Virus record (IMG/VR): IMGVR_UViG_3300048577_000134
Coordinates: 1 to 39,549 of that record
Length of the DNA: 39,549 nucleotides
Reading direction: 5' to 3' (one strand)
Source of the DNA: a virus
Taxonomy: Duplodnaviria; Caudoviricetes
Shown here: positions 1 to 39,549 of the stretch, piece after piece
How the letters are laid out: every line of letters starts with the position of its first letter
Numbering within the stretch: the first letter of the stretch is position 1
Notes under the pieces: model-generated
Database searches by the model: none
Told to the model about the DNA's origin: nothing
Seen by the model: the letters and a program-made list of their open reading frames with translations, nothing else
Made by a program: the position numbers and the translations under genes

Positions 1-92
1 CGATACCAGGCCAGGAGCGCAGCCCGGAAGGCTTCGACCGTTGGCTCAGAACTTCGGGCGCTGGATTTCATCCTTAATTCAGCAGAAAGAAT

Positions 93-123
93 AGCCACGA
101 AAAGGCACAAAAAGACACAAAAA
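93..123 (+). repeat. Left arm of host palindromic (REP-like) element split by the prophage
   Basis: AGCCACGAAAAGGCACAAAAAGACACAAAAA is an imperfect inverted repeat of 39481-39511. Confidence 0.5.
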
Positions 124-140
124 CACGGACATATGGAAGA

Positions 141-144
141 CCTG
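141..144 (+). repeat. Left copy of putative 4-bp target site duplication CCTG
   Basis: CCTG immediately precedes TG(145); identical CCTG at 39424-39427 follows the terminal CA. Confidence 0.6.
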
Positions 145-150
145 TGAGTC

Positions 151-308
151 TTGCCAGAGGGTTTGGGACAGACCTTAAAAACCCTTAACCGCCCTTACTG
201 GGGCTGATTTCAGAGGGAAAATCGGGCGCCAGGCCTGTTATTTGGCCGGCGGCGCGGTTTGGGACTCGAAAGGGCCGAAGTCCCGGTGTTTGACAGAGGT
301 TTGGGACT
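151..308 (+). repeat. Left-end putative transposase binding sites (3 copies)
   Basis: TTGCCAGAGGGTTTGGGAC (151-169), GCGGTTTGGGACT (254-266), TTGACAGAGGTTTGGGACT (290-308). Confidence 0.75.
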
Positions 309-354
309 CTGTCCAGGCCTCCTTAAGAACGCCTGGAAAACACCATAAACGGGC

Positions 355-738
355 TTAAATGCCGTCGGCCTGCCCGCCACGGAACCGGCGGTGATACGCT
401 TGCCGGTATAGGTTGGCCCGCTTGATCATATCTGTCGCCTGGGCCTCAAATGAGGCGATGGCATGGTTGATCTCATCCACCGAGCAGGCGGACCAGAGTT
501 TATAGCCAGGAGAGCCAGGGAAGCTAACGACGACGGGAGCAGCGACACTGGCGATTTTCCTGACCTTGCGCTCGCTGACGCCTCCCATCATTGGGGCGAT
601 CTCTACGGCGGTCATCCAGCCTTTGTTTTTGTCGGACTTCGCCCCAACCGACAGCACGCAAACAAGGCTCTTTACTTGCTCAGGGGTCACTTCCGGAGCA
701 GGCAATTTGAGGCCTAGTTCTTGCGTTCCGTCGAGCAT
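355..738 (-). CDS. Putative winged-HTH DNA-binding protein
   Basis: WMTAVEIAPMMGGVSERKVRKIAS...PGYKL resembles a wHTH. ATG at 738 lies 1 nt after the upstream stop; 762 is an alternative start. Confidence 0.6.
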   Translation of the reverse strand: MLDGTQELGLKLPAPEVTPEQVKSLVCVLSVGAKSDKNKGWMTAVEIAPMMGGVSERKVRKIASVAAPVVVSFPGSPGYKLWSACSVDEINHAIASFEAQATDMIKRANLYRQAYHRRFRGGQADGI

Positions 739-739
739 G

Positions 740-1294
740 TCAGAATGGATCACCTTCGCCATTGTTTGCAGCCGCGGAAGCGACAGCGGGAGCGGCTGTG
801 ACGGTCGGGGTAAATGCTGGGCTTGGCTTGCTGTGATACCCAGTGCGCCGCGCATTGCGCGCCCGCATAGTCATGAGACGCTTGCCGATGGCGTCTGGGT
901 CAAGTTGCTCAAACGTCTCTCCTGCGGCCTTCTGTTGGCCCGCAAAGCGGTCTCTGCGCAGCTTTCCGCTGCCTTGGCGACCATACGCCTGGCCCTCGTG
1001 CCAATCGGCCTGCCTGGCCTTATTATAGGCCCTGTAATCGGTCATGCAGTCGACCCACGCGGCAGCCTTTTCCAGGGAGTCCGGATGCGCGATGTGGTCG
1101 AGATAGACAAACAGGGCCGTAATCTCATTGGGACCAAAAGCAGGACTGCTTGTGGTGACCATCGGACCGCGCACCTCGGACATGCAGAAGAGTACCTGGT
1201 CCCGGCGCAGGTCGTCGTCCTTTGAGTCCCAGCTCTTGGCGACGCAAGCCTTGCTCCAGAGTGAGAAATACCGGGTGCGAGTTGCGGGAGTCAT
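740..1294 (-). CDS. Hypothetical early protein (weak resemblance to Mu gp16/GemA)
   Basis: 184-aa ORF co-oriented with the early operon. The DDDLRR...TSS motif spacing is only suggestive. Confidence 0.6.
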   Translation of the reverse strand: MTPATRTRYFSLWSKACVAKSWDSKDDDLRRDQVLFCMSEVRGPMVTTSSPAFGPNEITALFVYLDHIAHPDSLEKAAAWVDCMTDYRAYNKARQADWHEGQAYGRQGSGKLRRDRFAGQQKAAGETFEQLDPDAIGKRLMTMRARNARRTGYHSKPSPAFTPTVTAAPAVASAAANNGEGDPF

Positions 1295-1327
1295 GTTGGT
1301 AGAGGGTTGATTTTTATTTTTTCGCCG

Positions 1328-1354
1328 ACGCCGCAGGGATAGGCCCTGCGGCGT
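1328..1354. promoter_or_regulatory. 11-bp perfect hairpin downstream of the VR2 hairpin
   Basis: ACGCCGCAGGG-ATAGG-CCCTGCGGCGT; no U-tract follows it on either strand. Confidence 0.55.
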
Positions 1355-1360
1355 GAAGGC

Positions 1361-1378
1361 GCCCTGCTTTCGCAGGGC
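1361..1378 (-). promoter_or_regulatory. DGR target-recognition hairpin/cruciform of VR2
   Basis: Minus strand GCCCTGC-GAAA-GCAGGGC starts in the stop codon right after the IMH, matching the GC-rich stem with GAAA loop known from BPP-1. Confidence 0.8.
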
Positions 1379-2196
1379 TAAACAAGCTCCAAGTGATCAC
1401 AGCAGGCGCGCGCCCCGAAGACGCTGTTGGAATCCCAGGGCGAATCGTACCAAACCACGCAACGAGAGCCGCAGTTCGCGCCGCCGCCCCAACTGCCGCC
1501 GGCCAGCGGAGCGCGCATCTTTTCTGCGCTGAGTACGTCGGTTGGATCACTCGCCGGATTGAGCCACACCCAGCGTGTTCCAGTCGCCTGCATTACGCCC
1601 CAGCGCGAGGTCCGAGGTGAATCGAGTTGGACGTTTTCCTGGTAGCCGTCCGGCGCCGAGCGCTCGCGCACTCCAACAGCTAGGCGGTGGTATTCGTCAA
1701 GCGTCGGCAGGCGCTTTCCTTCACGAGCCAGGAGGGAGACTGCCTTGAAGAGATTCAGGCCGGAAATAATGCGACCATTTCCGTCAGCAAAAAGCCAGAT
1801 GGATGACCAAAATCTGCCCTCGACCAAGGTCATGCCACGCGGGTCACGACAGAGCGGCCTCCATGCGGAATCCCAAAGCGAGAACGGATTCCACTGCGGC
1901 GTGGAGTCTCCTCCGTCGAAGGCCGGAGCGCAACTTCCAGGCGAGTAGAAGGCGCCGCCTACGACCTGGGAGGCGGGAGCATCGCTACCCGCATTGACGA
2001 GGGAGAGGTCGCCCTTCTTGGAGAGCGCGATGTCGTAGTTCTTGCCTGGGGTAAGGTCCGCTTCAACGTGGACGGAAGTTCCGGATTTGATTTCGACATA
2101 GCCGTCGGCGGTGATGACGAGAGCCTGCGTGCGTGCGCGCAGCTCGGATTTTTCGACCACATGGAAAAGTGGTCCGCGGGATAGTTTCTTGATCAT
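1378..2196 (-). CDS. Second (remote) DGR target: shortened Mtd paralogue with CLec-fold variable domain
   Basis: SLWD..WRP..DPRGMTLVEGRFW, GKRLPT..EY, TSRWGVMQATG..W.W and C-terminal GARACCDHLELV match BPP-1 Mtd motifs. Carries VR2. Confidence 0.92.
   Translation of the reverse strand: MIKKLSRGPLFHVVEKSELRARTQALVITADGYVEIKSGTSVHVEADLTPGKNYDIALSKKGDLSLVNAGSDAPASQVVGGAFYSPGSCAPAFDGGDSTPQWNPFSLWDSAWRPLCRDPRGMTLVEGRFWSSIWLFADGNGRIISGLNLFKAVSLLAREGKRLPTLDEYHRLAVGVRERSAPDGYQENVQLDSPRTSRWGVMQATGTRWVWLNPASDPTDVLSAEKMRAPLAGGSWGGGANCGSRCVVWYDSPWDSNSVFGARACCDHLELV
1397..1501 (-). repeat. DGR variable repeat VR2
   Basis: 105 nt align ungapped to TR 27486-27590 with 12 mismatches, all at TR adenines; all 83 non-A positions are identical. 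Confidence 0.96.
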
Positions 2197-2201
2197 GGGA
2201 T

Positions 2202-2471
2202 TTACTGTTTTGCGACGGGCACGACGGCATAGCCGGTGGACTCGTCAAAGATTTGCGGGCAGCGTTCGCGTGCCCAGGGCTCGATAAGTGAACCGGCGAC
2301 CTGCTTTGCGATGCGCTTGCTACGCGAAATCGCGCGGCGGGCGTCGCGCGGCTTGGTGAAAAAGACAACAGGCTTACCAGGGAGTAGAATTCCTCCGCGG
2401 CTAAGCCCGGACACGTTGAGCATCGAGCAAAGCTCGCAGCCCTTCGTGACGATGTATCCGCAGGTTTTCAC
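2202..2471 (-). CDS. Hypothetical protein
   Basis: 89-aa ORF tightly packed in the early operon (GTG start). Confidence 0.6.
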   Translation of the reverse strand: MKTCGYIVTKGCELCSMLNVSGLSRGGILLPGKPVVFFTKPRDARRAISRSKRIAKQVAGSLIEPWARERCPQIFDESTGYAVVPVAKQ

Positions 2472-2474
2472 GGG

Positions 2475-2597
2475 TTACTTGCGGTTGATCTTCACGCGGA
2501 AGATTGAGCGGATGGACGCTCCGGTTACTTCGACCAGGATGACGGTGCCTGCCCAGGTCCAGAAGTTGGAGTGGATGAACTGGAGGATTTCTAGCAT
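2475..2597 (-). CDS. Small single-pass membrane peptide (40 aa)
   Basis: MLEILQFIHSNFWTWAGTVILVEVTGASIRSIFRVKINRK; fills the gap between neighbours. Confidence 0.55.
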   Translation of the reverse strand: MLEILQFIHSNFWTWAGTVILVEVTGASIRSIFRVKINRK

Positions 2598-2601
2598 GGT
2601 A

Positions 2602-2736
2602 TCAGGGTTTTGATTGTTCGAGTTCGACAGGGATGGACTGCGGGAGGGTTGGGCCTTTTGTTGTTGCGCAAGCCGAGAGCATGAACAGCGCGGCAAGCGC
2701 GAGGGCGACGAGGCCCTTAGTGCGGTTTGTTTTCAC
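2602..2736 (-). CDS. Small lipoprotein (44 aa)
   Basis: GTG start overlaps the upstream TGA. Basic N-terminus, hydrophobic core and lipobox LSA-C. Confidence 0.65.
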   Translation of the reverse strand: MKTNRTKGLVALALAALFMLSACATTKGPTLPQSIPVELEQSKP

Positions 2737-3197
2737 GGTAGGATGATTTGCTGGACGGTGAGGCGCTCGGCCTCGGTGAATGTGAAGAAAGCCCGCTGCT
2801 GTGGCTCCCAGGCGCTCCATGAGCCATCCAGGATCCAGAGATTGACCTCGTGCCAGCCCTTGCCGTCGCTGCGCAGGTATTTGCAGGCAGCGACGGCGAG
2901 GCTTTCGGCTTCGGATGGCACCTGGTCGTCTGGCATCTGGCGGAACAGGTCTATTGCCTCAAGAGCAGCGCGGAGCGCGAAATGCTCGCACTGGTTTGCC
3001 CGCTTTAGCCAGGTGATCTGCCCTCGGGCTATCTCAAACTCCCATAGGTAGGTGGAGAACGGCCCCTCAACCCATTTGCGCGTGACCGCGCAGTAGCGGT
3101 CATTCATGAAGATCGGCCCCTGAATGTAACTGCACGGAAACTGAGCCGCCAAGGCGGCGACCAGTTCAGAGGAGGCGTAAACGCGGGCGGTGCTCAT
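2733..3197 (-). CDS. Putative papain/transglutaminase-like cysteine hydrolase (Agglutinin_C-like)
   Basis: QCEHFA ... WHEVN ... WEPQ follows the DCDDFA/HAxN/EPQ motif pattern. Confidence 0.6.
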   Translation of the reverse strand: MSTARVYASSELVAALAAQFPCSYIQGPIFMNDRYCAVTRKWVEGPFSTYLWEFEIARGQITWLKRANQCEHFALRAALEAIDLFRQMPDDQVPSEAESLAVAACKYLRSDGKGWHEVNLWILDGSWSAWEPQQRAFFTFTEAERLTVQQIILP

Positions 3198-3208
3198 GGC
3201 GTGTGGAG

Positions 3209-3739
3209 CTAGTTGGCCGCGGTTACGATCTTTCCGGCTGCCTCTTCGAGCTTCGGTTCGATGAAGAAAGCCTCGTCCTGAACAACGCGGAGGCCGACAG
3301 AGCGAAGGCCTTTGTCGTCGAGTTCTCCGCGCGTGTGCGCAGCCAGGACTCCCTCTTTATCGAGTTCTTCCTTGGTTCGAACGAAGGTGCGGTCGACGAC
3401 TTCGAGGACGCGCTTAAAAGTCCATCCAGAAATGGTCTTAAGCGTCGGGTTTCCGGTGCGAAATCCGAGGCGACCGTGCAGGAAGTCGATGGACTTTTTG
3501 TCAGCGAATTCCTCCGGGGTTGCTTCAGCCCATTGCTGGAGCAGACCGCTCTTCTGTTCGATCTGGCGCTCCAGTGCTTCGATGCGGCCCTCGTATTTCT
3601 GCCGGGCGGCGGTGATGTCCTGGTTGAGCTGGGCTTTTAGGGCATTGAGTTCGGCGGTATTGGCGGCGACCTCGCCGAGTGTTTGCTCGGCTTCGGAGCG
3701 GGTAGAGACGACTGAGCGTGTGAGGCGGATGCGTGTCAT
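3209..3739 (-). CDS. gam: Mu Gam-like host-nuclease inhibitor
   Basis: Coiled coil followed by KKSIDFLHGRLGFRTG, RTKEELDKE and GLRVVQDEAFFIEP. Confidence 0.92.
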   Translation of the reverse strand: MTRIRLTRSVVSTRSEAEQTLGEVAANTAELNALKAQLNQDITAARQKYEGRIEALERQIEQKSGLLQQWAEATPEEFADKKSIDFLHGRLGFRTGNPTLKTISGWTFKRVLEVVDRTFVRTKEELDKEGVLAAHTRGELDDKGLRSVGLRVVQDEAFFIEPKLEEAAGKIVTAAN

Positions 3740-3746
3740 GGTGTGG

Positions 3747-3995
3747 TTATGCTGAGGTTTTTACTGAGAGGATGGTGAGTTCGGCCAAGCGCTGTTCAGC
3801 GGACTGACGCGGAAGCGCCGGGATGCCGGAAGCCATTGGCTTGGGCTCGACGATTTCGACGTCGCCGAAATTGTGACGGGCGATGCGCGCGGCGTCGGCG
3901 GGAGTCGGATAGTTTCCGACGGCGTCTTCTGGTGATTCGTTCTCCTGGCGGATGGACCAGCCTCCGCGGTTGTTTGGTTCTACGAAGTATTTCAT
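3747..3995 (-). CDS. DUF2188-like small protein
   Basis: YFVEPNNRGGWSIRQE...YPTPADAARIAR pattern. Confidence 0.6.
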   Translation of the reverse strand: MKYFVEPNNRGGWSIRQENESPEDAVGNYPTPADAARIARHNFGDVEIVEPKPMASGIPALPRQSAEQRLAELTILSVKTSA

Positions 3996-4006
3996 GGGAT
4001 GTGGGC

Positions 4007-4288
4007 TTAGTTGTTCTTCTGTTCTGGGTCATCGAGCGGGCGGATGAGGCTCGCATTGTCCGGGTGGCGGATAAGGAGCCCGCGAAGGGAGAGGTAGCGC
4101 ACTGCTGCCGCGATATCCTCGGCGAATTCTCCGCGCTCGTAGTCGGTCAGGTCGTACCACCAGCCGCTGTGTTTTCCGGAGTGCCTATCTCCAGGCAGGC
4201 GCGTCTCGATGTCGCAGCGTGCGTAGCCGTAGGCGATCAGGCGCTCGACTTCGGCCAGCGACATGGAGGCGATCTTGCTGAGGGTCAT
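4007..4288 (-). CDS. Hypothetical protein
   Basis: ATGA-coupled start at 4288; 93 aa. Confidence 0.65.
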   Translation of the reverse strand: MTLSKIASMSLAEVERLIAYGYARCDIETRLPGDRHSGKHSGWWYDLTDYERGEFAEDIAAAVRYLSLRGLLIRHPDNASLIRPLDDPEQKNN

Positions 4289-4743
4289 GATGCGGCCCTC
4301 CTGTTCAGCTTCTCGACGCGTTCGGTGATGATAATCTTCTCTTGATATGAAGAGAACTCCACGAATCCACCTACGCGCAGACCTTTTAGGTTTGTTACCC
4401 TGCCTCCGCACCACACCCAGGATTGGAAGGGGGTGCAATCGAAGACAATTCCATCCCCGGCTATAACCCAGTGGAGGAAGTCCTGCCCCTTGTCTTCGAA
4501 GTCGATCTCGGTGAAGACTTCATTCGCGCCGATTGGGCGGGCGATAAAGGTGGATTCTGTCGTGCGCTCAATAACGATTCGCTCCACAGGCAAGAGCAGC
4601 CACTTGGCTGCTGCTCTCAGCGCTGCCGAGAGTGCGTCTGATGTGCAGCTGGCTGTCTTCGCCTGTTTGCCGCTACCTGCGCGTGCGTGGTGTCCGTCTC
4701 CGTGCGAGCGGACTGTGATTTCGACGGAAATGGAATCGCTCAT
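4285..4743 (-). CDS. Hypothetical protein
   Basis: ATGA-coupled start at 4743 with GGAGG RBS; 152 aa. Confidence 0.7.
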   Translation of the reverse strand: MSDSISVEITVRSHGDGHHARAGSGKQAKTASCTSDALSAALRAAAKWLLLPVERIVIERTTESTFIARPIGANEVFTEIDFEDKGQDFLHWVIAGDGIVFDCTPFQSWVWCGGRVTNLKGLRVGGFVEFSSYQEKIIITERVEKLNRRAAS

Positions 4744-4967
4744 GACGCACCTCCCATCAAGAGCCGCTCCGGGGTTACTGCGCGGTACGCCGCGATTGCC
4801 GCGTTTGCCAACTCTGCGGGCTGCCATCCAAAGAGGATCGACTTTGCTTCAGCTGAGTTTTCCATGACGATATCTTCGACCAGAATTTCTACGAGAAACG
4901 CGGTGTATTCTTCGTCGGTCCAGCGCTTGCGCTTACTGTTTTTCTTGCCGCTCATGACGCACCTCCC
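4737..4967 (-). repeat. 19-bp direct repeat at consecutive gene junctions (4737-4755 and 4949-4967)
   Basis: Minus strand GGGAGGTGCGTCATGAGCG occurs twice, each copy holding an RBS and the stop/start overlap. Confidence 0.85.
4740..4955 (-). CDS. Hypothetical protein
   Basis: ATGA-coupled start at 4955 with GGAGG RBS; 71 aa. Confidence 0.65.
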   Translation of the reverse strand: MSGKKNSKRKRWTDEEYTAFLVEILVEDIVMENSAEAKSILFGWQPAELANAAIAAYRAVTPERLLMGGAS

Positions 4968-6127
4968 TCGTCGTCTTCGTCGGCGATTACCGGCACAGGG
5001 ATCGTCGATGCTGCTTCGAGGTGGGATAGCTTGATGCACTTCGATTTCTCGTCGCGCGAGAGGCGGTACGCTTTCTGCAGCCGTCCGTAGAGAATGCGCT
5101 GACGACCAGGGAGGCGGCTCCATTCCTTCAGGATGCGCACGGAACGATCACCGCCGGCTATCTGCATGCGCTCGACAATGGCGCGCAGATCACGCATGGG
5201 AGTGTATTCTGGCAGCTCGTAGATGGTCTCAAGTCCACCCAAGCGTCCGACAAGCTGCTCGAAATAGGCCTTGTCCTGGCCGTCTCCGATGGCCCGCGTG
5301 AAGATTGGGGTCCAGGATAAGAAGATCGTGCACTGAGTGTCGTCCTGGAACTCCATGAGCCAGTCGATAGTCGCCTGGATCGCGTGCTTGCGCGGATCGT
5401 AGAGCTTCTGGAAGTTGTCGATGATGATCCTTCGCTTGGAGTTCACGCAATCAGCCAAACGCTCCATACGCTCAGAGCTGCCAGCTGAGAGAGGGACGCC
5501 GAAGGCCCACCCGAGCTTCATCAGGAACCTGGCCAGGGAGCCGCGCGTGGCTTCGATCCGCCGCGTCGATCCGTGGTTGCGCACGAGTTCGAGGCGTTTG
5601 GTCATGCGGCTCTTTCCGGTTCCAGTGCTGCCCACGATGGCGCCCCACTTGTTAACCGTCTCCGGGGCGCTGACCGCGTCGTAGTAGTCGAGTATTTCTT
5701 GCCAGGTCGGTGTCTCAATGAACGGCATGCCACCGGCTTCACTGTTGAAGATGGCCCAATTCCTGAGCCAAGCTGCGACTTCTTTCAGGTTCTCGATGGA
5801 CCCGAGCGTGCGGCTCGGGTTCTTTGGGTCCGGGCGGAAGTAGCGCCCGCTCAGTACCTGGTAGAAGTACTGGTCTGAGTAGTTGAGACGTCCTTCGTTG
5901 CGGACGAGATTGGCAATCTGGGCATATTGCCCGGAGAACTCCGTCTGATTTAGCGAGTAGATGAAGGCAACGTCCTCCTTCACCTCCTCGGGATAGTGAG
6001 CGATCTTGGCGTCGAACTGGCCGATGTCCTTGCGGATCACCATGCGTTCAGCCGTCTCGCTGTTGGGTCCCTTTGTGATGAGCTGGCTATTGCTCGTTTC
6101 GGGAATTTGTGTAGCGGTAGTAGGCAT
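4952..6127 (-). CDS. MuB-like AAA+ transposition ATPase
   Basis: Walker A GSTGTGKS, Walker B-like IIIDN, FEQLVGR motif; directly downstream of the transposase. Confidence 0.88.
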   Translation of the reverse strand: MPTTATQIPETSNSQLITKGPNSETAERMVIRKDIGQFDAKIAHYPEEVKEDVAFIYSLNQTEFSGQYAQIANLVRNEGRLNYSDQYFYQVLSGRYFRPDPKNPSRTLGSIENLKEVAAWLRNWAIFNSEAGGMPFIETPTWQEILDYYDAVSAPETVNKWGAIVGSTGTGKSRMTKRLELVRNHGSTRRIEATRGSLARFLMKLGWAFGVPLSAGSSERMERLADCVNSKRRIIIDNFQKLYDPRKHAIQATIDWLMEFQDDTQCTIFLSWTPIFTRAIGDGQDKAYFEQLVGRLGGLETIYELPEYTPMRDLRAIVERMQIAGGDRSVRILKEWSRLPGRQRILYGRLQKAYRLSRDEKSKCIKLSHLEAASTIPVPVIADEDDEGGAS

Positions 6128-6161
6128 ATCGGTTTTCCTTTTATCGGGGATTTACTGGTTA

Positions 6162-6202
6162 GGGCCGCGTGGTGTTGTCGCACTCGCGGCCCGTTTTCTT
6201 TT
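6162..6202 (+). terminator. Hairpin with T-tract between the A and B genes (terminator polarity on + strand)
   Basis: GGGCCGCG...CGCGGCCC stem followed by GTTTTCTTTT on the + strand, antisense to the operon. Confidence 0.4.
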
Positions 6203-6211
6203 CGGGGAAAG

Positions 6212-8386
6212 TTAGAGTTGGTCTTGCAGGCTTTGCAGACGGCGCGCGCGGTCTGCTGCGGCCTTGTTGTTTTGCTTTACGAGGCGCGTCTGCGCCTGGG
6301 TGCGCTGCTTGGACTCAACGCGAGCTTGCGAGGCCCCAGCGGCGAAAGATCGGCCCGCCCTGGCGGCGTCTTCCACGGATGCGTTATGCTCGCGCATGGA
6401 GATAAGCTCGGCTTCGTCTTCGGAGTGAACTTCTCGGATGCGTGCGAGGGTGGCGCGTTTCGGGGCGAGCGTCTCGGCATAGGCTTTACCGCGGGCTTCG
6501 TCGTCGGTTGGATCGACACCCTGCCATCGCGTTATGGTTCCTAGGTATTCGAGTGAATCCACCGGAGTGAGGTGGAGCGACTCGGGCTCGTCGTCGTAGA
6601 AGAACGCGCGATATTCTTTTCCGGGGACAAGGAGACCTTGGTCGACGCCCTGGGCTGAGTAGAAGACGAGAGAGTCAGCACCGTTGCGCTTGATGATGAT
6701 CTGGCGCTTGGTGGTGACGACGACTGGCTTAAGGGCGTCGGCAGCGAGCGGGATGAAGGCCGACTCGGGGATCGGGGTCCATTCCATCTCGGAGCGCAGG
6801 CGGATGGCACGCATTAGGCGGCTTTCCGGCTTTGTGCGGTGAATGATTTCGACGCCAGCGTCGATCAGGGCGCGCTGCTCTGGAGAGGGTAGCTGCCCAT
6901 AGATCGTCCAGTCGTCCTTCTCGCTCATGCGCCACTCGGTAACCTGCTCAAAGCCGCGGCAGCGGTGGTCGCGGAAGCGGTTCACGCGGTCGAAGATTTC
7001 GCGAACCTTGGCGACGGCGTCGACGTAGCGAAGGAATGGGAGGCGCAGCAGGTCGACATACTCGTCAGAGATCGCTTCATTGCTGAGAGTGGTCACGGCG
7101 TACTTTTCCATGTCGGGGAAGGCTGCGTGTCCATTTGTGCGCTCCTTAGAGCCGCGCTGGCCAGGCAGGCCGGACATTTCGTTTTTAATAAGGTTGAAGC
7201 CTGACTCGATCAGGCCCTTGCCCTCGGCGCGCCACTTGCCGCCGCTCTCGCGGAACCCGTGCTGGAGGATGAGCCCCTGGTTATCCCTGAGGAGGCCGGA
7301 GCGCTTGATCAGCACGCGGCCCTGGAAAGACTGGCGTATTACCTCTTCCACTTCGCGCGTGACGGATGCGGTGTTGTTCTCGACCAGGAGCGTGATGGTG
7401 CGGTCTTTTGGCAGACCGCGAAGGACACGCAGCAGGCCAATGATAAACCAGCGCATGTGCGAGGCGCCGAGGCTGCGGCGGGTGCCGTCGGGCATCTCGT
7501 CTCTCGGCATGATTGCGTGGTGTATCCACGCACCGCTTGCCCAATCCAGCGCGGCGAGGCCCATGCAGTAGTCGATGCCGCGCTTGTAGGCCACCTTGAA
7601 GGGAGCCCAGAAATCGTCGATGATGATGATCTGCCCGAAATAGAGCTTTGTGCGGTCGTTGATGATCTGCGCGAAATGTTCCTCGGCGGCTGCGACTCCA
7701 TGCCGCACCTCGGCCATGTGGGCGGGCTCGGGCAGGAGGCGGTAGAGCTGTCGGTCGCTCCAGCCATCGGGGAAGAAATCGGGCGGGCACTCCGACGGGA
7801 ATGGCTCTCCTGGGAAGCGCCGTTTGAATTCGTCTCTCCAGGTGCCGTAGCCGGGGATAGACTGTTTCCCCTCTGGCCAGATCGCGAGCTTGAGCTGTCG
7901 AAGGGCAGCGGCATCGCCCTGGTCGCGCTGGTATTGTCCGGCGAGGCGAGCGAGGAAAGCGACGAATCCAGGATGGTGTTTCTTGTCGCTCAGCCAGTAG
8001 TTCGGAACGAGAGCTTTCCAGTCACCGGCGCAGACGTAGTTCTCCGGGCGCTTGACGCCGCTCTTGTATCCGCCTCGTGAATATAAGCGGTGTTTGTTGA
8101 GCAGGGTCTTCCAGGAGAAATTGTCGATGCCGAGGAAACGGTCGGCTACCTCCATCGCCTTCGATTTCCGGTTCCTTGCGTGGTGAATTTCCTCGATTGC
8201 GGAGAAGGTGTCATTAACGAAGCGCTGCTGGCTGGCCGACAGCTCATCCCAGAAGGTTTGCAGCTCGTCGTCGGGCACGCGGAAGAGAAGGGTCATTCTC
8301 TCGGCGGGATCGGCCAACGCGGTGCAGGCGCTGGCGGCTACGAGCGGAGCGGGTGAGGTTGGGATGAGTGCGGCCTCTGTGCTCAT
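6212..8386 (-). CDS. MuA-like transposase (RNase H fold)
   Basis: 724 aa. GQIIIIDD, ALDWASG, LLVENN and GKGLIESGFNLIK match the catalytic core layout; upstream of the B ATPase. Confidence 0.85.
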   Translation of the reverse strand: MSTEAALIPTSPAPLVAASACTALADPAERMTLLFRVPDDELQTFWDELSASQQRFVNDTFSAIEEIHHARNRKSKAMEVADRFLGIDNFSWKTLLNKHRLYSRGGYKSGVKRPENYVCAGDWKALVPNYWLSDKKHHPGFVAFLARLAGQYQRDQGDAAALRQLKLAIWPEGKQSIPGYGTWRDEFKRRFPGEPFPSECPPDFFPDGWSDRQLYRLLPEPAHMAEVRHGVAAAEEHFAQIINDRTKLYFGQIIIIDDFWAPFKVAYKRGIDYCMGLAALDWASGAWIHHAIMPRDEMPDGTRRSLGASHMRWFIIGLLRVLRGLPKDRTITLLVENNTASVTREVEEVIRQSFQGRVLIKRSGLLRDNQGLILQHGFRESGGKWRAEGKGLIESGFNLIKNEMSGLPGQRGSKERTNGHAAFPDMEKYAVTTLSNEAISDEYVDLLRLPFLRYVDAVAKVREIFDRVNRFRDHRCRGFEQVTEWRMSEKDDWTIYGQLPSPEQRALIDAGVEIIHRTKPESRLMRAIRLRSEMEWTPIPESAFIPLAADALKPVVVTTKRQIIIKRNGADSLVFYSAQGVDQGLLVPGKEYRAFFYDDEPESLHLTPVDSLEYLGTITRWQGVDPTDDEARGKAYAETLAPKRATLARIREVHSEDEAELISMREHNASVEDAARAGRSFAAGASQARVESKQRTQAQTRLVKQNNKAAADRARRLQSLQDQL

Positions 8387-8388
8387 TG

Positions 8389-9159
8389 TCAGGCTTGCTC
8401 CTTGGCGGCGGCGGCTTCGGCCTTGGAGGCGAGGACGTCGAGTTGGGTTATGCGGTCGTGGGCGAGCTTGCGGAGGGATACCCAGTCCTTGGGCTGCAGC
8501 CAGCGGCGCGCTTGTTTGTCGTTGAGCGCGGCCTGGAGGTCTCCCAGGGCGCGCGTGAAAAGAGCCATGGCTGCCGCGCGATTCTGGCGGGCGAGCTGGT
8601 CGGGCGTGAGCTTCGACTTCTTGTTCTCGTAGTGGACGCGCTTGCCGGTTTCTGGATCGATATTGCGCGGGCTGCGAACTACGCCGTATTCGCGGTAAAG
8701 GTCGGTCAGGCTCCCCTCTCCGAGTACGTCTTTGACCTGACCGGCAATCTGGTCGCGGTAGGCGGTGTCTGACTCGATTTTTGAGAGGAAGTCAGGGGCC
8801 GTTAGGTCGGTAGTTTGCAAATCGGACACAGTGTCCGTTTTGCTTCCGGAACCCAAAAGCGACACAGTGTCGTTTTTGATGGATCGAACCAGAGCCATGT
8901 ATCTCTGGGCAGTGCGTTCGCTGATAAGTGGACAGTGCTTTTCGATCCAAGGCCCGAACTCTGTATGCTTGAGTGACTCCTTGGCTCGCTCGCATAAGAC
9001 ACCAGTGCGGATCGCGAAGACGACCGCCAGTTGGGCGTGTGTCTTTGCGACGGCGTGCGTCTCGTTGATCTCGTTGGCGATTGCCTGGAGGTTTTCGCTG
9101 CTCGCTGTTGCGACCGCTGATTCTTCTACAACTTCAAGGGCTGTTTCTTGGGTTTTCAT
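8389..9159 (-). CDS. DUF3102-domain DNA-binding protein
   Basis: AKESLKHTEFGPWIEKHCPLISERTAQRYM signature. Confidence 0.8.
   Translation of the reverse strand: MKTQETALEVVEESAVATASSENLQAIANEINETHAVAKTHAQLAVVFAIRTGVLCERAKESLKHTEFGPWIEKHCPLISERTAQRYMALVRSIKNDTVSLLGSGSKTDTVSDLQTTDLTAPDFLSKIESDTAYRDQIAGQVKDVLGEGSLTDLYREYGVVRSPRNIDPETGKRVHYENKKSKLTPDQLARQNRAAAMALFTRALGDLQAALNDKQARRWLQPKDWVSLRKLAHDRITQLDVLASKAEAAAAKEQA
8817..8878. repeat. Two tandem palindromes with GACAC-A-GTGTC core inside the DUF3102 gene
   Basis: 8817-8843 (12 of 13 arm pairs) and 8854-8878 (11 of 12); centres are 36 bp apart. Confidence 0.8.
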
Positions 9160-9166
9160 TGGGGAG

Positions 9167-9523
9167 TTATGCGTTGCGGAGCTGTGTCCCGATCCGCTGG
9201 TAAAGAAGTGCTTTCTCCGCGGCCGGCATTAAGTCGACCACCTCGTATAGGCGTGCGCGGAAATCGGATGGTTCGTAATTCGCGGTCTTCGCCAGATATA
9301 TAATCACGCCTGACCTGCGGAATCTCCTGTGTTGGCGCTCACCACTGGCGGCGTTGATTTCGTGCCCCATTAGGCGCTGATCGTCGAAAAGCCTGATAAC
9401 GGTGCGCTCATCGACGCCTATAGCTGATGCAACTTCATCAGCCCGCAGGTACTCCCTGCGCGGCAGCAAGAAATCCAGATGGTCCTGCCATGCCTTTAGG
9501 TCGACTTGTTGGGCGATTGGCAT
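9167..9523 (-). CDS. HTH (Xis/MerR-like) DNA-binding protein
   Basis: YLRADEVASAIGVDERTVIRLFDD; ATG 1 nt after the upstream TAA. Confidence 0.75.
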   Translation of the reverse strand: MPIAQQVDLKAWQDHLDFLLPRREYLRADEVASAIGVDERTVIRLFDDQRLMGHEINAASGERQHRRFRRSGVIIYLAKTANYEPSDFRARLYEVVDLMPAAEKALLYQRIGTQLRNA

Positions 9524-9524
9524 C

Positions 9525-9746
9525 TTAGTTTTTTCTGGCCGCAAAGTTGAGTCTTAGCTGGCGGTGTTTACGGCTGACGCGCTCTAGATCGGCGGCAAGT
9601 GAGCGGCACTGCATGGCCGTTTCCTTGTCGGGCGTCTCTGCTGCGAATGCGTAGTAGAGCGTTATGCGTCGGTCGATTGGCTGTGTCTCTATGGCTTCAA
9701 GTATGAAGTCAGTAAGGACGGCTGATGCTGGTGCTTCGTGTGTCAT
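9525..9746 (-). CDS. Hypothetical protein
   Basis: ATGA-coupled to the Ner-like gene; 73 aa. Confidence 0.65.
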   Translation of the reverse strand: MTHEAPASAVLTDFILEAIETQPIDRRITLYYAFAAETPDKETAMQCRSLAADLERVSRKHRQLRLNFAARKN

Positions 9747-9922
9747 GCTGACATTGCCTCCTTGATTTGTTGCCGCACGCGAGGAAAGCGCCCTCCGTTT
9801 ATCGCGGTCGATACGGTGTCGCGCCGCCTGCCAATTAGCTTTGCGAGTTCTGTGACCGACATGTCTCGCCTGGAAAGCCAGACGTTCACGCTGCGGCGAA
9901 ATTTGTCTTGTGCGGATGGCAT
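9743..9922 (-). CDS. Ner/Cro-like HTH regulator
   Basis: MSVTELAKLIGRRRDTVSTAING; first gene of the early operon, divergent from the repressor. Confidence 0.8.
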   Translation of the reverse strand: MPSAQDKFRRSVNVWLSRRDMSVTELAKLIGRRRDTVSTAINGGRFPRVRQQIKEAMSA

Positions 9923-9925
9923 CGT

Positions 9926-9967
9926 TCGTGTTTGCTGGGTCAACAAATGTTGAGCAAGCGAACACGA
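9926..9967. promoter_or_regulatory. Immunity-region operator palindrome
   Basis: TCGTGTTTGCT-ggg-TCAACA-aa-TGTTGA-gca-AGCGAACACGA is a symmetric 42-bp inverted repeat between the divergent regulators. Confidence 0.7.
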
Positions 9968-9981
9968 GTCAACACATAATA

Positions 9982-10479
9982 GTGGAAAAAACGAACACTC
10001 ATTCAGAGCGCTTCCGCGAAATCAGAAAGCTGCTGGGCCTGACTCAGCAGCAGCTAGCTGATCGCTTACTCATTACCAGAAATTATGTGGCGCAGATTGA
10101 ATCGGGTTTCAAAAAGGAGCCAAGCGCCCGAGTATTGAGGGACCTGGAATTGCTATCGATTGACCAAGCGAATGGCTTGCCTGTTCGAAATGTTGACCAG
10201 GTAAAAGGCGATAAACCGGACGGTATTCCAGTAAAAGGAAACGTGGCTGCCGGTGTGTTGCTTCGCAGGTTTCAAAGGCTACTAAATACCGCAGGCAGTA
10301 ACCCTCAGAGACTAGCATGGATTGCAGAACAAATGGATCAGCACTTAGAGGTGCCAGGAAAGTGGACATCTGCTAGGGAGATACTTGAGAAGGTTGATGC
10401 TGTAGAATCCGCGCTGCGCAATTCAGGCACCCGTAGTCATCAAAAAGATCACGGCGCCCCTCAGAGGCATAGTGGATAG
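9982..10479 (+). CDS. XRE-family prophage repressor
   Basis: RFREIRKLLGLTQQQLADRLLITRNYVAQIESG; the GTG start at 9982 is inferred. Confidence 0.85.
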   Translation: MEKTNTHSERFREIRKLLGLTQQQLADRLLITRNYVAQIESGFKKEPSARVLRDLELLSIDQANGLPVRNVDQVKGDKPDGIPVKGNVAAGVLLRRFQRLLNTAGSNPQRLAWIAEQMDQHLEVPGKWTSAREILEKVDAVESALRNSGTRSHQKDHGAPQRHSG

Positions 10480-10657
10480 TCACAGCACAAAATATACAGG
10501 CCTCTCCATGAATTACTCTATTGTGATTGCGCGTGATAGCGATTGCGAACTGTCGCAGCGCGTCTGGGTTCATCTTTATGATCGCTTGCTCCAGCTGCTC
10601 CTGGGTTGGAGGCTGGGGAGGAAATGGTATAACCTGACCTGAATCGTGTGCTCGCAA
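10373..10657 (-). CDS. Possible small protein with two CxxC motifs
   Basis: CIFC and CLNC; overlaps the repressor 3' end by 107 nt. Confidence 0.35.
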   Translation of the reverse strand: MRAHDSGQVIPFPPQPPTQEQLEQAIIKMNPDALRQFAIAITRNHNRVIHGEACIFCAVTIHYASEGRRDLFDDYGCLNCAARILQHQPSQVSP

Positions 10658-10739
10658 AACACAGGGGTAATGAGCAAAGGGCGCATAAGGGAAACCCTTA
10701 TGCGCGTCTCGTTGTATCCACTGCTCAATACCTTAGGGA

Positions 10740-11126
10740 ATGGTGGACGTGGAGCGACACGTCAACTCTCACAAGAGCACCATCACGGTCCATGTCGATG
10801 TTGCGAAGGCATTGCTGGAGCGGGCTGCACAGCTTCGCCTTCCTTATGCGCGTCTCCATGCGATTTTAGTCCACAACGACGTCGAGGCTTCTCGGGGAGA
10901 GCGACTACAAAGGATAGAAAGCCAAATTCCATCGGGGAAGTTTACGAGAATTCCATTGACGTACCAAATGGATGTCGAACTGCTGAGGCGAGGCCGAGCG
11001 AGAGCGCGTGCGCTGGGGGGGACCTTTTCAAGCTACTCGGAATCGCTTTTTCTGAGAGAACTTCGCTCACAGGAACGCTCGCTTACCGTGCGCCCGAAAT
11101 CCGGCAGCGAAAAGCCGAAACTCTAG
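10740..11126 (+). CDS. Hypothetical protein, possible tandem ribbon-helix-helix regulator
   Basis: Two similar strand-helix-helix segments: TITVHVDVAKALLERAAQL and PLTYQMDVELLRRGRARARAL. Confidence 0.5.
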   Translation: MVDVERHVNSHKSTITVHVDVAKALLERAAQLRLPYARLHAILVHNDVEASRGERLQRIESQIPSGKFTRIPLTYQMDVELLRRGRARARALGGTFSSYSESLFLRELRSQERSLTVRPKSGSEKPKL

Positions 11127-11149
11127 TGTTTCGTAGGATGAATTTTAAT

Positions 11150-12052
11150 ATGAAAACGATACCATTTATCGTATGTATATTCGCGTGCGTCCACGGGGCG
11201 CTCGCTGCATCATGGTCTTTGTCTGAGCGCAGCATCGTTAAGAAGATTCCCGATGTGTTCCTAAAGCACACAGCTGGACCTGTGCTCCAGCCTTCGGATT
11301 CAGACGTTTCAGACGCGATCAGTTTTGGAGCTAAATCAAAGGAAGACGCATCAGTCCTTGATTATGCTTACCTGATCAAAGAGTCAGTGTCGGGATGGCG
11401 TTCCGATGTTATCTATGTGACCGTCTCTACCCCGCTTCACCAGATTGCTCTGCATTCTTTTGAGCAGTCCAAGGCATACCGTTCTGTTGACGAAGAAAAG
11501 GTGTCTTTTCTGCGCAAGGCGAGAGTAGTGAAAATTTCAATATGCCAGCAGTACATGAGTAGGGCTTTTACAGCCATCCCGGTTAAGAGGGATGTAATCC
11601 TGTTGCGAGACGGTGTGCGCGTTAAGCCACTCACGGAAATACAGTCGTACCATGGCGCATTTCCTTTTTCTGATAGAACTGCTGATGTTCAAAGAATGGC
11701 GGGCTTAGAGGGAATTCAGCAGGCGGCTTTAGCGTCTATGCGGGATAGCCTAGCGTCTATGACTCCAGAGCAGAGAAAAGCAATGATACCAAAGCTGCGA
11801 GCGATGGGCGTTAGCGATTCCCAGCTTCGGGCGATACTTGGGGTGGATGTAGAAGGCCTCCAGCGACTTTCGGGGGCGGATAACGCTTCGGCCACTCTGT
11901 CTGTATCTGAATGCGATGGCTTTTTCGAGATATCTGAGCTTCGCAAGCCTGGGAGATACGAAGTTGTGTTTCGAGAGCCCAAGGTGGAATTTGGGGGTGT
12001 GACGCAAGATAAAGAAGTGCGATTCCCTATTTCCTTTTCGAAATTCAGGTAA
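11150..12052 (+). CDS. Secreted/periplasmic accessory (moron) protein, 300 aa
   Basis: Signal peptide MKTIPFIVCIFACVHGALA-A; visibly AT-richer than the core genes. Confidence 0.75.
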   Translation: MKTIPFIVCIFACVHGALAASWSLSERSIVKKIPDVFLKHTAGPVLQPSDSDVSDAISFGAKSKEDASVLDYAYLIKESVSGWRSDVIYVTVSTPLHQIALHSFEQSKAYRSVDEEKVSFLRKARVVKISICQQYMSRAFTAIPVKRDVILLRDGVRVKPLTEIQSYHGAFPFSDRTADVQRMAGLEGIQQAALASMRDSLASMTPEQRKAMIPKLRAMGVSDSQLRAILGVDVEGLQRLSGADNASATLSVSECDGFFEISELRKPGRYEVVFREPKVEFGGVTQDKEVRFPISFSKFR

Positions 12053-12131
12053 AAATACCCTGACTTTAGCGACAGCAAAGACAGCAAGGGTAACGCTCTG
12101 GTGAGGCGTTATTGTAGAGTGGGCGCGTTGT

Positions 12132-12905
12132 ATGACGCAGCCCACTACATCGACAGCACACACCCGCAAGCCGCCCTGTAACGCGGTGGTGCGTAGGTTC
12201 ACCGCGCGGGAGGCCTGGACGGCTACAGCTCGCGGTCAGGTGGGGCTCTATATCTCCACTGAGGCGGGCGTTATTTTCATCGCCGTCCCGTGCGAGCTGT
12301 GGCGCGAGAAGATGCAGGCTCGCGTGGATTCGAACGGCAACCCGTTGCCGTCAGTCGAGAAGCATTGCATAATGTTTTCTCCTAAAGAGCTTGAGGCGTG
12401 GAAAAGGGCTCAAGCGGGAAAGAAGATCACAGTCGAGGTGGAGGGGCCTCCTTTGGAGGAGGGTTGGCTCGCAGCGAAGCCTTCAGTTCTTCGAATTGGC
12501 TCAGGGCTTCTTCCTGAGACGGCATCGGGATCGACTGCTGAATGTCAATCCTCAGGCCAGAAGCCAGCCCCAGGATTATCGTCTGCGTCGCCAAAAGCTC
12601 CTGGCGGAGTCGAGTCAACATCACCGCGAAAGCGGCATGCTCGACCCGAAGTTGTTCAAGTTCTTGTTTCTCGTTCATCGCAAGTCCGAGAAGAGCGCAA
12701 CGCCGGCGGGGAGGCAATCTCCTCCGGCGGCTGCGCCGTACCGGATCGCAAGGCTGTCACGGTTGCTGAGCTGATCGAGCGCTTCAAGCGCGGGGCGTCG
12801 CTGGATGTCCTTTCCAAGGAGACGGGCCTTTCCGTCGGCCTGCTCACGGCTGCTTTCATTCGCCAGGGTGTTGCCCTGGCTGACCTCAACCCAAAAACAG
12901 AATGA
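12132..12905 (+). CDS. Hypothetical protein with C-terminal HTH
   Basis: VTVAELIERFKRGASLDVLSKETGLSVGLL; ATGA-coupled to the next gene. The middle third is Ser/Pro-rich and doubtful. Confidence 0.55.
   Translation: MTQPTTSTAHTRKPPCNAVVRRFTAREAWTATARGQVGLYISTEAGVIFIAVPCELWREKMQARVDSNGNPLPSVEKHCIMFSPKELEAWKRAQAGKKITVEVEGPPLEEGWLAAKPSVLRIGSGLLPETASGSTAECQSSGQKPAPGLSSASPKAPGGVESTSPRKRHARPEVVQVLVSRSSQVREERNAGGEAISSGGCAVPDRKAVTVAELIERFKRGASLDVLSKETGLSVGLLTAAFIRQGVALADLNPKTE
12427..12678 (-). CDS. Possible nested antisense small helical protein (83 aa)
   Basis: MNEKQELEQLRVEHAAFAVMLTRLRQELLATQTIILGL reads as a natural amphipathic helix opposite the low-complexity part of the + ORF. Confidence 0.35.
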   Translation of the reverse strand: MNEKQELEQLRVEHAAFAVMLTRLRQELLATQTIILGLASGLRIDIQQSIPMPSQEEALSQFEELKASLRANPPPKEAPPPRL

Positions 12906-13204
12906 GCAAATCACCGCTGAAGTCCTGGCTGTGCTCCGTGGCCTCCGAATTCGTCGAGGGCATCGCGGACGGCTTTATCATCGTCGCTGGCGGTGCGCAG
13001 GCCGCCCAGGTGGCAACCGCCAATGTCCGAGCGCTCACTCCGCAAGAGTTGGTCGGCTCGATCCTGATTGCCGGCGTCTGGTATGTCGCGGCCTTCGTGA
13101 AGAAGAACCCGCCACCCTTTGGCCAGGATGCTGCGCCCGTGCCTGACCGCTTTGGCTCTGTCTCGATCACGCCCGCCTCAACCCAAAACCAAGACACAAA
13201 ATGA
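12902..13204 (+). CDS. Small membrane protein, holin candidate
   Basis: Two hydrophobic segments and a polar C-terminal tail; located where Mu-like phages carry lysis genes. Confidence 0.55.
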   Translation: MSKSPLKSWLCSVASEFVEGIADGFIIVAGGAQAAQVATANVRALTPQELVGSILIAGVWYVAAFVKKNPPPFGQDAAPVPDRFGSVSITPASTQNQDTK

Positions 13205-13644
13205 AGCTCTATCTCGTCCTGCTCCTCACCGCGCTTTGCGCGTTTGTATCCGGCTGCGCCACCACGACCACAAGCACGGCTCCGACGGACAAGCAGACCG
13301 TCATCGCAAACGCCGTAGAGGACACGTTGAGCATCGGCCTCGTGCCGGTGCTCACCAAGAACCCCGATTACGTCCCAGTGGCCAGAAGTCTTGCAGTGGC
13401 GCTCGCTAGTTTCTCCGGAGAGACGCTCGCCCTGTCCGACATCGAGGCGGCCTTGGCGAAGACAAAACTCGCCCCCGATGATGCGCGCACAGTTGCAGCT
13501 CTGATCAACGCGGCCTGGGATACCTATGCGCGTCGCTACGCGCAGCAGGTGAGTGCGAGCGTGAGGCCCGACGTGAAGCTTTTCCTTGGTGCTGTGGAAA
13601 GCGGCATTAACCGAGCGATAAGCTCTCTTCCAAAGGCCTCCTAA
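13201..13644 (+). CDS. Lipoprotein
   Basis: MKLYLVLLLTALCAFVSG-C lipobox. Confidence 0.75.
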   Translation: MKLYLVLLLTALCAFVSGCATTTTSTAPTDKQTVIANAVEDTLSIGLVPVLTKNPDYVPVARSLAVALASFSGETLALSDIEAALAKTKLAPDDARTVAALINAAWDTYARRYAQQVSASVRPDVKLFLGAVESGINRAISSLPKAS

Positions 13645-13838
13645 TGGACACGCTCAAGGCCATCTGTGCTGCAATTGCGTCGGTATTTACATGGAAGAGC
13701 AAAAGGCTCGACCTGGATAATTCGCCAGAAATGCAGGCCCGCGCCAAGGGCGAAACGGACCAGCAAGTAAAGGACGGCGCAGCCAAGAGCATCGCCGACG
13801 GCGATCTCGATCAAATCCGAAAGGACCTTGCCGAATGA
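13644..13838 (+). CDS. Small protein with N-terminal hydrophobic anchor (i-spanin-like candidate)
   Basis: TAATG/ATGA-coupled; hydrophobic N-terminus then a charged helix. Confidence 0.55.
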   Translation: MDTLKAICAAIASVFTWKSKRLDLDNSPEMQARAKGETDQQVKDGAAKSIADGDLDQIRKDLAE

Positions 13839-14266
13839 TCCACCGCCACCACTGCACCTGTCAGGAGTGCCAGCGCACACTTCGCAAGGATCGCGCTCTG
13901 AAGCTTTCTATCGGGCTGGTGTGCCTGGCCCTCGGTCTCTTTTCGCTCAGCGTGATCGTTAGCGGCTGCAATTCGACGGTTGCACCCGCTCCGGTTGAAT
14001 CTCGCCAGGCGAGCTACGACCATGGCGAACAAAACAGCGGCATCCTGTCGCTCGTGCCTGGAGGAGCACTCATCACGCCCAGGGCGCGGGAGAGATACAA
14101 TGCGCTCATCGCAATCTACCGACGCGAGTTCTCGCCTGCGCTCGTCGCCGACCAGGGCGTGAGCCCTGAGGCCGCAGGGAATTTCCGAATCACAAACGAG
14201 GCCCTGCAAAAGTTCATCCTCATGAACTCTTGGAAGCGCATGGGCCGAATCCCAGGAACCAAATAA
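13835..14266 (+). CDS. Lipoprotein (o-spanin-like candidate)
   Basis: Hydrophobic stretch ending IVSG-C. Confidence 0.6.
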   Translation: MIHRHHCTCQECQRTLRKDRALKLSIGLVCLALGLFSLSVIVSGCNSTVAPAPVESRQASYDHGEQNSGILSLVPGGALITPRARERYNALIAIYRREFSPALVADQGVSPEAAGNFRITNEALQKFILMNSWKRMGRIPGTK

Positions 14267-14277
14267 CCATCGCACCC

Positions 14278-14712
14278 ATGATCCCCGTCCTAGCCGAATT
14301 GCCAGACTTCGCCTGGATCACAGGAGGCGCCGTTGTCGTATTCATCGTCGTAGCCTTTGGCGCTTCGATTGTGCTCCGAGAGATGCGTGAGCTGCGCTCC
14401 AATCTTGCCGACGAGATCGGGCGTCAGCTCGAATCAGCCAAGCAGGCGCAGCCGGTAGCAGTGCAGCAGCCGCTGATCGTGACGGCGCACGAGAAGCATG
14501 TGACGCGCGAAGAGCACGCGGCTCTGACTCAGCGGCTCGATGACGAGCTGGGCCGTGAGCGCGGCGCGCGAAAGAAGATGCACGAGGAGATAGCGTCGCT
14601 CCAGGGCGACGTGAAAGTCCTTAAGAGCCAGAACGAAACCCAATCAAGGCAGCTCTCCACGATGGACCAGAAGATGGACCAGGTGCTGTTGCGGCTGCCC
14701 CGCCCTTCCTGA
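14278..14712 (+). CDS. Membrane-anchored coiled-coil protein (Mu gp25-like position)
   Basis: N-terminal TM helix and heptad C-terminus; synteny upstream of the terminase genes. Confidence 0.7.
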   Translation: MIPVLAELPDFAWITGGAVVVFIVVAFGASIVLREMRELRSNLADEIGRQLESAKQAQPVAVQQPLIVTAHEKHVTREEHAALTQRLDDELGRERGARKKMHEEIASLQGDVKVLKSQNETQSRQLSTMDQKMDQVLLRLPRPS

Positions 14713-14714
14713 CC

Positions 14715-14981
14715 ATGACCCCCAACGACGTTTTGCAACTTCAGACCTTCCTCCTGATCACGATCAATGCCTGCGGCGACGTAGGCATCCAGGCGGAAAG
14801 CATCATCCCGCGTGCTCGCATGGAGCAGTTTCGGGATCTCACTGCCCCGCAGCTTCGAGTCGAACTCCTAGCCATGTCAGACCGCGGCTGGGTTGTCGCC
14901 TATCAGCCGGCGCTTGGCGCGCAGCGCTGGAAGATTACCGGCCTTGGGCGCGCAGCGCTCCAGGAGGCCGGGCTCGCGTGA
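14715..14981 (+). CDS. Mu gp26-like winged-helix protein
   Basis: QLRVELLAMSDRGWV...WKITGLGRAAL; synteny. Confidence 0.7.
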   Translation: MTPNDVLQLQTFLLITINACGDVGIQAESIIPRARMEQFRDLTAPQLRVELLAMSDRGWVVAYQPALGAQRWKITGLGRAALQEAGLA

Positions 14982-14999
14982 ATAAACTCAACCACTTTC

Positions 15000-15085
15000 C
15001 CGACTGCGCTGGGGAGCGCGGTCGGTCCGGTAGCAAGGGCTCGCACGCCCGGCGGGTGTCTCGGGGTAGCTCCCGCCGGGCTTTT
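15000..15085 (+). terminator. Two hairpins upstream of the packaging genes, the second terminator-like
   Basis: CCGACTGCGCT-GGGG-AGCGCGGTCGG (15000-15025), then GCCCGGCGGG...CCCGCCGGGC-TTTT (15047-15085). Confidence 0.5.
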
Positions 15086-15102
15086 CGGCCCAACAACTGA
15101 AC

Positions 15103-15750
15103 ATGCCAACCATCGCAGAACAACAACTCCCAGCCGAGAAATTCTCGGCCATGTGCGAAGACTTGCGCGCCATCGCGGCGCGTCCGACTCTCGCCCAGGT
15201 GCGCGAAGTGCTCGTGCGCTACGGAGTGACGTCGCCAAAAGCGCGCGATGGAAAGCCCTCTGCGATGGCCGCGAAGGCCGTGCTCGATGGCCCGTTTGCC
15301 CGCTATGTGGCGCGCCTGAACGCGGGTCGCGAAACGCGCGAGGCTCTTTGTGCCGCCGCGGGCGCCGGAGTGCATCCGCTCGACGCAATCGAAGAGGCGA
15401 TGGTGCTGGAGCTGCAAGACGCCATCGTGGGCGCCGACGGGGGTGAGATTGATGTGAAGTGGATCGTTGATCGACTTTCGCAACTTCGCTCCTCGATCTC
15501 GATGCGGGAGAATTCCCGGCGTCAGCAGGCCGATCTTGAGCGGAAGCAGAAAGAGACAGAGGCCAAGCTGGCTCTCGCAGAACAGCGCGAGGCCCTGTTT
15601 CGGGAACAGATTGAAAAGCTTCAGGCGGATCGCGAAGAGCGTGAGCGCAAGAAGCAAGAACTTCTCGCCCGGATCGAGAGCGCGAAGAAGAAGAGCGGGC
15701 TCACCAAAGAGACGCTCGCCCAGATTGAGCAGGAGGCGAAACTGCTATGA
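15103..15750 (+). CDS. Terminase small subunit candidate (Mu gp27/DUF3486-like)
   Basis: Helical protein ending KSGLTKETLAQIEQEAKLL; ATGA-coupled to terL. Confidence 0.75.
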   Translation: MPTIAEQQLPAEKFSAMCEDLRAIAARPTLAQVREVLVRYGVTSPKARDGKPSAMAAKAVLDGPFARYVARLNAGRETREALCAAAGAGVHPLDAIEEAMVLELQDAIVGADGGEIDVKWIVDRLSQLRSSISMRENSRRQQADLERKQKETEAKLALAEQREALFREQIEKLQADREERERKKQELLARIESAKKKSGLTKETLAQIEQEAKLL

Positions 15751-17192
15751 GCCTTCGCCCGTCATACGTGCCCGCCTCATTCGCTGGCGGCTGCAAGATT
15801 TTCCCGGAGACCGACAATCTCTTCCTTAAGTACCAGGCCGACTGGATCAGGGATCGCTCGATCATCAAGGGAATGGAGAAGGCCCGCCAGGTCGGCATCT
15901 CTATGTCGACCGCCTACGACGAAGTGCAGGAAAAGGCGCAGGTCGGAGAGCGTTTGGATTCCTGGATTTCCTCGCGCGACGATATCCAGGCACGGCTCTT
16001 TCTGGAGGACTGCAAAAAGTTCGCGAACCTGCTCAAGCTCGCTGCCGAGGATTTGGGGGAGCGCGTAATCGATGACGGTGGGCATAGCGCCTATGTTCTC
16101 GCAATGGCCCCTGGTGTGCGTTTGCACTCGATGTCGAGCAACCCGGACGCCCAAGCAGGCAAGCGAGGCAACCGCGTGCTTGATGAGTTCGCGCTGCATC
16201 TCGATCCGCGCAAGCTCTGGTCAATCGCGTTCCCTGGTATCACCTGGGGCGGACGCATGAAGTTCATCTCCACGCACCGCGGGTCGGCGAACTTCTTCAA
16301 TGAGCTGATTCAAGAGGTGAAGCACAAGGGAAACCCGAAGCATATTTCTCTGCACACGGTGACGCTTCAGACCGCGCTCGACCAGGGCTTCCTCTACAAG
16401 CTTCAGACAAAGCTCCCTGTCGGGGACAAGCGCCTGGAGATGGACGAGACCGACTACTTTAACTTCATTCGGTCGAGCTGCGCCGACGAAGAGTCTTTCT
16501 TGCAAGAGTTCATGTGCCAGCCAGCCGACGATAACTCGGCGTTTTTGAGCTACGACCTGATTGCCTCTTGCGAGTATCGCCTGGACGAGGCTTGGATGCT
16601 GGACCTAGCCACGGCCAAAAACTCGCTCTATGTTGGCGTCGATATCGGTCGCGAGCACGACCTGACGGTTATCTGGGTGGTCGAGCGTGCCGGCGATGTG
16701 GTCTATACCCGGCGCATCGTGGCGATGGATCGCCAGACCTTTGACGCTCAGGAGGCTGAGCTTTACGCGATTCTTCAGCTCCCTCAGGTGCGCCGTTGCT
16801 GCATCGACTGCACGGGAATCGGTCGCCAGTTCGCTGAGCGCGCGCAGAGCCGCTTCGGGACCTACAAGGTTGAGCCTGTCAACTTCACCGGGCCGGTGAA
16901 GGAGGAGCTTGCTTACCCGGTCCGTGCTGCGTTCGAGGATCGCACGGTGCGCGTGCCGAACGACAAGCTTGTCCGCGCCGATCTGCGCGCGATCAAGAAA
17001 GAGACGACGGCTTCTGGAAATATCCGCTTCACCGCAGACCGCGGGAAGAACGGCCACGCTGATCGCTTCTGGGCGCTGGCCTTGGCCATGCACGCCTCAA
17101 AGCCAGGTCTCGGCTACGCCGGGGCAACCGAGGACTTTCAGTCCTGGGGGAAGCCGCGCGCTCGTAGCGATGAAAGGACTCTCGAAGGATGA
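15747..17192 (+). CDS. terL: Terminase large subunit (Mu gp28-like)
   Basis: KYQ, EKARQVGIS, VLDEFA, ISTHRG, GVDIGR, IDCTGIG and GHADRFWALAL motifs. Confidence 0.95.
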   Translation: MSLRPSYVPASFAGGCKIFPETDNLFLKYQADWIRDRSIIKGMEKARQVGISMSTAYDEVQEKAQVGERLDSWISSRDDIQARLFLEDCKKFANLLKLAAEDLGERVIDDGGHSAYVLAMAPGVRLHSMSSNPDAQAGKRGNRVLDEFALHLDPRKLWSIAFPGITWGGRMKFISTHRGSANFFNELIQEVKHKGNPKHISLHTVTLQTALDQGFLYKLQTKLPVGDKRLEMDETDYFNFIRSSCADEESFLQEFMCQPADDNSAFLSYDLIASCEYRLDEAWMLDLATAKNSLYVGVDIGREHDLTVIWVVERAGDVVYTRRIVAMDRQTFDAQEAELYAILQLPQVRRCCIDCTGIGRQFAERAQSRFGTYKVEPVNFTGPVKEELAYPVRAAFEDRTVRVPNDKLVRADLRAIKKETTASGNIRFTADRGKNGHADRFWALALAMHASKPGLGYAGATEDFQSWGKPRARSDERTLEG

Positions 17193-18817
17193 AACCGCCT
17201 ATCCACCTGCGCGATATCAACCGCGCCCGTGATTACTACAACCCGCTTCGCGGACTCGATGTGGGCCGCGTCATCCGACTCCTGGAGGACGGAGAGCGCG
17301 GGCGCTACCACGACTTGCAGAAGCTGAATCGCTCTGCCGAGAAAAGGCATCCGACCTTGAAGGCTCTGAAGGCCCGCCGTCTCGGCGCCCTTAAGAAGTT
17401 GGACTGGAGCGTGAAGGTCCCAAGCGAATTGCCCGACGGTATCAACGCTGCCCAGGCAGAGCGCCAGCGGGTATTCCTGCGCGGAGCCTATGAGCAGATC
17501 GAGAACCTTCCGCAGGCTTTCGAGTTTTTAGCGCTGCCGAGCTTCCGCGGTTATTCGCATCTTGAGCCGCGCCATCGCGACGACGATCCGAGCGAGCCGA
17601 TCACGCGTCTCAATCCAGTTCCCCAGTGGCATTGGCTGCGCGACTCGCAGACCTGGGCCTGGCGTTATGACGCCGATGCCCGCGGCTGCGAAGCGACGTC
17701 CGTCGAGATCGACCCGGAGGAATTCATCATCCGCGAGGTCGACGATCCGCTTTGCGAGATCGCCCTGCTGTGTCTCGTGCGACGCAATATCGCCAAGAAA
17801 GACTGGACCTCTTTTATGGAGGATTACGCCATTGCGTCGGTCTTCGCGATGCTTGGAGAAAACACGCCACTCGATAAGGTCAAGGAATGGCTGGAGGTCG
17901 TAAAGCAGGTGACGAGTAATAGCCGGGGTGCGCTGCCGCCCGGTTCAAAGATCGAGGCGCTCGAACTCGGCAACCTGGACGGCGTGCAGTTCCGTAATTT
18001 TATCGCGGCGGAAGATGAAGACCTAGTCCTGGCTGGCACCGGCGGACTGCTCACCATGCTCACCGCCACCACGGGCATGAACAGCGACCAGGGTGACGCC
18101 CATGAAAAGACCTTCGCAGCCATCGCGCTTGCCGAGGCTCGGGAGATCAGCGCGGTGCTCCAAGCGCAGTTCGATAAGCGCATCCTCGCCCGAGAATTCC
18201 CCAGCCAGCCGGCGGTGGCCTATTTTGAGCTGGCCGCCCAGGACGAGGAGGATGTGACCGCGCTTGCGGATCGCGTTCAGAAGTTCTACCAGGCGGGCCT
18301 TGAGTCTGACCCGGAGGAGGTCTCTGAGAAGGTCGGCCTTAAGCTCACGCGCAAAGCCCAGGTTCCGGCGGTCGTACCTCCGGCTGCGGCCCAGGCGCAA
18401 GCTGCCGCTCCTGGTCCTGGAGAAGGAGAAAAGCCAGCACAGGAAGAGGCGCCATTGGCCAATCGTGCCGCACAAGAGGTCGGTCGAGAAGCCCGCTTTA
18501 TGGCCGCGAGCCAGGCCATGCTGTCCGAGGGCGATATTGCTGCCCTGAAGCCGATCCTGGAGCGGGCGTCTGCCCTAGATGCCATCACGGATGATGCCGA
18601 ATACCAGCAGGCCTATGCCAAGTTCATGGCGGATTTGCCAGCCCTGGAGGCCCAGTGCCTTGGCGATAAGGCAACAGCCACCTTGGAGTCGGCCTTTGAA
18701 TGGGTAATCGGGACTGCCCTGGTCAGCGGATTAGCGTCCGCAACCGAGGCCCGTAAAACCGCGAAAACCGGCCAGGGAGGTACAAGACAGCCTTCTGCCG
18801 ACCAAAATCGTTCCTGA
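17189..18817 (+). CDS. Portal protein (Mu gp29/DUF935)
   Basis: RGYSHLE, KDWTSFMEDY, LAGTGGLLT, GDAHE motifs; follows terL. Confidence 0.9.
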   Translation: MKPPIHLRDINRARDYYNPLRGLDVGRVIRLLEDGERGRYHDLQKLNRSAEKRHPTLKALKARRLGALKKLDWSVKVPSELPDGINAAQAERQRVFLRGAYEQIENLPQAFEFLALPSFRGYSHLEPRHRDDDPSEPITRLNPVPQWHWLRDSQTWAWRYDADARGCEATSVEIDPEEFIIREVDDPLCEIALLCLVRRNIAKKDWTSFMEDYAIASVFAMLGENTPLDKVKEWLEVVKQVTSNSRGALPPGSKIEALELGNLDGVQFRNFIAAEDEDLVLAGTGGLLTMLTATTGMNSDQGDAHEKTFAAIALAEAREISAVLQAQFDKRILAREFPSQPAVAYFELAAQDEEDVTALADRVQKFYQAGLESDPEEVSEKVGLKLTRKAQVPAVVPPAAAQAQAAAPGPGEGEKPAQEEAPLANRAAQEVGREARFMAASQAMLSEGDIAALKPILERASALDAITDDAEYQQAYAKFMADLPALEAQCLGDKATATLESAFEWVIGTALVSGLASATEARKTAKTGQGGTRQPSADQNRS

Positions 18818-18862
18818 GCGAGCTTAAACGGCTCTTAAGGCCTTCCCTCAGCCATCTAAAAC
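18725..18862. promoter_or_regulatory. Candidate strong gyrase site (phased A/T tracts)
   Basis: A/T patches near 18731, 18742, 18756, 18766 and 18806, 18826, 18836, 18858 (about 10-bp period), just upstream of gene I and near the genome centre. Confidence 0.4.
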
Positions 18863-18864
18863 CT

Positions 18865-19953
18865 ATGGAAACCGAAATTTTGACACCTTTCTTGAATCGG
18901 GCGGGCGAATTTGACCCGACCGGCTGGTTCCAGCTTGTCCCAAAAGGGGCGTTCCCGATCAGCCGAAAAGAGGGTGATGCGGTCCGCACCTACACCCAGG
19001 TGGTCGACGACCAAGCGGTCAACAAGATCGTCACGGCCTTTACGAACCGCCGGGCTGCAAATCTGGCCTACCGGATGCTGGTCGACTTCGAGCACTTCTC
19101 GCACGACACGAGCAAAAGCAGTGCCGCGGCTTGCTGGGTCACCGATATGGAAGCCCGCGCAGATGGCGTATGGGCCAAGGGCGAGTGGAGTGACGATGGA
19201 GAGGCGGCCATCAAAAACCGGCGTTACCGCTACCTATCGCCGGTGTGGTTTCCGCGCCAGACCCAGCGGATCGACGCAACCCGCTTCCGCCCGGTCGAGG
19301 TGAATGACGCCGGCCTGACAAACAAGCCCAACCTGGGCGAGGCGCTCCAGCCATTCTGGAATCGGGAGGAAGAATTTCACGGCCGCGAGGCCACTACTGC
19401 AACCCAAACACAAGGAAACACCATGAAGGATCGCCTGATCCTCATCTGCGGCCTCGCCGCCACTGCGACCGATGAACAAATCGTCGCGGCTGTCGAGGCG
19501 TTCAAAAACCGCGGGTCCGAGAAGGACGCGCTCCAGGGGAAGTTCGATACGCTCACGCGTGACAACGAAGCCCTGAAAAACCGCCACAACGCCCTGCTTA
19601 CCTCGTCCGTCGATAAGACGCTCGGGGAGTTCAAGGGCCTGATCACCGAGGAGTCCAAGGAAGCCTGGAAGAACCGGCTTACCTCCGACTTCGAGGGCAC
19701 CGTCGCGCTGCTTAAGGGTATCAAGACGCCCGCCGCTGCCGGTACGAAAAAGCCTGTCCACAAGGACGGCAAGGCGACCGACACGACCGTTGCCTCCGAA
19801 ACCGAGGACGATGACAGCGCCTTCCTGAATCGCGCCACCGAAATCGCCAAAGAGCGGAAGGTTTCCGAGTCCGAGGCTCAGGTGCTCGCTGCTCGCGAAA
19901 ATCCCGACCTCTACGAGGGCTACCGCAAGCAGCTCCTCGGCATCGAATCCTAA
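18865..19953 (+). CDS. Prohead protease I with embedded scaffold
   Basis: WFQLVPKG, LVDFEH, AAACWV, RYRYLSPV, GLTNKPNL motifs. Confidence 0.92.
   Translation: METEILTPFLNRAGEFDPTGWFQLVPKGAFPISRKEGDAVRTYTQVVDDQAVNKIVTAFTNRRAANLAYRMLVDFEHFSHDTSKSSAAACWVTDMEARADGVWAKGEWSDDGEAAIKNRRYRYLSPVWFPRQTQRIDATRFRPVEVNDAGLTNKPNLGEALQPFWNREEEFHGREATTATQTQGNTMKDRLILICGLAATATDEQIVAAVEAFKNRGSEKDALQGKFDTLTRDNEALKNRHNALLTSSVDKTLGEFKGLITEESKEAWKNRLTSDFEGTVALLKGIKTPAAAGTKKPVHKDGKATDTTVASETEDDDSAFLNRATEIAKERKVSESEAQVLAARENPDLYEGYRKQLLGIES
19423..19953 (+). CDS. In-frame scaffolding protein (Mu Z-like)
   Basis: Internal ATG preceded by AAGGA, right after the protease domain; helical product. Confidence 0.6.
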   Translation: MKDRLILICGLAATATDEQIVAAVEAFKNRGSEKDALQGKFDTLTRDNEALKNRHNALLTSSVDKTLGEFKGLITEESKEAWKNRLTSDFEGTVALLKGIKTPAAAGTKKPVHKDGKATDTTVASETEDDDSAFLNRATEIAKERKVSESEAQVLAARENPDLYEGYRKQLLGIES

Positions 19954-19970
19954 CCCTCATCGCATCCAAC

Positions 19971-20390
19971 ATGAGAACCATCATCGAAGGAAACACGATC
20001 AGCTTCGCCGAGGAAGTCGCCGGAGCGCTCGCCGACAAGGTCAACTACGCGGTGGAGATTACCGCTAACGGCAAAATCCAGCTCGCCAATGCCGGGATCG
20101 CCATCGGCACTATCCGCGAACAGATGACGCCTGGAGATGCCATGCGCCCCGTCGCGCTGTTCGGCAAGGTCGGCGTCTCGAAGGCCATCCAGTCCGGCGC
20201 CATCGCCGTCGGATCGCGCGTCGTCATCGACACCGCGAATCCCGGCAAGGTGAAGCTCCTGCCTGTTGCCGCAGGCACCTATCGCTCAGTCGGCATCAAG
20301 CACGCGTTGCCTGAGAGCGGCGCCGCAGCTGGTGCAGCTGGCGACGTCATCGAGATCATCGATCTCGTCGAAACCATCATCGTGACCTGA
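19971..20390 (+). CDS. Capsid decoration/cement protein (DUF2190-like)
   Basis: GAIAVGSRV...GK and AAGAAGDVIEI motifs; between scaffold and capsid genes. Confidence 0.8.
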   Translation: MRTIIEGNTISFAEEVAGALADKVNYAVEITANGKIQLANAGIAIGTIREQMTPGDAMRPVALFGKVGVSKAIQSGAIAVGSRVVIDTANPGKVKLLPVAAGTYRSVGIKHALPESGAAAGAAGDVIEIIDLVETIIVT

Positions 20391-20417
20391 GTCACCTGAA
20401 CCCACGACATTTCAACC

Positions 20418-21347
20418 ATGAACGTCAAAGCTACTGCCAATCCTGTCCTGACGACGACCGTCAACAAGTTCATGCAGGACAACAAAGCCTTCGTGGCCGG
20501 AAGCCTGTTCCCGGTGTTCTACACCGGCGAGCAAAGCGCCAGCTACTTCGTCTTCGACACCGAGAATATCCTCAGCGTGCCGAAGAACATCGGTCGCGCC
20601 CCCAGCGCGAACTACTCCCGCTCGATGATGAAGTTGAGCGACGACACCTATAACTGCAAAGAGTTCGGCCATGAGGAGCCGGTCGATGATCGCGAGCGCA
20701 AGAAGTATTCTCGCTCTTTCGACGCCGACACTGCCGCCGCCAACCGGCTGGGCCAGATTCTGCTAATGAACCGGGAATTCCGTGCGCGCGACAAGGCCCT
20801 CACGATCCCCTACACCAGCTCTCCTGCGACCAAGTGGGATGCAGCAAATGCGACCGTCATCAAGGACGTCGATGCTGCCAAGGAGGTGGTTTACAACAAC
20901 TGCGGCCTTGAGCCGAACCTGCTGGTGCTGCCTCGCGCGGTCTTCACGAAGATCAAGCGCCTGGCCGAGTTCATCGAGCTGATCAAGTACACCCAGAAGG
21001 GCGTGGCTACCGAGGCCCTGCTTGCCGAGCTTTTCGGAATCGAGCAGGTCGTCGTTGCCGGCGGCATCGAGAACAAGGCCAACGAAGGCCAGGCGGTCAA
21101 CCCCGGTCAAATCTGGGGCGACAACGTCGTGCTCGCGCACGTCGATCCCTCTCAGGACCTGAAGGCGCCGAACTACGGTCGCACCTTCGCCTGGACCGGA
21201 GAGACCGGCGGCGGCGACAACCTCGCCGTGGTTGAATCCTACCGAGAGGAGACCAAGCGCAGCGACATTCACCGCGCTCGCCACGACGTGGACGAGAAGG
21301 TCACGGGTTCCGAGTGCGCCTACCTCCTCACCGACGTGCTCACCTGA
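20418..21347 (+). CDS. Major capsid protein
   Basis: 309 aa. NPVLT, LFPV, PNLLVL, LAELFGIEQVVV, IWGDNVVLA and YGRTF motifs; strongly biased codon usage. Confidence 0.9.
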   Translation: MNVKATANPVLTTTVNKFMQDNKAFVAGSLFPVFYTGEQSASYFVFDTENILSVPKNIGRAPSANYSRSMMKLSDDTYNCKEFGHEEPVDDRERKKYSRSFDADTAAANRLGQILLMNREFRARDKALTIPYTSSPATKWDAANATVIKDVDAAKEVVYNNCGLEPNLLVLPRAVFTKIKRLAEFIELIKYTQKGVATEALLAELFGIEQVVVAGGIENKANEGQAVNPGQIWGDNVVLAHVDPSQDLKAPNYGRTFAWTGETGGGDNLAVVESYREETKRSDIHRARHDVDEKVTGSECAYLLTDVLT

Positions 21348-21373
21348 GCCACAGCAATCAACCCATAACGACC

Positions 21374-21547
21374 ATGCCTAAAGTCATCGTCACCGACCCG
21401 AAGGGTTTCTTCTTCAATAAGGCCACGCATCCGAAGGATGCGGAGGTCGATATCCCGGCAGGCGCCCGCCTCGATGCCGCTCTCCACTTCAAGCAGGTGG
21501 AGATCGTCAAGGAGGAGCCCGCCAAGCCTGCGAAAGCTGGAAAGTAA
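21374..21547 (+). CDS. Small head-associated protein (57 aa)
   Basis: ATG after a C/A-rich leader; typical position after the capsid gene. Confidence 0.65.
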   Translation: MPKVIVTDPKGFFFNKATHPKDAEVDIPAGARLDAALHFKQVEIVKEEPAKPAKAGK

Positions 21548-21554
21548 CCTGATC

Positions 21555-21595
21555 GGCTCTTCGAGCCTCGGCGCGAGCCGGGGCTCCATAGAGCC
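21555..21595 (+). promoter_or_regulatory. Stem-loop after the capsid cluster
   Basis: GAGCCTCGGC-GCGA-GCCGGGGCTC within an outer GGCTCT/AGAGCC stem; no T-tract. Confidence 0.45.
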
Positions 21596-21605
21596 AACCA
21601 AGACC

Positions 21606-22079
21606 ATGCCAAACCCCTGGATTACTCTCACAATCACCCAGCTCGACGCCGCCAAGGCGGCGGCGCTGGTAGATGCCTTGCAGACAGCGGCCCTGGCCGA
21701 TGGCCAATCGGACCCGTTGCCCGATGTGATTGCGAGCGTAACGACGCGCATCCGCATGGAGATCGCTGCCGGAGGCAAGACCGTGCTCGATGCCGATGCG
21801 ACCAAGCTGCCGCCGAGCCTTAAAAGCCTCGGTCTGCGCATGGTCCTGCGTGAGGGGCAAAGCCGACTGAACGCGGCAGGCGCCCTTCCTCTCTCTGACG
21901 ACGAGAAGGAGGAGTGGAGGCAGGACGTGCGCTTCCTTGAGCGTATCGCCAAGGGAGAGATCACAGTCGAAGCGAGCACCAACCCGGAGGCTACTCCGAG
22001 CGTTCAGGCTGCCGCATCGAGCCCAATGATTTGTGCGCGTGAACGAATTTACACGCGCGATAGCCAGGATGGAGCCTGA
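21606..22079 (+). CDS. Head-tail adaptor (Mu gp36/DUF1320-like)
   Basis: LPPSLKSL...WRQDVRFLERIAKGEITV motif. Confidence 0.8.
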   Translation: MPNPWITLTITQLDAAKAAALVDALQTAALADGQSDPLPDVIASVTTRIRMEIAAGGKTVLDADATKLPPSLKSLGLRMVLREGQSRLNAAGALPLSDDEKEEWRQDVRFLERIAKGEITVEASTNPEATPSVQAAASSPMICARERIYTRDSQDGA

Positions 22080-22081
22080 AT

Positions 22082-22891
22082 ATGTTCGACGAATTCCAAA
22101 CCATTCTGCCGACGCCGCGCCCCGTAGTGTCATGGGCTGGCGGAAAGCGGAAGCTTCTGAAGTACCTGTTGCCGCTTATCAAGCCGCACACCTGCTATGT
22201 CGAGGTGTTTGGCGGAAGCTTTGCCCTCGGGATTGCAAAGCCGCCTAGCCAGGTCGAAGTCGTCAACGATATCAATGGAGACCTGGTCTCGTTCTATCGC
22301 TGCTGCAAATATCATCTCGATGCGCTTCTGGACGAGCTGGACCTCGTACTGAATTCGCGCCGCGATTTCGAGGACTACTGCGCGCAGCCAGGTCTCACTG
22401 AGATTCAACGCGCTGCTCGTTGGTTCATTCGCAACAAGCTTTCATTCGCCGGGCATGGCGAGCATTTCGCGATTCAACGCACGCACGGGCTGTCATCCAG
22501 AGCGCAGCGCGTGCTTGCCATTCGCTCGCTCAATCGACGCCTGGACAGGACGACCATTGAACAACAGTCCTGGGAATACGTCGTCAAGACCTACGACCAC
22601 GAAGAGACCTTCTTCTTTTTCGATCCGCCATATCCGGAGCCTGGTGGCGAGCTTTATGGCGGGTGGGACGAGTCAACCCTGGAACGCTTTTGCGCAGCGA
22701 TAAAGAAGCTGCGCGGCCAGTGGCTCTTTACGTTCAAGTCTTGTGACCGCGTCCGCGAGCTAATGGCGGGCTACACGTTCAAGACGATCAACCGCGCCCG
22801 CGGAATCGCAAATAATCACGGTGTGAAGAAGGCAGCTCGTTACGTGGAGGTCATTATTACGAGTGACCGGATCAAAGAGGAGGCTGCGTGA
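22082..22891 (+). CDS. dam: Dam-family (D12) DNA adenine methyltransferase
   Basis: WAGGK, YVEVFGGS, EVVNDIN and DPPY motifs; specificity not determinable from sequence. Confidence 0.93.
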   Translation: MFDEFQTILPTPRPVVSWAGGKRKLLKYLLPLIKPHTCYVEVFGGSFALGIAKPPSQVEVVNDINGDLVSFYRCCKYHLDALLDELDLVLNSRRDFEDYCAQPGLTEIQRAARWFIRNKLSFAGHGEHFAIQRTHGLSSRAQRVLAIRSLNRRLDRTTIEQQSWEYVVKTYDHEETFFFFDPPYPEPGGELYGGWDESTLERFCAAIKKLRGQWLFTFKSCDRVRELMAGYTFKTINRARGIANNHGVKKAARYVEVIITSDRIKEEAA

Positions 22892-23712
22892 TTTTCACAG
22901 CTCCAATGCCGTTCAAGGAAGCGCTCGATATAGCACGAGCGAGAACCTTATTGCCGACGTCGCTTGGCACGAGCGGGCTGCAAAAGCTCAGTGCGGACAT
23001 TCGCGAACGCTCGCTCTTCTCGGCGAAGGTTCGCACGGTGGAGCATCTATCTGTTCTCAGGTCCGGAACTGATGAGTTGACCGCTGGCACTCTGGACCTT
23101 GCAAGCGCCCGCCTGAGCGTGAAGCAGTTTTTGACTCGGACTGGATACGTGGCTCCGAAGGGCAAGGAAGGTGGCCTTCAGGACTTCAGCAGCGATCAGC
23201 GCATAAACCTGCAACTACTGACCAACGTGCAGCAGGCGCAGGGTTACGGCTGGTGGCAGCAAGGCCAGGATGAAACCATCCTTGACGCCTTCCCTGCTCA
23301 AGAATTCCTCCGCGTTGAGGCGCGGGATAATCCGCGCTCCGACTGGGCTGACCGTTGGGATTATGCTCGGCTGAATACGAACACAAAGGGAGCGACTGCT
23401 GCCGGATCGGGTCGCATGGTCGCGCTAAAGGATCATCCGATATGGGTGAAACTGTCGCGCTTCGGGACTCCCTACGAGCCGTTCGATTTTAACAGCGGGA
23501 TGGGCGTCGAGGATGTGTCGCGCGAAGACGCAATGGGCCTCGGCATCATCGACGCGACGACGAAGATTACGCCACAGGAGCGCCCATTCAATGAGGACTT
23601 GCAGGCCTCTCCTGACGTGCAAAGCGACAAGCTGCGTGCGCTGTTGGAGCAGGGCGGGGTTGGCCACTTTAACGGGGGCGTATTTGTGCGTACCCCTAAG
23701 GGGGGAAGCTGA
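22888..23712 (+). CDS. MuF/gp30-like head morphogenesis protein
   Basis: FSAKV, TNVQQAQGYG, DHPIW and PFDFNSG motifs. Confidence 0.78.
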   Translation: MIFTAPMPFKEALDIARARTLLPTSLGTSGLQKLSADIRERSLFSAKVRTVEHLSVLRSGTDELTAGTLDLASARLSVKQFLTRTGYVAPKGKEGGLQDFSSDQRINLQLLTNVQQAQGYGWWQQGQDETILDAFPAQEFLRVEARDNPRSDWADRWDYARLNTNTKGATAAGSGRMVALKDHPIWVKLSRFGTPYEPFDFNSGMGVEDVSREDAMGLGIIDATTKITPQERPFNEDLQASPDVQSDKLRALLEQGGVGHFNGGVFVRTPKGGS

Positions 23713-23714
23713 CT

Positions 23715-24308
23715 ATGCCGGGCGGTATCACAATCACCACGACGGTCGAAGACCTCGCCACGCCGATGTTCAAGCGGCTCGGCGCTGCGGTCCAGAGGCC
23801 GGATATTCGCAAGGTCATGGGGCGCGCGATGGCCACGCAGTTGCGAAAGCACTTTTCTAGGCTCGATTCTGAACGCGCGAACAAGCTTGGTGGGTCAAGG
23901 ACACATTTCTATGGCCAGGCGCGACGGGGCGTGCAGCAGCCGGAGATCACGACTGACGGGGTCGTCGTCGCGATCAACAACGTCGGCATTGCCCAGCGCT
24001 ACTTCGGCGGAGATATCGAAGCCGCTCCTGGAGGAAAACTCACCATCCCTGTAAATCCGGCGGCTTACGGCCATCGTGCGCGCGAGTTCTCTGATCTGCA
24101 TGCCATTTACTTCCAGGACGGAAGCGGAATCCTCGTGAAGAGTAGGACCGAATCAAAGGGCAACATCGGAGAGGTGTTTTACCGGCTCGTGAAGCGAGTT
24201 CACCAGGAGGAAGACCCGACCGTCCTTCCGACAGAAGACGAGATGCAGGAGAATGCGATGCAGGCCGGAGCCGGTTATCTAGACACGCTTAAGGAGGGCT
24301 CAAAATAG
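23715..24308 (+). CDS. Mu G-like virion morphogenesis/tail completion protein
   Basis: AQRYFGGDI...KLTIP and LVKRV...P motifs; follows MuF. Confidence 0.7.
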   Translation: MPGGITITTTVEDLATPMFKRLGAAVQRPDIRKVMGRAMATQLRKHFSRLDSERANKLGGSRTHFYGQARRGVQQPEITTDGVVVAINNVGIAQRYFGGDIEAAPGGKLTIPVNPAAYGHRAREFSDLHAIYFQDGSGILVKSRTESKGNIGEVFYRLVKRVHQEEDPTVLPTEDEMQENAMQAGAGYLDTLKEGSK

Positions 24309-24310
24309 CC

Positions 24311-24808
24311 ATGCCATACGATCCATCCAAAATCGAAGAGCGCCTCCTGGTTGTAGCCGAGACATTCGCCGGCCTGATCGCGGCCAACGCCTATATTTCA
24401 TCGGCTCCAGCGCTTCCCGTGCTCACCGAGCGCAAGGGCGATATCAGTGCAGAGATCACCAAGGCCCTCGCGCAACTTGGGCTATCCATCGTTGTGATCA
24501 CACCCGACGGCGACAGCCTTGAGACGACAGGAGACGGGATGTGTCTCCGTGTGCGTCTTGTTGCAGAGGTAGCCGAGAACGTCTTGGTGAACAAAGCCAA
24601 GAGCGGAGCGAATTACCGTCCAGCGCTTGGTGCTGCTGTTGCCGTGATGACTGCGGTCGACCGGAAGCCTAACGGGCTCGATCCCGCCGGAGTCGCGCAC
24701 ATTCGCGGTCTCAATGAGTTCGAGCTGGATCACAATCAGCCATTCCGGCTCATGCCCGCCCAGCGCCCCACGTACCACGTCACTGCATACACGAAGGTGA
24801 CTCTCTGA
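24311..24808 (+). CDS. Putative tail terminator/neck protein
   Basis: 165 aa, immediately upstream of the tail tube gene (synteny only). Confidence 0.55.
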   Translation: MPYDPSKIEERLLVVAETFAGLIAANAYISSAPALPVLTERKGDISAEITKALAQLGLSIVVITPDGDSLETTGDGMCLRVRLVAEVAENVLVNKAKSGANYRPALGAAVAVMTAVDRKPNGLDPAGVAHIRGLNEFELDHNQPFRLMPAQRPTYHVTAYTKVTL

Positions 24809-24871
24809 CTTTTTCTTCAACCCATCCGCAAAAAACAAAACCAATAACCGCGCCGCCAGGCGCATCTCACC

Positions 24872-25678
24872 ATGCCACTCGATACTAACCTCAATCACAC
24901 TCGCGCCGAGATTCAGGGCACCATTCGCCTGCTCCTGGCGCTCGATGCCACGTCAAAAGCCGCAGCCATCTCCGCGGGCTTTGAAGAATTCGGCGACCTC
25001 CTCGGCTACGAAATCCAATCCGAGTCGAAGACCGAGCCCACGCTCAAGCCCGTCAATGGCGTAATGCGTCAGACGGACGAGACTCCCGGTATGCTCACGC
25101 TCGGCTATGAGGTGACGACCAAGGCCATTGCCGATGCGCGCAAGCTGAAGTATTTCCTTTCGGCTACCGCGGGCCAGGACTTGGCGCAGGCTGCCGTCAA
25201 TGCTCAGGCCGCTGACGCAATTGCCTTCACAGCGCAGGTTCCTGCCCTGCAAAATCGCTGGTACGACATTCTCAAGAACGGAGTGCGCCAGCGCTTCATT
25301 ACTGCGTTTGCCATTGCTGGAAAAGTCGAAGGTACGGACTTCATCGTCGACTACGAGAACGGCCAGGTGCGTTTCCCGAGCGCTGCCTATCTGCCGACGG
25401 CCAACGTCACGCCGACGATCACCGTCCCGGCCATCGACTCGGCTCATGCCAAGTTCATGCGCGGACTCAAGCCGATGCAGCAGCAGGTATGGCGCGGCTA
25501 CGCCCGCCTCTACGTGTACGACCAGAATCGCGCGAATCGCCTGGTCAAGGCGCACGAGGACTTCTCGTTCACGCTCACCGTCGGGAAGAACTTCGGTGTC
25601 AAACACGACGGTCAGTCCGAAGGCACGATCAAGCTCATGATAGCTGCCGACGAGGGCTCCATCCTTCATCGCGACTAA
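24872..25678 (+). CDS. Major tail tube protein (non-contractile)
   Basis: 268 aa, beta-rich, VEGTDFIVDYENGQV motif, biased codons; no sheath gene in the window. Confidence 0.72.
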   Translation: MPLDTNLNHTRAEIQGTIRLLLALDATSKAAAISAGFEEFGDLLGYEIQSESKTEPTLKPVNGVMRQTDETPGMLTLGYEVTTKAIADARKLKYFLSATAGQDLAQAAVNAQAADAIAFTAQVPALQNRWYDILKNGVRQRFITAFAIAGKVEGTDFIVDYENGQVRFPSAAYLPTANVTPTITVPAIDSAHAKFMRGLKPMQQQVWRGYARLYVYDQNRANRLVKAHEDFSFTLTVGKNFGVKHDGQSEGTIKLMIAADEGSILHRD

Positions 25679-25710
25679 TCTTAAGTCAGCAACACCACAT
25701 CGCTGAAATT

Positions 25711-27081
25711 ATGAATCTTATCCTTGAAACAACCACGGGGCAGCTCGTGCCTTCTGGGGTTGCGCCGCGCCTCCCGCGCGGAGGTGTCGAGACGGTTCTG
25801 GTGCAGTTCGTGACGAATGGTGTCGCGGCGCTGCTTCCGGCCGGAGCGCCCATTGCGCTCAAGCTGTATGCTCCGAGCGACCTGGCAAACCCCGTAGCTA
25901 CGCTGTCCGTATTCGCGGCCGTCGCAGCCGATCTGCTTTACTCCGGCCAGCTCGATACGCTGGCAGGAGGACTGGCATACCTGGAGCGAGGCACGCTTCA
26001 TGCGCGAGTCTCATACGGCACTCCGAACGTTGACTCGGCTTGGTTCCAGCTACTCTACGGCTCCTCACAGAGCGCATCCGGATCAAAACCGGTGAGCCTG
26101 GTCATTCCACAGCCTGTCGGCATGTCCTTGCTCTCGAAAGTCGATCTCGCTTCTCCGTGCCTGACGGCTACGGGCCTTGCAACGATGGCGATCAAAGCCG
26201 GCACGGCTATTGTCGTGGGTGGATCGCTGATCCAATTCGCAAACCAGACAGCGGTCGCAATGCCGGCGCACACCGTCGGAAAGGACTATGCTGTCTATGC
26301 TTGCTCTGATGGCGCATTGATCTCTTCGGAGAACTTCACCGCTCCTGCTGGATATACGACGACGACATCGCTCAAGATCGGCGGATATCACTACGGCCCA
26401 GGAGCGCTCGCAACGGCTCAGGCCGGAGGCGACACGACCCCGCAAATCATAGCGAAGTCGATCTGGGATTTGAAATACAAGCCCAGCGCGAACGATCCAA
26501 GGGGATTCTCCCGCACTCCCCACGGCTGGCGTGCACTGTATCCGCTGAACACTACGCCCCATCTGCTCGGCGTCTCCGCATACAATGCGACAATTGCCGA
26601 TGGTGCATCGCTCCCGGTAATCCCGCCAATTTTCGGAGGCGATGGCGCGGCCACATATCCAAACTTCAGCCGCTTTGTTGCCGAGGAGCTTCTCGCTGCA
26701 TTTGGCTGTCGGCTGCCTTCGACAGAAGAAAACGCGGCGTCTGCTTACGGCGTCACCGAAGGCACGTCTCGCGGGACCGATCCGGGCGTCACGTTATGCG
26801 ATGCTCCGCGGACGTCGCAGTATATGTATCAAGCCGCCGGCAATATGTGGGAGTGGCTCGCAGGCGAAACGGACAACCCGTCCGGCTCTTTCGCCTGGCA
26901 GGCCGCTCCGCAGGGGCGTGGCAGCGTCTATCACGTTACCCTCCGCGCGCCCTTGGGCGGCGGCTTTTGGGGCTTCGGCGCGGACTGCGGCTCTCGTTGC
27001 GTGTATTGGAACAGTTCGCCCTGGTATTCCGGCGACAACCTCGGGGCGCGCGCCTGCTGTGACCACATTCAACTTGTATGA
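25711..27081 (+). CDS. mtd: DGR target 1: Mtd-like tropism determinant (456 aa) with a distinct N-terminal domain
   Basis: IKAGT, GKDYAVYACSDG, NFTAPAGYT, KIGGYHY, AQAGGDTTPQI, SIWDLKYKP..DPRG, TIADG, FGGDG, GRGSVY and GARACCDHIQLV are colinear with BPP-1 Mtd. Confidence 0.94.
   Translation: MNLILETTTGQLVPSGVAPRLPRGGVETVLVQFVTNGVAALLPAGAPIALKLYAPSDLANPVATLSVFAAVAADLLYSGQLDTLAGGLAYLERGTLHARVSYGTPNVDSAWFQLLYGSSQSASGSKPVSLVIPQPVGMSLLSKVDLASPCLTATGLATMAIKAGTAIVVGGSLIQFANQTAVAMPAHTVGKDYAVYACSDGALISSENFTAPAGYTTTTSLKIGGYHYGPGALATAQAGGDTTPQIIAKSIWDLKYKPSANDPRGFSRTPHGWRALYPLNTTPHLLGVSAYNATIADGASLPVIPPIFGGDGAATYPNFSRFVAEELLAAFGCRLPSTEENAASAYGVTEGTSRGTDPGVTLCDAPRTSQYMYQAAGNMWEWLAGETDNPSGSFAWQAAPQGRGSVYHVTLRAPLGGGFWGFGADCGSRCVYWNSSPWYSGDNLGARACCDHIQLV
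26956..27063 (+). repeat. DGR variable repeat VR1
   Basis: 108 nt align ungapped to TR 27484-27591 with 13 mismatches, all at TR adenines. Confidence 0.97.
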
Positions 27082-27476
27082 GCGACGCGGAAGCGGCGCG
27101 GTCCGAAAGCGCAAATGAACATGATGCACCCTATGAACAACTGGCAGTCGTCGAACGCTACGAGCGGTTCGTCGATTACCTTTATCCCATCCTCATGGGA
27201 GTGCGTCGTGCTCACTACATTGTCCGAGATCGCGCCATTGGCGCGATGCTTGATCAAGTCTCATTATTTCAAGAGGCCGGGAAATCAAACCAGGTCTCAA
27301 AACTCTACGCAGCGGATGCTGGTCTCGCCACGCTGCGGTTTCTTTTGCGGTTCATGGCTTCTCCGAGTCGCAAGCTCATCTCTGCCCGTCAACACCAGGT
27401 CGCATCTGTCCTCCTGGCTGAATCAGGCAAAATGCTGGGCGCGTGGATTCGGAGGGTCAGGACTGCGAAGCGATAA
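27078..27476 (+). CDS. avd: DGR accessory variability determinant
   Basis: VERYE...YLYP, AGKSNQVSKLYAADAGLA.LRF.LRF, E.G.MLGAWI match bAvd. Confidence 0.95.
   Translation: MSDAEAARSESANEHDAPYEQLAVVERYERFVDYLYPILMGVRRAHYIVRDRAIGAMLDQVSLFQEAGKSNQVSKLYAADAGLATLRFLLRFMASPSRKLISARQHQVASVLLAESGKMLGAWIRRVRTAKR
27082..27099 (+). promoter_or_regulatory. Imperfect DGR hairpin of VR1
   Basis: GCGACGC-GGAA-GCGGCGC (one mismatch) directly after the stop, at nearly the same offset as the VR2 hairpin, inside the avd 5' end. Confidence 0.55.
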
Positions 27477-27483
27477 ACAGGGC

Positions 27484-27591
27484 AGCGGCGGCAATTGGGG
27501 CAACGGCGCGAACTGCGGCTCTCGTTGCGTGAATTGGAACAATTCGCCCTGGAATTCCAACAACAACATCGGGGCGCGCGCCTGCTGTGAC
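27484..27591 (+). ncRNA. DGR template repeat (TR)
   Basis: Between avd and RT. Ten AAY codons and 23 adenines. Ends in the GC run GGGGCGCGCGCC and an IMH* that diverges from both VRs. Confidence 0.97.
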
Positions 27592-27756
27592 GACACGTCA
27601 TCGGCTTTCACAACGCCAGGACGCTCACGGGCGCCTGGACTGACCGAGAAATCAAGTGGTCAGCCTGTTTATCGTGCTTCGGCGAACACACTGCTAGGTA
27701 GGGTCGCAGGGAGTAGGCTCAATCGAGTTCGAAGCCTGTTAGACCCTCAATTTTTC
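27592..27756 (+). ncRNA. DGR RNA spacer with stem-loops
   Basis: CCAGG/CCTGG (27616-27638), CTGACC/GGTCAG (27640-27663), AGGGTC/GACCCT (27700-27747). Confidence 0.6.
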
Positions 27757-28743
27757 GTGGGGAAAAAACACCGAAATTTGTACCCGGCCATAATTGACAT
27801 GGACAACCTTCGCACAGCGTTTAGTCTGACGCGGAGGGGCAAAGGTAATACCCTGGGCTTTCTCGAATACAAAGAGGACGCGGAGGTCCGCCTCTTTGAG
27901 CTACACGAGGCGCTCGCCTCCGGCTCTTACACTCCGGCTCCTCCAGCCGAGTTTATCGTCTATGAGCCAAAGCCTCGGCAAATTTCCGCTCTGCGCTTCC
28001 CGGATCGCGTAGCTCAGCACGCGCTCTGTCGCGTGATCGGCCCCATCTTCGACTCGACGCTCCTGTCGCGTTGCTACGCCTGCCGTGTCGGTCGCGGCAC
28101 GCACTATGGCGTCCTGGCCGTACAGTCAGAGCTTCGGAGGATGCTCGCAGCCCAGGGCGACCTCTATTTTCTCAAGACGGATTTTCGCCACTACTTCGCG
28201 TCGATCAATCGCCCGCGCCTCTGGCGAGAAATCGAGCGAAAGATCAGCTGCCGGAAAACGCTCGAACTCATCGAGCGCTTCCTCCCGCGTGAAGGCTGCG
28301 GTCTGCCCATCGGTAACCTTACCAGCCAGCTTTTCGCAAACGTTTACGGAGGCATTTTCGACCGCTGGATGGTCTCTCAAGGTGTCCGTCATTGGCATCG
28401 GTACATGGACGATGTCGTCGTCCTGGGCGGTGCCGAATGGCGCCCGATGGTTCAGCTTCTCAAGTCCGCCGAGTCCTTCGCCCGCGATGAAATGGGCCTG
28501 GGGCTCTCGCGTTGGATGGTCGCCAACTACGAGCGCGGCATCAACTACCTGGGCTATCGCATTTTTCCGACGCACAAGCTGCTCCGCAAATCCTCCGTGA
28601 TTCGCGCCAGGCGCAAGCTTCGAGTCTTCGAGCGCCGCGGAAATACCGAGGCTCGCTCTCGCTTCCTGGCTTCGTGGATGGGTCACGCCTCCTGGGCGGA
28701 CAGCCATAATCTCCTTTCATCGCTCAACCTCAACATCGCATAA
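27757..28743 (+). CDS. brt: DGR reverse transcriptase (328 aa)
   Basis: GTG start MGKKHRNL; YEPKPRQISAL, DRVAQHAL, GTH, LKTDF, GLPIGNLTSQLFANVY, RYMDD, YLGYRI. Intact frame. Confidence 0.97.
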   Translation: MGKKHRNLYPAIIDMDNLRTAFSLTRRGKGNTLGFLEYKEDAEVRLFELHEALASGSYTPAPPAEFIVYEPKPRQISALRFPDRVAQHALCRVIGPIFDSTLLSRCYACRVGRGTHYGVLAVQSELRRMLAAQGDLYFLKTDFRHYFASINRPRLWREIERKISCRKTLELIERFLPREGCGLPIGNLTSQLFANVYGGIFDRWMVSQGVRHWHRYMDDVVVLGGAEWRPMVQLLKSAESFARDEMGLGLSRWMVANYERGINYLGYRIFPTHKLLRKSSVIRARRKLRVFERRGNTEARSRFLASWMGHASWADSHNLLSSLNLNIA

Positions 28744-28745
28744 AA

Positions 28746-29324
28746 ATGACTCCGATAATCAACACGCGCGCCGACCTCGACGCCCTCGCCGGCACTCCGG
28801 CTTTCATCGCTGCCCTCACGCAGCTCAACGCCACGCGTTCCGTCAGCCTTACTATCCTGGAGCGCTTCGGCTTTCCCTCCGACGCCGAGTGGGAGGCTTA
28901 TCTCGCCTCCGCAGGCCATCCCCTTGAAAAGCCCGCGCCCTACGTCGCACCGATCAAGTCGCTCGACGAGGCCCGCAAGGAGGCTAAGGCCAAGCTCGGC
29001 ACGCGTCGCTTCGAGGTCGAGACGGGTGGTGTCGTTGTCTCAAGCGCACCTGTCGCGACCGACCGCCAGAGTCAGTCTATGATCCTCGCCGCTCTCGTGC
29101 AGCTCGCCGCCGACGAGAAGGTGCAGTGGAAGGGCTCCGACGGAATCTTCCGCGAGACGACGCGCGACCAGCTCGCCGCCATCGCTCGCGCAGTGAAAAA
29201 CCACGTCCAGGCCTGCTTCGCGCGCGAAGCTGAACTGGTCGAGTTGCTCGACCTGGCCACGACAACCGAGGACATCGAGTCCCTTTCCGACGAGATCGCG
29301 GCCTTCTGGCCCGCCTCCTCGTAA
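28746..29324 (+). CDS. DUF4376-domain tail fibre-associated protein
   Basis: RRFEVETGG, TDRQSQ, WKGSDG, HVQACFARE motifs. Confidence 0.8.
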   Translation: MTPIINTRADLDALAGTPAFIAALTQLNATRSVSLTILERFGFPSDAEWEAYLASAGHPLEKPAPYVAPIKSLDEARKEAKAKLGTRRFEVETGGVVVSSAPVATDRQSQSMILAALVQLAADEKVQWKGSDGIFRETTRDQLAAIARAVKNHVQACFAREAELVELLDLATTTEDIESLSDEIAAFWPASS

Positions 29325-29357
29325 TCCGAACCACACAACCCGCAACCCATCGTTACC

Positions 29358-29762
29358 ATGTCCATCACGACAATCAAACAGCGCACCATCACCATCGAGC
29401 TTTCTGGCCGCAAGGTCGTCGTCCGCCGCGTCAAGTGGCAGGCTGCACGCGCCTTCATCAAGAAGCTTTCCGAGCACCTGGCTAAGGTCGGCATCAACCT
29501 GAGCGACGCCCTCACGCAGTTGCCTCAGCTTATCGCAGGCGCCGAAGAACTCGCCACCGATCTCGTCATCAACTCGACCGACCTCAAGGCCGAGGACTTC
29601 GACCAGCTCGACATCGCCGAGGCCGCAGCCGTGCTTGCCGCCGCAGTCGAACTCAACCTGGGCGAAGAACTAAAAAACTCCTTCGCCGGCATCGCAGCCA
29701 ATCTGGGTGCGCTGAAGCCGGCGACGAAGATGAGCAGTGGGGCCGAACCTACGCTATCCTGA
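29358..29762 (+). CDS. Tail assembly chaperone (G-like)
   Basis: 134 aa upstream of the tape measure gene; contains a slippery site. Confidence 0.75.
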   Translation: MSITTIKQRTITIELSGRKVVVRRVKWQAARAFIKKLSEHLAKVGINLSDALTQLPQLIAGAEELATDLVINSTDLKAEDFDQLDIAEAAAVLAAAVELNLGEELKNSFAGIAANLGALKPATKMSSGAEPTLS

Positions 29763-29875
29763 TCGAGGCCGGCCACTCCGCTGCCTACCTCGACGAATGC
29801 ACTTTCTTTGATCTCGATCTCTTCTCTCGGCAGCACGCCGAAATCATGAAGCAACGCGGGCCGCGCCTGTTCTAG
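29672..29875 (+). other. Programmed -1 frameshift site and GT-like extension
   Basis: In-frame A-AAA-AAC at 29672-29678. The -1 frame is open to TAG 29873-29875 and encodes WGRTYAILIEAGHSAAYLDECTFFDLDLF. Confidence 0.75.
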
Positions 29876-30054
29876 GCGCCCCGCTTCTTCTTCGGCCAGA
29901 GGAGAGCAGCACAGGCAAATACCACGCAGCAAAGCACCGTCTGACTCGCTCCGCTGCTCCAGCCAGCCGCCAGCCCTTCACACGCAAGCACACCGCACAC
30001 CAAGCACAGCAGGAGCGCGAGAGGCGCGAGAATAATTCCGAGCAACATACTCAT
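29872..30054 (-). CDS. Small antisense two-TM membrane protein (about 60 aa)
   Basis: Two hydrophobic helices and a KKKR tail; exactly fills the gap between the chaperone extension and the TMP gene. Confidence 0.55.
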   Translation of the reverse strand: MSMLLGIILAPLALLLCLVCGVLACEGLAAGWSSGASQTVLCCVVFACAALLWPKKKRGA

Positions 30055-32917
30055 GGCGACACCCAATAAACTCGAAGTCATCCTTTCCTTCAAGCCTCTG
30101 ATGGATGGCCTAAACCGCTTCATTTCGGGCTACCAAACCCGGATGGCGCAGGTGCAGGCTTTCAATCAGCGCATCCAGAATGGAGAGGCCGCTGTACAGA
30201 AGGCGCTCGCCCAGGTGGGCGCAGTGCTCGGTGGAGCCGCCTTGGTTAAGTATGCTAAGGACGCTCGCGAAGCGGACCAGATTCAACAGCAGCTCAATCG
30301 CACTCTTGAAAGGACGGGAGAGAGCGGAGCCGCCGATGCGCTCAATGCTCAGGCCACGGCTTTGCAGCGCGTGACAAAGTTCAGCGACGAATCAGTCTCT
30401 ACCGTCCAGCGCCTCTTGATCTCCTTTGGCCTGACCGGACAGCAAGCCGAGGCCATGACTGAGAATGTCTTGGACTTGGCTCAGGAGACGGGGCAGTCGG
30501 CGGAATCCGCAGCCATGCTGATCGGACGCACGCTTCGTGGTGAGACTGATGAGCTTGGTCGACTCAACATCAAGCTCGATACCACTAAGGGCAAGGTGGA
30601 CTCGATTCGAGAAGCCCTTAAGAAGTTTGCAGGCGGCGCCGCAAGGGGTGCCGTAGCAGACAAGGCCGGGCGAGATATTGAGGCTCGCTATGCAGACGCG
30701 ACGGAAAACATAGGCCGCGTTGCGAACACCGCGGCAGTGCCGTTTTTTCAGGCGCTTCTCCCTCTGCTTGAAAAGTTCTCCGCGTGGGCTACGGCAAACG
30801 CCGGGAATATCGCTGCTATCGCTCGGAGCATGGGAGATATTGCGGTGCAGGCCGCTCCTGCGGTGGTTGGGTTTGGTGCCCTCAAGGGTGCGATGACAGC
30901 AGTGTCGATGGTGCTTAATCCGCTTAGAGAGCTTGTAGTGGCTTTTTCCGGACGTTCGCTCGTCGAGCTGTCAAACCAGCTCGCGAAATCCTCCGGAGGT
31001 TTCTCAGGCTTGTGGACCACGCTGAAAAACGGAGGCGGTGCGATCACCGGAATCGGCTCTGCTCTGTCTGTCATGGGAAGCGTCGCTGCTGCGGCCTTTG
31101 CCGGATGGCAGCTAGGGTCAATGATCAACGAGCTTGAGGTGTCCGGACTCAAGGTGAAGGACTGGGCTGCGATCATCCTGGTGTACGTCCAGGACAAGGT
31201 CGGAGCCGTCTGGGCCGATATGCGCAAGGCCTGGGCAATCACCAAGGAGGCGGGCCTCGCGTTTTGGGACGCGCTGAAGATCGCAACGATCATAGGCGTG
31301 ATGATGATCCTGGACGCTTGGAACAAGCTCCCATTCGGGAAGAAGTTCGATCTAAGTCCGCTGAGGGATGAGCTGGATAAAACCGCCACGCACCTCGCAA
31401 ATACTGGCGCACGTCTGAAGTATGAGCTTGGCAAGATCGACAAGGATCGCATCGCTCAGATGGCCGAAAACGCCGAGCTGATCGCGTTTATTGAGAAGAC
31501 AGGCAAGGCCGCGAATCAGCCAACCGCTACAAAGCCAGCGGCTGCCACGACGACCCGGACCGATCTCAACACTGAGCATTTCGGAGATACGGATGCGGCT
31601 AAAAAGGCAGCCAAAGACCTAGCAGACAAGAGAGCGCTCTATGCGGCCGAAACTAGAATCATCGAGGCGAAGGTCATCGGAAATCAGAAGCTAGTCGACG
31701 AACTCACGCGCCAGAAAGATCGCACGCAAGCACTGGCTGAGCTTGGTGCCGATGCGGTAAAGATCGTCGACGAGCGGATTGACGCGGAGAAGCGACTCAC
31801 CGATGTGCAGCGGAAACGCCAGGAAGATGAGCAGAATTTATCCAGGAGAATAGCTTCCGGGGAAGAGTCGCTTCAGTTGATTGAGCAGAGCAAGTTTTTG
31901 ACTCAAGACCAGAAGGACTTGGCGCGCATCGAAATTCTCAAGAAGATAAATAGCCAGATAGAAGCCCGGATAACTCTCCTTGAAAAAGAGCAGGCGCTCA
32001 ATCCAAGCCCAGACAGGCAACAGCAGATTGACGACTTACGATCCAAGCGGGGTCAGAATCAAGCATCTATCGCAGATGCGACTCCGTTAACATTTTCTCA
32101 GAGCGTTGCCGCTGGTCTGAACGACTATCTGGCACAGACACAGACGCTCATCAATCAAGTGCGTGCCGGGGTGCAGAGTATTGGCCAGGCCCTTCAGACT
32201 GGCATCGCTTCGTCGATATCAGGGCTAATCAACCGAACGATGACTTGGCGCGATGCTCTTCTGAATATCGGCCAGGCCGTCGTCCAGGGCTTAATTAATG
32301 CCTTTGCAAATATGGCCGCACAATGGATCGCGAAGCAGATCATGATGGCCATATTTGGAAAGGCGTTGCAGGCGGCTCAACTGGCGGCCCTCGCTCCTAT
32401 TGCTGCTGCAGCCGCGATGCTGTGGGCTCCTGCTGCAACGGCCGCCAGTATTGCAACGCTAGGATCGGCCGCAATCGAAGGCGCTGCGACCGCCAAGATG
32501 GCAATTGTCTCATCTGCGCTCGGGCTTGCAACTGGCGGCATTGTGCGTGGCCCAGGAACCGGAACATCTGATTCGATTCTCGCCCGTCTATCGAATGGTG
32601 AAGGCGTGCTCAATGCACGGGCTACTTCGCTAGTAGGTGAAGACTTCATAAACAGTCTCAACGCCGGAGCGCTTAGTCTCGCAGCCTTGCCGGCTAGTGT
32701 AGCATCTCAACTGCCTTCTGCTGCATCTTCCGCTCGGTCGTCTTCTCCGACATTGTTATCTGCCGATTCTACCGGTCAGGGAGGCGCTCCTCGGGTCAAT
32801 GTAGCCTACTTCAATGACGAGGCTGCTGCGATGTCTTGGCTCAATAAGCAGAGCGGACGAAAGGTGCTTTATCGTCGCCTCAACCAGGAACGAAGCGAAC
32901 TCGGATTGGAATCCTGA
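30053..32917 (+). CDS. Tail tape measure protein
   Basis: 954 aa, Ala-rich and helical; C-terminal ATGGIVRGPGTGTSDSILARLSNGEGVLNA motif. Confidence 0.93.
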   Translation: MATPNKLEVILSFKPLMDGLNRFISGYQTRMAQVQAFNQRIQNGEAAVQKALAQVGAVLGGAALVKYAKDAREADQIQQQLNRTLERTGESGAADALNAQATALQRVTKFSDESVSTVQRLLISFGLTGQQAEAMTENVLDLAQETGQSAESAAMLIGRTLRGETDELGRLNIKLDTTKGKVDSIREALKKFAGGAARGAVADKAGRDIEARYADATENIGRVANTAAVPFFQALLPLLEKFSAWATANAGNIAAIARSMGDIAVQAAPAVVGFGALKGAMTAVSMVLNPLRELVVAFSGRSLVELSNQLAKSSGGFSGLWTTLKNGGGAITGIGSALSVMGSVAAAAFAGWQLGSMINELEVSGLKVKDWAAIILVYVQDKVGAVWADMRKAWAITKEAGLAFWDALKIATIIGVMMILDAWNKLPFGKKFDLSPLRDELDKTATHLANTGARLKYELGKIDKDRIAQMAENAELIAFIEKTGKAANQPTATKPAAATTTRTDLNTEHFGDTDAAKKAAKDLADKRALYAAETRIIEAKVIGNQKLVDELTRQKDRTQALAELGADAVKIVDERIDAEKRLTDVQRKRQEDEQNLSRRIASGEESLQLIEQSKFLTQDQKDLARIEILKKINSQIEARITLLEKEQALNPSPDRQQQIDDLRSKRGQNQASIADATPLTFSQSVAAGLNDYLAQTQTLINQVRAGVQSIGQALQTGIASSISGLINRTMTWRDALLNIGQAVVQGLINAFANMAAQWIAKQIMMAIFGKALQAAQLAALAPIAAAAAMLWAPAATAASIATLGSAAIEGAATAKMAIVSSALGLATGGIVRGPGTGTSDSILARLSNGEGVLNARATSLVGEDFINSLNAGALSLAALPASVASQLPSAASSARSSSPTLLSADSTGQGGAPRVNVAYFNDEAAAMSWLNKQSGRKVLYRRLNQERSELGLES

Positions 32918-32920
32918 CCC

Positions 32921-34750
32921 ATGGGAATGTTCTACCGCACCGTTTTTCTTGGAGCCGATCTCGCGCTCTTCCTCCCAGACCCAAACTGGCGCTGGGCCGT
33001 CGAGGTGACGCATCGCAAGGAGTCTCTTCTCGATGCCGGAAAAACCGGACGCGAGAACCGCCGCCCTCGGCGCTTCACGATCACGCACGAGTTGTCCGCA
33101 ACCTGGAGACTTAAGCAGGCGCTCACCGCCGAGCTTGAGGCGCAACTCTACACGCTTAGCGTGCCAACGACTGGAGATCGCGTCTATGTCGGTATGCCGA
33201 TGTTCATGGATCAGCTGGCGCCCGCCCGCTGGTCCGAGCGAATCTACGATGCGCAGTGGGTCATCAACTACGACGAGACGGGTTACGCGATCTATGCCTC
33301 CGACGCGATTCCTGCCTCTCCTGTGCGCCGCTGGCTCGCGCCTCTGATCGTCGGTCGCCTTGATGGGCGTCCGACGCTCCAGGCCTGCACGGATCGCGAG
33401 GCTCAATTCTCTCTTAAGCTTCTCGAAAAGTCTCCTTGGGACTACCGAATTTCTCCCGCGCCCGAGGGCGTCGTGAGTGCGTCCTGGCCCGCCGCCTTGG
33501 TGGGGCTGGATAATTGGCGCGAGCTTCCCAAGAGCGCCACCGAGGAGATTATGGTGTACGAAGATCTGGGCGACGGACGCATCGAGGCCGCCGATGGCCA
33601 GGAGGGCAACACGCGCCGAGTGCAGACCTTCATGATGACCATGAAGACGCGCCCGCAGATTCGCACGCTTCTCAATTTCTTCATGGCGCGGAAGGGGCGC
33701 GTTCAATCCTTCGATGCTCCCTGGCTGCTTCGTCCAGGCGCCGACACCGCCGAGACACCGCACTCCACTAAAGCTCGTTTTTCTGAGGACGCCATCAAGC
33801 TCACCTACACGAGCGATTCGGCTGCCAACGCAAAGATCGGCTTTACCCAGGTGCCCTGGGAAATCGCGGGCGTCGATGGTGAGCAACCTGAGCAAGCGGC
33901 TGATGCCTACCTATACCGCCTTACGATGGACGTGCCTGGCGGTCCTCTCCAATGGCGCTATACGTCCTGGGAGACGAATCTAGTCCGTGCAGGTGACGGC
34001 ACATACCTGGGCGACGCGAACGGCCTTTGGGAGCACGACAAGATCACCCAGGCAATCGACCTTAGCGACGAGCCTGTGACACTCGCCTCGTGGATTCTCA
34101 CGGATAATCCACTGATTCGCGTCGTGCAGCGCATCGTCGACGTGCCTATCGAGCTGGAGATTTTCAAGTGCGACCCGTCGAATCCCGATACCGCGGAGCA
34201 GTGTTACTCGGGCGAGATCGACAAGGTCACGCTCAAGTCGCGCAAGCTCACCGCCTCCACGCTCGTGCTCGGTGGGCGTCTCGCTGCCAAGGTTCCGAAT
34301 TTCTACTTCGGAGGAGAGTGTAACTACGAGTTCTGTGACGAGGGATGCCAGCTCGCCGCGGCAGCTTGGACCTTCGCCGGCACAGTCGTTAGCCAGGTCG
34401 GAAACGTGCTCACTCTTTCAGTCGCGAGCAATCCGCCAGGAGCTTCGCTCGCTGCCGACTGGTTTGCTAAGGGCTGGATATCGAAAGGCTCGGGAGCCAC
34501 CTACGAGCTGAAGCAAATCGTCCGCTCCTCTGATCTCGGAGCAGGCCAGCAAAGCTTCACGCTCCAGAGGCCGTTTATCTCCGCACAAGCGGGCGACGTG
34601 CTCACGTTCATGCCCTACTGCGGGGGAACGAAGACCGAGTGCGAAACCAAGTTCGGAAACTACATCAACATGGGTGCGCACCCTCACATTTCCTCGCGCA
34701 ACCTCTCGATTCCGCGCCGAGAAACCAACACTTCAGCCGCTAAAAAATGA
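32921..34750 (+). CDS. Tail tip protein: distal-tail-like N-terminus fused to a DUF2163/BR0599-type hub
   Basis: FFMARKGRVQSF, C..EFCDEGC and YCGGTKTECETKFGNYINMGAHPHI motifs. Confidence 0.78.
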   Translation: MGMFYRTVFLGADLALFLPDPNWRWAVEVTHRKESLLDAGKTGRENRRPRRFTITHELSATWRLKQALTAELEAQLYTLSVPTTGDRVYVGMPMFMDQLAPARWSERIYDAQWVINYDETGYAIYASDAIPASPVRRWLAPLIVGRLDGRPTLQACTDREAQFSLKLLEKSPWDYRISPAPEGVVSASWPAALVGLDNWRELPKSATEEIMVYEDLGDGRIEAADGQEGNTRRVQTFMMTMKTRPQIRTLLNFFMARKGRVQSFDAPWLLRPGADTAETPHSTKARFSEDAIKLTYTSDSAANAKIGFTQVPWEIAGVDGEQPEQAADAYLYRLTMDVPGGPLQWRYTSWETNLVRAGDGTYLGDANGLWEHDKITQAIDLSDEPVTLASWILTDNPLIRVVQRIVDVPIELEIFKCDPSNPDTAEQCYSGEIDKVTLKSRKLTASTLVLGGRLAAKVPNFYFGGECNYEFCDEGCQLAAAAWTFAGTVVSQVGNVLTLSVASNPPGASLAADWFAKGWISKGSGATYELKQIVRSSDLGAGQQSFTLQRPFISAQAGDVLTFMPYCGGTKTECETKFGNYINMGAHPHISSRNLSIPRRETNTSAAKK

Positions 34751-35226
34751 AACCCTATTTCCAGTCTGAAGAACGCCAGGCCTCACTATGGGCCGAGGCA
34801 AAAAAGTGGGAAGGTACGCCCTTCTTTGCGAACCAGGCGTCAATCGGCCACGGGGTCGGCTGTGTTAATCTGGTCCATGAGATTCTCTCGGCTCCGAGCG
34901 TTGCCGCAGTGCCTCGTCTCGATCCGCTCCCTGTGTACACGCTCGATCACGGTCAGCACGCGACCAGCTCTCAGCTTATCCGTTATCTATTCGAGCACCC
35001 GCTCCTCGCCGGGCGCCTGGTCTTCGTCCCCTTCGAGTCGCCACGACTCCCTGGCGATCTCCTGGGCGTGCTTTCTGGCACGCTGGACCACCACCTCGCG
35101 CTGGTGCTGCCCTGGCACAAAGCCATTCATGCAATGGAAGGATTCGGCACGGTGATTCACGATCTTTCCGACGACAAGTTGACGCGTCGCACGCTCTACG
35201 TGCTCCGACTTCTGGACAACAAATGA
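34747..35226 (+). CDS. NlpC/P60-family tail tip protein
   Basis: AKKWEGTPF...GVGCVNLV...PGDLL...HHLAL...IHA. Confidence 0.82.
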   Translation: MKPYFQSEERQASLWAEAKKWEGTPFFANQASIGHGVGCVNLVHEILSAPSVAAVPRLDPLPVYTLDHGQHATSSQLIRYLFEHPLLAGRLVFVPFESPRLPGDLLGVLSGTLDHHLALVLPWHKAIHAMEGFGTVIHDLSDDKLTRRTLYVLRLLDNK

Positions 35227-38200
35227 GCTGGGGAAAATCCAACATTCCGACCTCGTCACCGACGGTTGCCGGTGTGGACGCCAATGACATGTCCACCAAT
35301 GAGCAGGCGCGCCCGGTGAAGTGGTTCGCCGGCCTTGAGTGGTGCGAACTGACTTGGGTGGTCGACAAGGTATATAACCAGCGCACCGAGGAAATCCGCC
35401 AGAAGGCCGGAAAGGGAAAAGAGACGACGACGGGCTACCGCTACTATGGAGACGTGGCTGGTATCGCCTGCCTTGGTCTTGCCGACAAGATTCTGGCTTT
35501 TGAGAGCGGCAACACGGTTATCTGGACGGGAAGCATCACGCGTCCGGACAACCCGGCGCATCCGGACTACTGGCGCACGATCATCACCACGAGCGTCGCA
35601 AAGGTGGGCTTCTACTGGGGCCGAGCTGATCAGCCGGTTGATGATCTCTTGCTCGCCGGCATAGGCGCCGCCGACTCGACCCTCGCGCATCCCGCCTACC
35701 GGAACCAGTGCCTAGTCGTGCTCCAGAATTACTTTTTCGGAGAGAATACCGAGACGGTTCCGAGCACGCGAGTGCTCGTTTGGCGCGCGCCTCGTCCTGC
35801 GCTTGGCAATTTCGCTCCTCAATTTTCCGAGGGAGGCGAAAGTGTTGTCGCAGCACAGCTGGAGTTGGCGACAAGCCCGATCTTTGGGGCAGGCATTTCC
35901 GCAAAGCATTTCATCGCGGCAGAGTGGGAGTCGATCTCTGCCGACGTACTTGCCTCTATCGGCGGACTTTCCCCCTCCCTTGATCGCGCAGTCCCGTTGC
36001 GTGACGTGGTGAAAGACCTGCAATCGTACTACGACGGATGGACGCGCTTCGATAATGGCCGCCTGAAGCCCGGACGATTCCCTCACGATGGCACTGTACC
36101 GGCAGGGCTGACGGAGCTGTCTGTTCATGACTTCATCGACCATCCCGACGTCAGCGCCGGCACGCCATCCAGCACGGTCAACGACGTGCGGGTGATTTAT
36201 CGCGACCGCTACGATCTCCTGGAGAATAAGCCCGCCACCTCGTCGGCTTCCGCCAACGTGAAGGCGAGAAAAGGCCACGAACCGAAGAGCATGGAGATGC
36301 CTGCCTTTATCACCGAGAACCAGGCCTCGCGCTTTGCTGCCGAGGCAGCAGCGACAGGAGCAGAGGGTGAATGGGGCGGCGAGGGCCTGCGCGTCAGGAC
36401 TCCCAGGGCAAAATGGACAAACGGCCCAAGGCTTCAGGCGGGCGACAATTTCAGCCTCGATCTGATCGCTCCTCAGGTTGACCAGGTGTCTCGAATCACC
36501 CGCCGCGTCGACTACTTCCGTACAGCTCCCACGCTCGATTTCGTTGCTGAACATGGCGTCTATCCAACGCCCTATGTGGCTCCGACGAATCTCCGGCCCG
36601 ACATCGGCAAGGTGATTCCTACCGAGATCGTGCAAGCTCGCGTCCTGGAGCTTACCCCTGATCTCGCCGGCACGCTGCTTGGTCTGCCTGTCGCGTTTCT
36701 TGCGAAGCGCCCGAAGTCAAAGTTCGAGGGCGCCGCCATCACGGCGGCAAATATCATCGGCTTCAATGTCTGGTACGGAGGCGCCGCTGGCTCGACTTAT
36801 GACACCATCGGGCACATGTCGGGCTGGGGTGTGCGCGGCACACTCAGAGAGGCCCTGGCGAGCGACACCGGAGACGTTGTCGTCAAGCTGGCGCTCGATG
36901 CCGACAATCTGGACATTGGCCGCATCGTCGCACAGAGCGCCGAGGGCCAGCTCAACGACAACCTTCTGGTGGTGATCGGAGACGAGTTGTTCTCGGCAGG
37001 AGCAATCAGCCTTTCTGGACTAAATCACGACCTATCATGCAAGCGGGTGCGGTTGGGTTCTCTTCCTGCCGCTCATGCCTTGGGCGCGGAGGCCTGGATC
37101 GTGTGGCGCGACGAGCTGCGCACCTTCATGCACGCCGGGTTTGTCGAGAACCAGTCCAGGTATTTCAAGCTTCAGCCTTACACCCAGACAGCCGTAATCG
37201 AGCTAGCCGACGCCGATCCGCTCCTTTACCACTTCCGCGACCGCACCGACGAACTCCCCGTCATCGTACTCGGCGCGCTTCCCGCCACACCGACGACGGG
37301 CGTCACCTATTCGATTTCCGGCCAGATTTCCGACGTCAACGGCGACCTAGTCAGCTATCAGGTCCAGGCCGTGAAGCTCGTGGCTAGCGGTGGAGCTGTC
37401 GACCAGGAGATCACCCTTCAGGCGGGCGACGTGAAGCCGGATAGCAAAGCCTTGATGAGCTTTAAGGCGCCTGTCGTCTTCCCGTCCGCCGGAGTCTGGG
37501 TAATCGTCTCCAGGGCTTACGACGAGCGAAGTGGGTTCCGGGAGGTCCGGTCTGCCGAAATGAACGTTGCGCTCGGAACTGGACTTTTTGGGCCAGACGA
37601 CGGCGTCATTCCAAACTCTGTCACAAGCGTCGTGCTTACGCCTGGGATTGGGTTGATCGTAGCAGAGTGGGCCAACCCGACAAACACGGCCCTCGCTCGC
37701 GTACTGATCTATGCCAACTCTGCGGCGGTAAAACCGGCATCTCCTGCCGCGGTGGCGGCCAGCCCTCAGCAGTTCTATTTCTTCCAGGGGCTTCCCTCTT
37801 CGGCCACGCGCTATTTCTGGTTTGAGGTAGAGGCAAAGAATGGCCGCAAGAGCGCGATTGCGGGTCCGTACAGCGCGACCACGCGCGCTGGAATCGACCT
37901 CACCGATATCGTGCCTGGAATGGAGATGGTGGGCATTGTAGATGCGCTGCCCGCCGCTGCCGGATATACCGGGCCGAAGGCCGTCTTACTGACCACAAAC
38001 GGAAAACTCTACCGATACAGCGGAGGGGCCTGGACGGCGGCTGTTCCAGCTGCAGACGTGAGTGGGCAGCTGACGGACGCCCAGCTGTCGGCCATTGCGG
38101 CTGCAAAGATCGCCGGGCAGCTTACCGATGCCCAGATTTCCGCCATCGCGGCGGCAAAGGTGTCTGGACAGCTTACCGATGCCCAAATCGCGGCTATCGC

Positions 38201-39290
38201 GGCAGCCAAAGTGACTGGCCAGATCGGCAGCACGCAGATTGCGGACGACGCCATCACAAGCCCCAAGATCGCCGCCGGGGCTGTCACGGCTAGCGAAATA
38301 GCCGCTGGTGCGGTTGTGGCGGGTAAAATCGCAGCCAATGCAATCACCGCAACTGAGCTTTCGGCGGGATCGGTTACGACAGCCAAGATTGCCGCCGGGG
38401 CAGTAACGGCTGGAGAGGTTGCAGCTGGTGCGATCACTACCGTCAAGCTTTCCGCTGGGGCCGTAACGGCGAACGAGTTGGCGGCAGGTTCAGTGGTCGC
38501 CGGGAAGATCGCTGCCGGGTCCGTGACGGCAACAGAGCTGTCAGCAGGGTCGGTTACAACATCAAAGCTGGCTGCCAATGCCGTCACGGCAAACGAGCTG
38601 GCTGCAAACGCTATCACAGCAGGAAAGATCGCCGCTGGTGCAGTCACGGCCACAGCCATCGGGGCAAACACGATCATCGCCCAGACAGCCAACATTGCAG
38701 ACGGGGTAATTACCTCGGCCAAGATCGCCAGTCTTGTTGCCGACAAGCTAGCTGCGGGCGACCTAAACGCTATGCGTCTGATCGCTTCCTTAGTCAGGGG
38801 TGACGTCAAAATTTTTAACGAGGAAGACGCTTCCCGTCTTTATCCGACGACCAGCCATGTTTTTTCAGCCCTGCTTGGCTCAACCGATGGCGAGACTGTC
38901 CTGACCAACGATAGCCTAATTTTTGAAGGGTGGCGGCGTGGGGATGCAGGTTTCTCCTCGTCGCGTTTCGGGCATCCCTCATTGAGAATGGATGTTTCTG
39001 TAGCTGGAGGCCTTTCCTATTCTGGGTACGGCCCCTATACATGGGCACAATTTGGGCCAGCATGGAGGGTGAGGACAGATGGCGGCTCCTGGGGTGATTG
39101 GAACTTCCCAGGATGGATTGACCACAAACCCACCGAGAGTGCCTCGCGCATCTCTACTTGGCCGGTCAACGGTATTGGCCTGGCTGGCAACCAATCCCTG
39201 CAAATAGGGATGCGTCTAGCAGTTTTCGGTGGCGGGACGGTATCCGTCTCGTCCGGCGGAGACACTTGGGCCAGGATATTCAATTTCTAG
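35223..39290 (+). CDS. Large tail tip/central fibre protein (J-like) with FN3/Ig domains and a repetitive shaft
   Basis: 1355 aa, last gene. HPAYR motif, FN3-like TRYFWFEVEAKNGRKS, repeats near the C-terminus. Confidence 0.85.
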   Translation: MSWGKSNIPTSSPTVAGVDANDMSTNEQARPVKWFAGLEWCELTWVVDKVYNQRTEEIRQKAGKGKETTTGYRYYGDVAGIACLGLADKILAFESGNTVIWTGSITRPDNPAHPDYWRTIITTSVAKVGFYWGRADQPVDDLLLAGIGAADSTLAHPAYRNQCLVVLQNYFFGENTETVPSTRVLVWRAPRPALGNFAPQFSEGGESVVAAQLELATSPIFGAGISAKHFIAAEWESISADVLASIGGLSPSLDRAVPLRDVVKDLQSYYDGWTRFDNGRLKPGRFPHDGTVPAGLTELSVHDFIDHPDVSAGTPSSTVNDVRVIYRDRYDLLENKPATSSASANVKARKGHEPKSMEMPAFITENQASRFAAEAAATGAEGEWGGEGLRVRTPRAKWTNGPRLQAGDNFSLDLIAPQVDQVSRITRRVDYFRTAPTLDFVAEHGVYPTPYVAPTNLRPDIGKVIPTEIVQARVLELTPDLAGTLLGLPVAFLAKRPKSKFEGAAITAANIIGFNVWYGGAAGSTYDTIGHMSGWGVRGTLREALASDTGDVVVKLALDADNLDIGRIVAQSAEGQLNDNLLVVIGDELFSAGAISLSGLNHDLSCKRVRLGSLPAAHALGAEAWIVWRDELRTFMHAGFVENQSRYFKLQPYTQTAVIELADADPLLYHFRDRTDELPVIVLGALPATPTTGVTYSISGQISDVNGDLVSYQVQAVKLVASGGAVDQEITLQAGDVKPDSKALMSFKAPVVFPSAGVWVIVSRAYDERSGFREVRSAEMNVALGTGLFGPDDGVIPNSVTSVVLTPGIGLIVAEWANPTNTALARVLIYANSAAVKPASPAAVAASPQQFYFFQGLPSSATRYFWFEVEAKNGRKSAIAGPYSATTRAGIDLTDIVPGMEMVGIVDALPAAAGYTGPKAVLLTTNGKLYRYSGGAWTAAVPAADVSGQLTDAQLSAIAAAKIAGQLTDAQISAIAAAKVSGQLTDAQIAAIAAAKVTGQIGSTQIADDAITSPKIAAGAVTASEIAAGAVVAGKIAANAITATELSAGSVTTAKIAAGAVTAGEVAAGAITTVKLSAGAVTANELAAGSVVAGKIAAGSVTATELSAGSVTTSKLAANAVTANELAANAITAGKIAAGAVTATAIGANTIIAQTANIADGVITSAKIASLVADKLAAGDLNAMRLIASLVRGDVKIFNEEDASRLYPTTSHVFSALLGSTDGETVLTNDSLIFEGWRRGDAGFSSSRFGHPSLRMDVSVAGGLSYSGYGPYTWAQFGPAWRVRTDGGSWGDWNFPGWIDHKPTESASRISTWPVNGIGLAGNQSLQIGMRLAVFGGGTVSVSSGGDTWARIFNF
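38064..38760 (+). repeat. Coding tandem repeats in the fibre shaft
   Basis: Three 17-aa units (GQLTDAQxxAIAAAKxx) followed by more than a dozen 10-aa units (IAAGAVTAxE/K), degenerate at DNA level. Confidence 0.85.
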
Positions 39291-39376
39291 TCCAAAAATG
39301 CCGCCTTGCGGCCATCTTAAGGCAGCCTCTAGCGTTCTTTAATAAACCCGGTCAGGATCACCTCAAAATCCAGAAA

Positions 39377-39410
39377 AGTCCCAAACCTCTGTCAATTTGG
39401 ACCAAACCCG
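39377..39410 (-). repeat. Right-end putative transposase binding sites (2 copies)
   Basis: 39377-39395 is the exact 19-bp reverse complement of 290-308. A degenerate outer site (CGGGTTTGGTCC on the minus strand) has the same spacing from the terminal TG as the first left site. Confidence 0.75.
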
Positions 39411-39423
39411 GCGTCGGCTTACA

Positions 39424-39427
39424 CCTG
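39424..39427 (+). repeat. Right copy of putative 4-bp target site duplication CCTG
   Basis: Follows ...GGCTTACA and matches 141-144. Confidence 0.6.
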
Positions 39428-39480
39428 AACTGGAGTTTTCATTCACCCTGCAGATGATTTGGTTCAGGTTCGTAAGTTCT

Positions 39481-39511
39481 TTCTTTGTGAGTTTTTGTGC
39501 ACCAGTGGGCT
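39481..39511 (-). repeat. Right arm of host palindromic (REP-like) element
   Basis: Reverse complement AGCCCACTGGTGCACAAAAACTCACAAAGAA shares the GCACAAAAA-nn-CACAAA core with 93-123. Confidence 0.5.
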
Positions 39512-39549
39512 CAAGTCATCGCAGGCTGAGAGGATTTCCCGCAATGTTT

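Follow-up and report, generated by a model that had tools for sequence, protein, structure and literature searches.

Phage diversity-generating retroelements (DGRs) are treated in the literature mainly as host-range devices, and distal targets carry no tested function assigned to them (what we say of cited papers refers to the consulted parts of each text). Many phage-associated DGRs have one adjacent and one non-adjacent target (PMC5758913), and the survey in PMC8144416 could not detect remote DGR targets. In BPP-1 (PDB 1YU0-1YU4, 2IOU; PMC2408619, PMC5758913), an avd-template-reverse transcriptase cassette stands behind Mtd, a target with an adenine-specific C-terminal variable repeat (VR), a sandwich and FGE-type lectin fold, and a downstream hairpin. 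Mtd binding depends on avidity (PMC2408619); the beta-prism and beta-sandwich promote the Mtd trimer, and other DGR lectin-fold proteins are monomers (PMC6328139). Quimbyvirus (PMC8008677) and four gut prophages (PMC12629997) have one DGR serving a tail-module target and a distal one on the other strand. The distal Quimbyvirus target lies among methylases and was read as non-structural (PMC8008677), the second VR of the four prophages lies near counter-defence genes (PMC12629997), and the distal targets of both were read as tied to phage-host conflict (PMC8008677, PMC12629997). Phage Lagaffe has two Mtd-like targets under one template (PMC11792537).

The window analysed here, a single virus record of 39.5 kb, shares traits with each of these systems. 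Its tail module contains a complete DGR (target 1, avd, template and reverse transcriptase) with the cassette behind an Mtd-type target, as in BPP-1, and a distal second target on the other strand, as in Quimbyvirus and the gut prophages. We show that one template has rewritten the binding tips of both targets, whose genes are 25 kb apart, and that the distal one, target 2, is predicted to be a structurally trimmed Mtd placed among the early genes of a transposable phage.

Genome layout and likely host

Gene calls with Pfam and PHROG matches gave the window the layout of a B3-type transposable phage. The leftward arm encodes a cro/ner-like HTH protein, transposase, B ATPase and Gam; terminase, Mu-type portal, protease, capsid and tail proteins are encoded in the rightward arm, and the terminase shares 57% identity with its counterpart in Pseudomonas phage B3. 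The B ATPase is 52% identical to an Actomonas aquatica protein and 48-50% identical to proteins in Opitutae and other Verrucomicrobia genomes, identities that make an Opitutae bacterium the likely host. Between the repressor and the late genes lies a moron-like 304-aa gene (11138-12052, plus strand) with low GC3 (0.50) and a hydrophobic N-terminus, whose product matched no family. The head-tail block includes a D12-class adenine methyltransferase (22082-22891, plus strand), and a 1355-aa tail protein with 30-nt (10-aa) repeats in its C-terminal part (38258-38713, plus strand) is a second candidate adhesin or fibre.

One template has rewritten two distant targets

The components of the retroelement and its two targets are as follows.

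25711..27081, plus strand: target 1, a 456-aa tail-module Mtd homologue
26958..27062, plus strand: VR1, in target 1; 12 differences from the template, all at adenines
27078..27476, plus strand: avd (bAvd, PF22296; Pfam match, open frame)
27486..27590, plus strand: template repeat (TR), common to both targets
27757..28743, plus strand: DGR reverse transcriptase (RVT_1); frame open from 27115, likely start GTG 27757
1378..2196, minus strand: target 2, 272 aa, Mtd-type beta-sandwich and C-type lectin; lacks an N-terminal anchor, insert and beta2-beta3 loop trimmed
1397..1501, minus strand: VR2, in target 2; 12 differences from the template
1361..1378, minus strand: hairpin 1, after the target 2 stop; perfect 7-bp stem and GAAA loop
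1328..1354, minus strand: hairpin 2, after target 2; 11-bp stem

All 12 differences between VR2 and TR fall at TR adenines over 105 nt, with adenines at 22 of the 105 TR positions; VR1 shows the same 12-of-12 pattern, whose computed chance is about 3e-10. Six sites are altered in both VRs, and the bases differ between them at 6/6, indicating that VR2 was not copied from VR1 and that the two were rewritten independently. Target 2 is thus confirmed as a second, remote target of the phage's DGR, and the original prediction was right to call it hypervariable. VR2 has 11 diversifiable codons (10 AAY and one ATC), giving about 2e12 protein sequences; counting one further codon in the invariant end, whose adenine is unaltered in both VRs, gives 9.2e12. 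The final 22 bases of VR2 equal those of TR, meaning that the 3' homing end is intact. No third VR was found within the window.

Hairpin 1 is presumably of the DGR target-recognition type, after BPP-1. On the coding strand, hairpin 2 is followed by A-rich and not U-rich sequence, so it is not an intrinsic terminator for target 2. The hairpin after VR1 (27081-27098), which overlaps the avd start, has one mismatch where its VR2 counterpart is perfect. One DNA read run (share 0.05) yielded four single 151-nt pieces, all in the left arm and none over VR1, VR2 or TR.

Target 2 is a trimmed Mtd fold

Target 2 aligns with target 1 at 32% identity over 311 columns, beginning at target 1 residue 149. 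Its sandwich starts at about residue 1, with an in-frame stop upstream, and some 140 N-terminal residues of target 1 are absent. The original prediction had seen this loss correctly and put it at roughly 130 aa, which is too short: target 1 starts at ATG 25711, the same place as its 456-aa homologue P0184, so that the missing part is about 140 aa. The four Mtd motifs that it had quoted from the 272-aa frame are all present, and the internal deletions it reported correspond to two segments, with 28 versus 57 and 27 versus 40 residues between fixed anchors in target 2 and target 1, respectively. The frame is intact, and its GC3 of 0.68 is typical of the genome.

An AlphaFold model of target 2 built from 66 sequences reached a pLDDT of 85.8, and a Foldseek search with it returned Mtd (1yu0) as the first match (E 3.9e-25, TM 0.89). 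Target 2 also matched PHROG 11262 (E 5e-55); Pfam mtd_2nd gave no match to it. By this model, target 2 keeps the Mtd beta-sandwich and FGE-type C-type lectin fold. In a profile alignment to Mtd, the second deletion corresponds to Mtd residues ~310-336, including Tyr322 and Tyr333. These tyrosines lie on the beta2-beta3 loop, which in Mtd extends into the neighbouring subunit's binding site and braces it (PMC2408619); target 1 has kept aromatic residues at both places, and target 2 has neither. A hydropathy heuristic found no hydrophobic N-terminus or membrane span in target 2 (maximum 12-residue mean 1.28 in the first 40 residues; maximum 19-residue mean 0.87), in keeping with the earlier reading that it has no signal peptide.

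The N-terminal domain of target 1 (window 25711-26130) is also the leading domain of some 20 Verrucomicrobia phage proteins (~250 aa) that have another C-terminal domain, which makes this a swap point for binding domains. It has a lead-level resemblance to BppU_N (18% of the members of a cluster) and would fit a virion anchor.

Target 2 lies late in an early-type gene run

Target 2 belongs to a leftward run with the following members.

355..9922, minus strand: early-type run of 18 genes by a codon-model gene call; largest gap 84 nt
9743-9922, minus strand: cro/ner-like HTH
6212-8386, minus strand: transposase (Mu/DDE match by ESM Atlas features and fold; Pfam and PHROG searches gave no match)
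4952-6127, minus strand: B ATPase (B-type ATPase match)
3209-3739, minus strand: Gam (Pfam)
2602-2736, minus strand: 44-aa lipoprotein-like gene, upstream of target 2
2475-2597, minus strand: 40-aa membrane peptide gene, upstream of target 2
740-1294 and 355-762, minus strand: two conserved genes after target 2, the terminal genes of the run

Target 2 is gene 16 of 18, separated from its preceding neighbour by 5 nt, and small accessory genes also stand before it. Its co-orientation with transposase, B and gam, noted previously, extends to the entire run, and this placement suggests that it is expressed early. A promoter and terminator scan found 4 promoter-like sites versus 3.3 expected. The product of 2602-2736 presumably carries a lipobox. 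Among the early neighbours of target 2, PADLOC returned no match and no known anti-defence gene was identified. We assume some resemblance of gene 740-1294 and its positional counterparts to GemA; Pfam and PHROG gave no match, and we do not claim the assignment.

Close relatives of target 2 and its origin

A metagenome scan for relatives of target 2 provided, among the best 80 of 127 matches, four close loci (L168, L169, L170 and L171). The L169 homologue is 54% identical to target 2 and keeps both hairpins, the first with a two-sided change in its stem; downstream come a 184-aa gene and then a homologue, 63% identical, of window gene 355-762. In L171 the order is transposase, B, Gam, a PolX-like gene, the short Mtd (its start overlapping the PolX-like stop) and a gpF-like gene. 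The L168 protein (P0002) is 47% identical to target 2, shares both deletions and is preceded by an HTH_17 gene. L170, a contig that has no upstream DNA, continues from its short Mtd through two genes without assignment, gpF and gpG to another Mtd-type start; this second gene, with an mtd_2nd domain (4629-4862), lies 3.7 kb downstream of the short Mtd, where the contig ends. In the 0.3-3.9 kb downstream of the target 2 relatives, none of the 4 loci has avd or reverse transcriptase.

Outside the VR, target 2 and L169 differ with pS 0.80 and pN 0.35, and target 2 and L168 with dS 1.95 and dN 0.55; this excess of synonymous over nonsynonymous divergence indicates purifying selection on the gene. 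The original prediction had named decay in relatives as a possible outcome, and what we see is constraint outside the VR together with retained hairpins. At L168 1574-1600, after the target gene, is a start like the first residues of avd (as in the window and L172), followed by unrelated sequence; it is a hint that the homing end of the target 2 lineage came from a target-avd junction, with the L168 stretch as a possible relic.

A B3-type prophage of Rariglobus (L082/L167) has the same flanking genes, with a Dam methylase and an integrase-like gene in the place of target 2, indicating that this position is an accessory slot; no Mtd was found in the incomplete records of this prophage. A 202-aa gene ends the early run in both L169 (1578-2186) and L082 (17117-17725). 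It has no match anywhere in the window, whose left end (1-354) may lack or have replaced it. Searching for relatives of the B ATPase gave 6 loci in genomes, while in viral contigs the single protein found none and an alignment found 1; no Mtd-like gene was near these relatives, nor was there a match in three incomplete records searched whole.

We built a careful tree from 28 chosen rows with the VR removed; it is unrooted and has long branches. There, target 1 falls inside the full clade (99/96) with target 2 outside it, the short clade stands apart (98/95), and target 2 with P0002, P0102 and P0103 forms a third branch (97/91). In a quick 32-row tree, L169-L171 join this branch, making 7 sequences (SH-aLRT 91; short clade 98). 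On these trees, target 2 and its six relatives constitute a third lineage of Mtd, which in other transposable phages occurs towards the end of early operons (L169, L171 and L168). The original prediction's designation of target 2 as a paralogue of target 1 holds only in the sense of an old homologue. A recent copy or direct sister of target 1 was rejected (p-AU 4.8e-5; 0.04 with P0002 added), and an old origin of the whole lineage beside the target 1 subclade (target 1 and P0005) was not rejected (p 0.08). The lineage may either have left the tail-type Mtds long ago, in convergence with the short clade, or share ancestry with the short clade. As the two are separate lineages, the context of the short clade described below is only an analogy for target 2.

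Short early and full tail-type Mtds

To place target 2 within the wider family, we took the best 80 of 301 and best 80 of 343 matches from viral scans and a further 15 from a third scan. Mtd-like frames in these loci, 199 in all, were split by the length of the beta2-beta3 loop, full at 35-46 residues and short at 19-21, loci were grouped at 75% identity, and neighbours within 6 kb were labelled by PHROGs (110 recurring clusters, then 65/94 further proteins, mainly for unlabelled loci). Among 58 short-loop groups, 53 have an early-function neighbour, 2 a tail label and 5 no label. Virion-gene neighbours accompany 24 of 27 full-loop groups (tail in 21, another virion gene in 3), with lysis and SSB genes at one of the remaining groups and no structural label at two; because each class forms a single clade, these counts amount to two or three independent contrasts and not 85. 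The target 2 lineage has loops of 27-29 residues (27 in target 2, against 38-46 in tail-tip Mtds). The two-aromatic loop motif, which target 2 lacks, is present in 17 of the 27 full targets but in just 1 of the 82 short ones, and 67 of 82 short targets have a template-like partner within the locus that differs only at adenines.

Over 209 shared columns outside the VR, the charged fraction is 0.196 +/- 0.017 in short proteins (n=81) and 0.130 +/- 0.017 in full ones (n=25). Target 1 has 0.139, and target 2, at 0.22, exceeds the range of the 25 tail-type proteins (maximum 0.191). No more than 25 residues precede the sandwich in 72 of 81 short proteins and in 6 of 25 complete full-type proteins. 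One anchorless tail-type Mtd, P0005 (L172), lies in a virion-gene region directly before avd. Loop, charge and context discriminate the two classes and the missing anchor does not; since 6/25 tail-type Mtds begin at the beta-sandwich, the absence of an anchor is not diagnostic by itself, and as an argument of the original prediction for a non-virion role it is weak evidence.

Fusions also occur in the short clade. In L086 (4018-5193, minus strand) an Mtd is in frame with an HTH_3 domain (Pfam), and in L006 (9395-10816) with an extra ~160-aa domain; a stretch in frame with the Mtd of L008 (9614-10822) is presumably MazG-like. The L008 and L006 extensions have no Pfam match. N-terminal fusions in L113, L131 and L137 look like off-frame run-ins and were left uncounted. 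A phrog_2045 gene lies near short-clade cassettes, often right after the reverse transcriptase (L101 12644-13966 and 25 other loci).

Possible functions of target 2

We hold with moderate confidence that target 2 is probably an early, soluble, non-virion binder acting on host proteins inside the infected cell. It would be made with transposase, B and Gam before virion assembly and would stay soluble in the cytoplasm, no longer a braced tail-tip trimer. There its partner might be a host protein that differs from one host to the next, with defence or sensing proteins the most plausible; a high local concentration would replace the avidity given by the virion, and a repertoire of about 2e12 tips would let progeny keep pace with the varying target. 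Counter-defence probably carries about half the weight of this explanation, the identity of the target being a guess. The early context, relatives in early operons, the short-loop pattern, the matching charge and the lost inter-protomer loop support an intracellular binder. Against it, the short Mtds of L170 and L171 precede gpF/gpG-type virion morphogenesis genes, anchorless Mtds can sit among virion genes (6/25), and a soluble form would lack the avidity on which Mtd binding depends (PMC2408619). The earlier proposal of an early, probably non-virion diversified binder is therefore supported in part, through the context of the relatives, the class pattern, charge and loop loss. A bolder generalization, which we offer tentatively and with some doubt, is that an Mtd adhesin has been turned at least twice into a soluble, antibody-like intracellular binder by the same edits (anchor dropped, bracing loop cut, surface charged, early operon), with retrohoming evolving defence inhibitors; here one template would run both counter-defence and a host-range switch.

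The two-domain Mtd fold, the anchorless full-loop Mtds among virion genes (6/25, with that of L172) and the position of the L170 and L171 short Mtds ahead of gpF/gpG-type genes would favour a second adhesin on the virion, or an Mtd co-subunit that needs no anchor of its own to dock, either of them widening host range or binding surfaces, as suggested for the two Mtd-like targets of Lagaffe (PMC11792537). We consider this unlikely for target 2, which is on the opposite strand 25 kb from the tail genes, is more charged than any tail-type protein in the comparison, has lost the loop that braces the trimer's binding site and branches outside the tail-type clade. The template common with the tail adhesin puts similar tips within reach of both proteins, and the lipoprotein-like and membrane-peptide genes lie 280-540 nt upstream of target 2. 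Mu-type early regions hold exclusion genes. Target 2 could on these grounds mask the phage receptor or block superinfection; in the lysogen or at lysis, it would bind the receptor, the machinery that exports the receptor, or a protein of an incoming phage. That role seems quite unlikely for a protein with no predicted signal peptide or membrane span, and VR1 and VR2 differ at every co-altered site, which leaves their tips unmatched. In addition, many short-clade cassettes have their own template and no adjoining tail target. The envelope neighbours were not found beside relatives of target 2, so receptor masking together with them, raised in the original prediction, receives no support.

There is a slim chance that the role of target 2 is to adjust the phage's own programme, be it transposition, lysis-lysogeny or late activation, via a host or phage regulator, with diversification adapting it to host orthologues. 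Target 2 does directly precede the two conserved terminal genes of the early run, and the HTH fusion of L086 exists in the short clade; yet the related Rariglobus prophage has the same flanking genes with no target 2 found in its incomplete records, and a fixed regulatory partner would not need about 2e12 variants. That target 2 is a decaying or neutral copy, mutated only via its retained homing signal, is highly improbable and largely refuted by purifying selection. Its long branch and deletions would agree with decay, but the frame is intact with genome-typical GC3, the predicted fold is confident, and relatives at 47-54% identity keep the trimmed form and the hairpins with synonymous sites near saturation.

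Comparison with known systems

If target 2 does bind host defence proteins, it would represent a programmable, fast-evolving phage counter-defence scaffold, and a compact 272-aa binder with so many possible tips would be useful for display. Short-clade members are present in Agrobacterium and Rhizobium genomes, which makes the question testable in cultured relatives. Here a single template and a common ancestral fold unite the tail-type and the early-type target, so that the changes that take an adhesin off the virion can be followed at the level of single residues on a solved structure.

We found no paper on early-operon Mtd derivatives or on Verrucomicrobia Mu-like DGRs, and further cases of this kind may appear in Table S1 of PMC5758913 and in Extended Data Fig. 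3c of PMC12629997. The consulted parts of PMC5883640, PMC5006420, PMC12636319 and bioRxiv 10.64898/2026.03.05.709809 add nothing on early-operon or distal Mtd targets.

Compared with BPP-1 Mtd, target 2 is more charged, carries neither a beta-prism nor any other N-terminal domain, and is missing the Tyr322/Tyr333 loop and most of one insert; its gene lies 25 kb from the template, on the opposite strand and among early genes. Quimbyvirus and the four prophages are human-gut phages with the second target near methylases (as given in the consulted text), whereas the window is a B3-type transposable phage with a likely Opitutae host, and its distal target is a recognisable Mtd derivative whose structural trimming can be mapped. 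The Lagaffe targets are 40% identical and were read as two receptor binders, with no early-operon position or loop loss given in the consulted text (PMC11792537). The short early-region clade (alignment A6) also begins at the beta-sandwich and shows the cut loop, high charge and early-gene neighbours; its loop is 19-21 residues long and its own avd and reverse transcriptase are usually beside it, whereas in the target 2 lineage, which forms its own branch and includes a remote target, the loop has 27-29 residues and most of the first insert can be missing as well. For the idea of a distal, non-structural phage DGR target, Quimbyvirus is a published precedent (PMC8008677). New here are a third Mtd lineage in transposable phages, a template in common with the tail Mtd and a mappable loss of the trimer-bracing loop.
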